A stretch of 59,338 nt of DNA, the filler included. It is 7 parts of 7 records of this genome, joined end to end, with 100 filler letters (N's around TTAATTAATTAA, not from the genome) between each part and the next. Parts side by side here need not be neighbours in the genome. Positions count along the whole stretch, not along the records: positions 37,280 to 52,804 come from SRR31156797_51716; 6 more parts are not named here. One strand, 5' to 3'. Shown piece after piece: positions 1-59,338 of the stretch (position 1 is its first letter; every line of letters starts with the position of its first letter). The position numbers were made by a program, and so were the translations under genes. The notes under the pieces were generated by a model, which had not been told where the DNA came from, made no database searches, and saw only the letters and a list, made by a program, of their open reading frames with translations.

Positions 1-435
1 AAAATGGCAATTGTAAAAGGTGTTGAAAAGCTGCAGGAAAATCTGAAAACAACAAGCGATGAGCTCAAACAGCTTTCAATGAAGCTGGCATCCATGCAGG
101 CTGATAAGATCGAACCACTTTTTGAAAAAGAAGGAACTCAGATCTTTGTTATGGAAAGTGGAAAAGGTCGCCAGGACACTCTCAAACTTGTTGATTCACT
201 TAAATCAAAGATAGATAACGGACTTTTTGTAGTCGCCGGAGCTGAAAAAGGAAAAGCCCTTGCAGTTGTCGCATCTAGTGGTGATGCTAAGAAAAAATTT
301 CACGCTGGAAATATCCTTAAAAAACTTCTTGAAGAATTCGGTGGAAGAGGTGGCGGAAAACCTGATATGGCTCAGGGTGGCGCGCCTTCGATCGATCTAG
401 AAAAACTTAAGGAACTTGTGAAGGGGATTGTGTAA
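1..435 (+). CDS. alaS: Alanine--tRNA ligase, C-terminal fragment (DHHA1/C-Ala domain); 5' truncated by window edge
   Basis: Frame is open from base 1. Coiled-coil region followed by the GGRGGGKPDMAQGG motif typical of the AlaRS C-terminus. Confidence 0.85.
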   Translation, partial: KMAIVKGVEKLQENLKTTSDELKQLSMKLASMQADKIEPLFEKEGTQIFVMESGKGRQDTLKLVDSLKSKIDNGLFVVAGAEKGKALAVVASSGDAKKKFHAGNILKKLLEEFGGRGGGKPDMAQGGAPSIDLEKLKELVKGIV

Positions 436-437
436 GA

Positions 438-782
438 TCAGGAAACTAATTCAATTAATTTTTCAATATTTTTCTTTAATGGTGGCAGGTCATTTTTTAT
501 AGTGTCCCAGACTGCGGGAAGGTCAACTCCGAAGTAATGATGTATAAGAACATTTCTCATATCAATTATTATTCGCCACGGAATCTCAGGGTTGTCGTCT
601 TTTAGTTTCTGTGAAACTTTTCCAGAGGCTTCTCCTATAATCTCCAGTTTCCTTATTACTGCACTAGTCATCATTTCATTTTTATAGAATGTATCGCAAG
701 AAACATCGTTGGTGAACTGAAATATGTCATTAATCGCATCTTTTATATGAAGAAGATAGAAAATGTCATCCTTATGCGGCAT
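438..782 (-). CDS. HepT-like (DUF86/HEPN) ribonuclease toxin
   Basis: 114 aa with AVIRKLEIIGEA, EIPW and the RX4HXY motif (RNVLIHHY). Overlaps the upstream nucleotidyltransferase gene. Confidence 0.9.
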   Translation of the reverse strand: MPHKDDIFYLLHIKDAINDIFQFTNDVSCDTFYKNEMMTSAVIRKLEIIGEASGKVSQKLKDDNPEIPWRIIIDMRNVLIHHYFGVDLPAVWDTIKNDLPPLKKNIEKLIELVS

Positions 783-1089
783 AAATTTCCTCCATCTCTC
801 TGAGGATACTGTCTTTTAGATAAGAGTTTAAGGAGTTTTCAGTCAAAAGGTCAACGGGACTTCCAAGTATTTCTGATAATTTTTGGGTTAGTGCTATTAT
901 TTGAAAAAGGCTTTTGTTCTCTGAAAATTTAACAAAAAGATCTATGTCTGAATTTTCGTTGTTGTCACCTCTTACAAATGAACCGAAAAGAGCAAGGAAG
1001 ACGATGCCTTCATCTTTACAGAGCTGTTTCAAATCATTATTATTTATGATGTCGTTTTTTTTTTCGACTTTCTTCATGACTAACCTCAA
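772..1089 (-). CDS. MntA-like minimal nucleotidyltransferase antitoxin (start may be ATG at 1077)
   Basis: About 100 aa with LFGSFVRGD...SDIDL (GSX10DXD) and VDL. Translationally coupled to the HEPN gene. Confidence 0.9.
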   Translation of the reverse strand: MRLVMKKVEKKNDIINNNDLKQLCKDEGIVFLALFGSFVRGDNNENSDIDLFVKFSENKSLFQIIALTQKLSEILGSPVDLLTENSLNSYLKDSILREMEEIYAA

Positions 1090-1249
1090 TAAAATACTTA
1101 GTTATTTTACATTAAATTGCTGAAAAATAAAGAATCAGTTTAGAAACTGGTGATTTTTCAAAGGGTTTGAGGCTTAATCTCACATAATTTGACCCTTTTT
1201 CACTTTCTTCTATAATCTCTTAGGTTACCAATTTGTTCGGGAGCAGATC

Positions 1250-2533
1250 ATGGAAAAATTAGATATGAGAAAAATTCAGGATGCAGATCTTCGTGGAAAG
1301 GTCGTCCTTGTTCGAGTTGATCATAATGTTGTTAAAAAAGGAATAATTCATGATCCTTACAGAATTGATGCAACGATTGGAACTCTCTATTATATCAATG
1401 CAAAGGGTGGCAAGATCATTCTAATGACCCATGTTGGAAGACCCAAAAATAAAAAAACTGGTGAGATAAATATCAGCGATCATACTTCAGTTGTTCCTAT
1501 CGTTGAATATTTGCAGAAAAAGCTTCATGTAAAGATAAGAGTTCCAGATTTTTATAAGGATGAAAAACGTGGATATATCGGTCTTGAGACTTCGGTAAAT
1601 CATTTAATAAAAGAGCTTAAGCAGGATGAAATCGACATGGTCTATCTGCCAAACACAAGATGGTTCGAAGGTGAAGAGGCGAAGGATGACAGTCTTGATA
1701 GGTTTGCTGTTTCGCTGGCGGGTTTAGCTGATGTCTATGTTAATGATGCCTTTGGTTCATGGCAGCCGCATGCTTCAACGGTTGAAGTTGCTAAACATCT
1801 TCCTCCTTATGCAGGTTATCTTATGCAAAGAGAAATTGATAATCTTAGCAGGATCTATGAGCCGGACCGTCCTTTTATCGCAGTTGTAGCAGGAGCGAAG
1901 TTCGATACAAAGATAGAGCCTCTTTTTAAACTACTGGAAAAGGCTGACCATCTTGTTCTTGGTGGAGTTATGTATAACGCATATTTATGCGCAAAATACG
2001 GATTTTCAATAAAAGCTGTGAGTGAAGAAGATCTTGCTTCTGCTAAAAGATTTGTTGAATTTGCCAAAAAGCATGAAGGAAAGATTCTTGAACTTCCCTA
2101 CATTGTTGAATCGGACACACTTGACGGTAGAATTGAAGGAAAATACCGAACTCACGACATTCGTGAACTTAAAAAAGGAACGCAGCTTAACTATATTCTT
2201 GATGTTGATCACAGGTCTTTTGAAGAGGAGTCGGTAAAAGAAGTTTTTATGAAGGCAAAAACCATCTTTGTTAATGCCGTCATGGGTTTTACTCCTCATT
2301 TTAACGATGGGACTATTGCACTTGACGAACTAATTGACAGAAATATTGAAGCTTCAAAACTTTATGGTGGCGGTGATACGATGCAGGAACTCAAACGCCT
2401 GCTTCCAGGACTTTATATCGTTGCGATCGACAATCCAAAATACTACATTTTTACTGGTGGCGGAGCAGTTCTTAAGGCAATTGAAAATGGAACTGCGGCG
2501 GGAATGGAACCAGTGAAAATGCTTTTAAATTAA
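1250..2533 (+). CDS. pgk: Phosphoglycerate kinase (divergent type)
   Basis: RVDHNV, THVGRP, YVNDAFG, GGGDT and TGGGA motifs. GGAG RBS upstream. Confidence 0.9.
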   Translation: MEKLDMRKIQDADLRGKVVLVRVDHNVVKKGIIHDPYRIDATIGTLYYINAKGGKIILMTHVGRPKNKKTGEINISDHTSVVPIVEYLQKKLHVKIRVPDFYKDEKRGYIGLETSVNHLIKELKQDEIDMVYLPNTRWFEGEEAKDDSLDRFAVSLAGLADVYVNDAFGSWQPHASTVEVAKHLPPYAGYLMQREIDNLSRIYEPDRPFIAVVAGAKFDTKIEPLFKLLEKADHLVLGGVMYNAYLCAKYGFSIKAVSEEDLASAKRFVEFAKKHEGKILELPYIVESDTLDGRIEGKYRTHDIRELKKGTQLNYILDVDHRSFEEESVKEVFMKAKTIFVNAVMGFTPHFNDGTIALDELIDRNIEASKLYGGGDTMQELKRLLPGLYIVAIDNPKYYIFTGGGAVLKAIENGTAAGMEPVKMLLN

Positions 2534-2970
2534 TTCCTGTAAAAACCTAATAACAATTTCAAAGCCATATTAAAATTGTAGGTCCCTGTAAAAATATGCA
2601 TTTTTTTCACCAACACCTCTTTCTGACATGTTCTGAGGCGCTTTTCTTACATTTAGAAGTTTTTGGAGTTTCCATATATTTTATGGAGGTCTATTTCTTA
2701 TCATTTTCTCGATCTTATAATTAAAAGATACTTACATCTTTAATTTTAATTGGGATCTAGATAATTAGTTTGTTGATGAAAGAGCTGTAAGTTCTTATTG
2801 AAAAAATAAATGCAACAATATATTAACGGTATATGACAAAAAAACAACAAAGAAAATTTGACATATTGATTAAAGGATGTTTGATTTAGTTTGAGATGAA
2901 AATAGAGTTAGTCATTGAGCTTATAGATTGCAAAGTAGATATAAAAGAATTAGAGATAGGAGGTTTCCCC

Positions 2971-5846
2971 ATGTTAAAAGGTTTTATTAGGGTTCTTACA
3001 GTGTTCTTGGTTCTTGTTTTTCACAGCGTTCTGCATGCAGATATCAATGATGCTAAAGTTGCCGAGTATAGTTTTAACAGTAACGCTATTAATGTTAATA
3101 CAGGGCTGAACGGTCAAGAGTCTGGGGAGTGGAGTTATGGACTGGGACTGAAAGGGACAGCTATTTCACTTGACAACTCACCGACTTCAAATCAAAGTTA
3201 TGTGGAGCTTGACGAATTTGATCCCAACTCATTGGGAACTGCAAACGAAATGTCTTTAAGTTTTTGGGTCAGGCCATTAACTACTTCTGGAAATCACTGC
3301 TATGTTGGAAAACACACCTCTTCTGGAAGCAATATTCTATTGCTGGGAAGGTGGAATTATGGCAAACTTAGAGTTCAATTGCCCGCGAGCTCAGCTTATA
3401 CTGATTTTACAGATACAGAAGTTGCTAATGTATGGGCACATTACGTGTTAACTACCAAAAAAGTGACAGGTCAAACACAGACTGAAGCAAAAGTTTATAA
3501 AAATGGAACACTCATTGGTACAACCACCTTAAATGACACTCTTGACGACATGAGTGGAAAGTCTTGGGTTGTTGGACAAGACTGGGATTCAAGCACTCCG
3601 AGTGATTTTACAAACGGTGATTTTGATGAACTATCGTTTTATAATAGAGTTTTAACTTCGACTGAAGTTGCGGATCTTTACTCAGAGCAGAACAACAAGA
3701 ATGTGTATCAGGGCAGATATGTGTCATATAGTTTTGATAACAACACAAACATAAGTACCTATGGAAATTCGATAACTAATGTAGGGACTACAAGTGGAAC
3801 AATAACATATCAAGCTGGACATCTAGGCTCTTCAGTAAAGCTAACAAATAATGGATATATTAACTTAGCGGATTTTGACCCAAGTACAGCCGGAACTTCA
3901 GGTGAATTCTCTTTCGAAGTAAGAGTAAAACCGACAGATACAAGTGGAAACCATTGTTATATAGGGAAGCACACAAGCGGTGGAAGTAATCAGCTTTTAT
4001 TTGGGTTCTGGAATGGTGGGGTAATAGTGCAGTTAAATGGTGTTTACTACAGACATTATATGGACGAACCCTTTGGCGTTTGGACCCACTGGACAGTGGT
4101 TGGCAAAAAGATCTCATCTTCTCAAACAGAGATTTCATTATATCAGGATGGGGTTAAATTATTTACGCAGACTCTCAGCACAGTTTTAAGTTTAACTGCA
4201 GGAGGAAAACCTTGGGTTGTTGGACAGGAATGGGATTCAAGTAATCCTTCAGATTATTCGACAGGAGAATTTGACGAAGTTGCTTTTTATAGCCGGGCAT
4301 TAACCGCTGAAGAAGTTGCTACTCGCGCACAATATCCAAGATTGGAGGACAACCTCCTTGCTCATTACACTTTTGATGGAGACTTTGATTCTGACGTTAA
4401 AGAATACGGATATTATCCTGCTCAGGGAAACAATTTAACTTTAAGTGATGATACAGCTAATTATTCTGATGGTAATGCAGCTGTTTTTAATGGGGTGTCC
4501 GGAAGTTATTTGGTAGCAGGGACAGACGATTCAGATATTGGGGCTTCAGAGCTTCATGATCCCCGACTTTTTTATAGTGGAACTGAAAACCGTGGTTGGG
4601 CCATCAGTTTCTGGGTTAAACCAACTACGGGATATTATTCTGAAGCATATTATTCCAGAAATTTTATTAGTGGAAACAATGATTACTATATGTTTAATGA
4701 CACCAGTAGTCCTTATTATTTGCGTCTGTATAAGGGTGGCTCTTCAACAAATGTAAATTTAAGCAGTATGGGTGCTGGTGAAACAGAAGGCTCTTGGCAG
4801 CATTATGTAATTAATTATATCATTAATGGAAGCATCACTGTGGCTTATGCATATAAAAATGGAGAATATGCAGGAAGTGGCACATTTAGTTCAGCATATT
4901 CATCAATTACTGATGCAACTACGCATAGGCCCTGGACTTTCGGTGCTGAATATGACTATAACAATTCAATCCCTAACAATCTTTTTCACGGACGAATGGA
5001 CAATATTCGTTTTTATGGAAGAACACTGAATGAAGGGGAAGTCAACACCCTTTATAACAATTGTGAAATGGTGCATTCACATAGGAATAGTTCAGGGTAT
5101 TGTGAGTGTGATTATGGGTATGAATTGAATGCAGAGGAGACAAAATGTGAAGACGACCCTTTAATAAGTGGTGTTGTCGGTGGAAGCGGTTTGAAGGCGT
5201 ATTATCCTTTTACCACTCAAATGAGCTTTAACCCTTCCGATGGAAGTGTTTACTACAACTCTGCTTCTCCAACAGAAAATTCCAATACAACTACCTCTAA
5301 TTGTGAACAATGTTTAGGGCTAGAATGCACTTCAACATATGTTTTTTCTAAGACGTTTACACAGGGGAACACGGCTTATTTGTCAGGCTCAACGGCAAGT
5401 TCGTTTACATGTGAATTTAACAATGAAAGTTGCTTGGCAACCTCTGATGAAAGATATTTAGGAATATCTTTGGTAACAAAAATTGAATCCTATGGATTTA
5501 GTACTCTCGCTGGGTGTTCTGCTTGTCGATCTGATGAAACAGGTTGCCCTCAGCCTTTGACAAGTTACTCTTCGGATCTCACAAATTTAGGCACTTCCAA
5601 TGTTTTTTCGATTGGTTTTTGGGCTAAGCCGTCCAATCCTGATTTCAATATAAGAATGTATAGGTACGATGAAGATTCAGGTCAAACACAGGATCTAATC
5701 GACCTGGAAATAGTTAGTTCAGCCACAAACAAGAAAGCGGTGCTTAGTGTTTCCGATGTAGAAAGCTCTACTACAGTTTCAAGAAACTTTCCTATGGAGT
5801 CGATTGAAGCTCCAAGAGATCAAAACGCTGGATGGCATTACTATAC
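2971..5846 (+). CDS. Large secreted protein with at least three LamG/concanavalin-A-like domains, an EGF-like Cys segment and a Cys-rich region; 3' truncated at the gap
   Basis: AGGAGG RBS before ATG 2971 and signal peptide MLKGFIRVLTVFLVLVFHSVLHA. Repeated LamG signatures (SFWVRP/FWVKP, W.H, G.FDE..FY.R.LT..EV). Runs into Ns. Confidence 0.8.
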
Positions 5847-5946
5847 NNNNNNNNNNNNNNNNNNNNNNNNNNNNNNNNNNNNNNNNNNNNTTAATTAATT
5901 AANNNNNNNNNNNNNNNNNNNNNNNNNNNNNNNNNNNNNNNNNNNN
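5847..5946. other. Artificial contig linker (N44-TTAATTAATTAA-N44)
   Basis: Ns flank a 12-mer with stops in all six frames. The same unit occurs six times. Confidence 0.98.
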
Positions 5947-6020
5947 AATAACACACTTATAATCAATATTTAACCCATGTAATACCAAACAATTTTCCTT
6001 TAATTAAACACCCATTCAAA

Positions 6021-8249
6021 ATGAAATCCAAATACACATTATTACTATTGCTGTATCTGTTATTTTCAGCAATCTCAACAAATTTAAAAGCGCAACTAAC
6101 TCCGGGCGACATAGCTTTTGTTGGCTTCAACTCTCAAAATCCAGATGCATTTTCAATTGCTACATTAACCGATCTCGCCAAAGAAGATACTATCTATTTT
6201 ACAGATAATGGCTGGCTTTCGTCGGGAAGTTTACGCAATGGCGAAGGAACGATTGACTGGATAATTCCGGCAGGAGGAATCCCAAAAGGATCTGTTGTTC
6301 TTTTCGAAAATAATTCAGGTTGGAATGCTACCAGTGGAACGGTTTCCGGAGGAGTTACCTTAGCCAGTAGCGGAGATCAGATTCTGGCTTATACCGGCGA
6401 TCAGACAAATCCAAATTTTATCGCTGCCATTCAATTTTCAAATGATGCATGGGATATTGATGAAGATGGAACTTCATATTCAGCCCTGCCCGCTGGATTG
6501 ACAAACGATTCAACAGCAGTTGCTATTTCTGAAACAGAAAATGCAATTTATTGCGGTTCGTATTCAGGAAATAAAACAGAAGAATTAATACTAATTAATA
6601 ATCCGGCTCGATGGTATAGGAATGATTCTCAAAGTTTTGATCTGGCTCCTGATTTTTACCCTTTTGAAGTTTTTAGCGATGCTGCCGGAACAAACGACTG
6701 GAATACAGCAACAAACTGGATTACATTTTCAATACCAAATTCCGATGTAAGTGTTATAATACCAAACGATAAAACCGCCGAAATAACAGGATTACCAGCG
6801 GCTAATTGCAAAAACCTCATTATTGAACCTGAAGGATTTCTGATAGTGGAATCGGGAAATACACTAAATGTAATAAACAACCTAAAAATTAAATCGTATT
6901 CAATTACAAAAACAGGAGGAATTTCGGGAAGTGGAAATATTACAGTTTTGGGAATTTCTACTATCGAAAGATATATGCCTGGCGATTGCTGGCATATAAT
7001 TTCGTCGCCGGTGCAAAACCAAACACTTGGCAGTTTTGCCACAAATCAGGCAAATTCTATTCAATTTAACAGCACATACAACAATTATGATCTAGCTCCC
7101 TACGACGAAACAATGGATGAATGGACTCCCTATACTTTAGAAACGAATACCAATAATTTGGAAACAGGAAAAGGTTATGTTGTTTACAGAACCGAATCGG
7201 GAAATGTAAGTTTTTCGGGAAATATAAATTTAAAGGATACATCGGTAACCTTAACCAAAAATAATTATGGATGGAATGGTGTAGGCAATCCGTTTCCGGC
7301 TGCAATTCTTGGAACAGGAAGCAATAGTTTCCTTAGCACAAACAGCCAATGTTTAGACAGCGCTTATGCTGCACTTTATATTTGGGATGAAGATCCAAAC
7401 TCAGATAACGGAGATTATATAACTTACACTGCAGCTTCTTCGCAAAAGCTCGCTATTGGACAAGGTTTTATTGTAAAATCGAAATCTGATGGCGAAAAAT
7501 TAATCTTCTCCAATTCGATGATAACAGAGTCTGCACCTTCCTTTAAATCGGGGCAAACCGAACCTGTATTTATCAGATTGACAGCCAGCACAAACAATTT
7601 CTCAAACTCAACCGAAGTGTACTTTAATGATAATATGACAATTGGCTTGGATCCAACATTTGATGCCGGCAAACTAAAAGGAAATCCTGATTTTTATATT
7701 GGTACTCAATTAATAAACAACAGCAGCATAGATTTAGCAGTTCAGTCTCTTCCTTATCCTGAAAATGAAGAATTTAGCATTCCACTAATTTTACATTGTA
7801 AAAATGGCGGTGAAGTTACTTTTTCAGCTGAACAGGAAAATCTGCCAGTCGATCTCCCTCTTTTTTTATACGACAATAAAAACAACTCGCTAACTCAATT
7901 CGGCTTAACTGAAACAAATTACACAACGTTTGTAAATGCCAACGAACCTGAAACAGGCCGGTTCTTTTTACTTACCAGCGAAACATTAGCCACACCACAA
8001 ACAACTCAATTAAATGAAGAAATAGTTTCGGTACAGTACATAGACAAAACCATTCTAATTCGCGGGTATTCTGCCAAGCAAACTACCTTCAAACTAACAG
8101 GCACCGACGGTAAAATTCACATTATAAAAAAAGCAGATTCTTCGAATATAAATCGTATTCAGGTTCATCATATTCCATCCGGAATATATCTTCTAAACAT
8201 ACAAGGTCCACATCAAAATCAAACCAAAAAAATTGTTATTTCAAATTAA
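6021..8249 (+). CDS. T9SS type-A sorting domain secreted protein with an N-terminal lamin-tail-like domain
   Basis: Signal peptide ending LKA-Q, GDIAFVGFN...IYFTDNGW N-domain, GNPFPAAI and GQGFIV motifs, and C-terminal IPSGIYLLNI...TKKIVI CTD. Confidence 0.8.
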   Translation: MKSKYTLLLLLYLLFSAISTNLKAQLTPGDIAFVGFNSQNPDAFSIATLTDLAKEDTIYFTDNGWLSSGSLRNGEGTIDWIIPAGGIPKGSVVLFENNSGWNATSGTVSGGVTLASSGDQILAYTGDQTNPNFIAAIQFSNDAWDIDEDGTSYSALPAGLTNDSTAVAISETENAIYCGSYSGNKTEELILINNPARWYRNDSQSFDLAPDFYPFEVFSDAAGTNDWNTATNWITFSIPNSDVSVIIPNDKTAEITGLPAANCKNLIIEPEGFLIVESGNTLNVINNLKIKSYSITKTGGISGSGNITVLGISTIERYMPGDCWHIISSPVQNQTLGSFATNQANSIQFNSTYNNYDLAPYDETMDEWTPYTLETNTNNLETGKGYVVYRTESGNVSFSGNINLKDTSVTLTKNNYGWNGVGNPFPAAILGTGSNSFLSTNSQCLDSAYAALYIWDEDPNSDNGDYITYTAASSQKLAIGQGFIVKSKSDGEKLIFSNSMITESAPSFKSGQTEPVFIRLTASTNNFSNSTEVYFNDNMTIGLDPTFDAGKLKGNPDFYIGTQLINNSSIDLAVQSLPYPENEEFSIPLILHCKNGGEVTFSAEQENLPVDLPLFLYDNKNNSLTQFGLTETNYTTFVNANEPETGRFFLLTSETLATPQTTQLNEEIVSVQYIDKTILIRGYSAKQTTFKLTGTDGKIHIIKKADSSNINRIQVHHIPSGIYLLNIQGPHQNQTKKIVISN

Positions 8250-8258
8250 AGTCCCGGT

Positions 8259-8411
8259 ATGAAAAAGAAAAAAGAAAATAATATAAACAGAAAAGAAGCT
8301 CTAAAAAAAACAGGAATTGCTGCTTTAACGGCCTCAACTTTGCTAATTCTTGACACACAAAAAGCAAGTGCTTCGTCATATTCACCAACAAGACCTGGAA
8401 GAGAACGCTAA
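8259..8411 (+). CDS. Small 50-aa peptide with Tat-like leader (not in ORF track): MKKKKENNINRKEALKKTGIAALTASTLLILDTQKASASSYSPTRPGRER
   Basis: Hand-translated from ATG 8259 to TAA 8411. Fills the gap between two co-oriented genes with 9-nt and 6-nt spacers. Contains NRKEALK, a hydrophobic stretch and an ASA cleavage-like site. Confidence 0.8.
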   Translation: MKKKKENNINRKEALKKTGIAALTASTLLILDTQKASASSYSPTRPGRER

Positions 8412-8417
8412 AATAGA

Positions 8418-9554
8418 ATGAACAGGTTCAGATATTTTAACATTAAACTAGAAGAGCATCAATTAGTATGGTTTATTGAATCAGAAAGATTTGTACTTTT
8501 AAAAAAACCAGCTTTTAAATTGTTACAAATGATAACACAGGAATCTGATTTTTTAAAAACAATAAGTTATTGTGAAACTCAATTTTTGTTAAACAAAACG
8601 GATGCACAATTATTTATAAAATCTTTTATCAATTCAATTGAGAAATTAAAAGAAACCAAACAAACACTCGTTTCGCCTAAACCCAAATTAGAAAAAAAAC
8701 CTGTTTATTCCTCTATAAAAGAGAAAAGTAAAACCTATTTATTCTTTAATAAAGAAATTACCATCGAATACGGACAGCCTGAAATCAAACAATTATTCGA
8801 TCCTCTTTTTGAACACCTTGAAATTAAATCAATAAAAAAATCAAATCATACAATATCACTTTTTCAATCCAGTTCCATCTATTATATTTTCACAAATAAC
8901 ATTCGACACAGTTGCTTTCAAAAAAAAGACATTCCGTATTTTAAGGGTACTGTGTTTAAAATAATCTACAGTTTAATGTATAATTTTCAGGAAAGCGACT
9001 GGATAATGACCATGCACTCTTCAGGTGTTGTTCAGAATAACAAAACTTATCTGTTTGCCGGGCCTGGAGGAAGTGGTAAAAGCACACTGGCTGCTTTTTT
9101 AAATACAAAAACATTTTCATGTATTTCTGACGATTTTGTTGCAATCGATAAAAATGGGAAAGCATATCCTTTTCCGGCAGCTATTTCTATAAAAGAAGGA
9201 GCATTTTCAACACTGAAAAAATCAATCGATGAATTTCCTAACTTAAAATTACACCAATATTCAAATTATAAAAAGGTAAAAATGTATCCATTTAAAAATG
9301 AAAAACTAAACATTGGTAATAAAATCAATGCAATATTTCTTTTGAATTTCAACAATCTAAATCGCAATCAAATTACCAAAGATGAAAGTAAAAATGCTAT
9401 TGAAACAATTTTTCGTGAATCCTGGATAAATCCAAAGGAAGAAACGATCAGACACTTTTTAAGATTTATACAACAAATTCCCATTTACCGTTTACATTAC
9501 AGTTCAAGCCAAAATGCATATTTACTTTTATCTGATTTTATTTCTAAAAAATGA
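8418..9554 (+). CDS. HprK-related P-loop kinase with an N-terminal PqqD/RRE-like domain
   Basis: C-terminal MHSSGV, GPGGSGKST (Walker A) and SDD motifs as in HPr-kinase-like proteins. N-terminal ~80 aa show a 3-strand/3-helix PqqD-like pattern (LVWF..SERFVLL..PAFKLL...AQLFIKSF). Confidence 0.65.
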   Translation: MNRFRYFNIKLEEHQLVWFIESERFVLLKKPAFKLLQMITQESDFLKTISYCETQFLLNKTDAQLFIKSFINSIEKLKETKQTLVSPKPKLEKKPVYSSIKEKSKTYLFFNKEITIEYGQPEIKQLFDPLFEHLEIKSIKKSNHTISLFQSSSIYYIFTNNIRHSCFQKKDIPYFKGTVFKIIYSLMYNFQESDWIMTMHSSGVVQNNKTYLFAGPGGSGKSTLAAFLNTKTFSCISDDFVAIDKNGKAYPFPAAISIKEGAFSTLKKSIDEFPNLKLHQYSNYKKVKMYPFKNEKLNIGNKINAIFLLNFNNLNRNQITKDESKNAIETIFRESWINPKEETIRHFLRFIQQIPIYRLHYSSSQNAYLLLSDFISKK

Positions 9555-9727
9555 TACAACGGTTTAACATCACTTCAAAAAACAATAATACTTTTTATGT
9601 ATATATTTTATTAAAACTCTATGTTCCTTTTGAATAAAAAATCAGTTATTTTTATTAAGTCAACATTAAAAAAACATATGTTTACATTGATTTTATAATT
9701 ATTTCATGGTTCATTCCAACATTTAAT

Positions 9728-9735
9728 TACCTTTG
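9728..9735 (+). promoter_or_regulatory. Bacteroidota sigma-A -7 element (TAnnTTTG)
   Basis: TACCTTTG about 80 nt upstream of the ATG at 9814. Confidence 0.5.
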
Positions 9736-9813
9736 TTACAGAAGAAAAAGACGCTTTAATAACATTTTTTCTTAAACCCTGTTTTAAGTTTTAACATTAA
9801 CCCAAATAGCAAA

Positions 9814-10911
9814 ATGGAAACAATATTAATACTAGGAGCAATTATTATTGGTTTTACTCTGGTAGTAATTGCAATCCCACCAATACTGCGCGTAGCCCGT
9901 GCAAAAAATTTATTTGATTCTCCTGATGAACGAAAAATACACACCGGAACAATCCCGCCGCTTGGAGGTATCGCCATTTTTATTGGCTTTGTTATAAGTA
10001 CTATAATAGCTACCGACGGTTACAGTTTCGATTCGTTAAAATACATTATTGCATCAGTCATACTAATGTTTTTTATAGGTTTAAAAGACGATTTAATGAT
10101 AATCTCCCCCAGGAAAAAACTGATTGTTCAGATATTTGCCTGTGTGCTATTAATTTCTCTCGGGAATGTACGTTTTACTTCGCTTCATGGCATTTTTGGA
10201 ATCTATGAAATTCATTACATCACAAGTTTGTTGATTACACTTTTTGCTATGATTGTTATTGTAAATTCATTTAATCTGGTTGATGGGATAGATGGATTAG
10301 CATCGGGATTGGCAATATTAGCAGGCACTTTTTTTGGAACCTGGTTCTTTCTGGTGGGGCAAATTCAATTCTCAATTATGTCGTTTGCCCTGGTAGGAAG
10401 TCTTGCCGGTTTTTTCCTTTTTAATGTATTTGGGAAAAGTAATAAACTATTTATGGGAGACACAGGTTCACTTATTATTGGATTGGTAATTTCTACATTA
10501 GTGGTAAAATTCAACGAGTTTAATGTGGCAAACAGTTACGTATTTGCGATAAAAGCTGCACCCTCAGTCTCTTTTGCAGTAATTATTGTACCATTAATTG
10601 ATACACTCAAAGTAATGAGTATTCGTATAAAACAAGGGAAATCGCCGTTCTCTCCCGATAACAACCATTTACACCACCGTTTACTGGTTCTTGTACCAAA
10701 CCATTTTAAAGTAACGTTAATTATAGTTTCTACAAATATTGGCTTTATTGGTTTAGCTTTAGCCTTGAATACTTTGACGCTTAACGTTAATCTTCAATTG
10801 CTGTTTATATTCTTAACCGGGATTTTCATTAGTTCTTTGCCTTTATTTTTTATTCGATATAAATCTGCAGAGAAAAAAAGAAAGAGAAAGTTAGTAAGGC
10901 AGCCCGGCTAA
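9814..10911 (+). CDS. WecA/TagO/MraY-family polyprenyl-phosphate sugar-1-phosphate transferase
   Basis: RKIH..P.LGG, GLKDD, NSFNLVDGIDGL, FMGDTGS and HLHHRL motifs; multi-TM. Confidence 0.9.
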   Translation: METILILGAIIIGFTLVVIAIPPILRVARAKNLFDSPDERKIHTGTIPPLGGIAIFIGFVISTIIATDGYSFDSLKYIIASVILMFFIGLKDDLMIISPRKKLIVQIFACVLLISLGNVRFTSLHGIFGIYEIHYITSLLITLFAMIVIVNSFNLVDGIDGLASGLAILAGTFFGTWFFLVGQIQFSIMSFALVGSLAGFFLFNVFGKSNKLFMGDTGSLIIGLVISTLVVKFNEFNVANSYVFAIKAAPSVSFAVIIVPLIDTLKVMSIRIKQGKSPFSPDNNHLHHRLLVLVPNHFKVTLIIVSTNIGFIGLALALNTLTLNVNLQLLFIFLTGIFISSLPLFFIRYKSAEKKRKRKLVRQPG

Positions 10912-11055
10912 ATCGGAGGTGCAAAGATACAGACCTTTCTGCACTTTTTATTATGAAATAATAAGACTAAAAACGATCAAAGACTTCCATAATTTGTACA
11001 ATCAAAGTACCTGAATTGTTTGCCTTGAAAGTAAACGTCTCGTTCATTAAGAGCA

Positions 11056-11093
11056 AAAAAAAGAGTCGCAAGAAATAAAATCTTACAACTCTT
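11056..11093 (-). terminator. Probable intrinsic terminator downstream of the tRNA
   Basis: Hairpin AAGAGTCGCAAGA...TCTTACAACTCTT preceded on + by an A-run, which is a U-tract on the minus strand. Confidence 0.5.
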
Positions 11094-11103
11094 TAGCAAT
11101 CTC

Positions 11104-11131
11104 GGTGAACCTGAAGGGACTCGAACCCCTA
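11104..11131 (-). tRNA. tRNA 3' fragment (T-arm and acceptor 3' strand); anticodon lost in the gap, so isotype not determinable
   Basis: Minus strand reads AGGGG-TTCGAGT-CCCTT-CAGGTTC-A-CC, a canonical T-stem/loop followed by a 7-nt acceptor strand. Confidence 0.8.
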
Positions 11132-11231
11132 NNNNNNNNNNNNNNNNNNNNNNNNNNNNNNNNNNNNNNNNNNNNTTAATTAATTAANNNNNNNNNNNNN
11201 NNNNNNNNNNNNNNNNNNNNNNNNNNNNNNN
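11132..11231. other. Artificial contig linker
   Basis: N44-TTAATTAATTAA-N44. Confidence 0.98.
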
Positions 11232-11232
11232 C

Positions 11233-13107
11233 GTTACAGCAGTTTTTAAAACCATACCCAAAAATACGCATTTACACTATGATTTTGTTGTAAGCTTTAA
11301 CACGCTGGAAGATTATGGCGTGAATCAGCAAGGCAACTGGAGATCTTTGTTTGTATCTACTTACCTCAGAAAAATACCAACTGCTTCGGAGCATGACATT
11401 GTACAAACCCTGGCAATATTAGCTGAAAAATACCTGACTAAGAACGGTAAAGATGGTTTGGTTGCCAGATATTCCATAATGCCTGTACAAGATATTTACC
11501 TGCATTCTGAATTGGAAAGCGAATTTATGCCACAAGGCAATCTTACAAAAGTGAAACTGCTTTTCGTTATTGCCATTTTTATTTTGCTTATAGCATGGAC
11601 AAACAACATCAATATTTTCACTGCCATGTCTTTTGAGCAAATGAAGGCAACAGGAATTAGGAAAATAAACGGAGCAGGGAACCTGTCAATAATCAAATAT
11701 CATTTAACCGAATTGTTAGTTGTTAACCTGTTTGCCATCTTGCTTGCATTGGGTTTAATTGCCCTTTTCTTACCTATATTTAAAGTGTTTATAAAAAATA
11801 ACCTGGCAGTTAATGTATTTGTACAGCCTTGGTTTTGGAGCATTTTATTGGTACTGCTTATTGCCGGAACAGTTTTTACCGGAATTGTTACGGCTTTAAT
11901 TCAGAGTTCGTTTAAACCAGTTCAACTTTTAAGCAATAAATTAAACAATACGGTAAACCTGGGGTCGGTTCGTTATTGCTTAACGGTATTTCAGTTTATG
12001 CTGGTTATTATTTTAATTGCTTCAACAACTCTAATTTTTAAGCAGATTGATTATTTAAAAAGTAGGAATCTGGGTATGAATGCTAACCAGGTTTTGGTGA
12101 TGCGTGGCCCTGCGACCAATAATACCACCGGAGAAAGAAGGTACCACGAGTTTTGTGCTTTTCGCGATGAGCTGGTACAATCGCCCTATGTTCAGTCTGT
12201 TACGGCAACCATGAATGTTCCGGGGCAAGCCAATAAATACAACAATGTTATGGTACATAGAAATGGGAAGCAGGTGAATACCCGGTTTAATATTTCTTAT
12301 GCCGATGAAAATTATTTTGAGACTTACCAGGTCCCAATTGTTGCTGGCCGGAATTTTTACAGTAGTATTAAAAATGAAAAAGAATCGGTAATTATTAATC
12401 AAAAAGCAGCTGAACTTATTGGTTTTGAGAATGAGGGGCAGGCTGTTGGTGAAAAAATAAAGATTGGAAAAAAAACAGTGGAAATTATAGGTATTGCAAA
12501 AAATTTCCATCATGAGTCTTTGCAGAAAGAGTTGGAGCCCTACATTTATCAATTTAAGCATCCACATGAGTTCGGATACTATCCGGCCCTGGTTAGTACT
12601 TCCAATGTTTCTGCTTTACTTCAATTGGTAGACCAGCTGTGGGCAAAACATTACCCGGGAGCGCAAGCCGATTTTTTCTTTCTCGATGTGTATTTTGATA
12701 AACAGTACCTGTCGTACAAGCAGCTGGGGCAGCTAACAGGAATCAGTTCGGTTTTGGCCATTATCATCGCTTGTCTTGGGCTTTTTGCCCTGGTTTCTCA
12801 TTCTGTGAACAAAAAAATAAAGGAAATAGGCATCCGTAAAGTAAATGGCGCCAGGGTTTCTGAGATTCTAACCATGCTCAATAAGGAATTTGTAAAATGG
12901 GTAATTATAGCCTTTGTAATTGCCTGTCCAATTACATACTTTGCTTTGAATAAATGGCTTGAAAACTTTGCCTACAGAACCGATCTAAGCTGGTGGATTT
13001 TCGTTCCGGCAGGTGTGTTGGCTTTGGGTATTGCGCTGTTAACGGTTAGCTGGCAGAGTTGGAAGGCGGCAACGAGAAATCCTGTTAAGGCGCTCAGGTA
13101 TGAGTGA
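11233..13107 (+). CDS. MacB/FtsX-family ABC transporter permease, 5' truncated
   Basis: Frame is open from the contig start (VTAVFKTIPKNTHLHYDF...). KEIGIRKVNGA motif and NPVKALRYE C-terminus typical of Bacteroidota permeases. Confidence 0.9.
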   Translation, partial: VTAVFKTIPKNTHLHYDFVVSFNTLEDYGVNQQGNWRSLFVSTYLRKIPTASEHDIVQTLAILAEKYLTKNGKDGLVARYSIMPVQDIYLHSELESEFMPQGNLTKVKLLFVIAIFILLIAWTNNINIFTAMSFEQMKATGIRKINGAGNLSIIKYHLTELLVVNLFAILLALGLIALFLPIFKVFIKNNLAVNVFVQPWFWSILLVLLIAGTVFTGIVTALIQSSFKPVQLLSNKLNNTVNLGSVRYCLTVFQFMLVIILIASTTLIFKQIDYLKSRNLGMNANQVLVMRGPATNNTTGERRYHEFCAFRDELVQSPYVQSVTATMNVPGQANKYNNVMVHRNGKQVNTRFNISYADENYFETYQVPIVAGRNFYSSIKNEKESVIINQKAAELIGFENEGQAVGEKIKIGKKTVEIIGIAKNFHHESLQKELEPYIYQFKHPHEFGYYPALVSTSNVSALLQLVDQLWAKHYPGAQADFFFLDVYFDKQYLSYKQLGQLTGISSVLAIIIACLGLFALVSHSVNKKIKEIGIRKVNGARVSEILTMLNKEFVKWVIIAFVIACPITYFALNKWLENFAYRTDLSWWIFVPAGVLALGIALLTVSWQSWKAATRNPVKALRYE

Positions 13108-13158
13108 TTTAATCCCGACCGGAGCGTTGGGATGAAAACTCTTTGATATGAATAGAGT

Positions 13159-13283
13159 CTACTCCTCGTTGCAAACGAGGAGTTAGTTGTTGGTTGTTTT
13201 TAACGACAATTGATGAAATATGGAAGGAAGTTGAATTGCAAACTCAAAAACAATCATCCCCTTGCTGTGCAAACGAGGGGTAG
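13159..13283. repeat. Two related short palindromes (core TGCAAACGAGG), REP-like or terminator hairpins between convergent genes
   Basis: ACTCCTCGTTGCAAACGAGGAGT at 13161-13183 and CCCCTTGCTGTGCAAACGAGGGG at 13258-13280. Confidence 0.45.
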
Positions 13284-13325
13284 TATGAGTTACGAAGAAT
13301 AGGATAGCAGTACTGAAATTCTCGA

Positions 13326-14147
13326 TTACGGTTTTTCTTTAAATGAAGAAGGCAGGCAAAGCAATTGATACTGAATGGTTTTTGCTAACCTGTAATTCCC
13401 CAAAGAATTGGGGTGCAGAAGGTCAGTTTTTTTATTCATGAAAAATTTAGCATTTGAATCTTCCAAGGGATAAAGACCACTAATTGAGTAAAGGTCAATT
13501 AGCGGGACAGCCCAAACTGAAGCAGCCTGCCGTAAAGTATTAACATAATCATCAAGATATAGGCCGATGTCGTTGGAAAAACTTTCTTCGGGTTGAACAT
13601 TTTTTTCATTAAATGTTGCAAAAGCTCTGTGAATAGGAGTCATGATAATTATTTGCTGATCGGGGTAATTTGCTTTTAGAAAAGCCATTACTTTATTAAT
13701 CCGTCCGCAAAAAGTAGTATCGTTTTTTTCGAGGACTCGATATCTTCGAATTACATTTGTTCCATTAAAATTGGTTTTTTTTGCTGTTTCGCGATAAAAA
13801 TTTCCAAGCGGAACATTGTGGTTGTAATCGTTTGTGCCGGCAAAAATCAAAATAGCATCAATGTTTGTACCATGCTCCTCTTTTAGTTTTATCGCCTGAC
13901 CATAAACACCGGTCAACTGATGGCCGCTAATTCCATAAACATAAGGTTCAATGCCCATCATTTTTGTTAAATATTCCCAGTAAACGGTTCGTGGAGTGTT
14001 TTCTTTTTGCCACTTCTGTGTCATTGAATCTCCCAGGTAAGCAACCTTTTTTCCGTTCCATTGCGAACTTTGAAAAGTTATTTGCTGTCCGTATCCAGAA
14101 ATTATAAATGCAGCTAAAAACAGGAATGTGACGGTTATTTTTTTCAT
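13326..14147 (-). CDS. SGNH/GDSL hydrolase (esterase), secreted
   Basis: Signal peptide; GDS, GTND and DLLHPN blocks. Confidence 0.9.
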   Translation of the reverse strand: MKKITVTFLFLAAFIISGYGQQITFQSSQWNGKKVAYLGDSMTQKWQKENTPRTVYWEYLTKMMGIEPYVYGISGHQLTGVYGQAIKLKEEHGTNIDAILIFAGTNDYNHNVPLGNFYRETAKKTNFNGTNVIRRYRVLEKNDTTFCGRINKVMAFLKANYPDQQIIIMTPIHRAFATFNEKNVQPEESFSNDIGLYLDDYVNTLRQAASVWAVPLIDLYSISGLYPLEDSNAKFFMNKKTDLLHPNSLGNYRLAKTIQYQLLCLPSSFKEKP

Positions 14148-14552
14148 AACGAAGCTCTTTAATTAATAAGATTCTGACACGAATTTAAATTAAATTATCA
14201 GATCACCATAAATGCTACCTGTAGAAATAAACTCATTTTTTATGTAATCTTTCTTTTAGTAAAATACATTACTGAAGATCTGTTAAAGATTCTGAAAACA
14301 AATACCATTTTTGTTATTCATGATTTTCGAAAAAATACAAAAGCCATCATAATTTGGTTGGGCAAATTGTTGCCTCAAAGCACAGCTACATAGGCGATAG
14401 GAGTTTCATTGTTATTGAAAACCAATTAAAACAATAATTGCCATAAGGACTATTTATTGAAAAATTTTAACAAAGGAGAAAACAGTAGTAACTTATTGGA
14501 AAAATGCTCGTCATATATTTAGTAATCAGATTATACAATTTAAAAATTTACT

Positions 14553-15551
14553 ATGAAAACGCTGTTAAACTTAAAAATGTACTCAATGATTGTGATGTTT
14601 ACAACATTACTGACATTGAACGGATTTTCGAAAGATGGACAACCTACCATTACAAAAACCTTTGATTTACACGAACCCGGATCATTAAAAGCATCTTCAT
14701 CGGGTGGTGGAGTAGTGGTAAAAGCACACGATCAACCTAAAGTTATAATTCAGGCTTTTGTACGAAAAAGTGGTAGAGTGCTTTCTCCGAATGATAAAAT
14801 GCTGGATGAGGTTTTAGATGCATATGATATTGACTTTTCAAAAAGTGGTAATACCATTATTGCCATTGTAAAACGTAAATCGCGCATGAACTTTTGGAAC
14901 AATATGGGCATTTCGTTAACCATTATGGTGCCCCAGGAGGTTTCGTGCGATGTTTCTTCCAGTGGTGGAAGTGTTAAAGTTTATGGAGTGAAGGGGGAAC
15001 ATGAAATTTCATCGAGTGGTGGCAGTGTAAAACTGGAAAATGTATCGGGAACAACAAAAGCTAAATCTTCGGGTGGCAGTGTAAAAGCAAACAATCATAA
15101 AGGTGATGTTAGTTTAAGCTCGAGTGGCGGAGGTGTTTATGTTGAAGGGGCAAAAGGAAAAGTGTATGCACGAAGTTCCGGCGGCAGTGTAAAACTTTAC
15201 AATATTGTTGGAGAAGCCGATGCAAGCAGCAGTGGAGGAGGTGTAACCGTAAACGGCGAGTGTGCTTATGTAAAAGCTAAATCCAGTGGAGGATCGGTTC
15301 GTGTAAATATCAGTAATTTAAGTAAAGAAATGTATTTGCAATCCAGTGGAGGAGGTGTTTCAGCCGTTATTCATGGTGGCGATGAACTTGGCCTCGATCT
15401 TGATTTACGTTCCAGCAGAGTAAATATTGAACTTCATAATTTTTCGGGTACTTCAAAAAAAGATCGGGTTGAGGGAAAAATGAATGGAGGAGGAATTCCT
15501 GTTTATATGCGTTCTTCAGGAGGCAATGTGAACGTGAGTTATTCAGAATAA
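14553..15551 (+). CDS. DUF4097-like beta-strand repeat (adhesin-like) protein
   Basis: Signal peptide and about nine SSGG(S/G)V repeats. Confidence 0.75.
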   Translation: MKTLLNLKMYSMIVMFTTLLTLNGFSKDGQPTITKTFDLHEPGSLKASSSGGGVVVKAHDQPKVIIQAFVRKSGRVLSPNDKMLDEVLDAYDIDFSKSGNTIIAIVKRKSRMNFWNNMGISLTIMVPQEVSCDVSSSGGSVKVYGVKGEHEISSSGGSVKLENVSGTTKAKSSGGSVKANNHKGDVSLSSSGGGVYVEGAKGKVYARSSGGSVKLYNIVGEADASSSGGGVTVNGECAYVKAKSSGGSVRVNISNLSKEMYLQSSGGGVSAVIHGGDELGLDLDLRSSRVNIELHNFSGTSKKDRVEGKMNGGGIPVYMRSSGGNVNVSYSE

Positions 15552-15652
15552 CAATTTCACTGTAAGCAGGAATAATATTCTGAACTTTTTACCTGGAGTT
15601 GAAAATGAGGATATTGTATTGCAATGATCCATGGCAAAAAGAAGAAAAATGT

Positions 15653-15697
15653 ATCATTCGTCAGGTCTTCATATTAGGTGAAGGCCTGACGAATGAT
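15653..15697. terminator. Long inverted repeat between convergent genes (probable bidirectional terminator)
   Basis: ATCATTCGTCAGGTCTTCA-tattagg-TGAAGGCCTGACGAATGAT. Confidence 0.6.
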
Positions 15698-15717
15698 CAA
15701 CTCTTGAAATCTTAAAT

Positions 15718-17205
15718 TTATAAGGCTTTTAATTTTCCTCCATTTTTCAAGTTATAGGTTTTACCTTCCAGGATTTTACAATCTTTCTTAGAATAATAAA
15801 GCATGTGACCATTGCCAATAATGTTTGTTATTTCCTTACCCGAAATATTGGCATTAATTTCATTTACATACGAATCTTTGGTTAAAATCCATGAGCTTAA
15901 AGAATCGATCTCAACCGTTACATGTTCGGCTTTGTTGCCGGTGTTTATACTTCCTTTAAAAGTAGAATTCCCGGTAAGGGAAAGTTTTATGCTGCTATAT
16001 TTATCGGCAATTAATTCACCATTTAATAACTGGTTATTGGTGGTTATATTTGCTTTTCCACCATTAGCACCTTTATGTCCCCAACGATCGGTTGCAGCAG
16101 TCCGGAGAAGAATTCCGGAGTTTTGGTGAAGTTTTGTACCATTAAGAAAAATGTTAGCATTGGAGTTGGTTACAAAAAACATCGGGCCGGTTTTATCCTC
16201 GCATATAAGCGATCCTCCGTTCACCTCGAAATGGCCATCAACTCCTTCGGCATCGCCTGAAAAACTTTGATAAATCATTACTCCCCATTTGTTTTGGAAA
16301 GAACAACGCAAATCTGAGTTATTCAAAATAATAGAATTAGAACCTTCAATAACAGCAACCTCCGATCCGGAAGCAATAACATTAGCATCCGAAACAGTTA
16401 TCTCACCGGTGGAATAAATTCCCGGAGAATCTGCTCCGGTAGTTTTTATGGTTCCGCCTTCAACAGCAATGGTTCCGCTACCACGGTCGGTAGCTACAGC
16501 TCCTGAATTCATACCACGGGTAATCATGTTTACATTTTTGGCAATAATGGTACCTCCACCACTTGACATAATAGCATGGGCACCTCGGGCTGTGCAGTCA
16601 ATTACATCGCTGTCGGTATAAATAACACTTTGTCCATAAGCAAAAATGGCATTGGCGCCCTCTCCGGTTGTTGTTATCGTATTATTCTTCATCCTTATGG
16701 TACTTTTATCACGGGCAAGCACTGCAGCATTTAGTCCCTGGAAACTGCTGTTTTCATGAGATGTTGTATTACCTGAAGTAACAATGTTGTTACCGCCTAA
16801 TTCTACATTTGCTTCATTAGAAGAAGCCACAGCCGATTCATTTTCTCCCGACGCCTTTATTGTTTTCTTGTTTTTAGATTTGGTACCCTTCTTTACACCA
16901 ATTACCGCTTTAATCAGCGACACATCAAACCGTTCGCCCATACCTCCAGGGGGCATCCCTTCTGGTGTATTGCCGTTTGGAGGAGGCCCCGGTGGCATTC
17001 CTTCAGGTTTTTCTCCTCCCGGAGGTGGCCCCGGAGGCATACCGGTAGGGCGATCACCATTAAATGGCCCCGGAGGCATCCCATTCTCTGTAAGTTGTTT
17101 ATTTTCTTGCTTGTTTTTTGTGTTTTTTGAATTGTTGCACGATACAACAATGAATAAGGAAAAAAGCAGAATCCATACTGTTCCTCTCCACCTGTTTCTT
17201 TTCAT
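15718..17205 (-). CDS. Lipoprotein with Pro/Gly-rich GMPPG repeats and a beta-helix-like domain
   Basis: Lipobox VVSC, four GMPPG repeats, then repetitive T.G..S.A/G beta-solenoid-like segments. Confidence 0.7.
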   Translation of the reverse strand: MKRNRWRGTVWILLFSLFIVVSCNNSKNTKNKQENKQLTENGMPPGPFNGDRPTGMPPGPPPGGEKPEGMPPGPPPNGNTPEGMPPGGMGERFDVSLIKAVIGVKKGTKSKNKKTIKASGENESAVASSNEANVELGGNNIVTSGNTTSHENSSFQGLNAAVLARDKSTIRMKNNTITTTGEGANAIFAYGQSVIYTDSDVIDCTARGAHAIMSSGGGTIIAKNVNMITRGMNSGAVATDRGSGTIAVEGGTIKTTGADSPGIYSTGEITVSDANVIASGSEVAVIEGSNSIILNNSDLRCSFQNKWGVMIYQSFSGDAEGVDGHFEVNGGSLICEDKTGPMFFVTNSNANIFLNGTKLHQNSGILLRTAATDRWGHKGANGGKANITTNNQLLNGELIADKYSSIKLSLTGNSTFKGSINTGNKAEHVTVEIDSLSSWILTKDSYVNEINANISGKEITNIIGNGHMLYYSKKDCKILEGKTYNLKNGGKLKAL

Positions 17206-17488
17206 GATATTGTAACTGTTTAATTGTATAGCATTAATACAAGTATAATGGTTAATTGCCCTAATTTTACAGAACTGGTTTTACTGACCAGGAATGCAGG
17301 AACAAGCATTAATAGGGAAACTCATGACTAATAATTTTACACAGACTGTAAAAAATATTTACACCCCCGGAAATATTGTTTTGATTAAGTATTTGTATTT
17401 TAGGATGTTGTGTTTGAGGCATAAGAGTTGAACTAAGGAAGAGGAAAACAATGCTGATTTATTTGGCTGGTAGCAAAAACTGCAATCA

Positions 17489-19831
17489 ATGATTAAACAT
17501 TTTATATTAATTGCCTGGAGGAATATCCGAAGACGAAAAACACTTTCTTTTATTCAGATTATATGTCTTTCGATTGGACTGGCCGCTTTTATTTTGGTTG
17601 CACGTTATGTACAATACGAAAAAGACTACGATAAATTCAATACGAATTTCAACCGAATTTATCGGGCACAAACATACCGTGTTGACGACCGTATTGATGA
17701 ATCGAGGAGTGTGGTGGTTCCACTGGCAAAATATTTTCGTGAGAATATATCGGAAATTGAAAATGCCATTGCCACCAACGAGGTGTGGAACGAATATTTA
17801 TCGTCGGATGAAGAGCATATCTACAAAGAGACAAATGGATTTATTGCGCCATCCGAAATTTTTGATATGTTCTCTTTCAAACTAATAAGGGGAAACAAAG
17901 CGGATGTTCTTGATGATCCCAATTCGATTGTGTTAAGCCAGTCGATGGCTGAGAAATATTTTTCAGGGCAGGATGCAATGGGAAAAGTAATTTTCGACGA
18001 ACAAAAACAAAAGCTTTTGGTAACCGGAATTATGGAGGATGTGCCGGAACAATCTTCCATTGCAGCTTCTTATTTTAAATCTAATACCGGTTTGTTAAAA
18101 AGAAACGGTGAAAATTGGGACAACAGTTCGTACGAGATTTATGTATTGCTAAAACCAAATGTTTCGGCTGAGCTGGTTAGCGAAAAGATTGAAGGTGTAA
18201 TCCGCAAATTTGACAAAGAATCGAAACAAGCGTTGTTTTTACAACCAATGAGCAAATTGCACCTAAAAGAGTTTATTCGCGACGACCGGGGGGCAATTAT
18301 TTACTTTTTTTCCTTTATAGGTATTTTAACGCTATTACTGGCCTGTGTAAGTTTTATGAACCTTACCACTTCGTTTTCAACCATGCGTTCGGTTGAGATA
18401 GGTGTACGAAAAGTGTCGGGCAGTAACCGAAATATTATTCGTTTACAGTTTTTAACCGAAGCCATTTTAATAGCCTTTATCGCCTTGTTGTTTGCCGTGT
18501 TTTTGGCTTACCTTTTATTGCCGTTGTTTAATACAGTGGTAAATCGTAACATCGAGCTTCAACTTTTGCAAAATCCGCTGTTTATCCTGTTTTTGTTGGC
18601 AACAGTACTTGTAACGGGGTTTATTGGTGGGAGTTACCCGGCCCTTTTTATTTCACGGCTAAAGCCGGTAAATGTTTTAAAAAGTAACAGCTCGTTTAAA
18701 AAAGGCAAAATCAGGGGATTAACAGCAATGGTTTATGTACAATTTATTTTGTCGGTGGTACTACTTACCTCAAGTATCTGGATGTATAAACAAGTTACTT
18801 TTCTGAAAAACAAGGACTTGGGTTACAAAAAAGAGAACCTATTGCATTGCAAACTTCCCAAAATGGAGACCAATGTTTCGTATCAGCAAATTCGCGAACG
18901 AATTCTCAAAAACCCGGGCATCGAAAACATGTCTATTTCTATTAATTCTCCATTGCATTCAAGTTGGGGAACTCGTGTCAGGCATGAAGGAGGCCCCACC
19001 GATGATCATTCCTATGCACGTTGGAACCAGGCTTGCGAGAATTATTTAAATACGATGGGGTTAAAATTGCTTAATGGACGAAATTTTTCAACCGAATATT
19101 CGGCAGATCATAAAACTTGTTTGGTTAACGAAACGGCTGTAAAACATTTTGGCTGGGATGACCCGGTTGGAAAATGGATTGAAATGAATGGGGGACGCTA
19201 TACTGTTGCAGGTGTACTAAAAGACTTTAATAACGATGATGTGCACAATCCTATTATCCCTTATGTTTTATTGTACCGAAATGAGGGTTTTACCAGCCAC
19301 AACGATATAACGTTTAAGGTTAACCCAAAAACAACTGAAAGCAGTTTGGAACACATCAATTCGGTACTGCGTGATGCTTTCCCTAATGTGTTATTTGAGG
19401 TAAACGGCTACGAAGTGGGAACCTATCGGTTGGCACTTAAAATTTGGACAAGTGCTAAAAACACCTTTGCATTTTTTACCGTAATGGCTGTTATTATTGC
19501 CGCCATGGGTTTATTTGGCCTGGTGATATTTGCCACGCAACGAAGGGTAAAAGAAATTGGAATCAGAAAAGTACAAGGAGCAAAAGCTGAGCAGATTTTA
19601 CCCTTGATCACCAAACAATTTGTGATTCTGGTTATAGCAGCAAATATTATTGTTTATCCGCTGGCACAAATGTTAACCAAGGTAACTCCGGGGCACTATA
19701 AGTATCAGTTTACTATTTGGGACCTGGCCATAGTACTTGCAGTTTCTGTTTTGGTTACTCTGTTGTCGAGTGGTTACCAGGCTTTTAGGGCATCATTGTT
19801 AAATCCGGTGGATGCGCTGAGGTACGAATAG
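17489..19831 (+). CDS. MacB/FtsX-family ABC transporter permease
   Basis: Two EIG(V/I)RKV.G motifs; ends NPVDALRYE. Confidence 0.9.
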   Translation: MIKHFILIAWRNIRRRKTLSFIQIICLSIGLAAFILVARYVQYEKDYDKFNTNFNRIYRAQTYRVDDRIDESRSVVVPLAKYFRENISEIENAIATNEVWNEYLSSDEEHIYKETNGFIAPSEIFDMFSFKLIRGNKADVLDDPNSIVLSQSMAEKYFSGQDAMGKVIFDEQKQKLLVTGIMEDVPEQSSIAASYFKSNTGLLKRNGENWDNSSYEIYVLLKPNVSAELVSEKIEGVIRKFDKESKQALFLQPMSKLHLKEFIRDDRGAIIYFFSFIGILTLLLACVSFMNLTTSFSTMRSVEIGVRKVSGSNRNIIRLQFLTEAILIAFIALLFAVFLAYLLLPLFNTVVNRNIELQLLQNPLFILFLLATVLVTGFIGGSYPALFISRLKPVNVLKSNSSFKKGKIRGLTAMVYVQFILSVVLLTSSIWMYKQVTFLKNKDLGYKKENLLHCKLPKMETNVSYQQIRERILKNPGIENMSISINSPLHSSWGTRVRHEGGPTDDHSYARWNQACENYLNTMGLKLLNGRNFSTEYSADHKTCLVNETAVKHFGWDDPVGKWIEMNGGRYTVAGVLKDFNNDDVHNPIIPYVLLYRNEGFTSHNDITFKVNPKTTESSLEHINSVLRDAFPNVLFEVNGYEVGTYRLALKIWTSAKNTFAFFTVMAVIIAAMGLFGLVIFATQRRVKEIGIRKVQGAKAEQILPLITKQFVILVIAANIIVYPLAQMLTKVTPGHYKYQFTIWDLAIVLAVSVLVTLLSSGYQAFRASLLNPVDALRYE

Positions 19832-19953
19832 TTTTAAAAAGTTTAAATTATTAATGATCAATTAAATAGTCTTTTTATATTTAGAATAAGCCAAACGAAG
19901 TCCCTTTTAATAGTGAAAAGGGGCTCGTTTTTATCTTAATACCATAAAGAAAT

Positions 19954-22371
19954 ATGATTCACAATTACCTAAAGATTGCTTTCCGAAACCTGTTAAAAAA
20001 CAAACTGTTTACCTTTATTAATATTACCGGTTTGGTTATTAGTATGGTGGTGGCCTTGCTTATTTTCAACTATGTGAGTTTTGAGCGCAGCTACGATACC
20101 GTGCATACAGATGCAGATCGGATTTACCGTGTTGAAAGCCAGTTTTACGAGGGCGAAACCTTAACCGATGATTGGGCAACAGCATCGTTTGGTTATGCCA
20201 GTGCCATGAAAGAAAACATTCCCGGAATTGAAGATTATGTGCGTGTAGCCATAAATAATACCGAGCAAGTGGTGAGCTTTGGCGAGCACAAGTCGCGCGA
20301 AAACACAGTGGTGGTTACCGAATCTTCGTTGTTCTCCATTTTTTCGTTTCAGCTACTCGAGGGCGATATTGCAACAGCCTTAAACAGTCCCAACAAAGTT
20401 GTTATTTCGCAACTTGCGGCGCATAAGTTCTTTAAAAATGAGAACCCTTTAGGGAAAGTTCTAAAATTCCGAACTCTTAATCAAACCGTTGAATGTGAGG
20501 TGAGCGGGGTAATCAAAGATATTCCTGCAAACAATCATTTCAATTTTGATTATTTTATTTCGTGGGATACCCAATCCGATTGGATCAAGAATACCTGGTA
20601 TTTGCATGAAACGTATTCATATGTTAAGCTTCAACCCGGAACTTCGCCCGAAAGTATCGAACGCGCTTTCCCCGAAATGGCTGAGAAATACAAAACTCAC
20701 GATGCCCTTAAAAACAAAACGTGGGCCATTACTCTGCAACCTTTACTCGATATTCACCTGACCCCTCAAAAACAGTATGAACGAGAGGCTAAAGGAAATG
20801 CAAAGGCCGTAAATGCCTTGATAATTATAGCCTTTTCCATATTGTTTATCGCCTGGATAAACTACATAAATTTAACCACATCGCGTTCGCTGGAAAGAGC
20901 TCGTGAGGTAGGTGTCCGGAAAGTTTCCGGGGCTCAAAAAAGGCAGCTGATTATTCAGTTCTTAACCGAATCAACCATTGTTAATGTGTTTTCGTTGCTT
21001 ATTGCAATTGGATTGTTCTCGCTTTTAATACCAACTTTTAATTCGTTTATTGGGAAAAATATTGGTTTTGCTATTTTGTTTATGCCACAATTCTGGGTAT
21101 TGGTTGCTTTGTTTTTAATAACTGGTATTGTGTTGTCAGGTTTATATCCTTCGTTTGTATTGTCGAATGTAAAACCGGCCATTATTCTGAAAGGTAAATA
21201 CCTAAACTCCAAAAATGCAGGATGGGTACGAAAAGGATTGGTAGTTTTCCAATTTTCAGCATCATTAATTTTAATATGCGGAACTTTAATTGTTTATGCC
21301 CAACTAAATTACATGCAAGATCAGCCCCTTGGTGTGGATATTGATAAAACTCTGGTTTTAAAATTTCCTGCTCAAACCGATAAGCTCATGGAAAAGGTGA
21401 TGAGTTTTAAACGAGAATTGAAAGCGTTACCTGATGTGAAAAATGTGACCATTTCAAATGCTGTTCCGGGCATGGAAGTGGCCTATTTTATTTCAAACAG
21501 GTTGTATGAAGATGCAACGAAACAAAACCGGCTTTATGAAATGCAAACAGTAGATTGGGATTTTATAAATACCTATGATTTGGATCTGTTGGAGGGCCGA
21601 GGATTTGATAAGTCGTTTACAAGCGATGTAAAAAGCGTGATACTTAACGAGGAATCGGTGAAGGAGTTGGGTTTTGCGAGCAATACGGAAGCTTTAGGGC
21701 AAAAGGTTTTAATGGAAGGAAGAAGCGAACCACACGAGGTAATAGGAGTTGTTGCCAATTATCATCAGCAATCGTTGAATAAGGCTTTTACTCCAATTAT
21801 GATGATTATGTATAACAGTATTGGTTGGATTGCTCCGAAATATATTTCAGTTAAAATTAATTCGACTGATATTGCCTCAGCATCGGGTAAAATTAATAAT
21901 CTATGGGAGGCATTTTTTCCTCAATCTACTTACGATTATTTTTTTACCAACCAGTTTTACGATGCCCAATATACCCTCGACCGTAAGTTTGCAAGCATTT
22001 TTGGTTTGTTTGCGGTACTGGCCATTTTTATTGCTTGCCTGGGATTATGGGCTTTGGCCTTATTTGCCGGATTAATCCGCAAAAAAGAAATGGGAGTGCG
22101 AAAAGCTCTTGGGGCATCTAATATCAGTTTGTTTTACAGCCTCTCGCGCGAGTTTGTTTACCTTACCTTTTATGCAGCAGCACTGGGCATTCCGTTGGCC
22201 TTTTTTATCATGAATGAGTGGATTGGGTCTTATGCATTTCAAACCCAATTGAAATGGTGGTTTTTTGCATTGCCGGTATTGGTATTGATTATTATCGCTA
22301 CTTTAACAATTAGTTACCAAACCTTCAAAACAGCACGATCGAGTGCAGTGGAAAGTTTGAAGTATGAGTAG
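19954..22371 (+). CDS. MacB/FtsX-family ABC transporter permease
   Basis: MIHNYLKIAFRNL start, REVGVRKVSGA motif; ends VESLKYE. Confidence 0.9.
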   Translation: MIHNYLKIAFRNLLKNKLFTFINITGLVISMVVALLIFNYVSFERSYDTVHTDADRIYRVESQFYEGETLTDDWATASFGYASAMKENIPGIEDYVRVAINNTEQVVSFGEHKSRENTVVVTESSLFSIFSFQLLEGDIATALNSPNKVVISQLAAHKFFKNENPLGKVLKFRTLNQTVECEVSGVIKDIPANNHFNFDYFISWDTQSDWIKNTWYLHETYSYVKLQPGTSPESIERAFPEMAEKYKTHDALKNKTWAITLQPLLDIHLTPQKQYEREAKGNAKAVNALIIIAFSILFIAWINYINLTTSRSLERAREVGVRKVSGAQKRQLIIQFLTESTIVNVFSLLIAIGLFSLLIPTFNSFIGKNIGFAILFMPQFWVLVALFLITGIVLSGLYPSFVLSNVKPAIILKGKYLNSKNAGWVRKGLVVFQFSASLILICGTLIVYAQLNYMQDQPLGVDIDKTLVLKFPAQTDKLMEKVMSFKRELKALPDVKNVTISNAVPGMEVAYFISNRLYEDATKQNRLYEMQTVDWDFINTYDLDLLEGRGFDKSFTSDVKSVILNEESVKELGFASNTEALGQKVLMEGRSEPHEVIGVVANYHQQSLNKAFTPIMMIMYNSIGWIAPKYISVKINSTDIASASGKINNLWEAFFPQSTYDYFFTNQFYDAQYTLDRKFASIFGLFAVLAIFIACLGLWALALFAGLIRKKEMGVRKALGASNISLFYSLSREFVYLTFYAAALGIPLAFFIMNEWIGSYAFQTQLKWWFFALPVLVLIIIATLTISYQTFKTARSSAVESLKYE

Positions 22372-22485
22372 CCTGCTATCGATATCCTCTGATTCCCTAA
22401 AGGATTTAGGAGTGAAAAAATTAAGATAAAATACAAATAAAATGAAGAGCTCAGAACTAGAAGCTCTCTACTAAAAGCTAGTTTT

Positions 22486-23187
22486 ATGATACAATTAAAA
22501 AACATCGACAAGTATTACGACGCAAAATTTCAGCGGACGTTTGTTTTAAAACGAGTGAATTTAAATATAGAACAAGGTGAATTTGTTTCAATAATGGGGC
22601 CTAGTGGTGCAGGAAAATCAACCTTGCTAAACATTATTGGATTTTTAGATGAGCCCAGCGAGGGGGAGTACCTTTTTTTGGAGCAACCAGCCAACAAACT
22701 AAAAGAAAAACAAAAAGTACAGTACCATCGTAGCCACATTGGTTTTATATTTCAGGCTTTTCATTTAATTGAAGAAATGAATGTGTACGAAAACATTGAA
22801 ACACCATTGGTATATCGTGGAGTTAAAGGAAAAGAACGCAAAGCTATGGTTGCCGAAATGCTGGACCGGTTTAACATTGTAGCCAAAAAAGATCTTTTCC
22901 CAAGCCAGCTTTCGGGTGGACAGCAACAATTGGTTGCCATTGCACGTGCCATTGTTGGCAGTCCAAAACTTTTACTTGCCGACGAGCCAACCGGTAATTT
23001 ACACAGCGAACAGGGACAAATGATTATGGAATTGCTGAAAAAGTTAAATGATGAAGGAATGACCATAATTCAGGTTACCCACTCGGAAGAAAATGCAAAA
23101 TATGGTGACCGGATTATTCGTCTGAAAGATGGGTATGTAAAAGAAGAGAACACCAAAGAAAAGGTTCAGGTTTCAAGTGAACAATAA
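22486..23187 (+). CDS. ABC transporter ATP-binding protein (LolD/MacB type)
   Basis: [16 protein letters not shown] and [10 protein letters not shown] motifs. Confidence 0.95.
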
Positions 23188-23299
23188 TTTATAAAAGGCA
23201 GATTAGGAAATCTGTAAACAGCTTATTTTGGTTATGCAGATTTCATTTTTCTGAGGACGATTTTTGTAAAGTTTAACGCATTTTAAGTTATAGATTGGT

Positions 23300-24400
23300 T
23301 TAATTGCCCTTTGTTTCTCGGTATTTACCAGGGCTAATGCCTTCAAATTCTTTAAAAACACGAGAGAAAGAGGCCACGGAACCAAAACCACTTTTTTCGG
23401 CGATATACTCCATATTGTATTTTTTTGTGGTTTTCTGATCTAGCAGGTTTTTAGCTTCCTTAATCCTGTAATTGTTAACGAACTCGTTAAAGTTCATATT
23501 AAACTCTTCGTTTATCAAACGTGAAATATAGGTTCGGTTTGTATTTAAAGATTCTGAAACAGTATTAATCCTCAGGTCATTCATTCTGTAAATGGCTTCG
23601 GTCTCAAAGAGGTTCAAGAGCTTGGATTTTAATTCATTTGTTGGTGCATCATCTTTGTTTTTTTGTTCCTCTTTGGGTACGGGTAAATTATCGTATAAAC
23701 TTTCTTTAATCTGAATTTGAAGGTTTCCTTTGTAGCCAATTGCAAAAAATATGCACGTGAAGAAGATTGATGGACCAACCAGCATTGGCTCGTGATTTGC
23801 AAAATAACTTCTGCCCATTAATGCAAAAAAAACAGCTGCAGCCGAAATTATCAGGGCTATTATACTTACATCTTTTACCCAATACATTCTGCGACCTTCT
23901 GTATTAGAGAAAAAGTTATTAATAGTTTGATTGTGTTTATTGGCTATTCGAATACCCAAAGTTAAATAAACTCCTGTTTGTATTATAAATACAATCCGGC
24001 TAAAAAGAAATACTAAACCTTTAATGCCTGTAAGTGTGTCAAGTTGCAGGTTTTTTAGGTTTTTCTCAATAAGCAATTCTTTTACATAGTAGATTCGTTC
24101 GTCGGGCGATAAAAAAAATGTAAGGATCAAAGATAGAATCCCAAAAAATAATCCCGGAATGAAGTGTCGTAAAATGTGTTTTGGAATATTAATTCGTATG
24201 GTGGCTAGTACGAGAATATAAGTATAGTATAAAGGATAAAGTGATAGCCCGGAATAAAGGTAAAGGCTTTCAAAAAAAGCGTATAAATGATAAAATTTGT
24301 TGAAAAAAACAGTGTGAGATAAATATAAGAATGAGGCAAACAGCAGAAGGATACCCAGCACATGTTTGCCCACATTGGTAGATTTTTTTTGTATTAAAAA
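23300..24400 (-). CDS. Membrane-anchored AraC-family regulator, 5' truncated
   Basis: Multi-TM N-terminus and C-terminal AraC HTH (NRTYISRLIN...GFGSVASFSRVFK..G.SP). Frame stays open to the contig end. Confidence 0.85.
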   Translation of the reverse strand, partial: FLIQKKSTNVGKHVLGILLLFASFLYLSHTVFFNKFYHLYAFFESLYLYSGLSLYPLYYTYILVLATIRINIPKHILRHFIPGLFFGILSLILTFFLSPDERIYYVKELLIEKNLKNLQLDTLTGIKGLVFLFSRIVFIIQTGVYLTLGIRIANKHNQTINNFFSNTEGRRMYWVKDVSIIALIISAAAVFFALMGRSYFANHEPMLVGPSIFFTCIFFAIGYKGNLQIQIKESLYDNLPVPKEEQKNKDDAPTNELKSKLLNLFETEAIYRMNDLRINTVSESLNTNRTYISRLINEEFNMNFNEFVNNYRIKEAKNLLDQKTTKKYNMEYIAEKSGFGSVASFSRVFKEFEGISPGKYRETKGN

Positions 24401-24401
24401 T

Positions 24402-24501
24402 NNNNNNNNNNNNNNNNNNNNNNNNNNNNNNNNNNNNNNNNNNNNTTAATTAATTAANNNNNNNNNNNNNNNNNNNNNNNNNNNNNNNNNNNNNNNNNNN
24501 N
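24402..24501. other. Artificial contig linker
   Basis: N44-TTAATTAATTAA-N44. Confidence 0.98.
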
Positions 24502-24659
24502 AGATTGGGAAAAATAACCATTTATGGACGATGCCGGCTGATCCACCGTCGACATTTATTCCTCCAAATGCTATGCTCCAATTGTTATGCTTTTCCTGAA
24601 CATCTATTTGGGCTGTTTGAGGAATCTAACTGATATTACAATATGGAAGCTTGCAGTAT

Positions 24660-26234
24660 ATGACCAGGTATTCATTTCGATTGCTGGACACAGGCCTTTT
24701 GTCTGCGGCGGAAAATATGGCTTTGGATGAAATAATTGTCGATGAAGTCGCTTCCGGCCGCTCCCTCCCAACATTCAGGTTTTTAAGATTTTCACCTCCG
24801 GCCGCGCTGGTCGGCCGGCATCAGGATCTGTCACGCGAAATACGTGAAGATTTCTGCCGAGATAACGGCATCGACGTCAACAGGAGAATCACCGGGGGCG
24901 GAAGCCTTTATTTCCAGACATCCGCCCTGGGCTGGGAAATCTTCGGACGGCAGGGCGATAAGCCGTTTAATGGTTCATACGATCGGATTCTTGAGAAAAT
25001 CTGCATGGCCGCGGCCGAGGCCCTGAAACGGCTCGGGGTTGAGGCTCAATTTCGGCCGCGAAACGATATTGAAGTGCAAGGCAGGAAAATAAGCGGCACC
25101 GGAGGCGTTTATTCCGATCGCGGTTACATGTTTCAAGGGACTCTGTTAATTGAGAATGAAATCGAGCTGTTTTTAAAGAGCCTGCGGGTGCCTGTTGAAA
25201 AATTGAAAAAAAGAGAAATCGAATCCCTGCAACAGCGGATGTGCTTCTTGAACGACCTGCTTGGGTGCAGCCCTCCAATTGAAGAAATAAAAGATATTTA
25301 TATCCAAACGTTTTCCGACCGGTTCAATATAGAGTTCATAAAAGACGGCTTGACAGTGCATGAAAAAGCCGCCCTGGAAGATAAGCTGGGATACTATGAG
25401 TCCGATGAATGGGTTTACGGGATCAAGCATAAGTCTTCGTCCTCGAAATATTGGTATCTCTACCAGACGGACGCCGGCACGCTGCGCATTCACATCTGGG
25501 TGGAACCCAAAAGAAACATGATTCGGCAGGTTTTGATCACCGGAGACTTTTTCTGCCGTCCCGCGCGATTTGTGCTGGACCTTGAAGCTTCACTCAAGTT
25601 CGCCATGCTGGAAGAGGAAGAACTCAGGCAAAAGGTAGAGGATTTTTACCGCTCAAACGACGGCGAGTTCATCGGCATATCCGCGGATCAGATTATTGAA
25701 GCCCTGGTCAGCGTGGTCAGGAAAATGGAGTTTAAGCAGCTTGATTTGAACCCGGACGATGTGAATGAAATATTCATGGTCAATATGACCGCCAAGGACG
25801 CAGAAAGCAGTAAGCTTCGATGGCTGCTGCTGCCTTATTGCTCGAAGAAGATCGACTGCGATTACCGGAAGATTCCGGATTGCATCCAATGCGGCGACTG
25901 CGACTTTGACGATATGTATCAATATGCTCAGGATAATGACCTGGTTCCCTACAGTATCCAAAGCTTTGAACATCTTATGGAAGTTCTAAATGAAATAAAA
26001 CATGAGCCGGGAATTTTCATTGGCAGTTGCTGCGAGGCTTTCTATTCAAAACATCAAAGGGAAATGGAAGAGTGCGGCGCCACGGGCTTGCTGGTCAACC
26101 TGGATTCCACAACCTGCTATGACCTGGGCAAGGGCATGGACGCTTATGCCGGCCGTTTTGACAACCAGACCGAAATGAACCGCGAGTTGATTAAAAAGCT
26201 GGCCGATAAAGTCAAGGGCAATGGCAATCATTAA
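24660..26234 (+). CDS. Lipoate-protein ligase (catalytic + accessory domains) fused to a C-terminal Cys-rich DUF116-like domain
   Basis: NMALDE, RRITGGG, RNDI..GRKISG and ITGDFF motifs. C-terminal LLLPYC...C..C..CG.C...GSCC...C. ATG 24660 preferred over TTG 24651. Confidence 0.85.
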   Translation: MTRYSFRLLDTGLLSAAENMALDEIIVDEVASGRSLPTFRFLRFSPPAALVGRHQDLSREIREDFCRDNGIDVNRRITGGGSLYFQTSALGWEIFGRQGDKPFNGSYDRILEKICMAAAEALKRLGVEAQFRPRNDIEVQGRKISGTGGVYSDRGYMFQGTLLIENEIELFLKSLRVPVEKLKKREIESLQQRMCFLNDLLGCSPPIEEIKDIYIQTFSDRFNIEFIKDGLTVHEKAALEDKLGYYESDEWVYGIKHKSSSSKYWYLYQTDAGTLRIHIWVEPKRNMIRQVLITGDFFCRPARFVLDLEASLKFAMLEEEELRQKVEDFYRSNDGEFIGISADQIIEALVSVVRKMEFKQLDLNPDDVNEIFMVNMTAKDAESSKLRWLLLPYCSKKIDCDYRKIPDCIQCGDCDFDDMYQYAQDNDLVPYSIQSFEHLMEVLNEIKHEPGIFIGSCCEAFYSKHQREMEECGATGLLVNLDSTTCYDLGKGMDAYAGRFDNQTEMNRELIKKLADKVKGNGNH

Positions 26235-27285
26235 AGTTGACATACTGGTCGTCGGCGCGGGACCGGCGGGAGCGGCCGCGGCCGGTTCGGCCGCGGAAGC
26301 GGGCGCCGACGTCATGTTGATTGACGCCAAGCGAAGCATCGGCTCGGAACCGCATTGCGCCGAATACATTCCGCGCATGCTGGGGCTTGAAATGGAAATC
26401 CCGGAGAGGGCCGTCGTCCAAAAGGTCGAAGCCATGGAAACCAGGCTGCCCGGTCAAACGGCTGAAACAAAAGCTCCGGGGTTTATTTTGGACCGGTTCA
26501 GGTTTGACCATGGATTGGCTGAACAAGCGGCTGTTAAAGGCTGTAGAGTGCTTTCCGGGACGAGGCTGACCGTAATTGAAGACAATGGCGACATTATCAT
26601 AAAAACGCCAAGTGGAACGGAGCAAATCCGGGCGGGCGCGGTAATTGCCGCCGACGGCGCCGGGTCGTCCATCAGGCGTCGGCTTGGACTTCCTTCTTTT
26701 AATAAGCTGACAGGCGTCCAGGTAGAAGTTCCTCTGGCCCTATCCTTAAGCCGCACCATAATTGTTTTCAGAAAGGAATACAGACATGGTTACGCCTGGC
26801 TTTTTCCCAAGGGCGATATGGGAAATCTGGGTTTGGGAATGAAAGAAACCTCGCCGGGACAAGCCTGGATGCTGCTTGAAAAACTCCGGGATGAGCTTGT
26901 CAGGGCGCAAGTTGTCGGAAACAGCGTCCTACGCCGTTCCGTGGGCGCGATACCGGTCAGCGGGCCGGATATAGAATTTCATAAAGGTCGAATTCTTTTT
27001 TGCGGGGATGCAGCCGGTTTGACGCATCCCGTCACCGGGGCCGGAATTCCCCAGGCGGTGCTGTCCGGCGACCAGGCCGGTAAATCCGCCGCCACAGGCC
27101 TTTCCGGGGACTGGAATGAGGCGATGAATGAATACCGGGAAGAAATTGTGTGGCGGTTTGGGCGGACTCTGGATTGGGCCCTGGAAAAACGCCGCCTAAT
27201 GGAAAAAGAGTGGGAATCCATGGATTTTGAAACCTTGATAATGAAAACATGGCCGGCGTTCGAGGAATATCGCAAGGCGTCGTAA
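26221..27285 (+). CDS. Geranylgeranyl-reductase-like FAD oxidoreductase (LipT-like)
   Basis: VVGAGPAG, CAEY, AADG, YAWLFPKG and GDAAG..HP.TG.GI motifs. Lies between the ligase and LipS1/LipS2. Confidence 0.8.
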   Translation: MAIIKVDILVVGAGPAGAAAAGSAAEAGADVMLIDAKRSIGSEPHCAEYIPRMLGLEMEIPERAVVQKVEAMETRLPGQTAETKAPGFILDRFRFDHGLAEQAAVKGCRVLSGTRLTVIEDNGDIIIKTPSGTEQIRAGAVIAADGAGSSIRRRLGLPSFNKLTGVQVEVPLALSLSRTIIVFRKEYRHGYAWLFPKGDMGNLGLGMKETSPGQAWMLLEKLRDELVRAQVVGNSVLRRSVGAIPVSGPDIEFHKGRILFCGDAAGLTHPVTGAGIPQAVLSGDQAGKSAATGLSGDWNEAMNEYREEIVWRFGRTLDWALEKRRLMEKEWESMDFETLIMKTWPAFEEYRKAS

Positions 27286-27310
27286 AACTATTAATATGGA
27301 ATAAAATCAA

Positions 27311-28309
27311 TTGCTGAAGCCTGCTGAAAATGAGTTCCCGGATGCATCTCTACAGGAAGCCCGGGAAATTTCTTATAGACATTTTGGAAAAAAAATAGAA
27401 TTTTTTCTGCCCGGCATGTTTATCATGGACGGGCGGATGGGCAGATATCCGGCTGTCAGCATAACCGGAGGCCGGTGCGAACTGCAATGCGACCACTGCC
27501 GGGGACGGCTGCTGGCCCCCATGATCGATGCACAAAATCCGGATAATCTTTTTAACATCGCCCTTAAAATGAAAGAAAAAGGAAGATTGGGGCTGTTGAT
27601 CAGCGGGGGGAGCAATCTTTCTGGCGCTTTGCCCTGGTCCCGATTTATAAAAACAATCGAAAAAATCGTTAATGAGACAGGTTTGATTGTGACCGTGCAC
27701 GCCGGGTATTTGAATCGAGAAACGGCGGAAGGTCTTAAAAGCGCCGGCGCGGCCCAGGCCCTGGTGGATGTTATCGGCGACGATGAAACCGCGAAGAAGG
27801 TATATCATCTCGAACGGGGGACGGCTGTTGTCCGCGAAACACTGGACGCGCTGGCCGCGGCCGGCCTGGAAGCCGTTCCCCATATAGTGCTTGGTTTGAA
27901 TTACGGCCGCATTATCGGAGAATACCAGGCTGTGGACATGCTGGCCGACTACAAGCCGGCGCGCCTGGTGACCGTTGTTTTAAGTCCGATGTCCGGCACG
28001 CCCATGAAGAATGTCGATGTTCCTTCTCCCGCCCGGGCGGCCGAATTTCTGGTATATGCCAGAAAAAAACTGCCCGATTCGTTCCATCATCTCGGATGCG
28101 CACGACCTCGAGGCCCATACCGCTGGGAACTGGACCGTTTGGCGGTTAAGGCGGGGGTGAATGCACTGGCGCTTCCCTCGGATACTGCCCTTAAGGAAGC
28201 AGAAGATTCAGGACTCGAAACATATTGTTATGAAACATGCTGTTCTTTGGCGGGCAGGGAAGAGTTGAAACAGTTTCCCTCCGTCCAATTCGGATTAAAG
28301 GAGAAATAA
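27311..28309 (+). CDS. lipS1: Radical SAM lipoyl synthase subunit LipS1-like
   Basis: CELQCDHC radical SAM motif plus the C-terminal GCAR and TCC motifs described for LipS1. Confidence 0.75.
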   Translation: MLKPAENEFPDASLQEAREISYRHFGKKIEFFLPGMFIMDGRMGRYPAVSITGGRCELQCDHCRGRLLAPMIDAQNPDNLFNIALKMKEKGRLGLLISGGSNLSGALPWSRFIKTIEKIVNETGLIVTVHAGYLNRETAEGLKSAGAAQALVDVIGDDETAKKVYHLERGTAVVRETLDALAAAGLEAVPHIVLGLNYGRIIGEYQAVDMLADYKPARLVTVVLSPMSGTPMKNVDVPSPARAAEFLVYARKKLPDSFHHLGCARPRGPYRWELDRLAVKAGVNALALPSDTALKEAEDSGLETYCYETCCSLAGREELKQFPSVQFGLKEK

Positions 28310-29365
28310 ATGGAAAGCCCCGAACATGTCCGTTTATCATTGGCCGCGGCCATGACCTTGAAATTTGCACCAGGACTGTTTTATCGCAACGCCAGGCTGC
28401 GTTGCATAAACTTGTTGCTGACCTATGAAACCGGTTGCGTCGCCAATTGTTCATTCTGCGGACTGGCACGGGAAAAAAGGAAGAAAGTCGGGGATAAGGA
28501 TTTTATCCGGGTGGCTTGGAAAGCATATCCCATGGCCGATATTATCGACAGGTTAAAAAATCATCCCGATCATGTCGAGCGGGTCTGCATATCAATGATA
28601 ACTCATCCACGCTGCAAACCTGACGTTCTCACATTAACCAGGATGATCACCGAGCAAACGGATCTGCCGGTTTCCCTTTTAATTTCTCCAACCATTCTGG
28701 ATAGGGAAGACCTGGAAGCCATGAAGGAGGCAGGCGCTGAGCGAATAGGCGTGGCCATTGACTGTGCGAATCCGGATTTATTCGACCGCCTCAGGGGGCG
28801 GCAGGTTAACGGCCCGCATCGATGGGATAAATATTGGGAAATTTATGAACAGAGCATCGATGTCTTTGGAAAGGATATGGCCGGAGTCCATTTGATTGTC
28901 GGGTTGGGTGAAATGGAAAAGCAGATGACGGAAGTCATTGGCCGGTCCCGCGACATGGGCGGACTGACGCACCTTTTTTCCTTTTTCCCGGAAAAGGGCT
29001 CCGAACTGGAAGATCTTTCCCAACCGCCCATCGGACAATACAGGCGCATACAGGCGGCGCGCTATCTGATTGATACGGACCGGACCTCATTTTCAAAAAT
29101 GAAGTTTAACAGCCAAGACCAGATTGTTGATTTCGGAATAGGCCGTGATGAGATTGTGGAGGTATTGAAAGACGGCGTCGCGTTCGAAACTTCGGGCTGT
29201 CCAGGCGCTTCCGGTCAAACAGCCTGCAACAGGCCGTACGGCAACGAACGACCCGGCCCGGATATAAGGAATTTTCCCTTCAGCCTGGAACCGGACGACC
29301 TGGAAAAAGCAATGAACGAGCTATTTGATTATTCTTCAGCGATAACTCTGCGAAAAGCCGGCTGA
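28310..29365 (+). CDS. lipS2: Radical SAM lipoyl synthase subunit LipS2-like
   Basis: CVANCSFC motif plus C-terminal TSGCPG...CNRP described for LipS2. Starts immediately after the LipS1 stop. Confidence 0.75.
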   Translation: MESPEHVRLSLAAAMTLKFAPGLFYRNARLRCINLLLTYETGCVANCSFCGLAREKRKKVGDKDFIRVAWKAYPMADIIDRLKNHPDHVERVCISMITHPRCKPDVLTLTRMITEQTDLPVSLLISPTILDREDLEAMKEAGAERIGVAIDCANPDLFDRLRGRQVNGPHRWDKYWEIYEQSIDVFGKDMAGVHLIVGLGEMEKQMTEVIGRSRDMGGLTHLFSFFPEKGSELEDLSQPPIGQYRRIQAARYLIDTDRTSFSKMKFNSQDQIVDFGIGRDEIVEVLKDGVAFETSGCPGASGQTACNRPYGNERPGPDIRNFPFSLEPDDLEKAMNELFDYSSAITLRKAG

Positions 29366-29394
29366 GATCGGATAGCATTAATATAGAGTTGAAT

Positions 29395-29431
29395 AAAGTA
29401 TCCATGGCCGCTTACCGGCCATGGATACTTT
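29395..29431. terminator. Perfect 16-bp inverted repeat between convergent genes (bidirectional terminator)
   Basis: AAAGTATCCATGGCCG-cttac-CGGCCATGGATACTTT. Confidence 0.75.
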
Positions 29432-29452
29432 GTGCGACGCCGGCCTGAAGAC

Positions 29453-29959
29453 TCAACTCCAGATCTTTTCAGGGATAAAATCCTGAGACCTTGATTCCTC
29501 CAGTGATATTGCTTCCACCGGGCAGGTAACTAGACAAACTCCGCATCCCATGCACTTGTCAGCGTCAATCACCGCTATTTCTTGTTCTTCTCCGTCCGAA
29601 AGCTCAATAGCCTCGAAAATACAACGTTCCAGGCATATTTCACAAGTAGTGCACAAGTCCGGATCCACTTGAGCCCGGAAGCGGCTGGGGGCGGGAAGGT
29701 TGACCCGCTGTTGATCTACCGTGGGCATGGTTACACAACAGCAAGTGCAACAATTGCATATAATCTGGTCCGTCTGACGCTGATTGATCACCATATGAAC
29801 CAGGCCTTCTTCTTCGGCCATGCGCATGAGGTCCAGGGCTTCCGGCCTGGTCAACTGTCGCCCGACGCCCCGGGCCAGGTCGTATTCAGCCACCTTGTTG
29901 AAATGGAGGCAGACTTCCAAAGGCTTGTCGCACTTCCGTTCGGTCAGGCGGCACGGACA
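29453..29959 (-). CDS. 4Fe-4S binding protein, 5' truncated
   Basis: Frame open to the gap (CPCRLTERKCDKPLEVC). ICNCCTCCC cluster and two CxxCxxCxxxC motifs. Confidence 0.85.
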   Translation of the reverse strand, partial: CPCRLTERKCDKPLEVCLHFNKVAEYDLARGVGRQLTRPEALDLMRMAEEEGLVHMVINQRQTDQIICNCCTCCCVTMPTVDQQRVNLPAPSRFRAQVDPDLCTTCEICLERCIFEAIELSDGEEQEIAVIDADKCMGCGVCLVTCPVEAISLEESRSQDFIPEKIWS

Positions 29960-29960
29960 A

Positions 29961-30060
29961 NNNNNNNNNNNNNNNNNNNNNNNNNNNNNNNNNNNNNNNN
30001 NNNNTTAATTAATTAANNNNNNNNNNNNNNNNNNNNNNNNNNNNNNNNNNNNNNNNNNNN
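29961..30060. other. Artificial contig linker
   Basis: N44-TTAATTAATTAA-N44. Confidence 0.98.
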
Positions 30061-30090
30061 TTTTGCAAAAGGGTTTAAGCCGCCGGAGGC
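30061..30090. repeat. Fragment of a probable REP-like intergenic repeat at the contig start
   Basis: TTTTGCAAAAGGGTTTAAGCCGCCGGAGGC abuts the uup stop. The other contig end stops in related sequence (...AAAACTTTTGC). Confidence 0.45.
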
Positions 30091-32015
30091 TATTCTTTCC
30101 CCGTTCTCTTCCTGTATTCTTCTAACTTTTCTTCCACTTCTTCCCAGCGCATGAAGGTGGTCTCATGCTCAGCTTCGAGGTTTTCGAGCTTGGCTTGTGC
30201 TGCGGCCATTTCTTCGCCGGATTTTTTGTAGAATTCAGGGTCGGCCATGAGATTTTGCATTTCTTCGATGGACCCTTCAAGCGCTTCGATTTTCCCGGGC
30301 AGCTCGGTTATTTCTACTTCGAAAGCTTCAAACTCGCGCTGTTCTTTGTAGCTGAGTTTTTCCGGGCGTGCGTTCGGGGATTTCTTCGGCTTGGGCTTGG
30401 CTGCTTTGGGCTTTACTTCTTCTTCGGGCTGCTGACGCTGGCGTACCCAGTCGTCGTAACCGCCAACGTAATCGTTGACCTGTGCCTTGCCTTCAAAGGC
30501 CAGAGTTCCGGTAACCACGTTGTTCAGGAAGGCACGGTCATGGCTGACTATGATCACTGTGCCGGGATATTCCATTATCCGGTCTTCGAGAAGTTCAAGG
30601 GTCTCGGCGTCAAGGTCGTTTGTAGGTTCATCCATTATCAGCAGGTTGGAAGGACGGGTGAACAAACGGGCTAAAAGCAAGCGGTTGCGTTCCCCGCCGG
30701 AAAGTACGCTGACCGGGGAATTGGCCCGGTCCGGGGAGAATAGGAAATCTTTGAGGTATCCCATGACGTGCTTGTTGCGGCCATTGATGGTCACGGTATC
30801 GTTACCGTCAGCCACACTGTCGCGTACGGATTTATTCGGGTCGAGCTGTTCGCGGTGCTGGTCGAAATAGGAAATTTCAAGTTTGGTGCCGAGTTTCAGG
30901 GTACCGGAATCCGGTTTGAGATTGCCCAGCAGTACTTGGATGAGAGTGGTTTTACCTGCGCCGTTGGGGCCGATAATGCCGACCCGGTCTCCACGCATGA
31001 TGGAGGTGGACAGGTCTTTGAAAATAGGATTTCCGTCCCAGGCGTAGGAGGCGTTCACGGTTTCGACTACAACCTTACCGGAGCGTGCGGCTTCCTGTAT
31101 TTCTATGGTTGCTTTACCGGTTCGTTCGCGGCGTTGCTTGCGTTCATCGCGCAGCCTTTTCAGGGCACGCACACGGCCTTCGTTACGGGTACGGCGGGCC
31201 TTGATGCCCTGCCTGATCCATACTTCCTCGCGGGCCAGTTTCTTGTCGAATTCGGACCAGTTTTTTTCTTCGGCAGCAAGCAGTTCTTCTTTGCGCTTGA
31301 GGAATGTGTCGTAATCACAGGACCAGTCAGCAAGGTTACCACGGTCCAGTTCAATGATCCGGGTGGCTATTTTGCGCAGGAACATGCGGTCATGAGTAAT
31401 AAAGATCAGAGTACGGATGTTCTTGACCAGAAATTCTTCAAGCCATGCGATGGAGTCAATGTCCAGATGGTTGGTAGGTTCGTCCAAAAGTAGAACATCC
31501 GGTTTGGAGGCCAATGCCCGGGCCAGCAGGGCGCGTCTCTTCAAACCGCCGGAAAGGGTTTCAAAGCGCATTTCAGCACTGAGTGACAGGCGGGAGATAA
31601 CCATCTCAATTGTGGTCAGGGCTTCCCAGCCGCCATGTTTCTCCATGATTTCTTCCACTTCGGAAAGCTTGGACACATCACCGCCGTTGGCAACTTCAAG
31701 GCTGACCGTATGGTAGCGGGTCAGGGCATCTCCCAGATCGCCGAGTCCTCCGGCTACAACTTCAAAGATGGAGCCTTTCAGCACCTCGGGGACTTTCTGG
31801 GAAAGGCGGGCCACGCTGACCCCTTTCTGATAAGAGATGTTTCCGTCATCGGGAACGAGATCTCCGCTCATAAGCCGGAGCAGTGTGGATTTACCTTCCC
31901 CGTTACGCCCAACAATACAGATACGTTGGCCTTCTTCAACCTGAAAGGATACGTTATCCAGTAGCTGGGGGCCGCCGAAGGTCATAGAAACATCATTTAC
32001 ACTCATCAAAGCCAT
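30090..32015 (-). CDS. uup: ABC-F family ATPase Uup
   Basis: Two ABC cassettes, WIRQGIKARRTRNEGRVRAL linker and C-terminal KLSYKEQRE coiled coil. Confidence 0.9.
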   Translation of the reverse strand: MALMSVNDVSMTFGGPQLLDNVSFQVEEGQRICIVGRNGEGKSTLLRLMSGDLVPDDGNISYQKGVSVARLSQKVPEVLKGSIFEVVAGGLGDLGDALTRYHTVSLEVANGGDVSKLSEVEEIMEKHGGWEALTTIEMVISRLSLSAEMRFETLSGGLKRRALLARALASKPDVLLLDEPTNHLDIDSIAWLEEFLVKNIRTLIFITHDRMFLRKIATRIIELDRGNLADWSCDYDTFLKRKEELLAAEEKNWSEFDKKLAREEVWIRQGIKARRTRNEGRVRALKRLRDERKQRRERTGKATIEIQEAARSGKVVVETVNASYAWDGNPIFKDLSTSIMRGDRVGIIGPNGAGKTTLIQVLLGNLKPDSGTLKLGTKLEISYFDQHREQLDPNKSVRDSVADGNDTVTINGRNKHVMGYLKDFLFSPDRANSPVSVLSGGERNRLLLARLFTRPSNLLIMDEPTNDLDAETLELLEDRIMEYPGTVIIVSHDRAFLNNVVTGTLAFEGKAQVNDYVGGYDDWVRQRQQPEEEVKPKAAKPKPKKSPNARPEKLSYKEQREFEAFEVEITELPGKIEALEGSIEEMQNLMADPEFYKKSGEEMAAAQAKLENLEAEHETTFMRWEEVEEKLEEYRKRTGKE

Positions 32016-32286
32016 TAGTTTAACTCCGCACTATACTTGATTAAAAATATAATATAATTAAAGACAGGTATTATTGATTTCATTAATATCTCAGACTTGA
32101 GGGCGGCAGTGTAGAATTTTGCTGCCAAAAAGGGAAGTCTGTTCCGGACCATTGAAAAGCAATGCTTTGCGTTACATTTTGTTGACGAAAGTCTACGCTT
32201 AGGGCAGATAACCCATAATGTTTGCTCCTGTGGAGTCTTTTTAATGGATTTTCAACCCCTGCTTTTGAGCGGGCGGGATATATAAG

Positions 32287-32688
32287 ATGAGTACTGGCGA
32301 TAGATTACTGGACATCTTTCAGGATGAAACACTTGAACGGCTCGATAATATTGAGACCGGTCTTTTACAGTTGGAGAACAGTCCTACGGACCTTACCCCC
32401 GAATTGATCAATTCAATTTTCAGGGATGCACATTCAATCAAGGCCGGTTCCAATCTGCTTAAGCTGACCGTCATTGAGGAACTGTCCCACAAATTGGAGA
32501 ATGTTCTAGAAATGATTCGCTCCGAAGGCCTGATTCCCACAGAGCTTATTATCACCGCTTCCTTGGAGTCCGTGGATAAACTGCGTTCTCTGACCGAAGA
32601 TGTGCTCAGCAGCAACACCAAGAGTATTCGCTTACAGAAGACCATGCTTGAAGTTTCAGTGCAACGCGCACTTGCTGGTGAAAATTAG
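32287..32688 (+). CDS. Stand-alone Hpt (CheA P1-like) phosphotransfer protein
   Basis: IFRDAHSIKAGS...HKLENVL; only 133 aa. Confidence 0.85.
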   Translation: MSTGDRLLDIFQDETLERLDNIETGLLQLENSPTDLTPELINSIFRDAHSIKAGSNLLKLTVIEELSHKLENVLEMIRSEGLIPTELIITASLESVDKLRSLTEDVLSSNTKSIRLQKTMLEVSVQRALAGEN

Positions 32689-32711
32689 ATCGTTTTTTAG
32701 AGACAAATTTT

Positions 32712-32746
32712 AAGCCCCCGTAATGTGTTCATTGCGGGGGCTTTTT
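32712..32746. terminator. Intrinsic terminator between the convergent Hpt and flavodoxin genes
   Basis: AAGCCCCCGTAATG-tgtt-CATTGCGGGGGCTTTTT. Confidence 0.75.
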
Positions 32747-32769
32747 ATATGGATTTTTGAATATTCAGT

Positions 32770-33210
32770 TTAAATTTTCTCGGCTATTTCTTTACCCCAT
32801 TCAGTAATCGCGCCGCGTTCCGGGTCGCCGTCGATTTTGAGGCTGTCGCCGATAACTACAGCACCCATTTTTTCGAGCTTTTCTTCGATAGCATCCACAG
32901 CCCCGCAAAAATAAGTGTAATCGAAATCGCCGCATCCAAAAACAGAAACTTTTTTGCCCTTTAAATCCGCATCTTCGAGGCAATCGTAGAGGGGAATAAA
33001 GTCATCCTGTAGTTCGATTTCTTCTTCCCCCCAAGTGGAGCAGCCGAAGAGCACTAGGTCGTATCCATTACCGAGATCGGCAACACTGACATCGGTAACA
33101 TTTTTCAGTTCCACTTCAATTTCTTTGTTTTCAAAGGCTTCAGCCACATATTCGGCGGCAGTTTCAGTATTTCCAGTAGTTGAGCCGTAAACGATCAGTG
33201 ATTTGGACAT
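32770..33210 (-). CDS. fld: Short-chain flavodoxin
   Basis: [15 protein letters not shown] and FGCGD..Y.YFCGAVD motifs. From memory, close to Desulfovibrio (Maridesulfovibrio) salexigens flavodoxin. Confidence 0.95.
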
Positions 33211-33240
33211 AGAGTCCTCCTTTAGGTTCTGTGATCGGGT

Positions 33241-33300
33241 TGATAACGTTATTTTGTTTTGTAGTGAGAGTGAAATTCAAAGTCAATATCAATTTGAAAA
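33241..33300 (-). promoter_or_regulatory. Possible Fur-binding region upstream of flavodoxin
   Basis: AT-rich imperfect palindromes (TGATAACGTTATT; TTGATATTGACTTTGAATTTCAC on the minus strand). Flavodoxins are commonly iron-repressed. Confidence 0.35.
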
Positions 33301-33327
33301 AATATTAAGAAGTATGTGAAAATATCA

Positions 33328-33457
33328 GCCGGGAGGTAATTGAGTGTTTACGCCGCGGCTGAGTGGTGTTATGCACTCCTTAAGACTAACCGATATATCT
33401 CGGCTCGGCCTGCGCCATTGACGGCTGCCGTGCTTTTTCGGGCTCTGCCTCCCCGGC
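33328..33457. ncRNA. Candidate structured non-coding RNA (rod-like, ~130 nt), family unassigned
   Basis: GC-rich island in an AT-rich spacer. Ends pair (GCCGGGAGGTA / TGCCTCCCCGGC), with internal helices TACG-cc-GCGGC/GCTGCCGTG and GAGTG/CACTC. Confidence 0.4.
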
Positions 33458-33486
33458 AGGGTGTAAGGTCCAACTTCATTTACAAT

Positions 33487-33516
33487 TTGATATTGATTGC
33501 GTGAGATTGCCATAAT
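33487..33516 (+). promoter_or_regulatory. Putative sigma70 promoter for the aro operon
   Basis: TTGATA-N18-CATAAT with an extended -10 TG. Confidence 0.4.
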
Positions 33517-33678
33517 CTTTCGTGTTCGGTGCTTTCCTTTTTATTCCGGCCGATTTTTCCTGCTGTTTTCTGCATAGTCTGTTATATTCAGACTTCATCT
33601 TTGCAGTATTTTTCTATTTAGCGCCATCAAACCGGCCCGGACTTCTTTTCAACTTCAAATAATACGGAGGTCACTACC

Positions 33679-34770
33679 ATGAGTGTACAACTTGATGTAA
33701 CCGGTTTGGATTCTTGGGGATTCAATAACGAAGGCCCGCTGATCATTGCAGGGCCCTGTAGTGCTGAATCCCGCGAGCAGCTTCTCGAAACTGCCCGCGG
33801 CATCAAAGACAAAGGTGTGCATGTCCTGCGTGCCGGGATTTGGAAACCGCGTACCCGCCCCGGCTGTTTTGAAGGTATGGGTGAAGAAGGCCTCAAGTGG
33901 CTGGTAGAAGCTAAAGAGGAAACCGGGCTGCCCATTTCCTGCGAAACTGCTACACCCGAGCACGTTGAACTCTGCCTTAAATATGGCGTGGACATGATTT
34001 GGGTTGGTGCTAGAACCACTGTTAACCCTTTTGCGGTGCAGGCTCTGGCTGATTCCCTCAAGGGAACCGATATTCCTGTGCTGGTTAAAAACCCCATTAA
34101 CCCTGATGTGGAACTCTGGCTTGGCGCTTTGGAACGTATCAACAAGGCTGGAGTTAAAAAGTTAGGTGCTATTCACCGTGGTTTTTCTTCCGCCCGTCCC
34201 AGCGAATTCCGTAATGCTCCCAACTGGAGAATTTTTATTGAACTGCGTCGCCGTGCTGAAGGAATGCCCATTATCTGTGACCCCAGCCACCTTTGCGGTA
34301 AGCGTGAACTGATCCCCGCAGTAGCTCAGAAGTCTCTTGATCTTCTTTTTGACGGTCTGATGATTGAATCCCACATCAACCCTGATGTTGCCCTGAGCGA
34401 CAGCAAGCAGCAGTTTACTCCCGAAGATCTCGGCGAGGTTCTGGCGGGTCTTGAGGTTAAACAGCCCGCAGCAGAAGATGAAGAATTTGCCCTGCGCATG
34501 GAAAGCAAGCGTACCCGCCTTGTTGAAATTGATGACGCCATTGTCGAACTTCTTGCCGAGCGTATGGCTCTTGGTCGTAAGATCGGTAAGATGAAATGTG
34601 AGCGCAATATTGCTCTCTTGCAGCCCGCACAGTGGAAGAAAACTGTTGAAAAGCGCACCCGCGAAGGTGTTGCCCGCGGCATGGATGAACACTTCATGCT
34701 CCGTATTTTTCAGTACATTCACGAAGAATCCTTGCGTCAACAGGAATGCGTGCTGGCCGGGGAAGAGTAA
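33679..34770 (+). CDS. Bifunctional DAHP synthase (class I-beta) / C-terminal chorismate mutase
   Basis: IIAGPCSAES, RAGIWKPRTRP, IHRGF, CDPSH and GLMIESH motifs. C-terminal AroQ-like R..ID..I..LL.ERM...IH.ES. GGAGG RBS. Confidence 0.9.
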   Translation: MSVQLDVTGLDSWGFNNEGPLIIAGPCSAESREQLLETARGIKDKGVHVLRAGIWKPRTRPGCFEGMGEEGLKWLVEAKEETGLPISCETATPEHVELCLKYGVDMIWVGARTTVNPFAVQALADSLKGTDIPVLVKNPINPDVELWLGALERINKAGVKKLGAIHRGFSSARPSEFRNAPNWRIFIELRRRAEGMPIICDPSHLCGKRELIPAVAQKSLDLLFDGLMIESHINPDVALSDSKQQFTPEDLGEVLAGLEVKQPAAEDEEFALRMESKRTRLVEIDDAIVELLAERMALGRKIGKMKCERNIALLQPAQWKKTVEKRTREGVARGMDEHFMLRIFQYIHEESLRQQECVLAGEE

Positions 34771-35858
34771 TGCCCAAGGTCAAAGTTGAACTGCGCGGGG
34801 AGTTCGATAATTCCTATGAGATCAGCGTGGGCTATTCCGTCATGGATGAAGTTGTTGCTGATCTCAAGGCACGGAAATACGGACATACCCCGGTAGTTAT
34901 CTGCGATGAAAATACCCGTGAGCTTTTCGGCCATGTGTTGGTCGAAAAGCTTGCTCTTGCAGATGTTGATCCGCTGTTGCTCACTGTTCCTGCCGGAGAG
35001 AGCAGCAAGTCACTTGATGTCTTCGGTTCCCTGCTCGAAGCCATGCTTGAAGCCGGGATCACTCGTCAGGATGTTGTGGTTGCCCTTGGTGGCGGAGTGG
35101 TTGGAGATTTGTCCGGCTATGTTGCCGGGAGCTACATGCGCGGTATTAATTTTGTGCAGGTGCCCACAACTCTGCTCTCACAGGTGGATTCATCTGTGGG
35201 TGGTAAGGTGGCGGTGAACATCAAGCATTGGAAGAATTATTGCGGCATGTTCTATCAGCCTAAGCGGGTTTACACTAACATCTCAGCCCTTGAATCTTTG
35301 CCCGAACGGGAAATTCTCAGCGGGCTTGGCGAAGTGGTTAAGACAGCTTTCATCGCTGACCGCGAGCTTGTTGATTATATTTCAGCCAATGCAGATAATG
35401 TCCGTTCTCTTGATCGTGAGGTTATGGCTAAGGTTGTGGCTCGTTGCTGTGAGATCAAGGCTGATGTGGTTATCCGTGACGAAAAAGAAGGCGGAGTGCG
35501 CCGAATTCTCAATTACGGTCATACCGTAGGCCATGCCATTGAAACATTTGCCGGATACAAGATATCTCACGGTGAGTGTGTGGCGTGGGGCATGCGTATT
35601 GTCGCTAGGGCTTGCCATAAAGCCGGGATGCTTTCCGTTGATGATCTCAAGCTGCATGAAGAACTCATGGATAAGTTGGGCCTTGCTACCGGTAAGCTCG
35701 ACATCGAGTCTGCTAAAATCATGGAACTCATGAAGAAAGACAAGAAGGTCAAACAGGGGCAGGTTGTGATTGTCGGCCTTGACAGATTAGGCAATGCAGT
35801 GGTTAGGGAAGATTTCCCCCTTGAGCTTATTGAGGTGGAATTACGAGATTTACCCTAA
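34770..35858 (+). CDS. aroB: 3-dehydroquinate synthase
   Basis: GGGVVGD, PTTLLSQVDSSVGGK and LNYGHTVGHAIE motifs. ATG at 34770 overlaps the upstream TAA (TAATG). Confidence 0.93.
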   Translation: MPKVKVELRGEFDNSYEISVGYSVMDEVVADLKARKYGHTPVVICDENTRELFGHVLVEKLALADVDPLLLTVPAGESSKSLDVFGSLLEAMLEAGITRQDVVVALGGGVVGDLSGYVAGSYMRGINFVQVPTTLLSQVDSSVGGKVAVNIKHWKNYCGMFYQPKRVYTNISALESLPEREILSGLGEVVKTAFIADRELVDYISANADNVRSLDREVMAKVVARCCEIKADVVIRDEKEGGVRRILNYGHTVGHAIETFAGYKISHGECVAWGMRIVARACHKAGMLSVDDLKLHEELMDKLGLATGKLDIESAKIMELMKKDKKVKQGQVVIVGLDRLGNAVVREDFPLELIEVELRDLP

Positions 35859-35884
35859 GCACAATATAAATATATTGCTAATTC

Positions 35885-35909
35885 AGGGAGTCTCAGGACT
35901 CCCTTTTTT
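35885..35909 (+). terminator. Intrinsic terminator after aroB
   Basis: AGGGAGTC-tcag-GACTCCCT followed by a T-run. Confidence 0.7.
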
Positions 35910-35929
35910 ATTTCCAATGGAGACTGACA

Positions 35930-37090
35930 ATGAAAAATAGCACCAAGTTGATCAATGCGGGCAAAGCTGAGGCCCTGCAAGTTATTGATACCATTAATCC
36001 GCCTCTGCACCGCGCTTCCACTGTCTTTTTTGATTCTTACGCAGACATGCTTAAGGCGAACAAGGGTGAGTTTGAGGGTGTTGAGTACGGCACATGCGGG
36101 CTGGCTGCGCAAAAAGCTTTTGAGGCTGCGATGGTTGAGATGGAGGGCGCACACGGCTGTAAAACTTTTCAGTCCGGTATTGCCGCCATTGCCATGGTGC
36201 TCATGGCCTACACAAAACAGGGTGATCACATCTTGATTTGTGACAACGTTTACGGACCTACCCGCCATTTCTGTGATGGATTCCTGTCCAAGTATGGTGT
36301 TGAAACCGAATACCTGCCTTCTGACGCGGGTGCGGGCATAGCTGATTACATCCGCGAGAACACAACTCTGCTTTTTATGGAATCTCCCGGTTCAAATACC
36401 CTTGAGATTCAGGATGTTCCGGCAATTACAAAAATCTGCCAAGAAAAAGGTGTAGCCTCAGTCATCGATAACACATGGGCCACTCCTTTATATTTTAATC
36501 CATTTGAGCATGGCGTGGATGTTTCCATCCAGTCCTGCACCAAGTACATTACCGGGCATTCCGATATCCTGCTGGGCACAGTTTCCACCAATGAGCAGAG
36601 CTGGACAGCTTTTGAAAAATGCTGCGGTCTTTTTGAAGCTTTTGCCGCGCAGGAAGATTGCTATCAGGCTTTACGCGGTTTGCGGACTCTGAAAATTCGC
36701 CTCAAGGCTCATGAACAGGCCGCTCTTGAGATTGCAAAATGGCTGGAGGCTCATGAAATGGTTGAGTCCGTGATCCATCCGGCTCTTGAAAGCCATCCCC
36801 AGTATGATCTTTGGAAACGGTATTTCAAAGGTTCCAGCGGGCTTTTCTCGTTTACTCTCAAGAATGAATATGAAGATATCGATCATTCTCCATTTGTGGA
36901 CAATCTCGAGCTTTTCGGTCTCGGCTATAGTTGGGGCGGATATAAAAGTTTGATCACCGGAGGAAAATTTCGGCGTACCAATCATTTTGGCTACGAGGGG
37001 AGAACTATATTCCGCTTGAATATCGGGCTGGAAGACGTGGAAGATCTGAAGGATGATTTGGCGCAGGGGCTGGAAAGATTAAAAAAGTAA
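35930..37090 (+). CDS. metC: Cystathionine beta-lyase
   Basis: NPPLHRAST, ESPGSNT, DNTWA, SCTKY..GHSD (PLP Lys) and GYSWGG motifs. Confidence 0.88.
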   Translation: MKNSTKLINAGKAEALQVIDTINPPLHRASTVFFDSYADMLKANKGEFEGVEYGTCGLAAQKAFEAAMVEMEGAHGCKTFQSGIAAIAMVLMAYTKQGDHILICDNVYGPTRHFCDGFLSKYGVETEYLPSDAGAGIADYIRENTTLLFMESPGSNTLEIQDVPAITKICQEKGVASVIDNTWATPLYFNPFEHGVDVSIQSCTKYITGHSDILLGTVSTNEQSWTAFEKCCGLFEAFAAQEDCYQALRGLRTLKIRLKAHEQAALEIAKWLEAHEMVESVIHPALESHPQYDLWKRYFKGSSGLFSFTLKNEYEDIDHSPFVDNLELFGLGYSWGGYKSLITGGKFRRTNHFGYEGRTIFRLNIGLEDVEDLKDDLAQGLERLKK

Positions 37091-37124
37091 AGCTGTTTTT
37101 CGCTCAGTATGTCCGCGCTAGGAG

Positions 37125-37179
37125 CGAAGCACAATAAAAGGTTTTGAAAGGATGGGGTCCGGGGAAGGAAAACTTTTGC
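37125..37179. repeat. Fragment of a probable REP-like repeat at the contig end
   Basis: AAAAGGTTTTGAAAGGATGGGGTCCGGGGAAGGAAAACTTTTGC; the contig breaks within it. Confidence 0.45.
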
Positions 37180-37279
37180 NNNNNNNNNNNNNNNNNNNNN
37201 NNNNNNNNNNNNNNNNNNNNNNNTTAATTAATTAANNNNNNNNNNNNNNNNNNNNNNNNNNNNNNNNNNNNNNNNNNNN
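37180..37279. other. Artificial contig linker
   Basis: N44-TTAATTAATTAA-N44. Confidence 0.98.
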
Positions 37280-37429
37280 GTAGGCTTTCATAAACAGGGC
37301 GGCCATGTGGTCATCGGCATCCTTGCTTGCCGGGGCGGCATGCGAAATTTTCATGGTATATTCGGCGGCGTGCACCGGTGCGGCAAAAACGAACATTACC
37401 AGAGAGAGTAGTACCAATACTTTTTTCAA
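37280..37429 (-). CDS. TRAP transporter substrate-binding protein (DctP), N-terminal fragment, 3' truncated
   Basis: Signal peptide followed by AEYTMKISH. GGAGG RBS; follows dctQ and dctM. Confidence 0.7.
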
Positions 37430-37463
37430 AATGATCCTCCTTCAACAAATGATTTATATTCGC

Positions 37464-38750
37464 TCAAATCATTCCCAGGGCTTTGGGAACAAATAAGGCC
37501 AGTGGTGGATAGTAGGACAGTAAAAAAATCACCAGAATCTGCGCGATCCAAAACGGCAGCATGGCCCTGGCGACGGTTTCAAATTTTAGTCCGCTGATAG
37601 TGGTTATGACAAACAACACCAGTCCGAAAGGCGGTGTGGCCAGACCGATGCACAAGTTTACACACATGACTATGCCGAAATGCAGGGGGTCGACTCCCGC
37701 CTGTGTCATAATAGGCAAAAGGATAGGACCCAGGATTAGTATGGCCGGCCCGGCGTCCAGGAACATTCCGATGAAGAGTAAAATCAGGTTGGCCATGAAG
37801 ATAAGCACATAAGGGTTGTCGGTAATGCCCAATATCTGGGCTGACAACCTGGCGGGCACTTGGGATATGCCTGTGATCCAGGCAAATACCACGGCCGCGG
37901 CCACCATGAACATTATGTTGGCCGAGGTGAGCCCGGCTTTTTTCAGAATATCGGGCATATCTTTCAGGGTGATGGTTTTCAACACAAATAAACTGATGAA
38001 AAAGGCATAGCCTACAGCCACTGCCGCGGCTTCCGTGGGCGAGAAAAACCCGCCCACGATGCCGCCCAGTATAATAACCGGAGTCAAAAGGGGCAGAAAG
38101 GCCTGGACAATTGTCCGCATCGCTTCTTTATAAGTATAGCGGCTTTCATGGCGTGGGAAGTTATATTTAACGGCGAAGTAGGCCGTGACGCCCATCAGTG
38201 ACAAGCCTGTGAGCAGTCCTGGTATAATCCCGCCGGCAAAGAGCGAACCGACGGGCATGTTCATGACATAGGCGTACACGACCATGACGATTGAAGGCGG
38301 AATAATAGGGCCTATCACGGAACTTGCCGCTGTAACCGCGGCTGCGAATTCTTTTTTGTAGCCGTCCTTTTCCATGGCCGGGACGAGCATGCTGCCGAGA
38401 GCCGAAGTGTCGGCCACGGCCGAGCCTGAAAGCCCCGCGAACAGCATGCTGGCCATGATGTTTACATGGGCAAGGCCGCCTCGGAAACGTCCTACAAAGA
38501 GATCGGAGAACTGGACAAGGCGCTGGGTTATTCCGCCTCGGTTCATCAGTTCTCCGGCCAGAATAAACAAAGGAAGCGCCAGAAGCGGAGACTGATTTAT
38601 TCCTGCAAATAGGCGCTGGGGGATCATCTTGAGAAACACTGTCTGGTCGGTGACAATAAACGTGCTTATGGGGGCGAATATGAGGCCGTAGGCCACGGGC
38701 ATGCCAACCAGAATAAATATAATGAGCAGGTAAAAGTAACTAACGGACAT
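37464..38750 (-). CDS. TRAP transporter large permease (DctM)
   Basis: LLALPLFILAGELM, SGSAVAD, IIPPS and TPPFG motifs. Confidence 0.93.
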   Translation of the reverse strand: MSVSYFYLLIIFILVGMPVAYGLIFAPISTFIVTDQTVFLKMIPQRLFAGINQSPLLALPLFILAGELMNRGGITQRLVQFSDLFVGRFRGGLAHVNIMASMLFAGLSGSAVADTSALGSMLVPAMEKDGYKKEFAAAVTAASSVIGPIIPPSIVMVVYAYVMNMPVGSLFAGGIIPGLLTGLSLMGVTAYFAVKYNFPRHESRYTYKEAMRTIVQAFLPLLTPVIILGGIVGGFFSPTEAAAVAVGYAFFISLFVLKTITLKDMPDILKKAGLTSANIMFMVAAAVVFAWITGISQVPARLSAQILGITDNPYVLIFMANLILLFIGMFLDAGPAILILGPILLPIMTQAGVDPLHFGIVMCVNLCIGLATPPFGLVLFVITTISGLKFETVARAMLPFWIAQILVIFLLSYYPPLALFVPKALGMI

Positions 38751-38766
38751 GGGCTGATCCTTCTTT

Positions 38767-39300
38767 TTAAATCTCTGCTTTTGCTAACGTATTGCGCTCC
38801 CGGATGAATGATTCCAGGAAGTTTTTTGATTCAATAATTATGACCAGAGTGAATGATATGGGCATGGCGACGTACACCCAGAACATGGACAGGAAATCCA
38901 TGGATATCATATTGCTGTCCATTGTGGTTTTAGTATAGACGGCGCTGTAATACAGGAGCACCGCGCTAGTGAAGATCACCAGCACGTGAATGAGTCTCCC
39001 GACAAACAACTCGATCGGTTTGGGCAGTCTTGCCTGCAGCACAAGAACCGCGACCAGTTCCTGCTTTTCGAAAATGACAGGGAGTCCGAGGAAGGTCATC
39101 CAGACCATCATGTACCTGGCCAGTTCTTCCACCCAGGCCAGCGGCAGGTTGAAGCAGGACCGAAGTATGACCCCGGCCAGAACAGACCCGGCCAATACGA
39201 TCATTACCAGGATAAGCAGACGGTTGGGCAGCCAGAGCAGGACCTTGATAAGGGCATCCAGTTTATTTAATAAATTGGACAAGGCGGATTGGCTCTGCAT
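38767..39300 (-). CDS. TRAP transporter small permease (DctQ)
   Basis: W.EELARY...W..FLG motif; four TM segments. Confidence 0.88.
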   Translation of the reverse strand: MQSQSALSNLLNKLDALIKVLLWLPNRLLILVMIVLAGSVLAGVILRSCFNLPLAWVEELARYMMVWMTFLGLPVIFEKQELVAVLVLQARLPKPIELFVGRLIHVLVIFTSAVLLYYSAVYTKTTMDSNMISMDFLSMFWVYVAMPISFTLVIIIESKNFLESFIRERNTLAKAEI

Positions 39301-39303
39301 TTT

Positions 39304-40314
39304 TCATTCTCCTCGTACCTTGACCATTACTTTATTCTTTGTTTGAGGCCGCAAGGCTGCTTCAAACGCCTCGCCGATGTCGGCCAGTGGGTAAATAACG
39401 TCATCCAACAGTTTGGTGATGTCCCGGGCGAAGTCGCCTTTGAGCAGCGTTGAGGCCTTGTGGAAGTCTGCAGTTGAATACACCTGAGTTCCGACAAAGA
39501 TGACTTCGGACTTGGTCAGTTCCAGCAGGGGGATGCTGAACTTTTTATCAAAAACGCTCGTAATAATCATGGCGTCCAGCATGTACGCGGACTCCATGAG
39601 GGCGTTGAAAACCGTTTCGCTGCCAGAGCATTCGCAGCAGATTATTCGGGAGTCCCCGGGATTGTAGTCTGACAGGTCGGTTACGGTGGGGATGGCGAGT
39701 TCCTGCAGGGTGGCCAGGCGCACGGGATTTCTTTCCAATACGGTGACGTGCATGTCCGTGGTTCTGGTCAGGGTCAGGGCTAGGCAGGCGCCGATGGCTC
39801 CTCCGCCTGTTACGAGAATTTCCCTGGCCGGACTCTGTAGCCGATTCAGGAATGAGGCGGATCGTACGGAAACGGCCAAAGGCTCCATAAGGGCCGCCGG
39901 AAGCAGGGCTTCTTCATTAGGCAGCGGGATTACATTTTCCCGGGGAATGAGTAATTCCTCGCTGAAGCAACCGGGCCGTTGGTACCCTAGAATTATACGT
40001 TTTTTACAGATATTGGGGCGTTTTTGCCTGCAGAACTCGCATTCCCCGCATGCTATAAGCGGGATGACCACCACGGGCAGGCCGGGCTGCACATCAGTAA
40101 TATCGGGTCCTACCGATTTGATGACGCCGGAGGCTTCATGACCAAATACATAAGGGTATTGCGCCCTGGGGTGTTTGCCAAGATAGGCGTGAACATCGCT
40201 GCCGCACACGCCGCAGTAGGCGATATTCACCACTACTTCACCATTGCCCGGTGTAAAGGGAGCACTTTCCTTTAACTCGAATCGGCCGGGCTCCATGAGT
40301 ATTGCCTGAATCAT
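39304..40314 (-). CDS. Zinc-dependent (polyol/sugar) dehydrogenase, MDR family
   Basis: CGSDVH, GHE, CGECEFC...C and GGGAIG motifs. Start reassigned to ATG 40314 (MIQAILMEPG), which has an AGAGG RBS and avoids overlap with the aldolase. Confidence 0.85.
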   Translation of the reverse strand: MIQAILMEPGRFELKESAPFTPGNGEVVVNIAYCGVCGSDVHAYLGKHPRAQYPYVFGHEASGVIKSVGPDITDVQPGLPVVVIPLIACGECEFCRQKRPNICKKRIILGYQRPGCFSEELLIPRENVIPLPNEEALLPAALMEPLAVSVRSASFLNRLQSPAREILVTGGGAIGACLALTLTRTTDMHVTVLERNPVRLATLQELAIPTVTDLSDYNPGDSRIICCECSGSETVFNALMESAYMLDAMIITSVFDKKFSIPLLELTKSEVIFVGTQVYSTADFHKASTLLKGDFARDITKLLDDVIYPLADIGEAFEAALRPQTKNKVMVKVRGE

Positions 40315-40348
40315 TTTTTCCTCTCTATGCATTGCAGTTGATGTTTTT

Positions 40349-41194
40349 CTATGCTTTATTCGAGGCGTTAAAGCACCTGATTCTTTCGCGGACGCACTCA
40401 TAAACAGCCTGCATTCCACTGGTCCATGCCGAGAGCATGCCTATGTCGGGCGTGTCATTAAGCGTCTTGGCGACTGCATTTCTGAAACGCACCTGGAGCA
40501 TGGTGTTTATGTTTATCTTCCTTATGCCGCCCTTTATTGCTTCCGGGTAACATTCATCCATTACACCCGAAGCTCCGTGGAGCACCTGGGGGCGGTTCAA
40601 TTTGGTAGAAAGCTCTTTAATCAGTTCGCAATCTATTGAAGAATTCTGGCTTTGCATACCGTGCACCGAGCCGACGGACACTGCAATCAGGTCTATTTTG
40701 GTTTCTTGGGCAAAACGGGCGGCCTTATCCGGGTCCGTGTTATTTTCAGCCGTGTCGTTGGATGAGGCCCCCTCCATCGGGACAATGCCTATTTCACCTT
40801 CTACAGAAGCGCCGCAGGCATGGCCCATTTCCGCAACCTTGGCGGTGAGGCGAACATTTTCTTCAAACGGCAGGCTCGAGCCGTCGAACATGACGGAACT
40901 GAATCCAAGATCCAAAGCCTGCCGGACAAGTTCCAGGCTCCTGGCGTGATCCAGGTGCAGGGCAATAGGGACTTGTGACTTTTCTATCATCTTGTGAATG
41001 GCTGCTATCAGAGGGGATATATCTTCAAGAAACTGCACGGTGGATGGGCCGACAGCGAGAATAAGCGGTGCGTTTTCCGCTTCTCCCGCCCTTATTGCGG
41101 ACAGGGCGAGTTCAATGTTGTGAACATTAAATTGTCCTAAGGCCCAGTCCGTCGGCTTGTCGTGCAACAAGGTGGTAATTGGGACTGCTTTCAT
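40349..41194 (-). CDS. Class II ketose-phosphate aldolase (GatY/Fba-like)
   Basis: LHLDH, SVMFDGS, EGEIG, VGSVHG, LHGASG and KININT motifs. Confidence 0.9.
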   Translation of the reverse strand: MKAVPITTLLHDKPTDWALGQFNVHNIELALSAIRAGEAENAPLILAVGPSTVQFLEDISPLIAAIHKMIEKSQVPIALHLDHARSLELVRQALDLGFSSVMFDGSSLPFEENVRLTAKVAEMGHACGASVEGEIGIVPMEGASSNDTAENNTDPDKAARFAQETKIDLIAVSVGSVHGMQSQNSSIDCELIKELSTKLNRPQVLHGASGVMDECYPEAIKGGIRKININTMLQVRFRNAVAKTLNDTPDIGMLSAWTSGMQAVYECVRERIRCFNASNKA

Positions 41195-41239
41195 TATGTA
41201 ACTCCTGCTTGTTGATGCATTGACTGGTATTTAAATAGT

Positions 41240-42136
41240 CTAATGGTGATGTAAAAATTCAAGAAGCGAGGCCGTGTCAGGAATGCCTTCACGTCCTCCG
41301 GGTTTTGTGCATTTCATTGCTGCCGCCGCACAGGCGAACCGCGCCGCTTCCGCGAAATTGTCTCCCCTGGAAAGGCCGAGCGCCAGGGCGCCATGGAAAA
41401 CGTCGCCGGCTCCGGTGGTATCCACTGTATTCACGGTGAAAGACGGTTGATGCATTACTTCTTCACCTTCTATCCACATGCACCCGTTGTCTCCGATTGT
41501 GACGCAGGCGATTCCTTTGCAGCAGCTAGCAGCCTTGAACAGGGCTGACTTAATCCCGACTTCACCGGTAAAAGACGTTAGTCCGTCTTCGGAAAAAACC
41601 GCATATTCCGCCAGGGAGATTACACGTCCAAGGTTTGGATGATCGGTCTTTTCAACGTCCAGGACTGATGGGACGCTCTGGTCATCGGCAAGCTCCAGGA
41701 CATGTTGCGCCCCTTCCAGCCACTTTGTATCGGCCAGAACCATTTTTATTTCCGGAGGAAGGGCGTTCGAAAGGCAGTCCGTGGATCTGTAAAGGTCATT
41801 ATCCACATATGCGGCAATGGCCCGTTCCCCATTTGCATCTACCATTACAGCGGCGACAGGCGACTGCACATCAGGAATAGCTCGGACCCCGGAGACGTCC
41901 ACTCCATATTCGGAGAGTTCACTTATGATATTTTGGCCGGCATTATCATCGCCAACCATGCTCCATATCCGGACCTTGCCTCCAAGGCGCGCAATGGCGA
42001 CAGCGGCCGTGGCCGCCGGGCCTCCGCCTGCTTCCTTATGCTTTAACGCTGATACTTTTCCCGGGATTAGAGGAAGTGAATGAACAAAGAAGATCTGATC
42101 CCAGACTGCGCGTCCGACACATAATATTTCGTCCAC
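41240..42136 (-). CDS. PfkB-family carbohydrate kinase, YihV (sulfofructose kinase)-like
   Basis: GGGPAATAAVAIARLG, AVFSEDGL, DTTGAGDVFHGA and KCTKPGGREGIP closely follow E. coli YihV as recalled. GTG start with AGGAGG RBS. Confidence 0.8.
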   Translation of the reverse strand: MDEILCVGRAVWDQIFFVHSLPLIPGKVSALKHKEAGGGPAATAAVAIARLGGKVRIWSMVGDDNAGQNIISELSEYGVDVSGVRAIPDVQSPVAAVMVDANGERAIAAYVDNDLYRSTDCLSNALPPEIKMVLADTKWLEGAQHVLELADDQSVPSVLDVEKTDHPNLGRVISLAEYAVFSEDGLTSFTGEVGIKSALFKAASCCKGIACVTIGDNGCMWIEGEEVMHQPSFTVNTVDTTGAGDVFHGALALGLSRGDNFAEAARFACAAAAMKCTKPGGREGIPDTASLLEFLHHH

Positions 42137-42157
42137 AGGGGCTTCCTCCTTTTGGGC

Positions 42158-42177
42158 TGTGATCTAATCCGATCACA
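42158..42177. promoter_or_regulatory. Candidate operator (perfect inverted repeat) in the divergent promoter region
   Basis: TGTGATC-taatcc-GATCACA about 20 nt upstream of the kinase start. Confidence 0.5.
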
Positions 42178-42425
42178 ATTGTGGTAAATTTGTTACACAA
42201 TGGTTTCTTTGTGTCAACAATAAAAGGCCAAATTTGAGAAAAAGTGGAAAATAATTTACAATTGCTAAGAAATGAGGCAATCCTTCTGTGGTTATCATAT
42301 TGAAATAAAATGGTTAATTAATAGTATGGCTATTGTTGGCTTGTAAGAAGCTTGACATTTAAAGTGATATTGTGTAATAAAATTACCATGAAGCCCAGTA
42401 ACAAGACAACACGCCTGGAAAAGGA

Positions 42426-43202
42426 ATGAAAATGAAAATCAGCGATCGCAGAAAAAAACTTGTTGATATTGTTACCAACAGCGGTTTTATCAGTATTGAA
42501 GGACTCTCGGCCCAGCTTGGGGTTTCGGCCCAGACCGTTCGCAGGGATATAGCCTTTCTGGATAGTAAGGGCGAGATTGTTCGGCATCATGGCGGCGCGG
42601 GAATCCGTTCGAGCATAGTAAACGTCAATTATCAGGACCGCCATTCACTAATGGCGGAATCAAAATTAGCTTTGGCCGAACAGATTTCAGCAAGCATTTC
42701 CGCCAAGAGTTCTCTGTTTATTGCCGGCGGCACGACCATGGAGGCAGTAGCCAGGTCCCTGGTCAGACATAATGATCATAAAATCATTACCAATAGTATT
42801 CGTGTTGCTGAAATCCTTAACCGAAATGATTCCTTTGAGGTTATTATCACTGCCGGGACGCTTCGGAAAAACACCGGCATCATCTTTGGTCCTGACACAA
42901 TTGAGTCCGTTAAAAAATTCCGCTGTGATTTCGCCGTCCTCGGTTGTGGAGGAATCGAAGATGATGGAGTTTTTCTGGACTTTAATTCACCGGAAGTAGC
43001 GACAGCCAGAACAATGATCGCCAACAGTCGCCAGGTTTTTATTGGAGCTGACAGATCGAAGTTCCCGGGAAAAGCCAATGTCCTGTTGGCCGATGCTGAA
43101 GAAGTGGACGCACTTTTTACGGATTTCCCGCCCCCGGCGCCCTTGGCCGAGGTTTTATCAGTTAAAGGAGTTGACGTCAGAATAGCCGGGAGCATTTCCT
43201 AG
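42426..43202 (+). CDS. DeoR/GlpR-family regulator, CsqR (YihW)-like
   Basis: VSAQTVRRD HTH, RHHGGAG..SS.VN, ITNS.RVA and LFTD.PPP motifs. Divergent from the catabolic operon. Confidence 0.88.
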   Translation: MKMKISDRRKKLVDIVTNSGFISIEGLSAQLGVSAQTVRRDIAFLDSKGEIVRHHGGAGIRSSIVNVNYQDRHSLMAESKLALAEQISASISAKSSLFIAGGTTMEAVARSLVRHNDHKIITNSIRVAEILNRNDSFEVIITAGTLRKNTGIIFGPDTIESVKKFRCDFAVLGCGGIEDDGVFLDFNSPEVATARTMIANSRQVFIGADRSKFPGKANVLLADAEEVDALFTDFPPPAPLAEVLSVKGVDVRIAGSIS

Positions 43203-43237
43203 GAAACAAAACTTGTTTATGTTTGAATTGCAGGCTT

Positions 43238-45658
43238 TTAGTTTTGGTTGACGGCGGGTAGGTATATCTTGAAATCGGCGCCATGGCCTACTTTGCTGCG
43301 GCATGTTATATGGCCGCCATAGTTCTTGACAATGCCGTAAACCGAGGCCAGGCCCAAACCCGGTCCTTGGCCGATTTCCTTTGTCGTAAAAAACGGTTCG
43401 AAAATATGGGCCATGGTTTCCTGGTCCATGCCGTGACCCGTATCGGAAAATGTTAAAATAACATAATTTCCGGGTTGAACGTTCAAATCGTTTTGTGAAT
43501 AATCCTCGCTCAAAGTCACATTTTCTGTCGCGATGGTGAGTTTGCCTCCATCGGTCATGGCCTCGGCGGCGTTAGTTCCAAGATTCTTTATAATTTGTTC
43601 AATCTGGGCGGGATCGGCATTGACTTCCCACAGATTTTCATCTAGATAGAGTTCTATTTTTTCATCTTCAGCTATTTTTTCTTCCAACAGCATCCCATTT
43701 TTTTCCAATTCCCTGTTCAGGTTAAGAGGGCGGCGTTCCGATTCCACTTTACGACTGAATTGAAGAAGCTGCCGTACGAGTTTGGCCGCGTTGTCGCTCG
43801 CATTTTGAATTCCCTTTAATTTTGAAAAATCAGGATCATTCTCAGTTTTATCCATGAGGATTATCAGAGTGTACCCGGCAATGGCCTGGAGCAGGTTATT
43901 GAAGTCATGGGCGACGCCGCCGGCAAGCGTTCCTACTGCTTTCAGTTTTTCAGCTTGCTGGAGTTGGCCCCTGAGTTTATCCTGCTCGGCCTCGGCTCGC
44001 TTGCGGTCGCTGATGTCCAGAATAATCGCGGCAAATAAAGCTTCCGTTCCATACTTGAGAAGCTGCAAATGCACTTCTACATAATAAAGCGATTGATCCT
44101 TACGCTGGTGCACGGTCTCAAATACTATCTTCTCTTTTTCCGCTTTAAGTAAAGGTGAAATGATTTCTTTAAAATACTCAGGCGTAAATTCCGGTTTCAA
44201 ATCGATTGGAGTCAGTTTCCTGAATTCCTCCATTGAATAACCAAGGTTTTCCTGAGCCGCGCTGTTAACATGTGTAAAATTCAAGGACTCCGCCTCGAAT
44301 AAATATATTTCATTCAGAGAATCCTCAAAAATACGTGCAAACCTGGCGATTCTATCCTCGGCGAGTTTACGTTCAGCGATTTCCTTTTGTAGATGATGGT
44401 TGACCCTGGTCAGTTCAACGGTGCGATCCGTAACTCTTATTTCCAGTTCATCATGGGCTGTTCTCAACTCCTGTTCGGCCTTGCGCCTTCTTGCTCGGTG
44501 AATGAGCAAGCCAAGGATAAGTATAGTTTCAACAACAAATAATGCGGCCAAGCCGATTATTCTCCATTTGTAAAGTTCCCAAAACGAATACTCCCTGAAA
44601 CGGATTATGCTGCCGGCAGGCAGGCGGGATTCGCTGATTCCCCAGCGCTGCAACTGGCGCCAATCAAACATGTAAACGTTGGACCCTTTGATAATCGGTA
44701 TGTCTTCCGGCTTTTCGCCGTTCAGGATGCGCAGACCCATTTCGGCGATTTGGGCGCCTTCCGCTTCCGCGCTGGATACGCGGCCGCCCACAATTCCTCC
44801 CCCAAGAAGAGAATCCCACAGACCATACAATGGAGCTGATGAAGCAGTTGAAATTTGTGATAATATGTTTCTGGGGATAAATTTGTTACCTGCGCCGTCA
44901 ACGAGCGTCAAAATATAAAGGCCGATGGTATGATCGGGGAGCTTGGCGACTCTGTTCAGGAGCTCATCCATTGGCAGTCCAGTTAAGTCGATGAATTCAA
45001 AGCGGTCCTGGTAATTATTAAATACTTTGCGCGCCTCTGATTCGTAAAAGCGATCCATAGCGGAAGAGCCGGAAATAATGGCAATATGCTTGGCTTCCGG
45101 GTGCAATTTTATCGCCAGATCAAGAGTGCCCATAACATCCAAATCAGAGAAAAGGCCGGTCATAGTTGACCTTATGTTGATGTTCTTCATGTCTCTTGCC
45201 GTGGAGATAAGCACGATCGGAACATCCGAAAACAGGGGTTGCCCATGGTTAATCAGGAAATCTGTCGCCGAAACATCAACGGCAATGATTAAATCCATGT
45301 TTATGCCGGCATATTTGTGTTCATACAGATCAAGTAACATCTTTACATAGGCGGGATCGAAATTTTGGGAGAGACCTGTGAATTCGGCGTGCAGCTTTGT
45401 ATTTATATCGGAATTCTCTTTAAATGCTTTGTAAATAGCCTGATTAACAGATTGTTGCCAGGGCATGCCGTAGTTGTGGGAATTAAGGATCAACACATGT
45501 TTGGGACGTTCTTGGCCCGGACCTGATTTATTATCCGCGGCGAGAGCAGGAAAGGTGGAGGCTAATAAGCCTGTCAATAAGACCGAAGTGACTATATAGA
45601 TGGAAAATATAAGTAAATATTTATAGTTATCTGAATTGTTCTCCGACCGAATTCGCAT
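43238..45658 (-). CDS. Membrane sensor histidine kinase (periplasmic ABC-binding-like domain, PAS, HisKA, HATPase)
   Basis: [26 protein letters not shown] and G.GLGL motifs; PAS segment; two TM regions. No C-terminal receiver. Confidence 0.9.
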
Positions 45659-45997
45659 ATTACCAAGTCTTTCGGCCTACATAGCCTTCTCCGGTTTTTT
45701 GCCCCCTTTTCAATTTCTTCCGTATAAGTTTCTGTTAATTGAGGTCCATGACAGCGCAACTTCAACCAGACCCGGTACAACACGGCGGGCTGCGCTAAAT
45801 CATACCCTTCTTTTTTGATGATAATCGGATTATCCTTTTAAAACAATAGCGTCGGAGAATATGTATTTAACAGCCTTTATATTATCCATAATTTGGTTAT
45901 TAGTGTAATATGGCTTGGTCTTCACCTGGATAATATCAGAGTAGATGGCCGATTTTATTATTGAAATAAAAGCGTCAAAAGAGGAGGCGTCCTGTTT

Positions 45998-46309
45998 ATG
46001 AACATACTTTTCATTATTGCCAGCGACGACGGCGAAACCATTTACAACGCCATGAGACTGGCCAATGTCGGCGTCAAGAAGGGCGACGATGTTAGTGTAT
46101 TTATGCTGGGCAAAGGGGTTTTATTCGAGCAAAGCGGTTCGGAAGCTTTTGACGTGATGGGACAGGTGAATCAATTCGAAGGCGATTTTTACGTCTGAGG
46201 CGTCTGCATGAAAGCCCACGGTCTGGAGGGCTCAAGCAGTTGTCCCATCGCCTGGATGGATGACTTATATGAATTGGCGGCCGAGGCGGATAAAGTTCTG
46301 ACTTTTTAA
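45998..46309 (+). CDS. DsrE/DsrF-family selenoprotein (103 aa, UxxC; in-frame TGA 46196-46198 read as Sec)
   Basis: The track ORF stops at FYV-TGA, but the frame continues GVCMKAHGLEGSSSCPIAWMDDLYELAAEADKVLTF-TAA, which is a canonical DsrE C-terminus. A hairpin follows the TGA. GAGGAGG RBS. Confidence 0.88.
46199..46245 (+). promoter_or_regulatory. Putative bacterial SECIS element
   Basis: CTGC-A-TGA-AA-GCCC-acggtctgga-GGGC-TCA-A-GCAG stem-loop directly 3' of the recoded TGA, with G residues in the apical loop. Confidence 0.7.
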
Positions 46310-46672
46310 TCCTTCTCCGGGAAGACGAATTGTATGGGACTAACGATTCAAGTTTGCTTGATGCAGAGAATCGTCCCAACTTATTGATTGCGATATGCCG
46401 GCTTCCATGATTTTCTCAGTTTAAGAATATTTGTGAAGCCGACGGATGAAGAGCGCCTGCATGTTAGGGTTCATGCCACTGGGTGCAATCTCTATGATTG
46501 TAGGTAATTATTGCATCCCTTTGCTTTAATGCCTTTTATATTATTAAGGCGGCGCCTTATTGCTGTTCATAAAAAGTTATTTTTCCCAATCTATTTTGTA
46601 TAGTGTTGTTAAAACATTAAGTGATTCCTTGAAAGTGTTCATGACTATTTCGAATAATTGGGGCTATTTATT

Positions 46673-47689
46673 ATGAATTCTTTTGAAAGACGCATTGACC
46701 TGCTTCCGAAAATCGAATTGCATATTCATCTGGAAGGCGCCATCCGTCGTGAAACCGCTTTTGATATGGCGCGCCGGCACGGTAAGCCTCTATCGCCGGA
46801 TAGTCTGCCGGATAATCCCGAATTCGAAGATTTGACCGATTTTGTCATAAAAGTACGTCATGTCCTGTCGCGCTGCCTAATTACATTGGAAGATTATGGA
46901 CGTGCAGCCGTTGAATTATTCCAGGATCTGGCCGACCAAAACGTGCGGTACGCGGAAGTCAGTTTCGACCCCGGCCGAGTGCTTCGCCTGGGGCTTCCCC
47001 TGCCCGAATTGCTGGCCGTCCTGAATAACGCGCGTCAGGCTGTTCAGAAATCCCGCCCCATTCGTATCAGACTGATAGCCGCCTTTGGCCGTGATTACTC
47101 TGGGGAGGAAGCAGCCTGGCTGGTCAGGCAATTAGTTGATTCAGAATCAGCCGGCATCGTAGGCATTGATCTTCACGGCGATGAATCAGCAGGTTCTGCG
47201 GAAAAATTTGTCAAAGCCTTTGATATTGCTCGACAGGCCGGTTTGGGACTCCGCGCCCACGCCGGCGAGGGCCTCGGCGCCTCCAGCATCCGTGAAGCCT
47301 TGGACGTTCTGAACGTGTCGCGTATCGCCCACGGCGTTCGCGCTGTCGAAGACCCGCAACTAATGGATTATATAAGCAACCGGCCCGTCACCCTGGATGT
47401 TTGCCCGACAAGCAACATCATGCTGAAGGTCGCGCCGTCATTGGACGAGCATCCGGTTAGAAAACTGTTCGACGCCGGCATCCACTTGAGCGTCAGCAGT
47501 GACGACCCTTTGTTTTTCAATACCAATGTAACAAAAGAGTACCAAATACTGGTTGAACATCTGAATTTCACTCTGGATGAACTGAAACAAATTAACGAAT
47601 ATTCAGTAATGGGGGCTTTTTTATCTGAAGGTGAGAAAAGGGATCTCCTTAAAATAATGGAAAGCGGCTGGTCGGGGGAAGAAAACTAA
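46673..47689 (+). CDS. add: Adenosine/adenine deaminase
   Basis: LPKIELHIHLEG, HAGE, RIAHG, CPTSN and SSDDP motifs. ATG 46673 preferred as start. Confidence 0.88.
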   Translation: MNSFERRIDLLPKIELHIHLEGAIRRETAFDMARRHGKPLSPDSLPDNPEFEDLTDFVIKVRHVLSRCLITLEDYGRAAVELFQDLADQNVRYAEVSFDPGRVLRLGLPLPELLAVLNNARQAVQKSRPIRIRLIAAFGRDYSGEEAAWLVRQLVDSESAGIVGIDLHGDESAGSAEKFVKAFDIARQAGLGLRAHAGEGLGASSIREALDVLNVSRIAHGVRAVEDPQLMDYISNRPVTLDVCPTSNIMLKVAPSLDEHPVRKLFDAGIHLSVSSDDPLFFNTNVTKEYQILVEHLNFTLDELKQINEYSVMGAFLSEGEKRDLLKIMESGWSGEEN

Positions 47690-47905
47690 AGAGCAGAATT
47701 AAATGATTAAAATTTTCTGTTGAACAACGTCTTTCCTCGATACCTGTCGACTAACCGCCGACAATCAGTATTTTGACCGTTGGATTAAAGTTAAATTTGC
47801 CTGCTATTCTATGTGACCTCGAATAAAAACTCCGTCCATCTTGCAGGTCGCCTTAATGCAGCAATCTTTGGTTTTCAGGATTTTTGAAATCGCACATCTA
47901 CACTT

Positions 47906-48907
47906 TTAGCAAGACCTGCCGGGAATATAACGCTTAATCGGACATTCGGTTCTTGATTGACAAATTCGGCAATCTCTTGGATTGCTTCTACAACCTTGGG
48001 ACGCAGCGAATGAAGAAGCAAGATCGGCATTTTTTTTCGAGTAATATTCATCCGGGATCCAGCCTTGAATGTCTGTTAATCCTGCGGTGGAAACGTTTTT
48101 CAGGCCTGTTGCTTTGGCCGTTTCAAGGCATTGCTTCATCAATTCCCTGGAGGCTCCGGGCAGGCCTTCGAGAACGAAATTAGGCCTGAAGGCAAGAAAA
48201 CAAACAGGTAAATCCAGTGAAATACGGGCTAAAAAACCACATATGGGCGCGATGTCCTCCTCGTTTATATTTGGGATGACTACGATGCGAAATTCCCAGA
48301 TTTTTTCCGGGGCCTTTCTTGCTATAATCTCGGCGTTTCGAAGGACCGGGCTGACCGGCGCTCCGGTCAGCGCCATATGAGTTTCATCATTATAAGCTTT
48401 CAAATCAAAAGTGATGGAGTCGGCAAATGTTAAAATCCTTTCCAGGGATTTTTCAGTCATAAATCCATTTGTATCGAAGTTGACCAGGCACGGTGATTTC
48501 AGCTTTCTTGCCGATTCCATTATCTTTTCTATATAAGGCAGATGAATAGTCGGTTCGCCGCCTGAAAAGAATAAGCGATCCGCGCCCATGCTTCGGCCGT
48601 AATAAGATTCCATTTGCGTAATGGATTCCGAGGCCAGGGATTCCGGATCAAGGTAACCGTCAATCAAGGCATTGTTGTCCGGAAACTGGGAGATGTTCCA
48701 ATTTTGGCAATGGAGGCACTTGAAATTGCAGCCGGCCATAAAAATCGTATAGCTCTCCGGAGGGGCCGGATGAAGCGTTCTAGAAGCTGCGACCGGCCCG
48801 CCCATATGACAGACGCCTGATGATTTTCCAGATAACCTGTCCACACCGCAACGGTGCTCGCAGAGCAGGCACTCTCTCAAGTCTTTTTCCAAATATTTTT
48901 CCATCAT
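47906..48907 (-). CDS. Radical SAM protein (PflX/AmmeMemoRadiSam/activating-enzyme-like) with extra N- and C-terminal Cys clusters
   Basis: CLLCEHRC...C, GCNFKCLHCQNW, FSGGEPT and DTNG motifs; C-terminal C.....C..C.....C. Confidence 0.8.
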   Translation of the reverse strand: MMEKYLEKDLRECLLCEHRCGVDRLSGKSSGVCHMGGPVAASRTLHPAPPESYTIFMAGCNFKCLHCQNWNISQFPDNNALIDGYLDPESLASESITQMESYYGRSMGADRLFFSGGEPTIHLPYIEKIMESARKLKSPCLVNFDTNGFMTEKSLERILTFADSITFDLKAYNDETHMALTGAPVSPVLRNAEIIARKAPEKIWEFRIVVIPNINEEDIAPICGFLARISLDLPVCFLAFRPNFVLEGLPGASRELMKQCLETAKATGLKNVSTAGLTDIQGWIPDEYYSKKNADLASSFAASQGCRSNPRDCRICQSRTECPIKRYIPGRSC

Positions 48908-49102
48908 TTCTAATTATGTCATAAGAAGGAGCAAATTCCAGTTTGAATTCATTAAGCCTCAAATGAATAATTATAGATAACTGTAAGATACAGTATCAGA
49001 AAATAAAGGGGCAGGATGCTTGTCCGCATTAAGGGCAAGGCGCCGCCTGTCGGCTTGTTATTTATCGTCGATATGGCAAAAAGATATTTTTCGGATACAG
49101 GA

Positions 49103-49936
49103 TTACAAAAATATTGCGCCCAGGTTGATGCTCTGTTCAAAATCCACAGATATGGTTTTAGTTTCAAAACCCTCCGCTTCTATTGTCAGACGGTATTCTC
49201 CGCTGTTTTCCAAGAGGCCGTGAAACCAGAAATCGCCGTAATTATTAGTTGTTGTCTCGGCCTGCTTCACATCTTTCCGTGACAGGGTAACTCTTGCCCC
49301 TTCCACGCATTCGTCCTGCTCACTGTTGGCGACGCTGCCGGCGATAAACTCGTGGGTGAACAGTTCAAGATTTCGGAACAAGACTCGCGGCCGGGTATTT
49401 AATTCCGGCCGGTAAAAGTTTAGGTCATTTTCTTTCATCAATTTTTCCATTTCAGGATCATTCACCTGGCGGACGGATAAGGCGTCGGTCGGACAGGCCT
49501 GGACGCACCTGGGTTCGTCCCAGCCATCGTCCAAAAGATGGGCGCAGAGCGTGCACTTCTGAGGGACGGATGTTTCCTCGTTCCAGAAAACAGCCCCGTA
49601 TGGGCAGGCGTCCACAATGAATTTCTGCCTTTTTGCTTTTTCCGGGTAAATTATAACGATGCCGTCTTCACGCTTGTAAACGGCGCCGTTTTGCGCCGCC
49701 TTTATGCAGGGCGCATCATCGCAATGCTGACAGGTAAGCGGCAGATAGGCCGGTTTTACCAAAGGAAAGCCTCCGCCCTCTTTCCTTAGAATGTTCATCC
49801 ACCGCTGCTCGCGGGCGCCCTGGGGCAGGGAATACGGCGACCAGTCGTTTTCCACGAATTCATCCTTGCAGGCCATGAAGCAGTTGTTGCAATCATGGCA
49901 GCGGGCCGCGTCCACGATCATTATCCACTTTTTCAT
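49103..49936 (-). CDS. bthL: Pyrogallol hydroxytransferase (transhydroxylase) small Fe-S subunit
   Basis: CHDCNNCFMACKDE, CQHC..APC and CTLCAHLL...RCVQACP motifs, with a C-terminal Ig/carboxypeptidase-regulatory-like domain. Lies 12 nt downstream of the large subunit. Confidence 0.8.
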   Translation of the reverse strand: MKKWIMIVDAARCHDCNNCFMACKDEFVENDWSPYSLPQGAREQRWMNILRKEGGGFPLVKPAYLPLTCQHCDDAPCIKAAQNGAVYKREDGIVIIYPEKAKRQKFIVDACPYGAVFWNEETSVPQKCTLCAHLLDDGWDEPRCVQACPTDALSVRQVNDPEMEKLMKENDLNFYRPELNTRPRVLFRNLELFTHEFIAGSVANSEQDECVEGARVTLSRKDVKQAETTTNNYGDFWFHGLLENSGEYRLTIEAEGFETKTISVDFEQSINLGAIFL

Positions 49937-49948
49937 TTTACCGCCTCC

Positions 49949-52510
49949 CTACAGCCTTTTGATTTCAATCAGGCACGAATTTGGCGCCATACCGCAGGCG
50001 TTTTTACCCATATACCTGCCCGGAGTCAGGATATTCACGCACCCGGCCCTGTCGGCGGATTCGCCCGGTATGCCAACCGGGTCGTATTCCGCGCAGGATT
50101 CATAGGAATGGACCGTTCCGGGCGGCACGCGTTCGCTCAATTGAGCCGCCAAAATGACCGAACCACGATCGTTAAAAGCCTGCACAAGATCGCCGTCCTC
50201 GATTCCGCGTTCGAGGGCATCCTTGGGGTTGATTCTGATGATCCAGTAGTCGTACCCTTCAATGGCGATTCGGTGGTCCTTGATTTCATTGATCCAGCTT
50301 CCCTTGGCGTCGCCCATGGTATGGAAGCTGAACCGGGGATGAGGGCTGATGAGTTGAAGCGGATATTTATTAACTAAATGCGTGGTATGAATTCCCTCCC
50401 ATGAATCTATGTGCTTGGGAATGAGAGGACGCTCCGGGTCGTTGGGATCGAATTTCCTCAAACTTGATGATTCGAACTCTATCAGGCCGGAAGTTGTCTG
50501 GAGTCCTTTTCCAAGTTCTTCCTGGGTTTCAGGATGGGGGCCCCAGTCAGGCGTGTCTTTAAGCCTTCCTTCCGCAAACCACCTGAGGGCTGGTGTCGGT
50601 TTGTAGTTTTCAGGCATGGGAACGACGAAATATCCCTTTTCGGAAAAATCCTCCCAAGTGACATGTTTGGGCAGGTCAGTCGTGTCGAAATAGCGCCTGA
50701 CCCAGTCCAGCTCCGTTAGTCCGCCTTCCGTATAGGCGTCGTAAAGCCCAAGACGTTCGGCCAGCAAGGCGAATATGTCATAGTCAGACCTGGATTCCCC
50801 AAGCGGCTCTATACACTTTTTCTGCAAGGTTATAACCCGGTGGTTGACCTGGGTGAAAGAATCGGTCACATACCCTGAACAATTGGCGAATTCACTAATA
50901 TCCCACCGCTCGAAGTTGGTGCAGGCCGGAAGAATGATATCGGCGAACTTTGTTTCGCCCTCGAACCAGATGGATTGATTGACCACAAATGGCAGTCGCT
51001 CTGTTCGGTAAGCCTTTACGTACCGGTTGGTCTGGTTCATGGTTCCGAAGAATGATCCGCCGTACCGGTAATACATCTGTATTTCCGGGCGCCCTGGCGC
51101 CGGGTACTCGTACTTTTGAAATTGCGCCTCAATGGACGATCCGCAAAATCCTTTGCCCCTCCATTCGAATTTCCCATCCAATATGCATTCAGGGATCTTT
51201 AACCGGGGAATATGCTGCCCGCCCGGAGAATTGATTGTCGAACGGGTCGGCTGTCCTTTCATAATTTTGGCCCAGCGGAATCCCGCGGCCGAATTATCCA
51301 CGTCGCCGGATATGCCGCCTTCCGCGTACCCGGGAAACAGAAATTCAGTGTTGCAGGGCGCTCCCTGGGTGGTGGCCCAGATGTTAACGCCCGGTTTGCC
51401 CAGACCCTGCATGGCCTGAAGCGAAATCATCAGCCTGGCCCACTGGGTCCCGGTGGCCGACCGGCAGGCGCCTCCCCACCCGGAAAGACCGCCGGCGGCA
51501 AGCATGGTTTTCTTTGAAGCCCATTCGCGGGCCAGGGCCTTTATGTCTCGGGCGGGCACGCCCGATTCCATTTCAGCCCATTTCGGCGTTTTCGGGATCC
51601 CGTCCTCATTGCCCAGTATGTAATCCCGCCAGGCGTCAAAACCCACGGTCCGGTTTTCTATATATTCCTTGTCATACGTCCCTTCTGTCAGCCAGACAAA
51701 AGCAATCGCGCAAGCAACGGCATTGCCCGTGTCCGGTTTCGGCGCCAGCCATTTGTCTCCGAACAGGCCGGCGGTGTGATTCATGAACGGGTCTATGAAA
51801 ACCATTTTCACGCCCAGTTCCTTTAACCAGAATCGTCGCGGTGTGCTTTCAAAAGCGGAATATATGCCATGCGTGGTTTCGGGGTCGCTGGACCAGAAGA
51901 CGAGCAGTTCCGTGTTTTTAAGAGCATCTTCCAGCAGGTCGTATTGTTCCGGAATACCCAGGCGGCCGGAAAACCCCCATTGATGCATACCGCCCCAGTG
52001 CCAGCCTTCCCATGAATCCGGGTTGTGGTCCGCGTACGTGTATCCAACAAGGTTCATGAAGCGAAAATAAGCGCTGTGACGATACCCGATGTTGCCCCAG
52101 AGATGGTGGCTGCTGGGTGTGGATAGTATGGCCGCCGGACCGTATTCACGCTTGATCCTTTTAATCTCGCCGGTGACAATATCGGCCGCGTCATCCCATC
52201 CGATGCGCTCGTAACCGGATTCGCCCCGCTTTTCCGGATTCCGCTTGCCGTGCGGGTCGAAATCCACCCGCTTCATGGGATGCAGGATTCTTGTGGGCGA
52301 ATAGATCATCGACCGCCAGGCAAATGAATACGGGGCCAAAGTTGTTTTTCTGGGCGGGCTAAAGGTTCTTCCCCGGGCCTCAATGGACCAGGATGGGGCG
52401 TCGTCAGCGTCAAACTCCATCGGGGTGATCCGGACTATCCGTCCGTCCTTGACATACACGAACACCGGGCCGCCGGTAGTTCCATTGGTAAGCTTTTCCA
52501 TTGCACCCAT
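49949..52510 (-). CDS. athL: Pyrogallol hydroxytransferase (transhydroxylase) large Mo-bisMGD subunit
   Basis: TGGPVFVYVKDG, STPSSHHLWGNIGYRHS, HNPDSWEGWHWG (Ser Mo ligand), FPGYAEGGISGD and SEFANCSGY match Pelobacter acidigallici AthL as recalled. No Tat signal and no N-terminal Fe-S. Confidence 0.85.
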   Translation of the reverse strand: MGAMEKLTNGTTGGPVFVYVKDGRIVRITPMEFDADDAPSWSIEARGRTFSPPRKTTLAPYSFAWRSMIYSPTRILHPMKRVDFDPHGKRNPEKRGESGYERIGWDDAADIVTGEIKRIKREYGPAAILSTPSSHHLWGNIGYRHSAYFRFMNLVGYTYADHNPDSWEGWHWGGMHQWGFSGRLGIPEQYDLLEDALKNTELLVFWSSDPETTHGIYSAFESTPRRFWLKELGVKMVFIDPFMNHTAGLFGDKWLAPKPDTGNAVACAIAFVWLTEGTYDKEYIENRTVGFDAWRDYILGNEDGIPKTPKWAEMESGVPARDIKALAREWASKKTMLAAGGLSGWGGACRSATGTQWARLMISLQAMQGLGKPGVNIWATTQGAPCNTEFLFPGYAEGGISGDVDNSAAGFRWAKIMKGQPTRSTINSPGGQHIPRLKIPECILDGKFEWRGKGFCGSSIEAQFQKYEYPAPGRPEIQMYYRYGGSFFGTMNQTNRYVKAYRTERLPFVVNQSIWFEGETKFADIILPACTNFERWDISEFANCSGYVTDSFTQVNHRVITLQKKCIEPLGESRSDYDIFALLAERLGLYDAYTEGGLTELDWVRRYFDTTDLPKHVTWEDFSEKGYFVVPMPENYKPTPALRWFAEGRLKDTPDWGPHPETQEELGKGLQTTSGLIEFESSSLRKFDPNDPERPLIPKHIDSWEGIHTTHLVNKYPLQLISPHPRFSFHTMGDAKGSWINEIKDHRIAIEGYDYWIIRINPKDALERGIEDGDLVQAFNDRGSVILAAQLSERVPPGTVHSYESCAEYDPVGIPGESADRAGCVNILTPGRYMGKNACGMAPNSCLIEIKRL

Positions 52511-52804
52511 ATCATTGACTCCTGTGTTGTTAGTTGAAACGACGCAAAGTCAGGCTGCCGTTTAAAGCTCGTTGTTTTTATTCTTGATGGAATAGCGACG
52601 TAATAATTGGCGCCGCTATTCGTTTGCATGTTTTGACAATATATGCGCCGGCCGGTCTTTTGACCGGCTATCCACTTATATTTGAGTCTCATGATAAGAG
52701 ACAGTAATATGAATAATGAGATTACTTATGAAGACCTGAAAACAGGTCTCCTGTCAATGATAAAAAATGTCAGGAAATAAAATTTTGTATCTATTATATC
52801 GGAT

Positions 52805-52904
52805 NNNNNNNNNNNNNNNNNNNNNNNNNNNNNNNNNNNNNNNNNNNNTTAATTAATTAANNNNNNNNNNNNNNNNNNNNNNNNNNNNNNNNNNNNNNNN
52901 NNNN
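52805..52904. other. Artificial contig linker
   Basis: N44-TTAATTAATTAA-N44. Confidence 0.98.
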
Positions 52905-52997
52905 CTTCTGCCTGAAATTATCCACAGTAAATTTAGGTTCGTGTATTCCCACCACAAACCGTCCCTGGGGGCTGACGCAGGTTCTGGGTGTTTTCAT

Positions 52998-53348
52998 TTA
53001 CATCTCCGGGGCCGCCGAAGGCACCAGGCACAGAAAGGCAAGAGGTTCATCCGAGCTGTTTTTTATCTGGTGGTCGACATTGGGGGGCACATAGACCGCA
53101 GTCCCCGGGGAAATGACATGCCACTCATCCCCAAGGAGGATTTCGCCTTTGCCCTCAACCACATAGATTTCATGCTCCCAGTCATGGGTATGCCGGGGGG
53201 CATGACCACCGGGTTCAACGTCAAATCTTCTCATGCAAAAATTGGGGGCCCCGTCATCCTTTCCGATGAGTACGCGGCCTGTGACATTCTTGACTATGTC
53301 GTTGTTTATTTCTGTCCCCTGGATATTTTTATAGTGGGCTGCTTTCAT
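52998..53348 (-). CDS. Cupin domain protein
   Basis: PRHTHDWEHE..V..G.G and VPPNVDHQ motifs. AAGGAG RBS. Confidence 0.88.
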   Translation of the reverse strand: MKAAHYKNIQGTEINNDIVKNVTGRVLIGKDDGAPNFCMRRFDVEPGGHAPRHTHDWEHEIYVVEGKGEILLGDEWHVISPGTAVYVPPNVDHQIKNSSDEPLAFLCLVPSAAPEM

Positions 53349-53657
53349 TTTATCTCCTTTAAAACGGCGTTGTCCGGCCGGTTCTGTTAAGTACTGGTAT
53401 CTGAAATTTAAGAACCTGGGGCTGAATTGTCAATGCCTGTTCCTGCACAGGTCAGGGCGATCGCATCTAGTTTGCCTGCAGTTTGCTTTCGAGTACAATC
53501 GCCAATGGTTCTTGTATTGTTATTTCTTATAAAAATTACGTAAAGCTATAGGGATTATCTGATTGAATGTCGTCAATCAATTGGCTACTCTTTTTGGTTA
53601 CTGTTATTGGAATCCAACGTAGGAATCACAACAACTTTATCAAAAGGAAACAAGAAA

Positions 53658-54659
53658 ATGAAAAGATTAAGTTTACTCATTGTATTCATGATTTTCGCCT
53701 TATCGGGGTTTTCGCAGGCGGCCCAGCCACCGGGCCAGCTCACCTTTACCTTTACACCAACAATCCAACAAAAAACAGGAAAAGTCGATCTGTGGTTTCC
53801 ATACCCCATGAGCGACGAATTCCAGACCATTTCAAATATGTCTGTCACCGGTAATTTCGGCAGTTCAACCATTTACAAAGACCCTGATTCTGAAGCGGTG
53901 TATGGTCACGCCGTGTGGGAGAACCCGGTGGAGGCGCCCCAATGTGTCATGCAGTTCCACATTAGCCAAAAGGACCGGCGGAACACCGATATCAAGGATT
54001 CGGGCGAAGGATTTCCGGAAATCGTTACCCCTTACTTGAAGGCGACGTCTGAGGTTCCGGCCAACGATCCTGAAATGAAGAAAATCGCTGACCAGGCAAT
54101 CCAAGGAAAAACAGGAACCCTGGAAAAAGCCCGGGCTGTGTATGACTGGGTGGTAGAAAATACCTTCAGGGACCCTGAAGTGAAGGGCTGCGGCCTGGGT
54201 ATCCCGGGAAGAACCCTTCAGCTGTGTGATGGCGGCGGCAAATGTGCAGATCTGTCTGCGGTATTCGTCACACTGGCCAGGGCAGCGGGAATTCCGGCAA
54301 AAGATGTGTACGGCCTGCGTTTGGGTTCTCCTGAAACCGGAAATGTTACCAGCGGATTTCACTGCTGGGCAGAATTCTACCTGCCGGGAACCGGCTGGGT
54401 GATGGTCGACCCTGCCGATGTCCGCAAAATGATGCTGGTTCATAAGCTTGAAAAACCCGGAAAATGGTATGAGTTTTTCTGGGGTGGAGACGATCTGTTC
54501 CGCCTGGTTCTTGAAAAAAATTCCAGAAGTGCCCTTCTGAACGGCATGGATAAGCCTCTCAACTATTTCATGTATCCTGCGGCCCAGGTGGACGGGAAAA
54601 TGCTCAACTATTTTGACGCAAAAAATTTCAGCTATAAAGTGGAATTTAAAAAAGATTAA
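53658..54659 (+). CDS. Exported transglutaminase-like (Cys-His-Asp) protein
   Basis: Signal peptide from ATG 53658 (MKRLSLLIVF...SQA). GGKCADLS, HCWAEFYLPG.GW and VDPAD motifs; extra GCG motif. Confidence 0.85.
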   Translation: MKRLSLLIVFMIFALSGFSQAAQPPGQLTFTFTPTIQQKTGKVDLWFPYPMSDEFQTISNMSVTGNFGSSTIYKDPDSEAVYGHAVWENPVEAPQCVMQFHISQKDRRNTDIKDSGEGFPEIVTPYLKATSEVPANDPEMKKIADQAIQGKTGTLEKARAVYDWVVENTFRDPEVKGCGLGIPGRTLQLCDGGGKCADLSAVFVTLARAAGIPAKDVYGLRLGSPETGNVTSGFHCWAEFYLPGTGWVMVDPADVRKMMLVHKLEKPGKWYEFFWGGDDLFRLVLEKNSRSALLNGMDKPLNYFMYPAAQVDGKMLNYFDAKNFSYKVEFKKD

Positions 54660-54676
54660 CCAGATGAAAACCCAAC

Positions 54677-54704
54677 TGCACCGGAAACACCTGTTTCCGG
54701 TGCA
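54677..54704 (+). other. Strong intergenic hairpin without U-tract (mRNA stabiliser or partial terminator)
   Basis: TGCACCGGAAACA-cc-TGTTTCCGGTGCA. Confidence 0.55.
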
Positions 54705-54755
54705 CACGCTCTAACCGGATTATCGAATCTAACCAACATTTTCTTGGGATACATC

Positions 54756-55403
54756 ATGAAAAACAGACGGGAATTTATAAAAAACGGCCTGGCGCTGACC
54801 CTGGGAGCCGGCGGTATTTTTATGGCCGGCCAGTCTATTGCCTTCCCCGGGGCAGATAGCAAAAAATGGGCCATGATCATTGACATGACCCGGTGTACAG
54901 GCTGTCAAAGCTGTATGGTGGGCTGCAAACTGCAAAACAACACGGCTCCGGAACAGTTTAACACACGAATTACCGGACATGAGACCGGGGTTTATCCCAA
55001 AGCAGGTCTTAAGTTTACTGCGGACATCTGCCGTCACTGCAACCCGGCCCCCTGCCTGGATGCCTGTGACCGGGACGCCGTGTTCGTCCACGATTCGGGT
55101 CTGGTGATGACCGATTGGAACCTGTGCGACGGCAGTGCAGACTGCGTGGACGCCTGTCCATACGATGCCCGGTTTCTGGATGCGCGCTTTGAAAACCGGT
55201 CAGACAAATGCGACCTGTGCCTGAACAGGATCACCCAGGGGATGGTGCCGGCCTGCGTGGAAAACTGCTCGGCAAATGCCAGGGTATTTGGCCGTCTGGA
55301 CAAACCCACGGGAGAATTTAAAACATATCTTAATGCGTTATCAGCACAGAGCCTTAATGAACAATTGGTTCACATCATTGGATCAGACGGAAAGGAAACC
55401 TGA
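54756..55403 (+). CDS. TtrB/NrfC-like four-cluster Fe-S subunit with Tat signal
   Basis: NRREFIK Tat motif; CTGCQSCMVGC, CRHC..APC...C, CDGSADCVDACP and CDLC...ACVENC. Confidence 0.85.
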   Translation: MKNRREFIKNGLALTLGAGGIFMAGQSIAFPGADSKKWAMIIDMTRCTGCQSCMVGCKLQNNTAPEQFNTRITGHETGVYPKAGLKFTADICRHCNPAPCLDACDRDAVFVHDSGLVMTDWNLCDGSADCVDACPYDARFLDARFENRSDKCDLCLNRITQGMVPACVENCSANARVFGRLDKPTGEFKTYLNALSAQSLNEQLVHIIGSDGKET

Positions 55404-55406
55404 GTT

Positions 55407-58400
55407 TTGAAAACAGATAAAAGCAAACAAAACACCATCAGCCGCCGCGATGTTCTTAAAACTCCGGCTGCGGCTGCCCTGGGGGTGCTTGCTTCATCCA
55501 GTGCCCAGGCTAAGGATGCCCCCCGCCTGGACCCAAGGGATGTGCAGTCCCAAACCTGCACCCGGATGTCCGAAAACGCCAAAACCGTTCATTCGGTTTG
55601 CCTGGCCTGCGCAGCCAGGTGCGGTGTTCGGGGTGTGGTAGAAGATGGAAAACTGGTGAATATTTCCGGTAATCCCTATCATCCTTATAATATGCAGTTT
55701 TCCCCCATTGATTATGACACGCCCGCTGCATCTTCAATGGATGTCCACAGCCCCCTGTGCGGCAAAGGCCTGGATACCCCCAACCACATATACAGCCCCT
55801 ATCGCCTGCGCAGGCCCCTGAAACGTTCCGGTCCCAGGGGGTCCGGCAAGTTTGAACCCATTGCCTGGGATGACTTGATCCGGGAAATCAGCCAGGGCGG
55901 TAAACTATTCGCCCATTTGGGTGAAGACAGAGAGGTCCCCGGGATAAAAGAGGTCCTGTCTGACAGCCCCGTGGATGACCGCGACCCTTATCTGGGTCCC
56001 AAACGAAACGGGTTTACGCTTATGACGGGCCGTCTCCAGGCCGGGAGAAAACAATTTATAGACCGGTTTGTCAAATCTTCAGTGGGGTCTATGAACCGCA
56101 TCGGACACACAGACATCTGCGGTCTGGGATTCCGCATGGGCAACTATGCCTTGAGCGACGGTGCCCAGGTGGAGCTCAAAGCTGACCCCACCCATGCAGA
56201 TTACATCCTCGTATTCGGTGCCAACCTTTACGAAGCGCTCCAGCCCGGCGTCAATACCTATGGGGCCACAGTGGCCCGCCGCCACGCCGACGGCAAGCTT
56301 GATTTTTCAATTGTGGACCCCAGGGCCACCCGCGCAGGCGCCCATGCCAGGGACTGGTTGCCGGTGAAACCTGGTAAAGACGGTGCTCTGGCCATGGCAA
56401 TCATCCGGTGGATGATAGAAAACCGTTCATACAATGCTGACTACCTGAGCGCCCCCAACCCTGAAGCCATTCGGAAAAAAGGATTCGGGGTCCTGTCCAA
56501 TGCCAGCCACCTGGTGATCTGTGATCCCGGGCACCCTGACGACGGGGCCTTTTTACGCGCCCGGCATCTGGATCCCTCCCTTACCGGTGAAAAGGCGGGT
56601 CAAGCCATGGTGTTTGCACCTAAAGGGCAATCACCCAAAACCGCTGAATCCATCAATCTTGCAGATCTGGACCGGTCCGAAACCGTAATGGATCACGCCG
56701 GTAATACCATCCGGGTCAAAACCGCATTTGCCCTGTTAAAACAGGAAGCCTTGTCCACCACCATGGCGGATTACTCCGCAGCTTGCGGGGTCGGCCTGGA
56801 TCAGATCACGTCTGTGGCCAAAGAATTTTCATCCCACGGCACTCGGGCTGCCGTGACTCAATACCATGGCGCCGGTAACTACGTGAACGGCACCTATGCA
56901 GCCTATGCTATTGCTTCTCTCAATATCCTGGTGGGAAGTGTCAACATGAAAGGCGGCTACCTGAAAGGGGGAGGCGGTTGCGGTTCACCCATGGAGGGCC
57001 AGTACGACCTTAAAAATTTCCCTGGAAAACACAAAAAGTCAGGTGTAACCATTTCCCGGGAAAAGGGCTGGTACGAAAAGACAACTGAGTACAAGGAGAA
57101 AAAAGCGCAGACCGGATCAGGGTATCCTTCCCGCCGCCCCTGGTTTAAGTTTACCAAAGGCGGACTCTGTGTGGAGGGGCTCAGCGGAATTGACCAGGGG
57201 TATCCTTACCCGGTTCAGGTGCTGTTTACCTATTTATTTAATCCGGTCTACTCCATTCCCGGGGGATACCGCTTCAAGGAAACCCTTGCAGACCCTGCCA
57301 AGCTCCCCCTCCATGTTTCCATTGACATTGCAGTGAACGAATCCAATCTGTATGCCGACTATATTGTTCCGGATCTCAGTTTTATAGAAGGCCATTACGG
57401 ATGGCTGAATCCCCATGCCCCGGTCATGTCCTTTACCGGTATCCGGAGCCCTATGATTGAGCCTTTAACGGAAAAAACGCCTGACGGCAGACCCATATGT
57501 ACGGAAACATTTTTCATCGACCTTGCCCAGGCCTTAAATCTTCCGGGTTTCGGAAAAAATGCCATTCCGGGAAAAGACGGCAGGCATTACGATCTGTTTT
57601 GCGCCGAGGATTTCTATCTTAGGGCCTATGCCAACATCGCCGACAATGCCAAAGTACCTGTAGCAAGCCCGGAAGAAGTTGCCTACGTGGAATCGGCCTA
57701 TCCCCTGGCCCGGTACAAAAAAATCATTTCTGAAAAAGAGTGGCAAAAAGTTTGCTATATGCTGGCCCGGGGCGGTATATTCAAGCCCTATGATTCTGTG
57801 TTTGACGGAGAGGTCCACACCAAGGGCCTTAAACAGGTCCATTTATACAATGAATCCATGGCCGCTGCCACCAACACCCTTACCGGAGAAAAGAACAAAG
57901 GTTTTCCCTGCTGGATACCGCCCAAAGACTCCCGGGGTGAACTCATGGACGCACTTGAAAAAGAGTATCCATTTTCAATCGTGACCTATAAAAACAGGCT
58001 TCACACCCAGTCAAGAACACTGTGGTCCAAGCTGTCCATGGAAATTGTCGGAGAAAACCGCGTGGAAATGAATTCCATCGATGCCAGGCATCTGGGGTTC
58101 AAAGACGGGGACTGGGTCCGGCTGGTCTCCCGGGACAACTCTGAAGGTATAAAGGGACAGGTAGTCTTAACCGAACTTGTCCGTCAGGGCTGCTTGGCCG
58201 TATCCTTCCACTTCGGCCATACCCAGTTCGGCGCAGGGCCGCTGGAAATTCCGGGCGGTGAAACGGTTTTTATAGGTGGAAGCCAGGTAATGTCCGGCAA
58301 CCGGCTGAAAACTGAGCCAAACTATACCAAGGGACTTAACTTCAATGATGTTACGATACTGGACCCCCATCTTGCCCGCACCCCCATGGTGGACCTTGTG

Positions 58401-58460
58401 GGCGGCACTCCGGATTTCAGCAGCACCCGGGTGACGATAATCAAGGAAGAACCTGCCTGA
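55407..58460 (+). CDS. Tat-exported Mo-bisMGD oxidoreductase, tetrathionate reductase A (TtrA/SrdA)-like
   Basis: SRRDVLK Tat motif, CLACAARCG...CGKG Fe-S motif, GNPYHP, GHTDICGLGFRMG (Cys ligand); 1017 aa. TTG start with AAGGA RBS. Confidence 0.8.
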   Translation: MKTDKSKQNTISRRDVLKTPAAAALGVLASSSAQAKDAPRLDPRDVQSQTCTRMSENAKTVHSVCLACAARCGVRGVVEDGKLVNISGNPYHPYNMQFSPIDYDTPAASSMDVHSPLCGKGLDTPNHIYSPYRLRRPLKRSGPRGSGKFEPIAWDDLIREISQGGKLFAHLGEDREVPGIKEVLSDSPVDDRDPYLGPKRNGFTLMTGRLQAGRKQFIDRFVKSSVGSMNRIGHTDICGLGFRMGNYALSDGAQVELKADPTHADYILVFGANLYEALQPGVNTYGATVARRHADGKLDFSIVDPRATRAGAHARDWLPVKPGKDGALAMAIIRWMIENRSYNADYLSAPNPEAIRKKGFGVLSNASHLVICDPGHPDDGAFLRARHLDPSLTGEKAGQAMVFAPKGQSPKTAESINLADLDRSETVMDHAGNTIRVKTAFALLKQEALSTTMADYSAACGVGLDQITSVAKEFSSHGTRAAVTQYHGAGNYVNGTYAAYAIASLNILVGSVNMKGGYLKGGGGCGSPMEGQYDLKNFPGKHKKSGVTISREKGWYEKTTEYKEKKAQTGSGYPSRRPWFKFTKGGLCVEGLSGIDQGYPYPVQVLFTYLFNPVYSIPGGYRFKETLADPAKLPLHVSIDIAVNESNLYADYIVPDLSFIEGHYGWLNPHAPVMSFTGIRSPMIEPLTEKTPDGRPICTETFFIDLAQALNLPGFGKNAIPGKDGRHYDLFCAEDFYLRAYANIADNAKVPVASPEEVAYVESAYPLARYKKIISEKEWQKVCYMLARGGIFKPYDSVFDGEVHTKGLKQVHLYNESMAAATNTLTGEKNKGFPCWIPPKDSRGELMDALEKEYPFSIVTYKNRLHTQSRTLWSKLSMEIVGENRVEMNSIDARHLGFKDGDWVRLVSRDNSEGIKGQVVLTELVRQGCLAVSFHFGHTQFGAGPLEIPGGETVFIGGSQVMSGNRLKTEPNYTKGLNFNDVTILDPHLARTPMVDLVGGTPDFSSTRVTIIKEEPA

Positions 58461-58521
58461 TCAGGTAAGTGTATTATGTATGACATTAGATATCTTTATT
58501 ATTATTTAATTTTACTTTAAG

Positions 58522-58785
58522 ATGTCTGTAACCAGTTCAGAAAAGGATGCTGTCATACCTACGATGAAATTTTTTTTTACTTGGATAATAGTCCTGTGCC
58601 GAGTCGTAGTGGGGGGTATTGTGTTCAAAACAGGTTTTGATTATAGCAGAGGCAGCAGTGTGTTTGCTTATCAGAACCATGATGGTGAAATTGCTGGTTT
58701 TTTTGTTATGGCTTTAGGCATATACTTTGTCTTTTCAGGTATATTTCGTGGTTTGTTTGGTTGTGACCCAACGGACCGGCTGTAA
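58522..58785 (+). CDS. Small two-TM membrane protein, unknown function
   Basis: 87-aa ORF with two hydrophobic segments; lower GC than flanking genes. Confidence 0.5.
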   Translation: MSVTSSEKDAVIPTMKFFFTWIIVLCRVVVGGIVFKTGFDYSRGSSVFAYQNHDGEIAGFFVMALGIYFVFSGIFRGLFGCDPTDRL

Positions 58786-58817
58786 CTTCCAAAGTGAATG
58801 ATTTTAAAATTCAAGAA

Positions 58818-59338
58818 TCAATTATATTTGAGAGTATCCGTATTTTTCACACGCGATTGCCCTGCTGCATCGGTGCCGGGACCGGACAGCTTTTGAATCA
58901 GCCGGTCTGTTTGGCTTTTCAATAGTGCCAGGTTTTTGCCGGAAATGGGCCGGGGGCCAAAACGAAGCTGTTTGTGAATCCGGATAACGGTCATAAGGGA
59001 TGGGACGTCCTGGCGGGAAAACGCCTTTTCTTTGATTCCAATGAGAAAGTGTTCATACGTTTCATGGAGTTTTCTGACAAACCCGGAATGGGCAAGTTTT
59101 TTTTCAAGTTTTTGGATATAGAAGTCGGGATTTCCCGTTCCAAGGCCTGACGGGCTATGATTCTGGCCATGGGAGGTGCTTTTCTTTTCCTTATTTTTAT
59201 CTTTTCTGAGCAACCGCCTGATGATCAGGATGCCAAGGGGCACCAGGAGCCACAGCACTTTCTTTTTGGTTTCCGGGTCGCCCCAGCGAAGCAAGGTTAA
59301 TCCGTATCCCATCAGGGAAAACAGGTCGGGAATCGCGG
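58818..59338 (-). CDS. C-terminal fragment of a membrane protein with a DUF4129-like domain (TgpA/DUF3488 transglutaminase-type C-terminus); 5' truncated
   Basis: TM segment, then FY.....KL...G..R..HET...F...Y/H..LRFG pattern. Frame likely runs off the window. Confidence 0.55.
   Translation of the reverse strand, partial: AIPDLFSLMGYGLTLLRWGDPETKKKVLWLLVPLGILIIRRLLRKDKNKEKKSTSHGQNHSPSGLGTGNPDFYIQKLEKKLAHSGFVRKLHETYEHFLIGIKEKAFSRQDVPSLMTVIRIHKQLRFGPRPISGKNLALLKSQTDRLIQKLSGPGTDAAGQSRVKNTDTLKYN

Follow-up and report, generated by a model that had tools for sequence, protein, structure and literature searches.

Which compound is broken down by an operon that joins a relative of the sulfofructose kinase YihV to a class II aldolase, a Zn dehydrogenase and a TRAP carrier? 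A sequence-only reading of this DNA had proposed that an anion, possibly sulfonated, is taken up and converted to a ketose, which after phosphorylation at C1 is split into DHAP and an aldehyde. Our comparisons suggest that the operon is best explained as a rare variant of sulfo-EMP-type pathways that includes a dehydrogenase.

Extent of the locus

The window, that is, the whole stretch of 59,338 nt that was analysed, consists of seven contigs with spacers between them. The operon and its regulator are on the contig at positions 37280-52804. The features are as follows:

37180..37279, no strand: artificial contig joint N44-TTAATTAATTAA-N44 (the form of all the spacers), not biological sequence
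37280..37429, minus strand: dctP 5′ end, 50 codons (signal peptide and first mature residues), cut by the contig end
37464..38750, minus strand: dctM, TRAP large membrane subunit, 428 aa (PF06808, 394 bits; TIGR00786, 418.5 bits, above the cut-off)
38767..39300, minus strand: dctQ, TRAP small membrane subunit, 177 aa (PF04290, 87 bits; weak match to YiaM)
39304..40314, minus strand: Zn-dependent medium-chain dehydrogenase of the polyol/threonine-dehydrogenase type, 336 aa (ADH_N, 97 bits)
40349..41194, minus strand: class II (metal-dependent) ketose-1-phosphate aldolase, 281 aa (PF01116, 259 bits)
41240..42136, minus strand: YihV-family PfkB ketose kinase, 298 aa, GTG start (PfkB, 158 bits)
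42137..42425, no strand: divergent intergenic region with candidate operator sites (20-nt inverted repeat and shorter CACAAT/ATTGTG repeats)
42426..43202, plus strand: DeoR-family transcriptional regulator, 258 aa, divergent from the operon (Pfam DeoRC, 135 bits; HTH_DeoR, 63 bits)

The ORFs and Pfam matches agree with the gene order and families originally read from the sequence: kinase, aldolase, dehydrogenase, dctQ, dctM and dctP follow each other on the minus strand, facing the DeoR gene. Since the gaps between them are 3 to 45 nt, the genes from the kinase to dctP likely form a single operon. The dehydrogenase ORF is open back to the listed start GTG 40419, but its start is probably ATG 40314, which is preceded by a ribosome site, AGAGAGGA.

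What had been taken for a gap beside dctP is the artificial joint at 37180-37279, which means that genes left of it do not adjoin the operon. A scan of the 15.5-kb contig found no isomerase, glycosidase, sulfoquinovosidase, mutarotase, exporter, SLA reductase or SLA dehydrogenase. The claim that no isomerase or glycosidase is visible thus holds for this contig, the side downstream of dctP being absent from the window; because the contig ends inside dctP, the lack of an isomerase is not a property that can be claimed locus-wide. Public contigs of 11.4 and 20.5 kb include DNA downstream of dctP, extending 2.5 kb and about 9.9 kb farther on that side.

These limits bear on a rival explanation that we consider rather unlikely, namely that the genes belong to an ordinary hybrid sulfo-EMP cluster that degrades sulfoquinovose or the corresponding glycerol glycoside. 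The isomerase, the sulfoquinovosidase and further genes of such a cluster would lie downstream of dctP, and its Zn dehydrogenase would either reduce sulfolactaldehyde (SLA) to DHPS in place of YihU or have a side role. Besides the truncation inside dctP and the continuation of the public contigs, several observations are consistent with it: clusters combining YihV with a class II aldolase have been documented (PMC10665668), uptake of SQ or SQGro by TRAP carriers has been predicted (PMC12780224, PMC10507154), the contig has no other candidate for SLA reduction or oxidation, and its remaining genes are in keeping with an anaerobic life, in which reduction of SLA would be expected. Arguments against it come from the dehydrogenase and the kinase pocket, described below.

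Kinase, aldolase and dehydrogenase

The best PDB match of the kinase is the E. coli sulfofructose kinase 7ag6 (241.7 bits), followed by a match of 170 bits, with YdjH at 59.8 bits. It shares 128 of 295 residues (43%) with E. coli YihV, with no gaps over residues 1-165, and nests with support of 0.915 in a clade that otherwise consists of YihV proteins of enterobacteria, encoded in complete yih neighbourhoods. The term 'YihV-like' is thus well founded, and sequence comparison shows descent of the kinase from YihV-type kinases. Residues D13, K27 and the GAGD Asp245 are kept. However, four positions are changed relative to YihV (Y28V, S95A, N109A and R138K), so that the sulfonate triad K27/N109/R138 reads K/A/K, with position 138 still basic. 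Within the clade, all 10 members have Ala at position 109 and 8 of the 10 have it at position 95, while position 138 is K in four, R in five and G in one. Among 30 kinases with a YihT-like neighbour, by comparison, N109 is found in 26, R138 in 29 and S95 in 28. The altered pocket disfavours plain sulfofructose, and with it the ordinary sulfo-EMP cluster.

The aldolase has an intact catalytic set (D82, H83, E134, H178, H206, N228 and T231). Its best PDB matches are the sulfofructose-phosphate aldolases YaSqiA (8q57, 175.8 bits) and HpSqiA (8q58, 170.1 bits), ahead of FBP aldolases (150-159 bits) and YdjI (145.5 bits). Ser255 occupies the position of the distal-phosphate Arg of FBP/TBP aldolases, which is also missing in SqiA (Ala257) and YdjI but kept in GatY and FBP aldolases; a bisphosphate substrate would require this Arg. 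In the alignment, Gln51/Lys52 of SqiA correspond to Pro50/Ser51, and Asp232 to Asn230. The enzyme forms a small subfamily of its own, outside any recognisable SqiA group, and no SqiA-like sequence, judged by two motifs, was present among its 150 nearest cluster representatives. It is 35% identical to YdjI and 33% to GatY, and in the tree it falls apart from YdjI.

The dehydrogenase keeps C37, H59, E60, E144 (in EPLAV), GGGAIG and E194, as well as the structural-Zn cysteines C89/C92/C95/C103. It represents a very rare lineage, with only 3 close relatives found in 5.8 billion clusters. The best named models are PRK10083 (126 bits), threonine 3-dehydrogenase, IolM and GatD, and the best PDB matches are 8wwd and RspB (about 109 bits). 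Identity to GatD is 22% over the full alignment and 38% over a 104-residue BLAST segment; identity to YdjJ and YdjL is 22-23%. Named enzymes of the polyol/threonine-dehydrogenase type oxidise secondary alcohols, those of polyols and sugar acids. E144 in EPLAV and the names of the best models, secondary-alcohol oxidisers and not aldehyde reductases, argue against a role in SLA reduction.

Two other, unrelated cluster types likewise combine a Zn dehydrogenase with a YihV-like kinase and an aldolase, and lack an isomerase. First, in four otherwise enterobacterial yih loci (L012, L014, L016 and L019) it adjoins yihT, and stands beside YihU in place of YihS. As it coexists with YihU and replaces YihS, it is not the SLA reductase there, a further point against the ordinary sulfo-EMP cluster. 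Second, the dehydrogenase, kinase and aldolase are all present in L020, L025 and L039; on two shorter contigs, L022 and L078, just the dehydrogenase and kinase are visible. The three dehydrogenase groups are separate lineages with 22-29% mutual identity, and the pairing elsewhere is therefore an analogy, not orthology.

Carrier and nature of the substrate

The full-length DctP was read from a 97%-identical contig. This relative (P0122, 346 aa, with PF03480) is 98% identical to the window protein over the 50-codon dctP fragment, and its R151/R172/N212/W195 align to R156/R177/N217/W200 of IseP. As judged from this alignment, DctP keeps the Arg/Arg/Asn anion site, of the type that binds carboxylate or sulfonate. 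The only equivalog matches of DctM and DctQ are to the 2,3-diketo-L-gulonate carrier YiaMN, below the cut-off. The nearest alphaproteobacterial DctP homologues (40-43% identity) are in amidohydrolase contexts, so the likeness of the TRAP carrier is weak evidence.

A neutral hexitol or ketose pathway (galactitol/tagatose, sorbitol/fructose or similar) seems very improbable. Distant dehydrogenase relatives do bear automatic names such as L-iditol 2-dehydrogenase, and the combination of a kinase, an aldolase and a dehydrogenase is reminiscent of hexitol routes. However, the complete anion site R151/R172/N212 of the DctP relative, the K27 and basic residue 138 of the kinase, and the missing Arg of the aldolase all argue against it. 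A tagatose kinase identity was rejected (68.7 bits against a cut-off of 420), and with GatY at 33% and GatD at 22% identity the galactitol/tagatose routes named in the sequence-only reading do not fit the operon.

A carboxylated substrate deserves more attention, although we regard it as doubtful. The TRAP carrier would import an aldonate or longer sugar acid, and oxidation beside the terminal CH2OH would yield a keto-acid sugar. Phosphorylation and cleavage of this sugar would give DHAP and an aldehyde-acid (for example, tartronate semialdehyde). The analogue would be the E. coli ydjF-ydjL cluster, in which RefSeq names an L-glycero-L-galacto-octuluronate kinase (YdjH), a 1-phosphate aldolase (YdjI), Zn dehydrogenases (YdjJ/YdjL) and a regulator (YdjF). 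YdjH and YdjI act as a ketose kinase and then a class II aldolase on an anionic sugar. The make-up of the two clusters is the same (DeoR, PfkB kinase, PF01116 aldolase, Zn dehydrogenase and carrier), the aldolases of both lack the distal Arg, and by analogy the operon probably shares the logic of dehydrogenase, ketose kinase, class II aldolase and anionic sugar. Also consistent with a carboxylate are the nearest named relatives of the dehydrogenase (PRK10083/RspB, L-idonate 5-dehydrogenase and GatD-type), the YiaMN matches, the canonical carboxylate site of DctP, and Y28V, S95A and N109A, which abolish the sulfonate and hydroxyl contacts described for YihV. On the other hand, the kinase is only 24% identical to YdjH and belongs among YihV-type kinases, the dehydrogenases and the aldolase stand apart from their ydj counterparts, the regulator is 28% identical to YdjF, and the E. 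coli carrier is MFS, not TRAP.

Proposed pathway and related clusters

We tentatively propose, at somewhat below an even chance, that the operon serves the uptake of a sulfonated polyol-like anion, its oxidation to a ketose, 1-phosphorylation, and cleavage that yields DHAP together with an anionic aldehyde. What is imported, in which order the reactions run, what the dehydrogenase does and what becomes of the aldehyde are all inferred. The organic anion imported by DctQMP would most likely be a sulfonated sugar alcohol or a closely related sulfonated sugar; a literature search found no natural sulfo-alditol. The NAD-type Zn dehydrogenase would then oxidise the secondary alcohol adjoining the terminal CH2OH, and the product would be a 2-ketose, for instance sulfofructose, an epimer or an analogue. 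The kinase would phosphorylate C1 of this ketose, and the aldolase would cleave the 1-phosphate to DHAP and an anionic aldehyde, for example sulfolactaldehyde, for whose fate the contig holds no gene. The originally suggested scheme fits the parts best, with a sulfonate as the putative substrate: the SqiA structures and K27 favour it, while N109A/R138K, the position of the aldolase outside the SqiA group, the absence of sulfonate-specific genes from the contig and a regulator that is GlpR-like to the same degree do not.

The 'hybrid' of YihV-type kinase and class II aldolase is present as first noted but is not new. Hybrid sulfo-EMP1/2 clusters were described by Sharma et al. 2023 (PMC10665668), and such aldolases were characterised from Hafnia and Yersinia. 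The clusters described there share with our operon a PF00294 YihV-type kinase, a PF01116 aldolase without the distal-phosphate Arg (SqiA) and a DeoR regulator. They encode SqvD or YihS as isomerase, besides a mutarotase and an SLA reductase/dehydrogenase, whereas our contig has none of these but a Zn dehydrogenase. They also differ in the SqiA residues Gln51/Lys52/Asp232 (Pro/Ser/Asn here) and in the kinase triad, altered here. TRAP carriers in sulfoquinovose clusters are also known already (PMC12780224, PMC10507154); the first of these papers notes one for Roseobacter denitrificans. What is different here is the dehydrogenase and the lack of a visible isomerase.

In E. coli sulfo-EMP (yihO-yihW, with YihV, YihT, YihS, YihU and CsqR) the kinase and regulator genes are adjacent as here, the regulators being 42% identical. 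However, in yih the aldolase is of class I and the carriers are MFS, and an isomerase, a GH31 sulfoquinovosidase and YihU as SLA reductase are encoded as well, in contrast to the class II aldolase, TRAP carrier and Zn dehydrogenase of our operon. In five alphaproteobacterial TRAP-linked loci of the sulfo-EMP type (L122, L125, L128, L137 and L138), dctQ, dctM and dctP likewise follow each other in this order, next to genes for a YihV-like kinase and an aldolase. Their DctM is 50-58% and their DctP 33-36% identical to ours; the first three also have a DeoR regulator. They differ in their class I aldolase, PF02952 isomerase, GFO/IDH/MocA protein (SqgA-like by family), mutarotase and aldehyde dehydrogenase, their kinases keep S95/N109/R138, and they have no Zn dehydrogenase.

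Finally, an organosulfonate cluster of Paracoccus wurundjeri (cluster 2; Stewart et al. 2025, PMC12421959) contains a module without an assigned function, made up of a 'threonine dehydrogenase' (MDP0926266), a PfkB kinase (MDP0926268) and a class I aldolase (MDP0926269). Like our operon, it joins a Zn dehydrogenase to a YihV-family kinase and an aldolase without an isomerase, a layout that recurs in L020, L025 and L039. Its carrier is ABC and its aldolase class I, and its dehydrogenase is of an unrelated lineage (22-24% identical). In that study this dehydrogenase failed to oxidise sulfolactaldehyde, and the account of that assay names no other activity for it.

The regulator had been called 'CsqR-like'. 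Its identity to E. coli CsqR is 42% over 244 aa, but it is equally near GlpR (41.7% over 192 aa and 34% over 50 aa), and the top NCBIfam model is GlpR PRK10906 (213 bits, below the cut-off of 331); the name is thus no more specific than 'GlpR-like'. The regulator may act on both divergent promoters. Promoter-like hexamers in 42137-42425 are no more frequent than in shuffles. A repeat search of this region revealed an inverted repeat of 20 nt, 90% complementary (42182-42201 / 42369-42388), and the repeats here are candidate operator sites.

Gene order and surroundings of the operon

The window, 1-59338, consists of seven contigs glued by N44-TTAATTAATTAA-N44 spacers, with artificial joints at 5847-5946, 11132-11231, 24402-24501, 29961-30060, 37180-37279 and 52805-52904. 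The G+C content is 0.33-0.38 in contigs 1-3 and 0.49-0.51 in the other four, and these two classes suggest that several organisms may be the sources. The sequence-only reading had treated 37180-37279 as a gap beyond which more genes of the operon might lie. This is one of the artificial joints; the Cys/Met PLP enzyme and the shikimate-pathway genes encoded on its left side are not neighbours of the operon. On contig 37280-52804 itself, ORFs and family models gave the same gene order as had been described before.

Features of contig 37280-52804 (window positions)
42426-43202, plus strand: DeoR regulator
42136-41240, minus strand: PfkB kinase
41194-40349, minus strand: class II aldolase
40314-39304, minus strand: Zn dehydrogenase, its probable start following the AGAGAGGA ribosome site; the reading frame is open upstream as far as a GTG at 40419
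39300-38767, minus strand: dctQ
38750-37464, minus strand: dctM
37429-37280, minus strand: dctP, first 50 codons, the gene being cut by the contig end
42182-42201 and 42369-42388: 20-nt inverted repeat, 90% complementary, within the 289-nt divergent region
43238-45658, minus strand: sensor histidine kinase
47906-48907 and 49103-52510, minus strand: radical SAM protein, adjoined by a pyrogallol-hydroxytransferase-like molybdopterin enzyme and its Fe-S subunit

Intergenic gaps in the operon are 3-45 nt, and there is no minus-strand terminator-like site inside it. The inverted repeat between kinase and regulator is a candidate operator. Promoter-like and terminator-like sites showed no excess over shuffles, no Rfam family matched contig 37280-52804, and no RNA run is listed as containing this stretch.

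Other genes on the contig encode the sensor histidine kinase, an adenosine deaminase, the radical SAM protein and the molybdoenzyme with its Fe-S subunit. None of them is tied to sugar or sulfonate use, and they suit an anaerobe. The radical SAM protein is weakly similar to glycyl-radical-enzyme activases (87 and 75 bits, under the cut-offs), and the contig carries no glycyl radical enzyme. The sensor histidine kinase is convergent with the DeoR regulator and has no response regulator beside it; its periplasmic part has a match under the cut-off (22.9 bits) to PF04392, an ABC-type substrate-binding protein family.

Contig 37280-52804, which ends inside dctP, carries no sulfoquinovose isomerase, sulfolactaldehyde reductase or dehydrogenase, sulfoquinovosidase or mutarotase, and the remainder of dctP is absent from the rest of the window. 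An ordinary sulfoquinovose cluster could continue beyond the contig end, an explanation that we consider unlikely. Two public contigs reach past the dctP side of the contig end, one of 11,425 nt (run X1) by 2,470 nt and one of 20,517 nt (run X2) by about 9.9 kb. In one metagenome (run X2) the entire 37280-43202 stretch is present at 97% identity on a 20.5-kb contig. In a seawater metagenome (run X3), short pieces that are 90-99% alike, at a depth of 2-6, match parts of dctM, dehydrogenase, aldolase, kinase and regulator.

Kinase, aldolase and regulator

The kinase has the PfkB fold (PF00294, 157.6 bits) with D13 and the GAGD Asp245 in place. Its best PDB match is the sulfofructose kinase YihV of E. 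coli (7ag6, 241.7 bits); the next match scores 170 bits, ribokinases at most 112 and YdjH 59.8. It is identical to E. coli YihV at 128 of 295 positions (43%), gapless across residues 1-165. In a search of 5.8 billion clusters, its close clade consists of P0001 (95%) and P0002-P0009 (57-67%), beyond which many proteins follow at 44-50%, enterobacterial YihV among them. The nearest named relative comes from Desulfovibrio litoralis (48%). In a FastTree phylogeny of 143 kinases, the window clade (support 1.0) is nested in a 46-member clade (support 0.915) that also includes E. coli YihV as well as kinases from metagenome loci in which the yih neighbourhood is complete; the exact sister of the window clade is poorly supported (0.59). 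The earlier description of this protein as a YihV-like kinase is thus borne out by its grouping with a proven YihV.

In YihV, as described by Sharma et al. 2021 (PMC8006165), the sulfonate is held by the triad K27-R138-N109, while S95 and D13 contact sugar hydroxyls. In the window kinase the triad reads K27/A109/K138.

Pocket positions in the window kinase, its close clade and kinases with a YihT-like neighbour
D13: window, kept
K27: window, kept; clade, K 10/10; with YihT-like neighbour, K 30/30
Y28: window, V; clade, V 9/10; with YihT-like neighbour, Y 16/30
S95: window, A; clade, A 8/10; with YihT-like neighbour, S 28/30
N109: window, A; clade, A 10/10; with YihT-like neighbour, N 26/30
R138: window, K; clade, R 5/10, K 4/10, G 1/10; with YihT-like neighbour, R 29/30

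The kinase is thus of YihV-type descent, with a remodelled, roomier anion pocket. The identity of about 43% to YihV was rejected as proof of function, since kinases at 37-41% occur in unrelated contexts, in Hyphomicrobiaceae, a spirochaete and others (L001, beside a K+/H+ antiporter gene, L005, L015 and L021). The scan of genome contigs gave 5 kinase loci, all at 37-41% identity, and among the 80 loci retained by a metagenome scan with the kinase-clade alignment the highest identity was 46%. In the Hyphomicrobiaceae loci L001-L004 (for example, L001:7334-10209), kinases 40-41% identical to that of the window, with the pocket K/V/S/G/R, have genes overlapping the end of a Kef-type K+/H+ antiporter gene, followed by a beta-eliminating lyase gene. 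No sugar genes lie near these kinases.

The aldolase (PF01116, 259 bits) keeps D82, H83, E134, H178, H206, N228 and T231, which correspond to the catalytic and metal residues described for YaSqiA (PMC10665668). In the class II sulfofructose-1-phosphate aldolase SqiA these include the metal ligands His83, His180 and His208, along with Asp82, Glu134 and Asn230. Two SqiA structures are the best PDB matches (175.8 and 170.1 bits), just 11-17 bits over FBP aldolases. At the position of the distal-phosphate Arg, which is present in FBP and tagatose-bisphosphate aldolases (GatY and the S. aureus FBP aldolase included) and missing in YdjI, the window aldolase has Ser255 and SqiA has Ala257; neither has the inter-subunit Arg for a 6-phosphate. 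Loss of this Arg suggests that the substrate would be a ketose 1-phosphate whose tail is not a phosphate.

The other pocket residues differ from those of SqiA. Gln51/Lys52 are replaced by Pro50/Ser51, a mismatch made less certain by a one-residue gap near this loop, and Asp232 by Asn230. In SqiA the sulfonate and the C5-OH are contacted by the backbone NH of Gln51/Lys52 and by Asp232, and proline lacks such an NH. A HMMER scan of 1.84 billion representatives gave 907 aldolase relatives at E 1e-30 or better, few of them near (73% over part of the length, then 48, 46, 42 and 42%). In the aldolase tree, which includes no reference SqiA, the window protein joins 4-5 unnamed representatives (support 0.90-0.97), away from GatY and YdjI. 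No SqiA-like sequence, as defined by two motifs, was found among the 150 representatives nearest to it.

The regulator belongs to the DeoR family. It is as similar to GlpR (155 and 38 bits, 42%/34%) as to CsqR (195 bits, 42%), and GlpR is its best NCBIfam model. The former label CsqR-like therefore adds nothing over a GlpR/CsqR-type DeoR regulator.

The neutral-sugar pathways compared do not account for these proteins. The galactitol/tagatose pathway, to which the operon might have belonged, differs in each enzyme compared: GatY is 33% identical to the window aldolase and keeps the Arg that the latter is without, GatD is 22% identical to the window dehydrogenase, and the tagatose kinase model gave 68.7 bits versus a cut-off of 420. 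A neutral hexitol is highly improbable as the substrate. The myo-inositol IolC/IolJ route was also rejected (IolC, 85.6 bits versus a cut-off of 300).

Transporter and dehydrogenase in related clusters

DctQ and DctM match PF04290 and PF06808. Since the dctP of the window is 50 codons long, its anion site was seen in a relative, P0122 (346 aa, 98% identical to the fragment), which matches PF03480 and whose R151, R172, N212 and W195 align to R156, R177, N217 and W200 of the isethionate-binding protein IseP. Such Arg/Arg/Asn/Trp residues are described as holding a carboxylate or a sulfonate (PMC11668362). Their conservation points to an organic anion as the probable DctP ligand, the kind of which is not told by the site. 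A carboxylated substrate, processed by a logic like that of the E. coli ydj (octuluronate) cluster, would be compatible with this site; we consider it somewhat unlikely. The ydj proteins themselves are not orthologous to those of the operon (kinase 24%, aldolase 35%, dehydrogenases 22-23%, regulator 28%), and the aldolase falls off the YdjI branch.

A DctP match at E 1e-30 or better was present in 63 of 401 alphaproteobacterial genomes. The best of these (40-43%) adjoin amidohydrolase, aldo-keto reductase or creatininase genes, and TRAP likeness was for this reason rejected as proof of a sulfosugar ligand. Matches at 33-36% with the order dctQ-dctM-dctP (L122, L125, L128, L137 and L138; for example, L137:3814-12434) neighbour a YihV-like kinase, a class I aldolase, a PF02952 (SqvD-type) isomerase, a mutarotase, a GFO/IDH/MocA protein (SqgA-like by family), an aldehyde dehydrogenase and a 2-hydroxyacid dehydrogenase. 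Such loci are sulfo-EMP clusters of a hybrid, TRAP-linked kind. Uptake of sulfoquinovose by TRAP carriers has already been proposed (PMC12780224, PMC10507154). The YihV/class II aldolase "hybrid" and its TRAP carrier are of known kinds.

The dehydrogenase has C37, H59, E60, E144 in EPLAV, a Cys4 structural site (C89/92/95/103), GGGAIG at G170-G175 and an acidic E194 following the second strand. Its Zn ligands and GxGxxG place it in the polyol/threonine-dehydrogenase group. The C-terminal domain is under the Pfam ADH_zinc_N threshold, and the best named models (PRK10083, threonine 3-dehydrogenase, IolM and GatD) are all well under their cut-offs; the best PDB matches are 8wwd and RspB. The protein is rare: among 5.8 billion clusters, 54 matched at E 1e-30 or better, and only three of these are close, two of them at 98% and 73% identity and a fragment at 77%; the fourth-best is at 35%. 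Matching contig sizes suggest that these close relatives are encoded together with kinase P0001 and DctP P0122 (20,517 nt), with DctP P0123 (6,288 nt) and with kinase P0009 (12,535 nt). No such dehydrogenase has a contig of the size of those of kinases P0002 or P0008, so that the dehydrogenase may accompany part of the kinase clade only.

Two other types of cluster combine a Zn dehydrogenase with a YihV-like kinase. First, L012, L014, L016 and L019 (for example, L014:3131-11725) contain an enterobacterial-type yih locus with YihT (66-70%), YihU (72-76%), YihV and CsqR, from which yihS, yihQ, yihO and yihP are absent. Beside yihT there is a Zn medium-chain dehydrogenase (RspB- or ketose-reductase-like) that is broadly of the type found in the window operon, and these loci also carry two anion-type MFS carriers and a mutarotase. 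Their kinase has the full K/S/N/R pocket. Since YihU is present, the Zn dehydrogenase there is not the sulfolactaldehyde reductase. Second, L020, L025 and L039 (for example, L039:3519-11925) encode a LacI regulator, an ABC binding protein and permease, a Zn dehydrogenase, an ABC ATPase, a YihV-like kinase and a class I aldolase, and have no isomerase. L037 and L067 are variants of this layout; on the shorter contigs L022 and L078 only dehydrogenase and kinase are visible. The layout is that of the unassigned genes MDP0926266-269 in Paracoccus wurundjeri (cluster 2). In the account given of the P. wurundjeri cluster (PMC12421959), the dehydrogenase did not oxidise sulfolactaldehyde and the isomerase is absent from the cluster.

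The three dehydrogenase groups are 22-29% identical and form no single clade; they were rejected as orthologues. These separate lineages indicate that the pairing of dehydrogenase and kinase arose more than once.

Possible pathway and substrate

The observed operon was confirmed, and its catabolic interpretation is partly supported. In the proposed pathway, the TRAP system would import an organic anion, which the dehydrogenase would turn into a 2-ketose. The YihV-family kinase would then phosphorylate C1, and the aldolase would release DHAP and an anionic aldehyde. It is quite possible, and we suggest it tentatively, that the substrate is sulfonated and that the pathway is initiated by the dehydrogenase. 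Consistent with this possibility are the ancestry of the kinase, an aldolase that, like SqiA, has lost the distal Arg, and the occurrence of related TRAP systems in sulfo-EMP clusters. On the other hand, the kinase triad is altered, the aldolase has non-SqiA pocket residues, the contig carries no sulfonate-specific gene, and no natural sulfo-alditol was found in a literature search.

The described sulfoglycolytic routes, in the papers cited here, start from an aldose, via an isomerase or an aldose dehydrogenase. What is new here is the dehydrogenase, which belongs to a YihV-derived cluster that shows no isomerase and whose kinase pocket is remodelled. As a speculation, which we rate as doubtful, there may be a dehydrogenase-initiated, isomerase-independent sulfoglycolysis, in which a reduced or non-aldose sulfosugar (for example, a 6-deoxy-6-sulfo-hexitol or another anionic polyol) would be imported and turned by the Zn dehydrogenase into a sulfoketose for the kinase and aldolase. 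Such a pathway would have at least three separate origins, combined with TRAP, MFS and ABC carriers and with aldolases of both classes, and the operon of the window would be its anaerobe-type form, in which the kinase pocket is remodelled.

Sulfoquinovose breakdown is a major route of the sulfur cycle. The recurrence of a Zn polyol-type dehydrogenase with a YihV-type kinase and an aldolase, without an isomerase, in three unrelated architectures suggests either that anionic polyols, perhaps sulfonated ones, form an unrecognised pool of substrates or that the sulfoketose is made in a new way. The window operon sits with anaerobe-type genes, a setting in which sulfoglycolysis is poorly charted. 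If the substrate were a carboxylated sugar acid, the operon would represent a new kinase-and-aldolase route for sugar acids, with a kinase of sulfoglycolytic descent. DctP and the three enzymes are small, soluble proteins.
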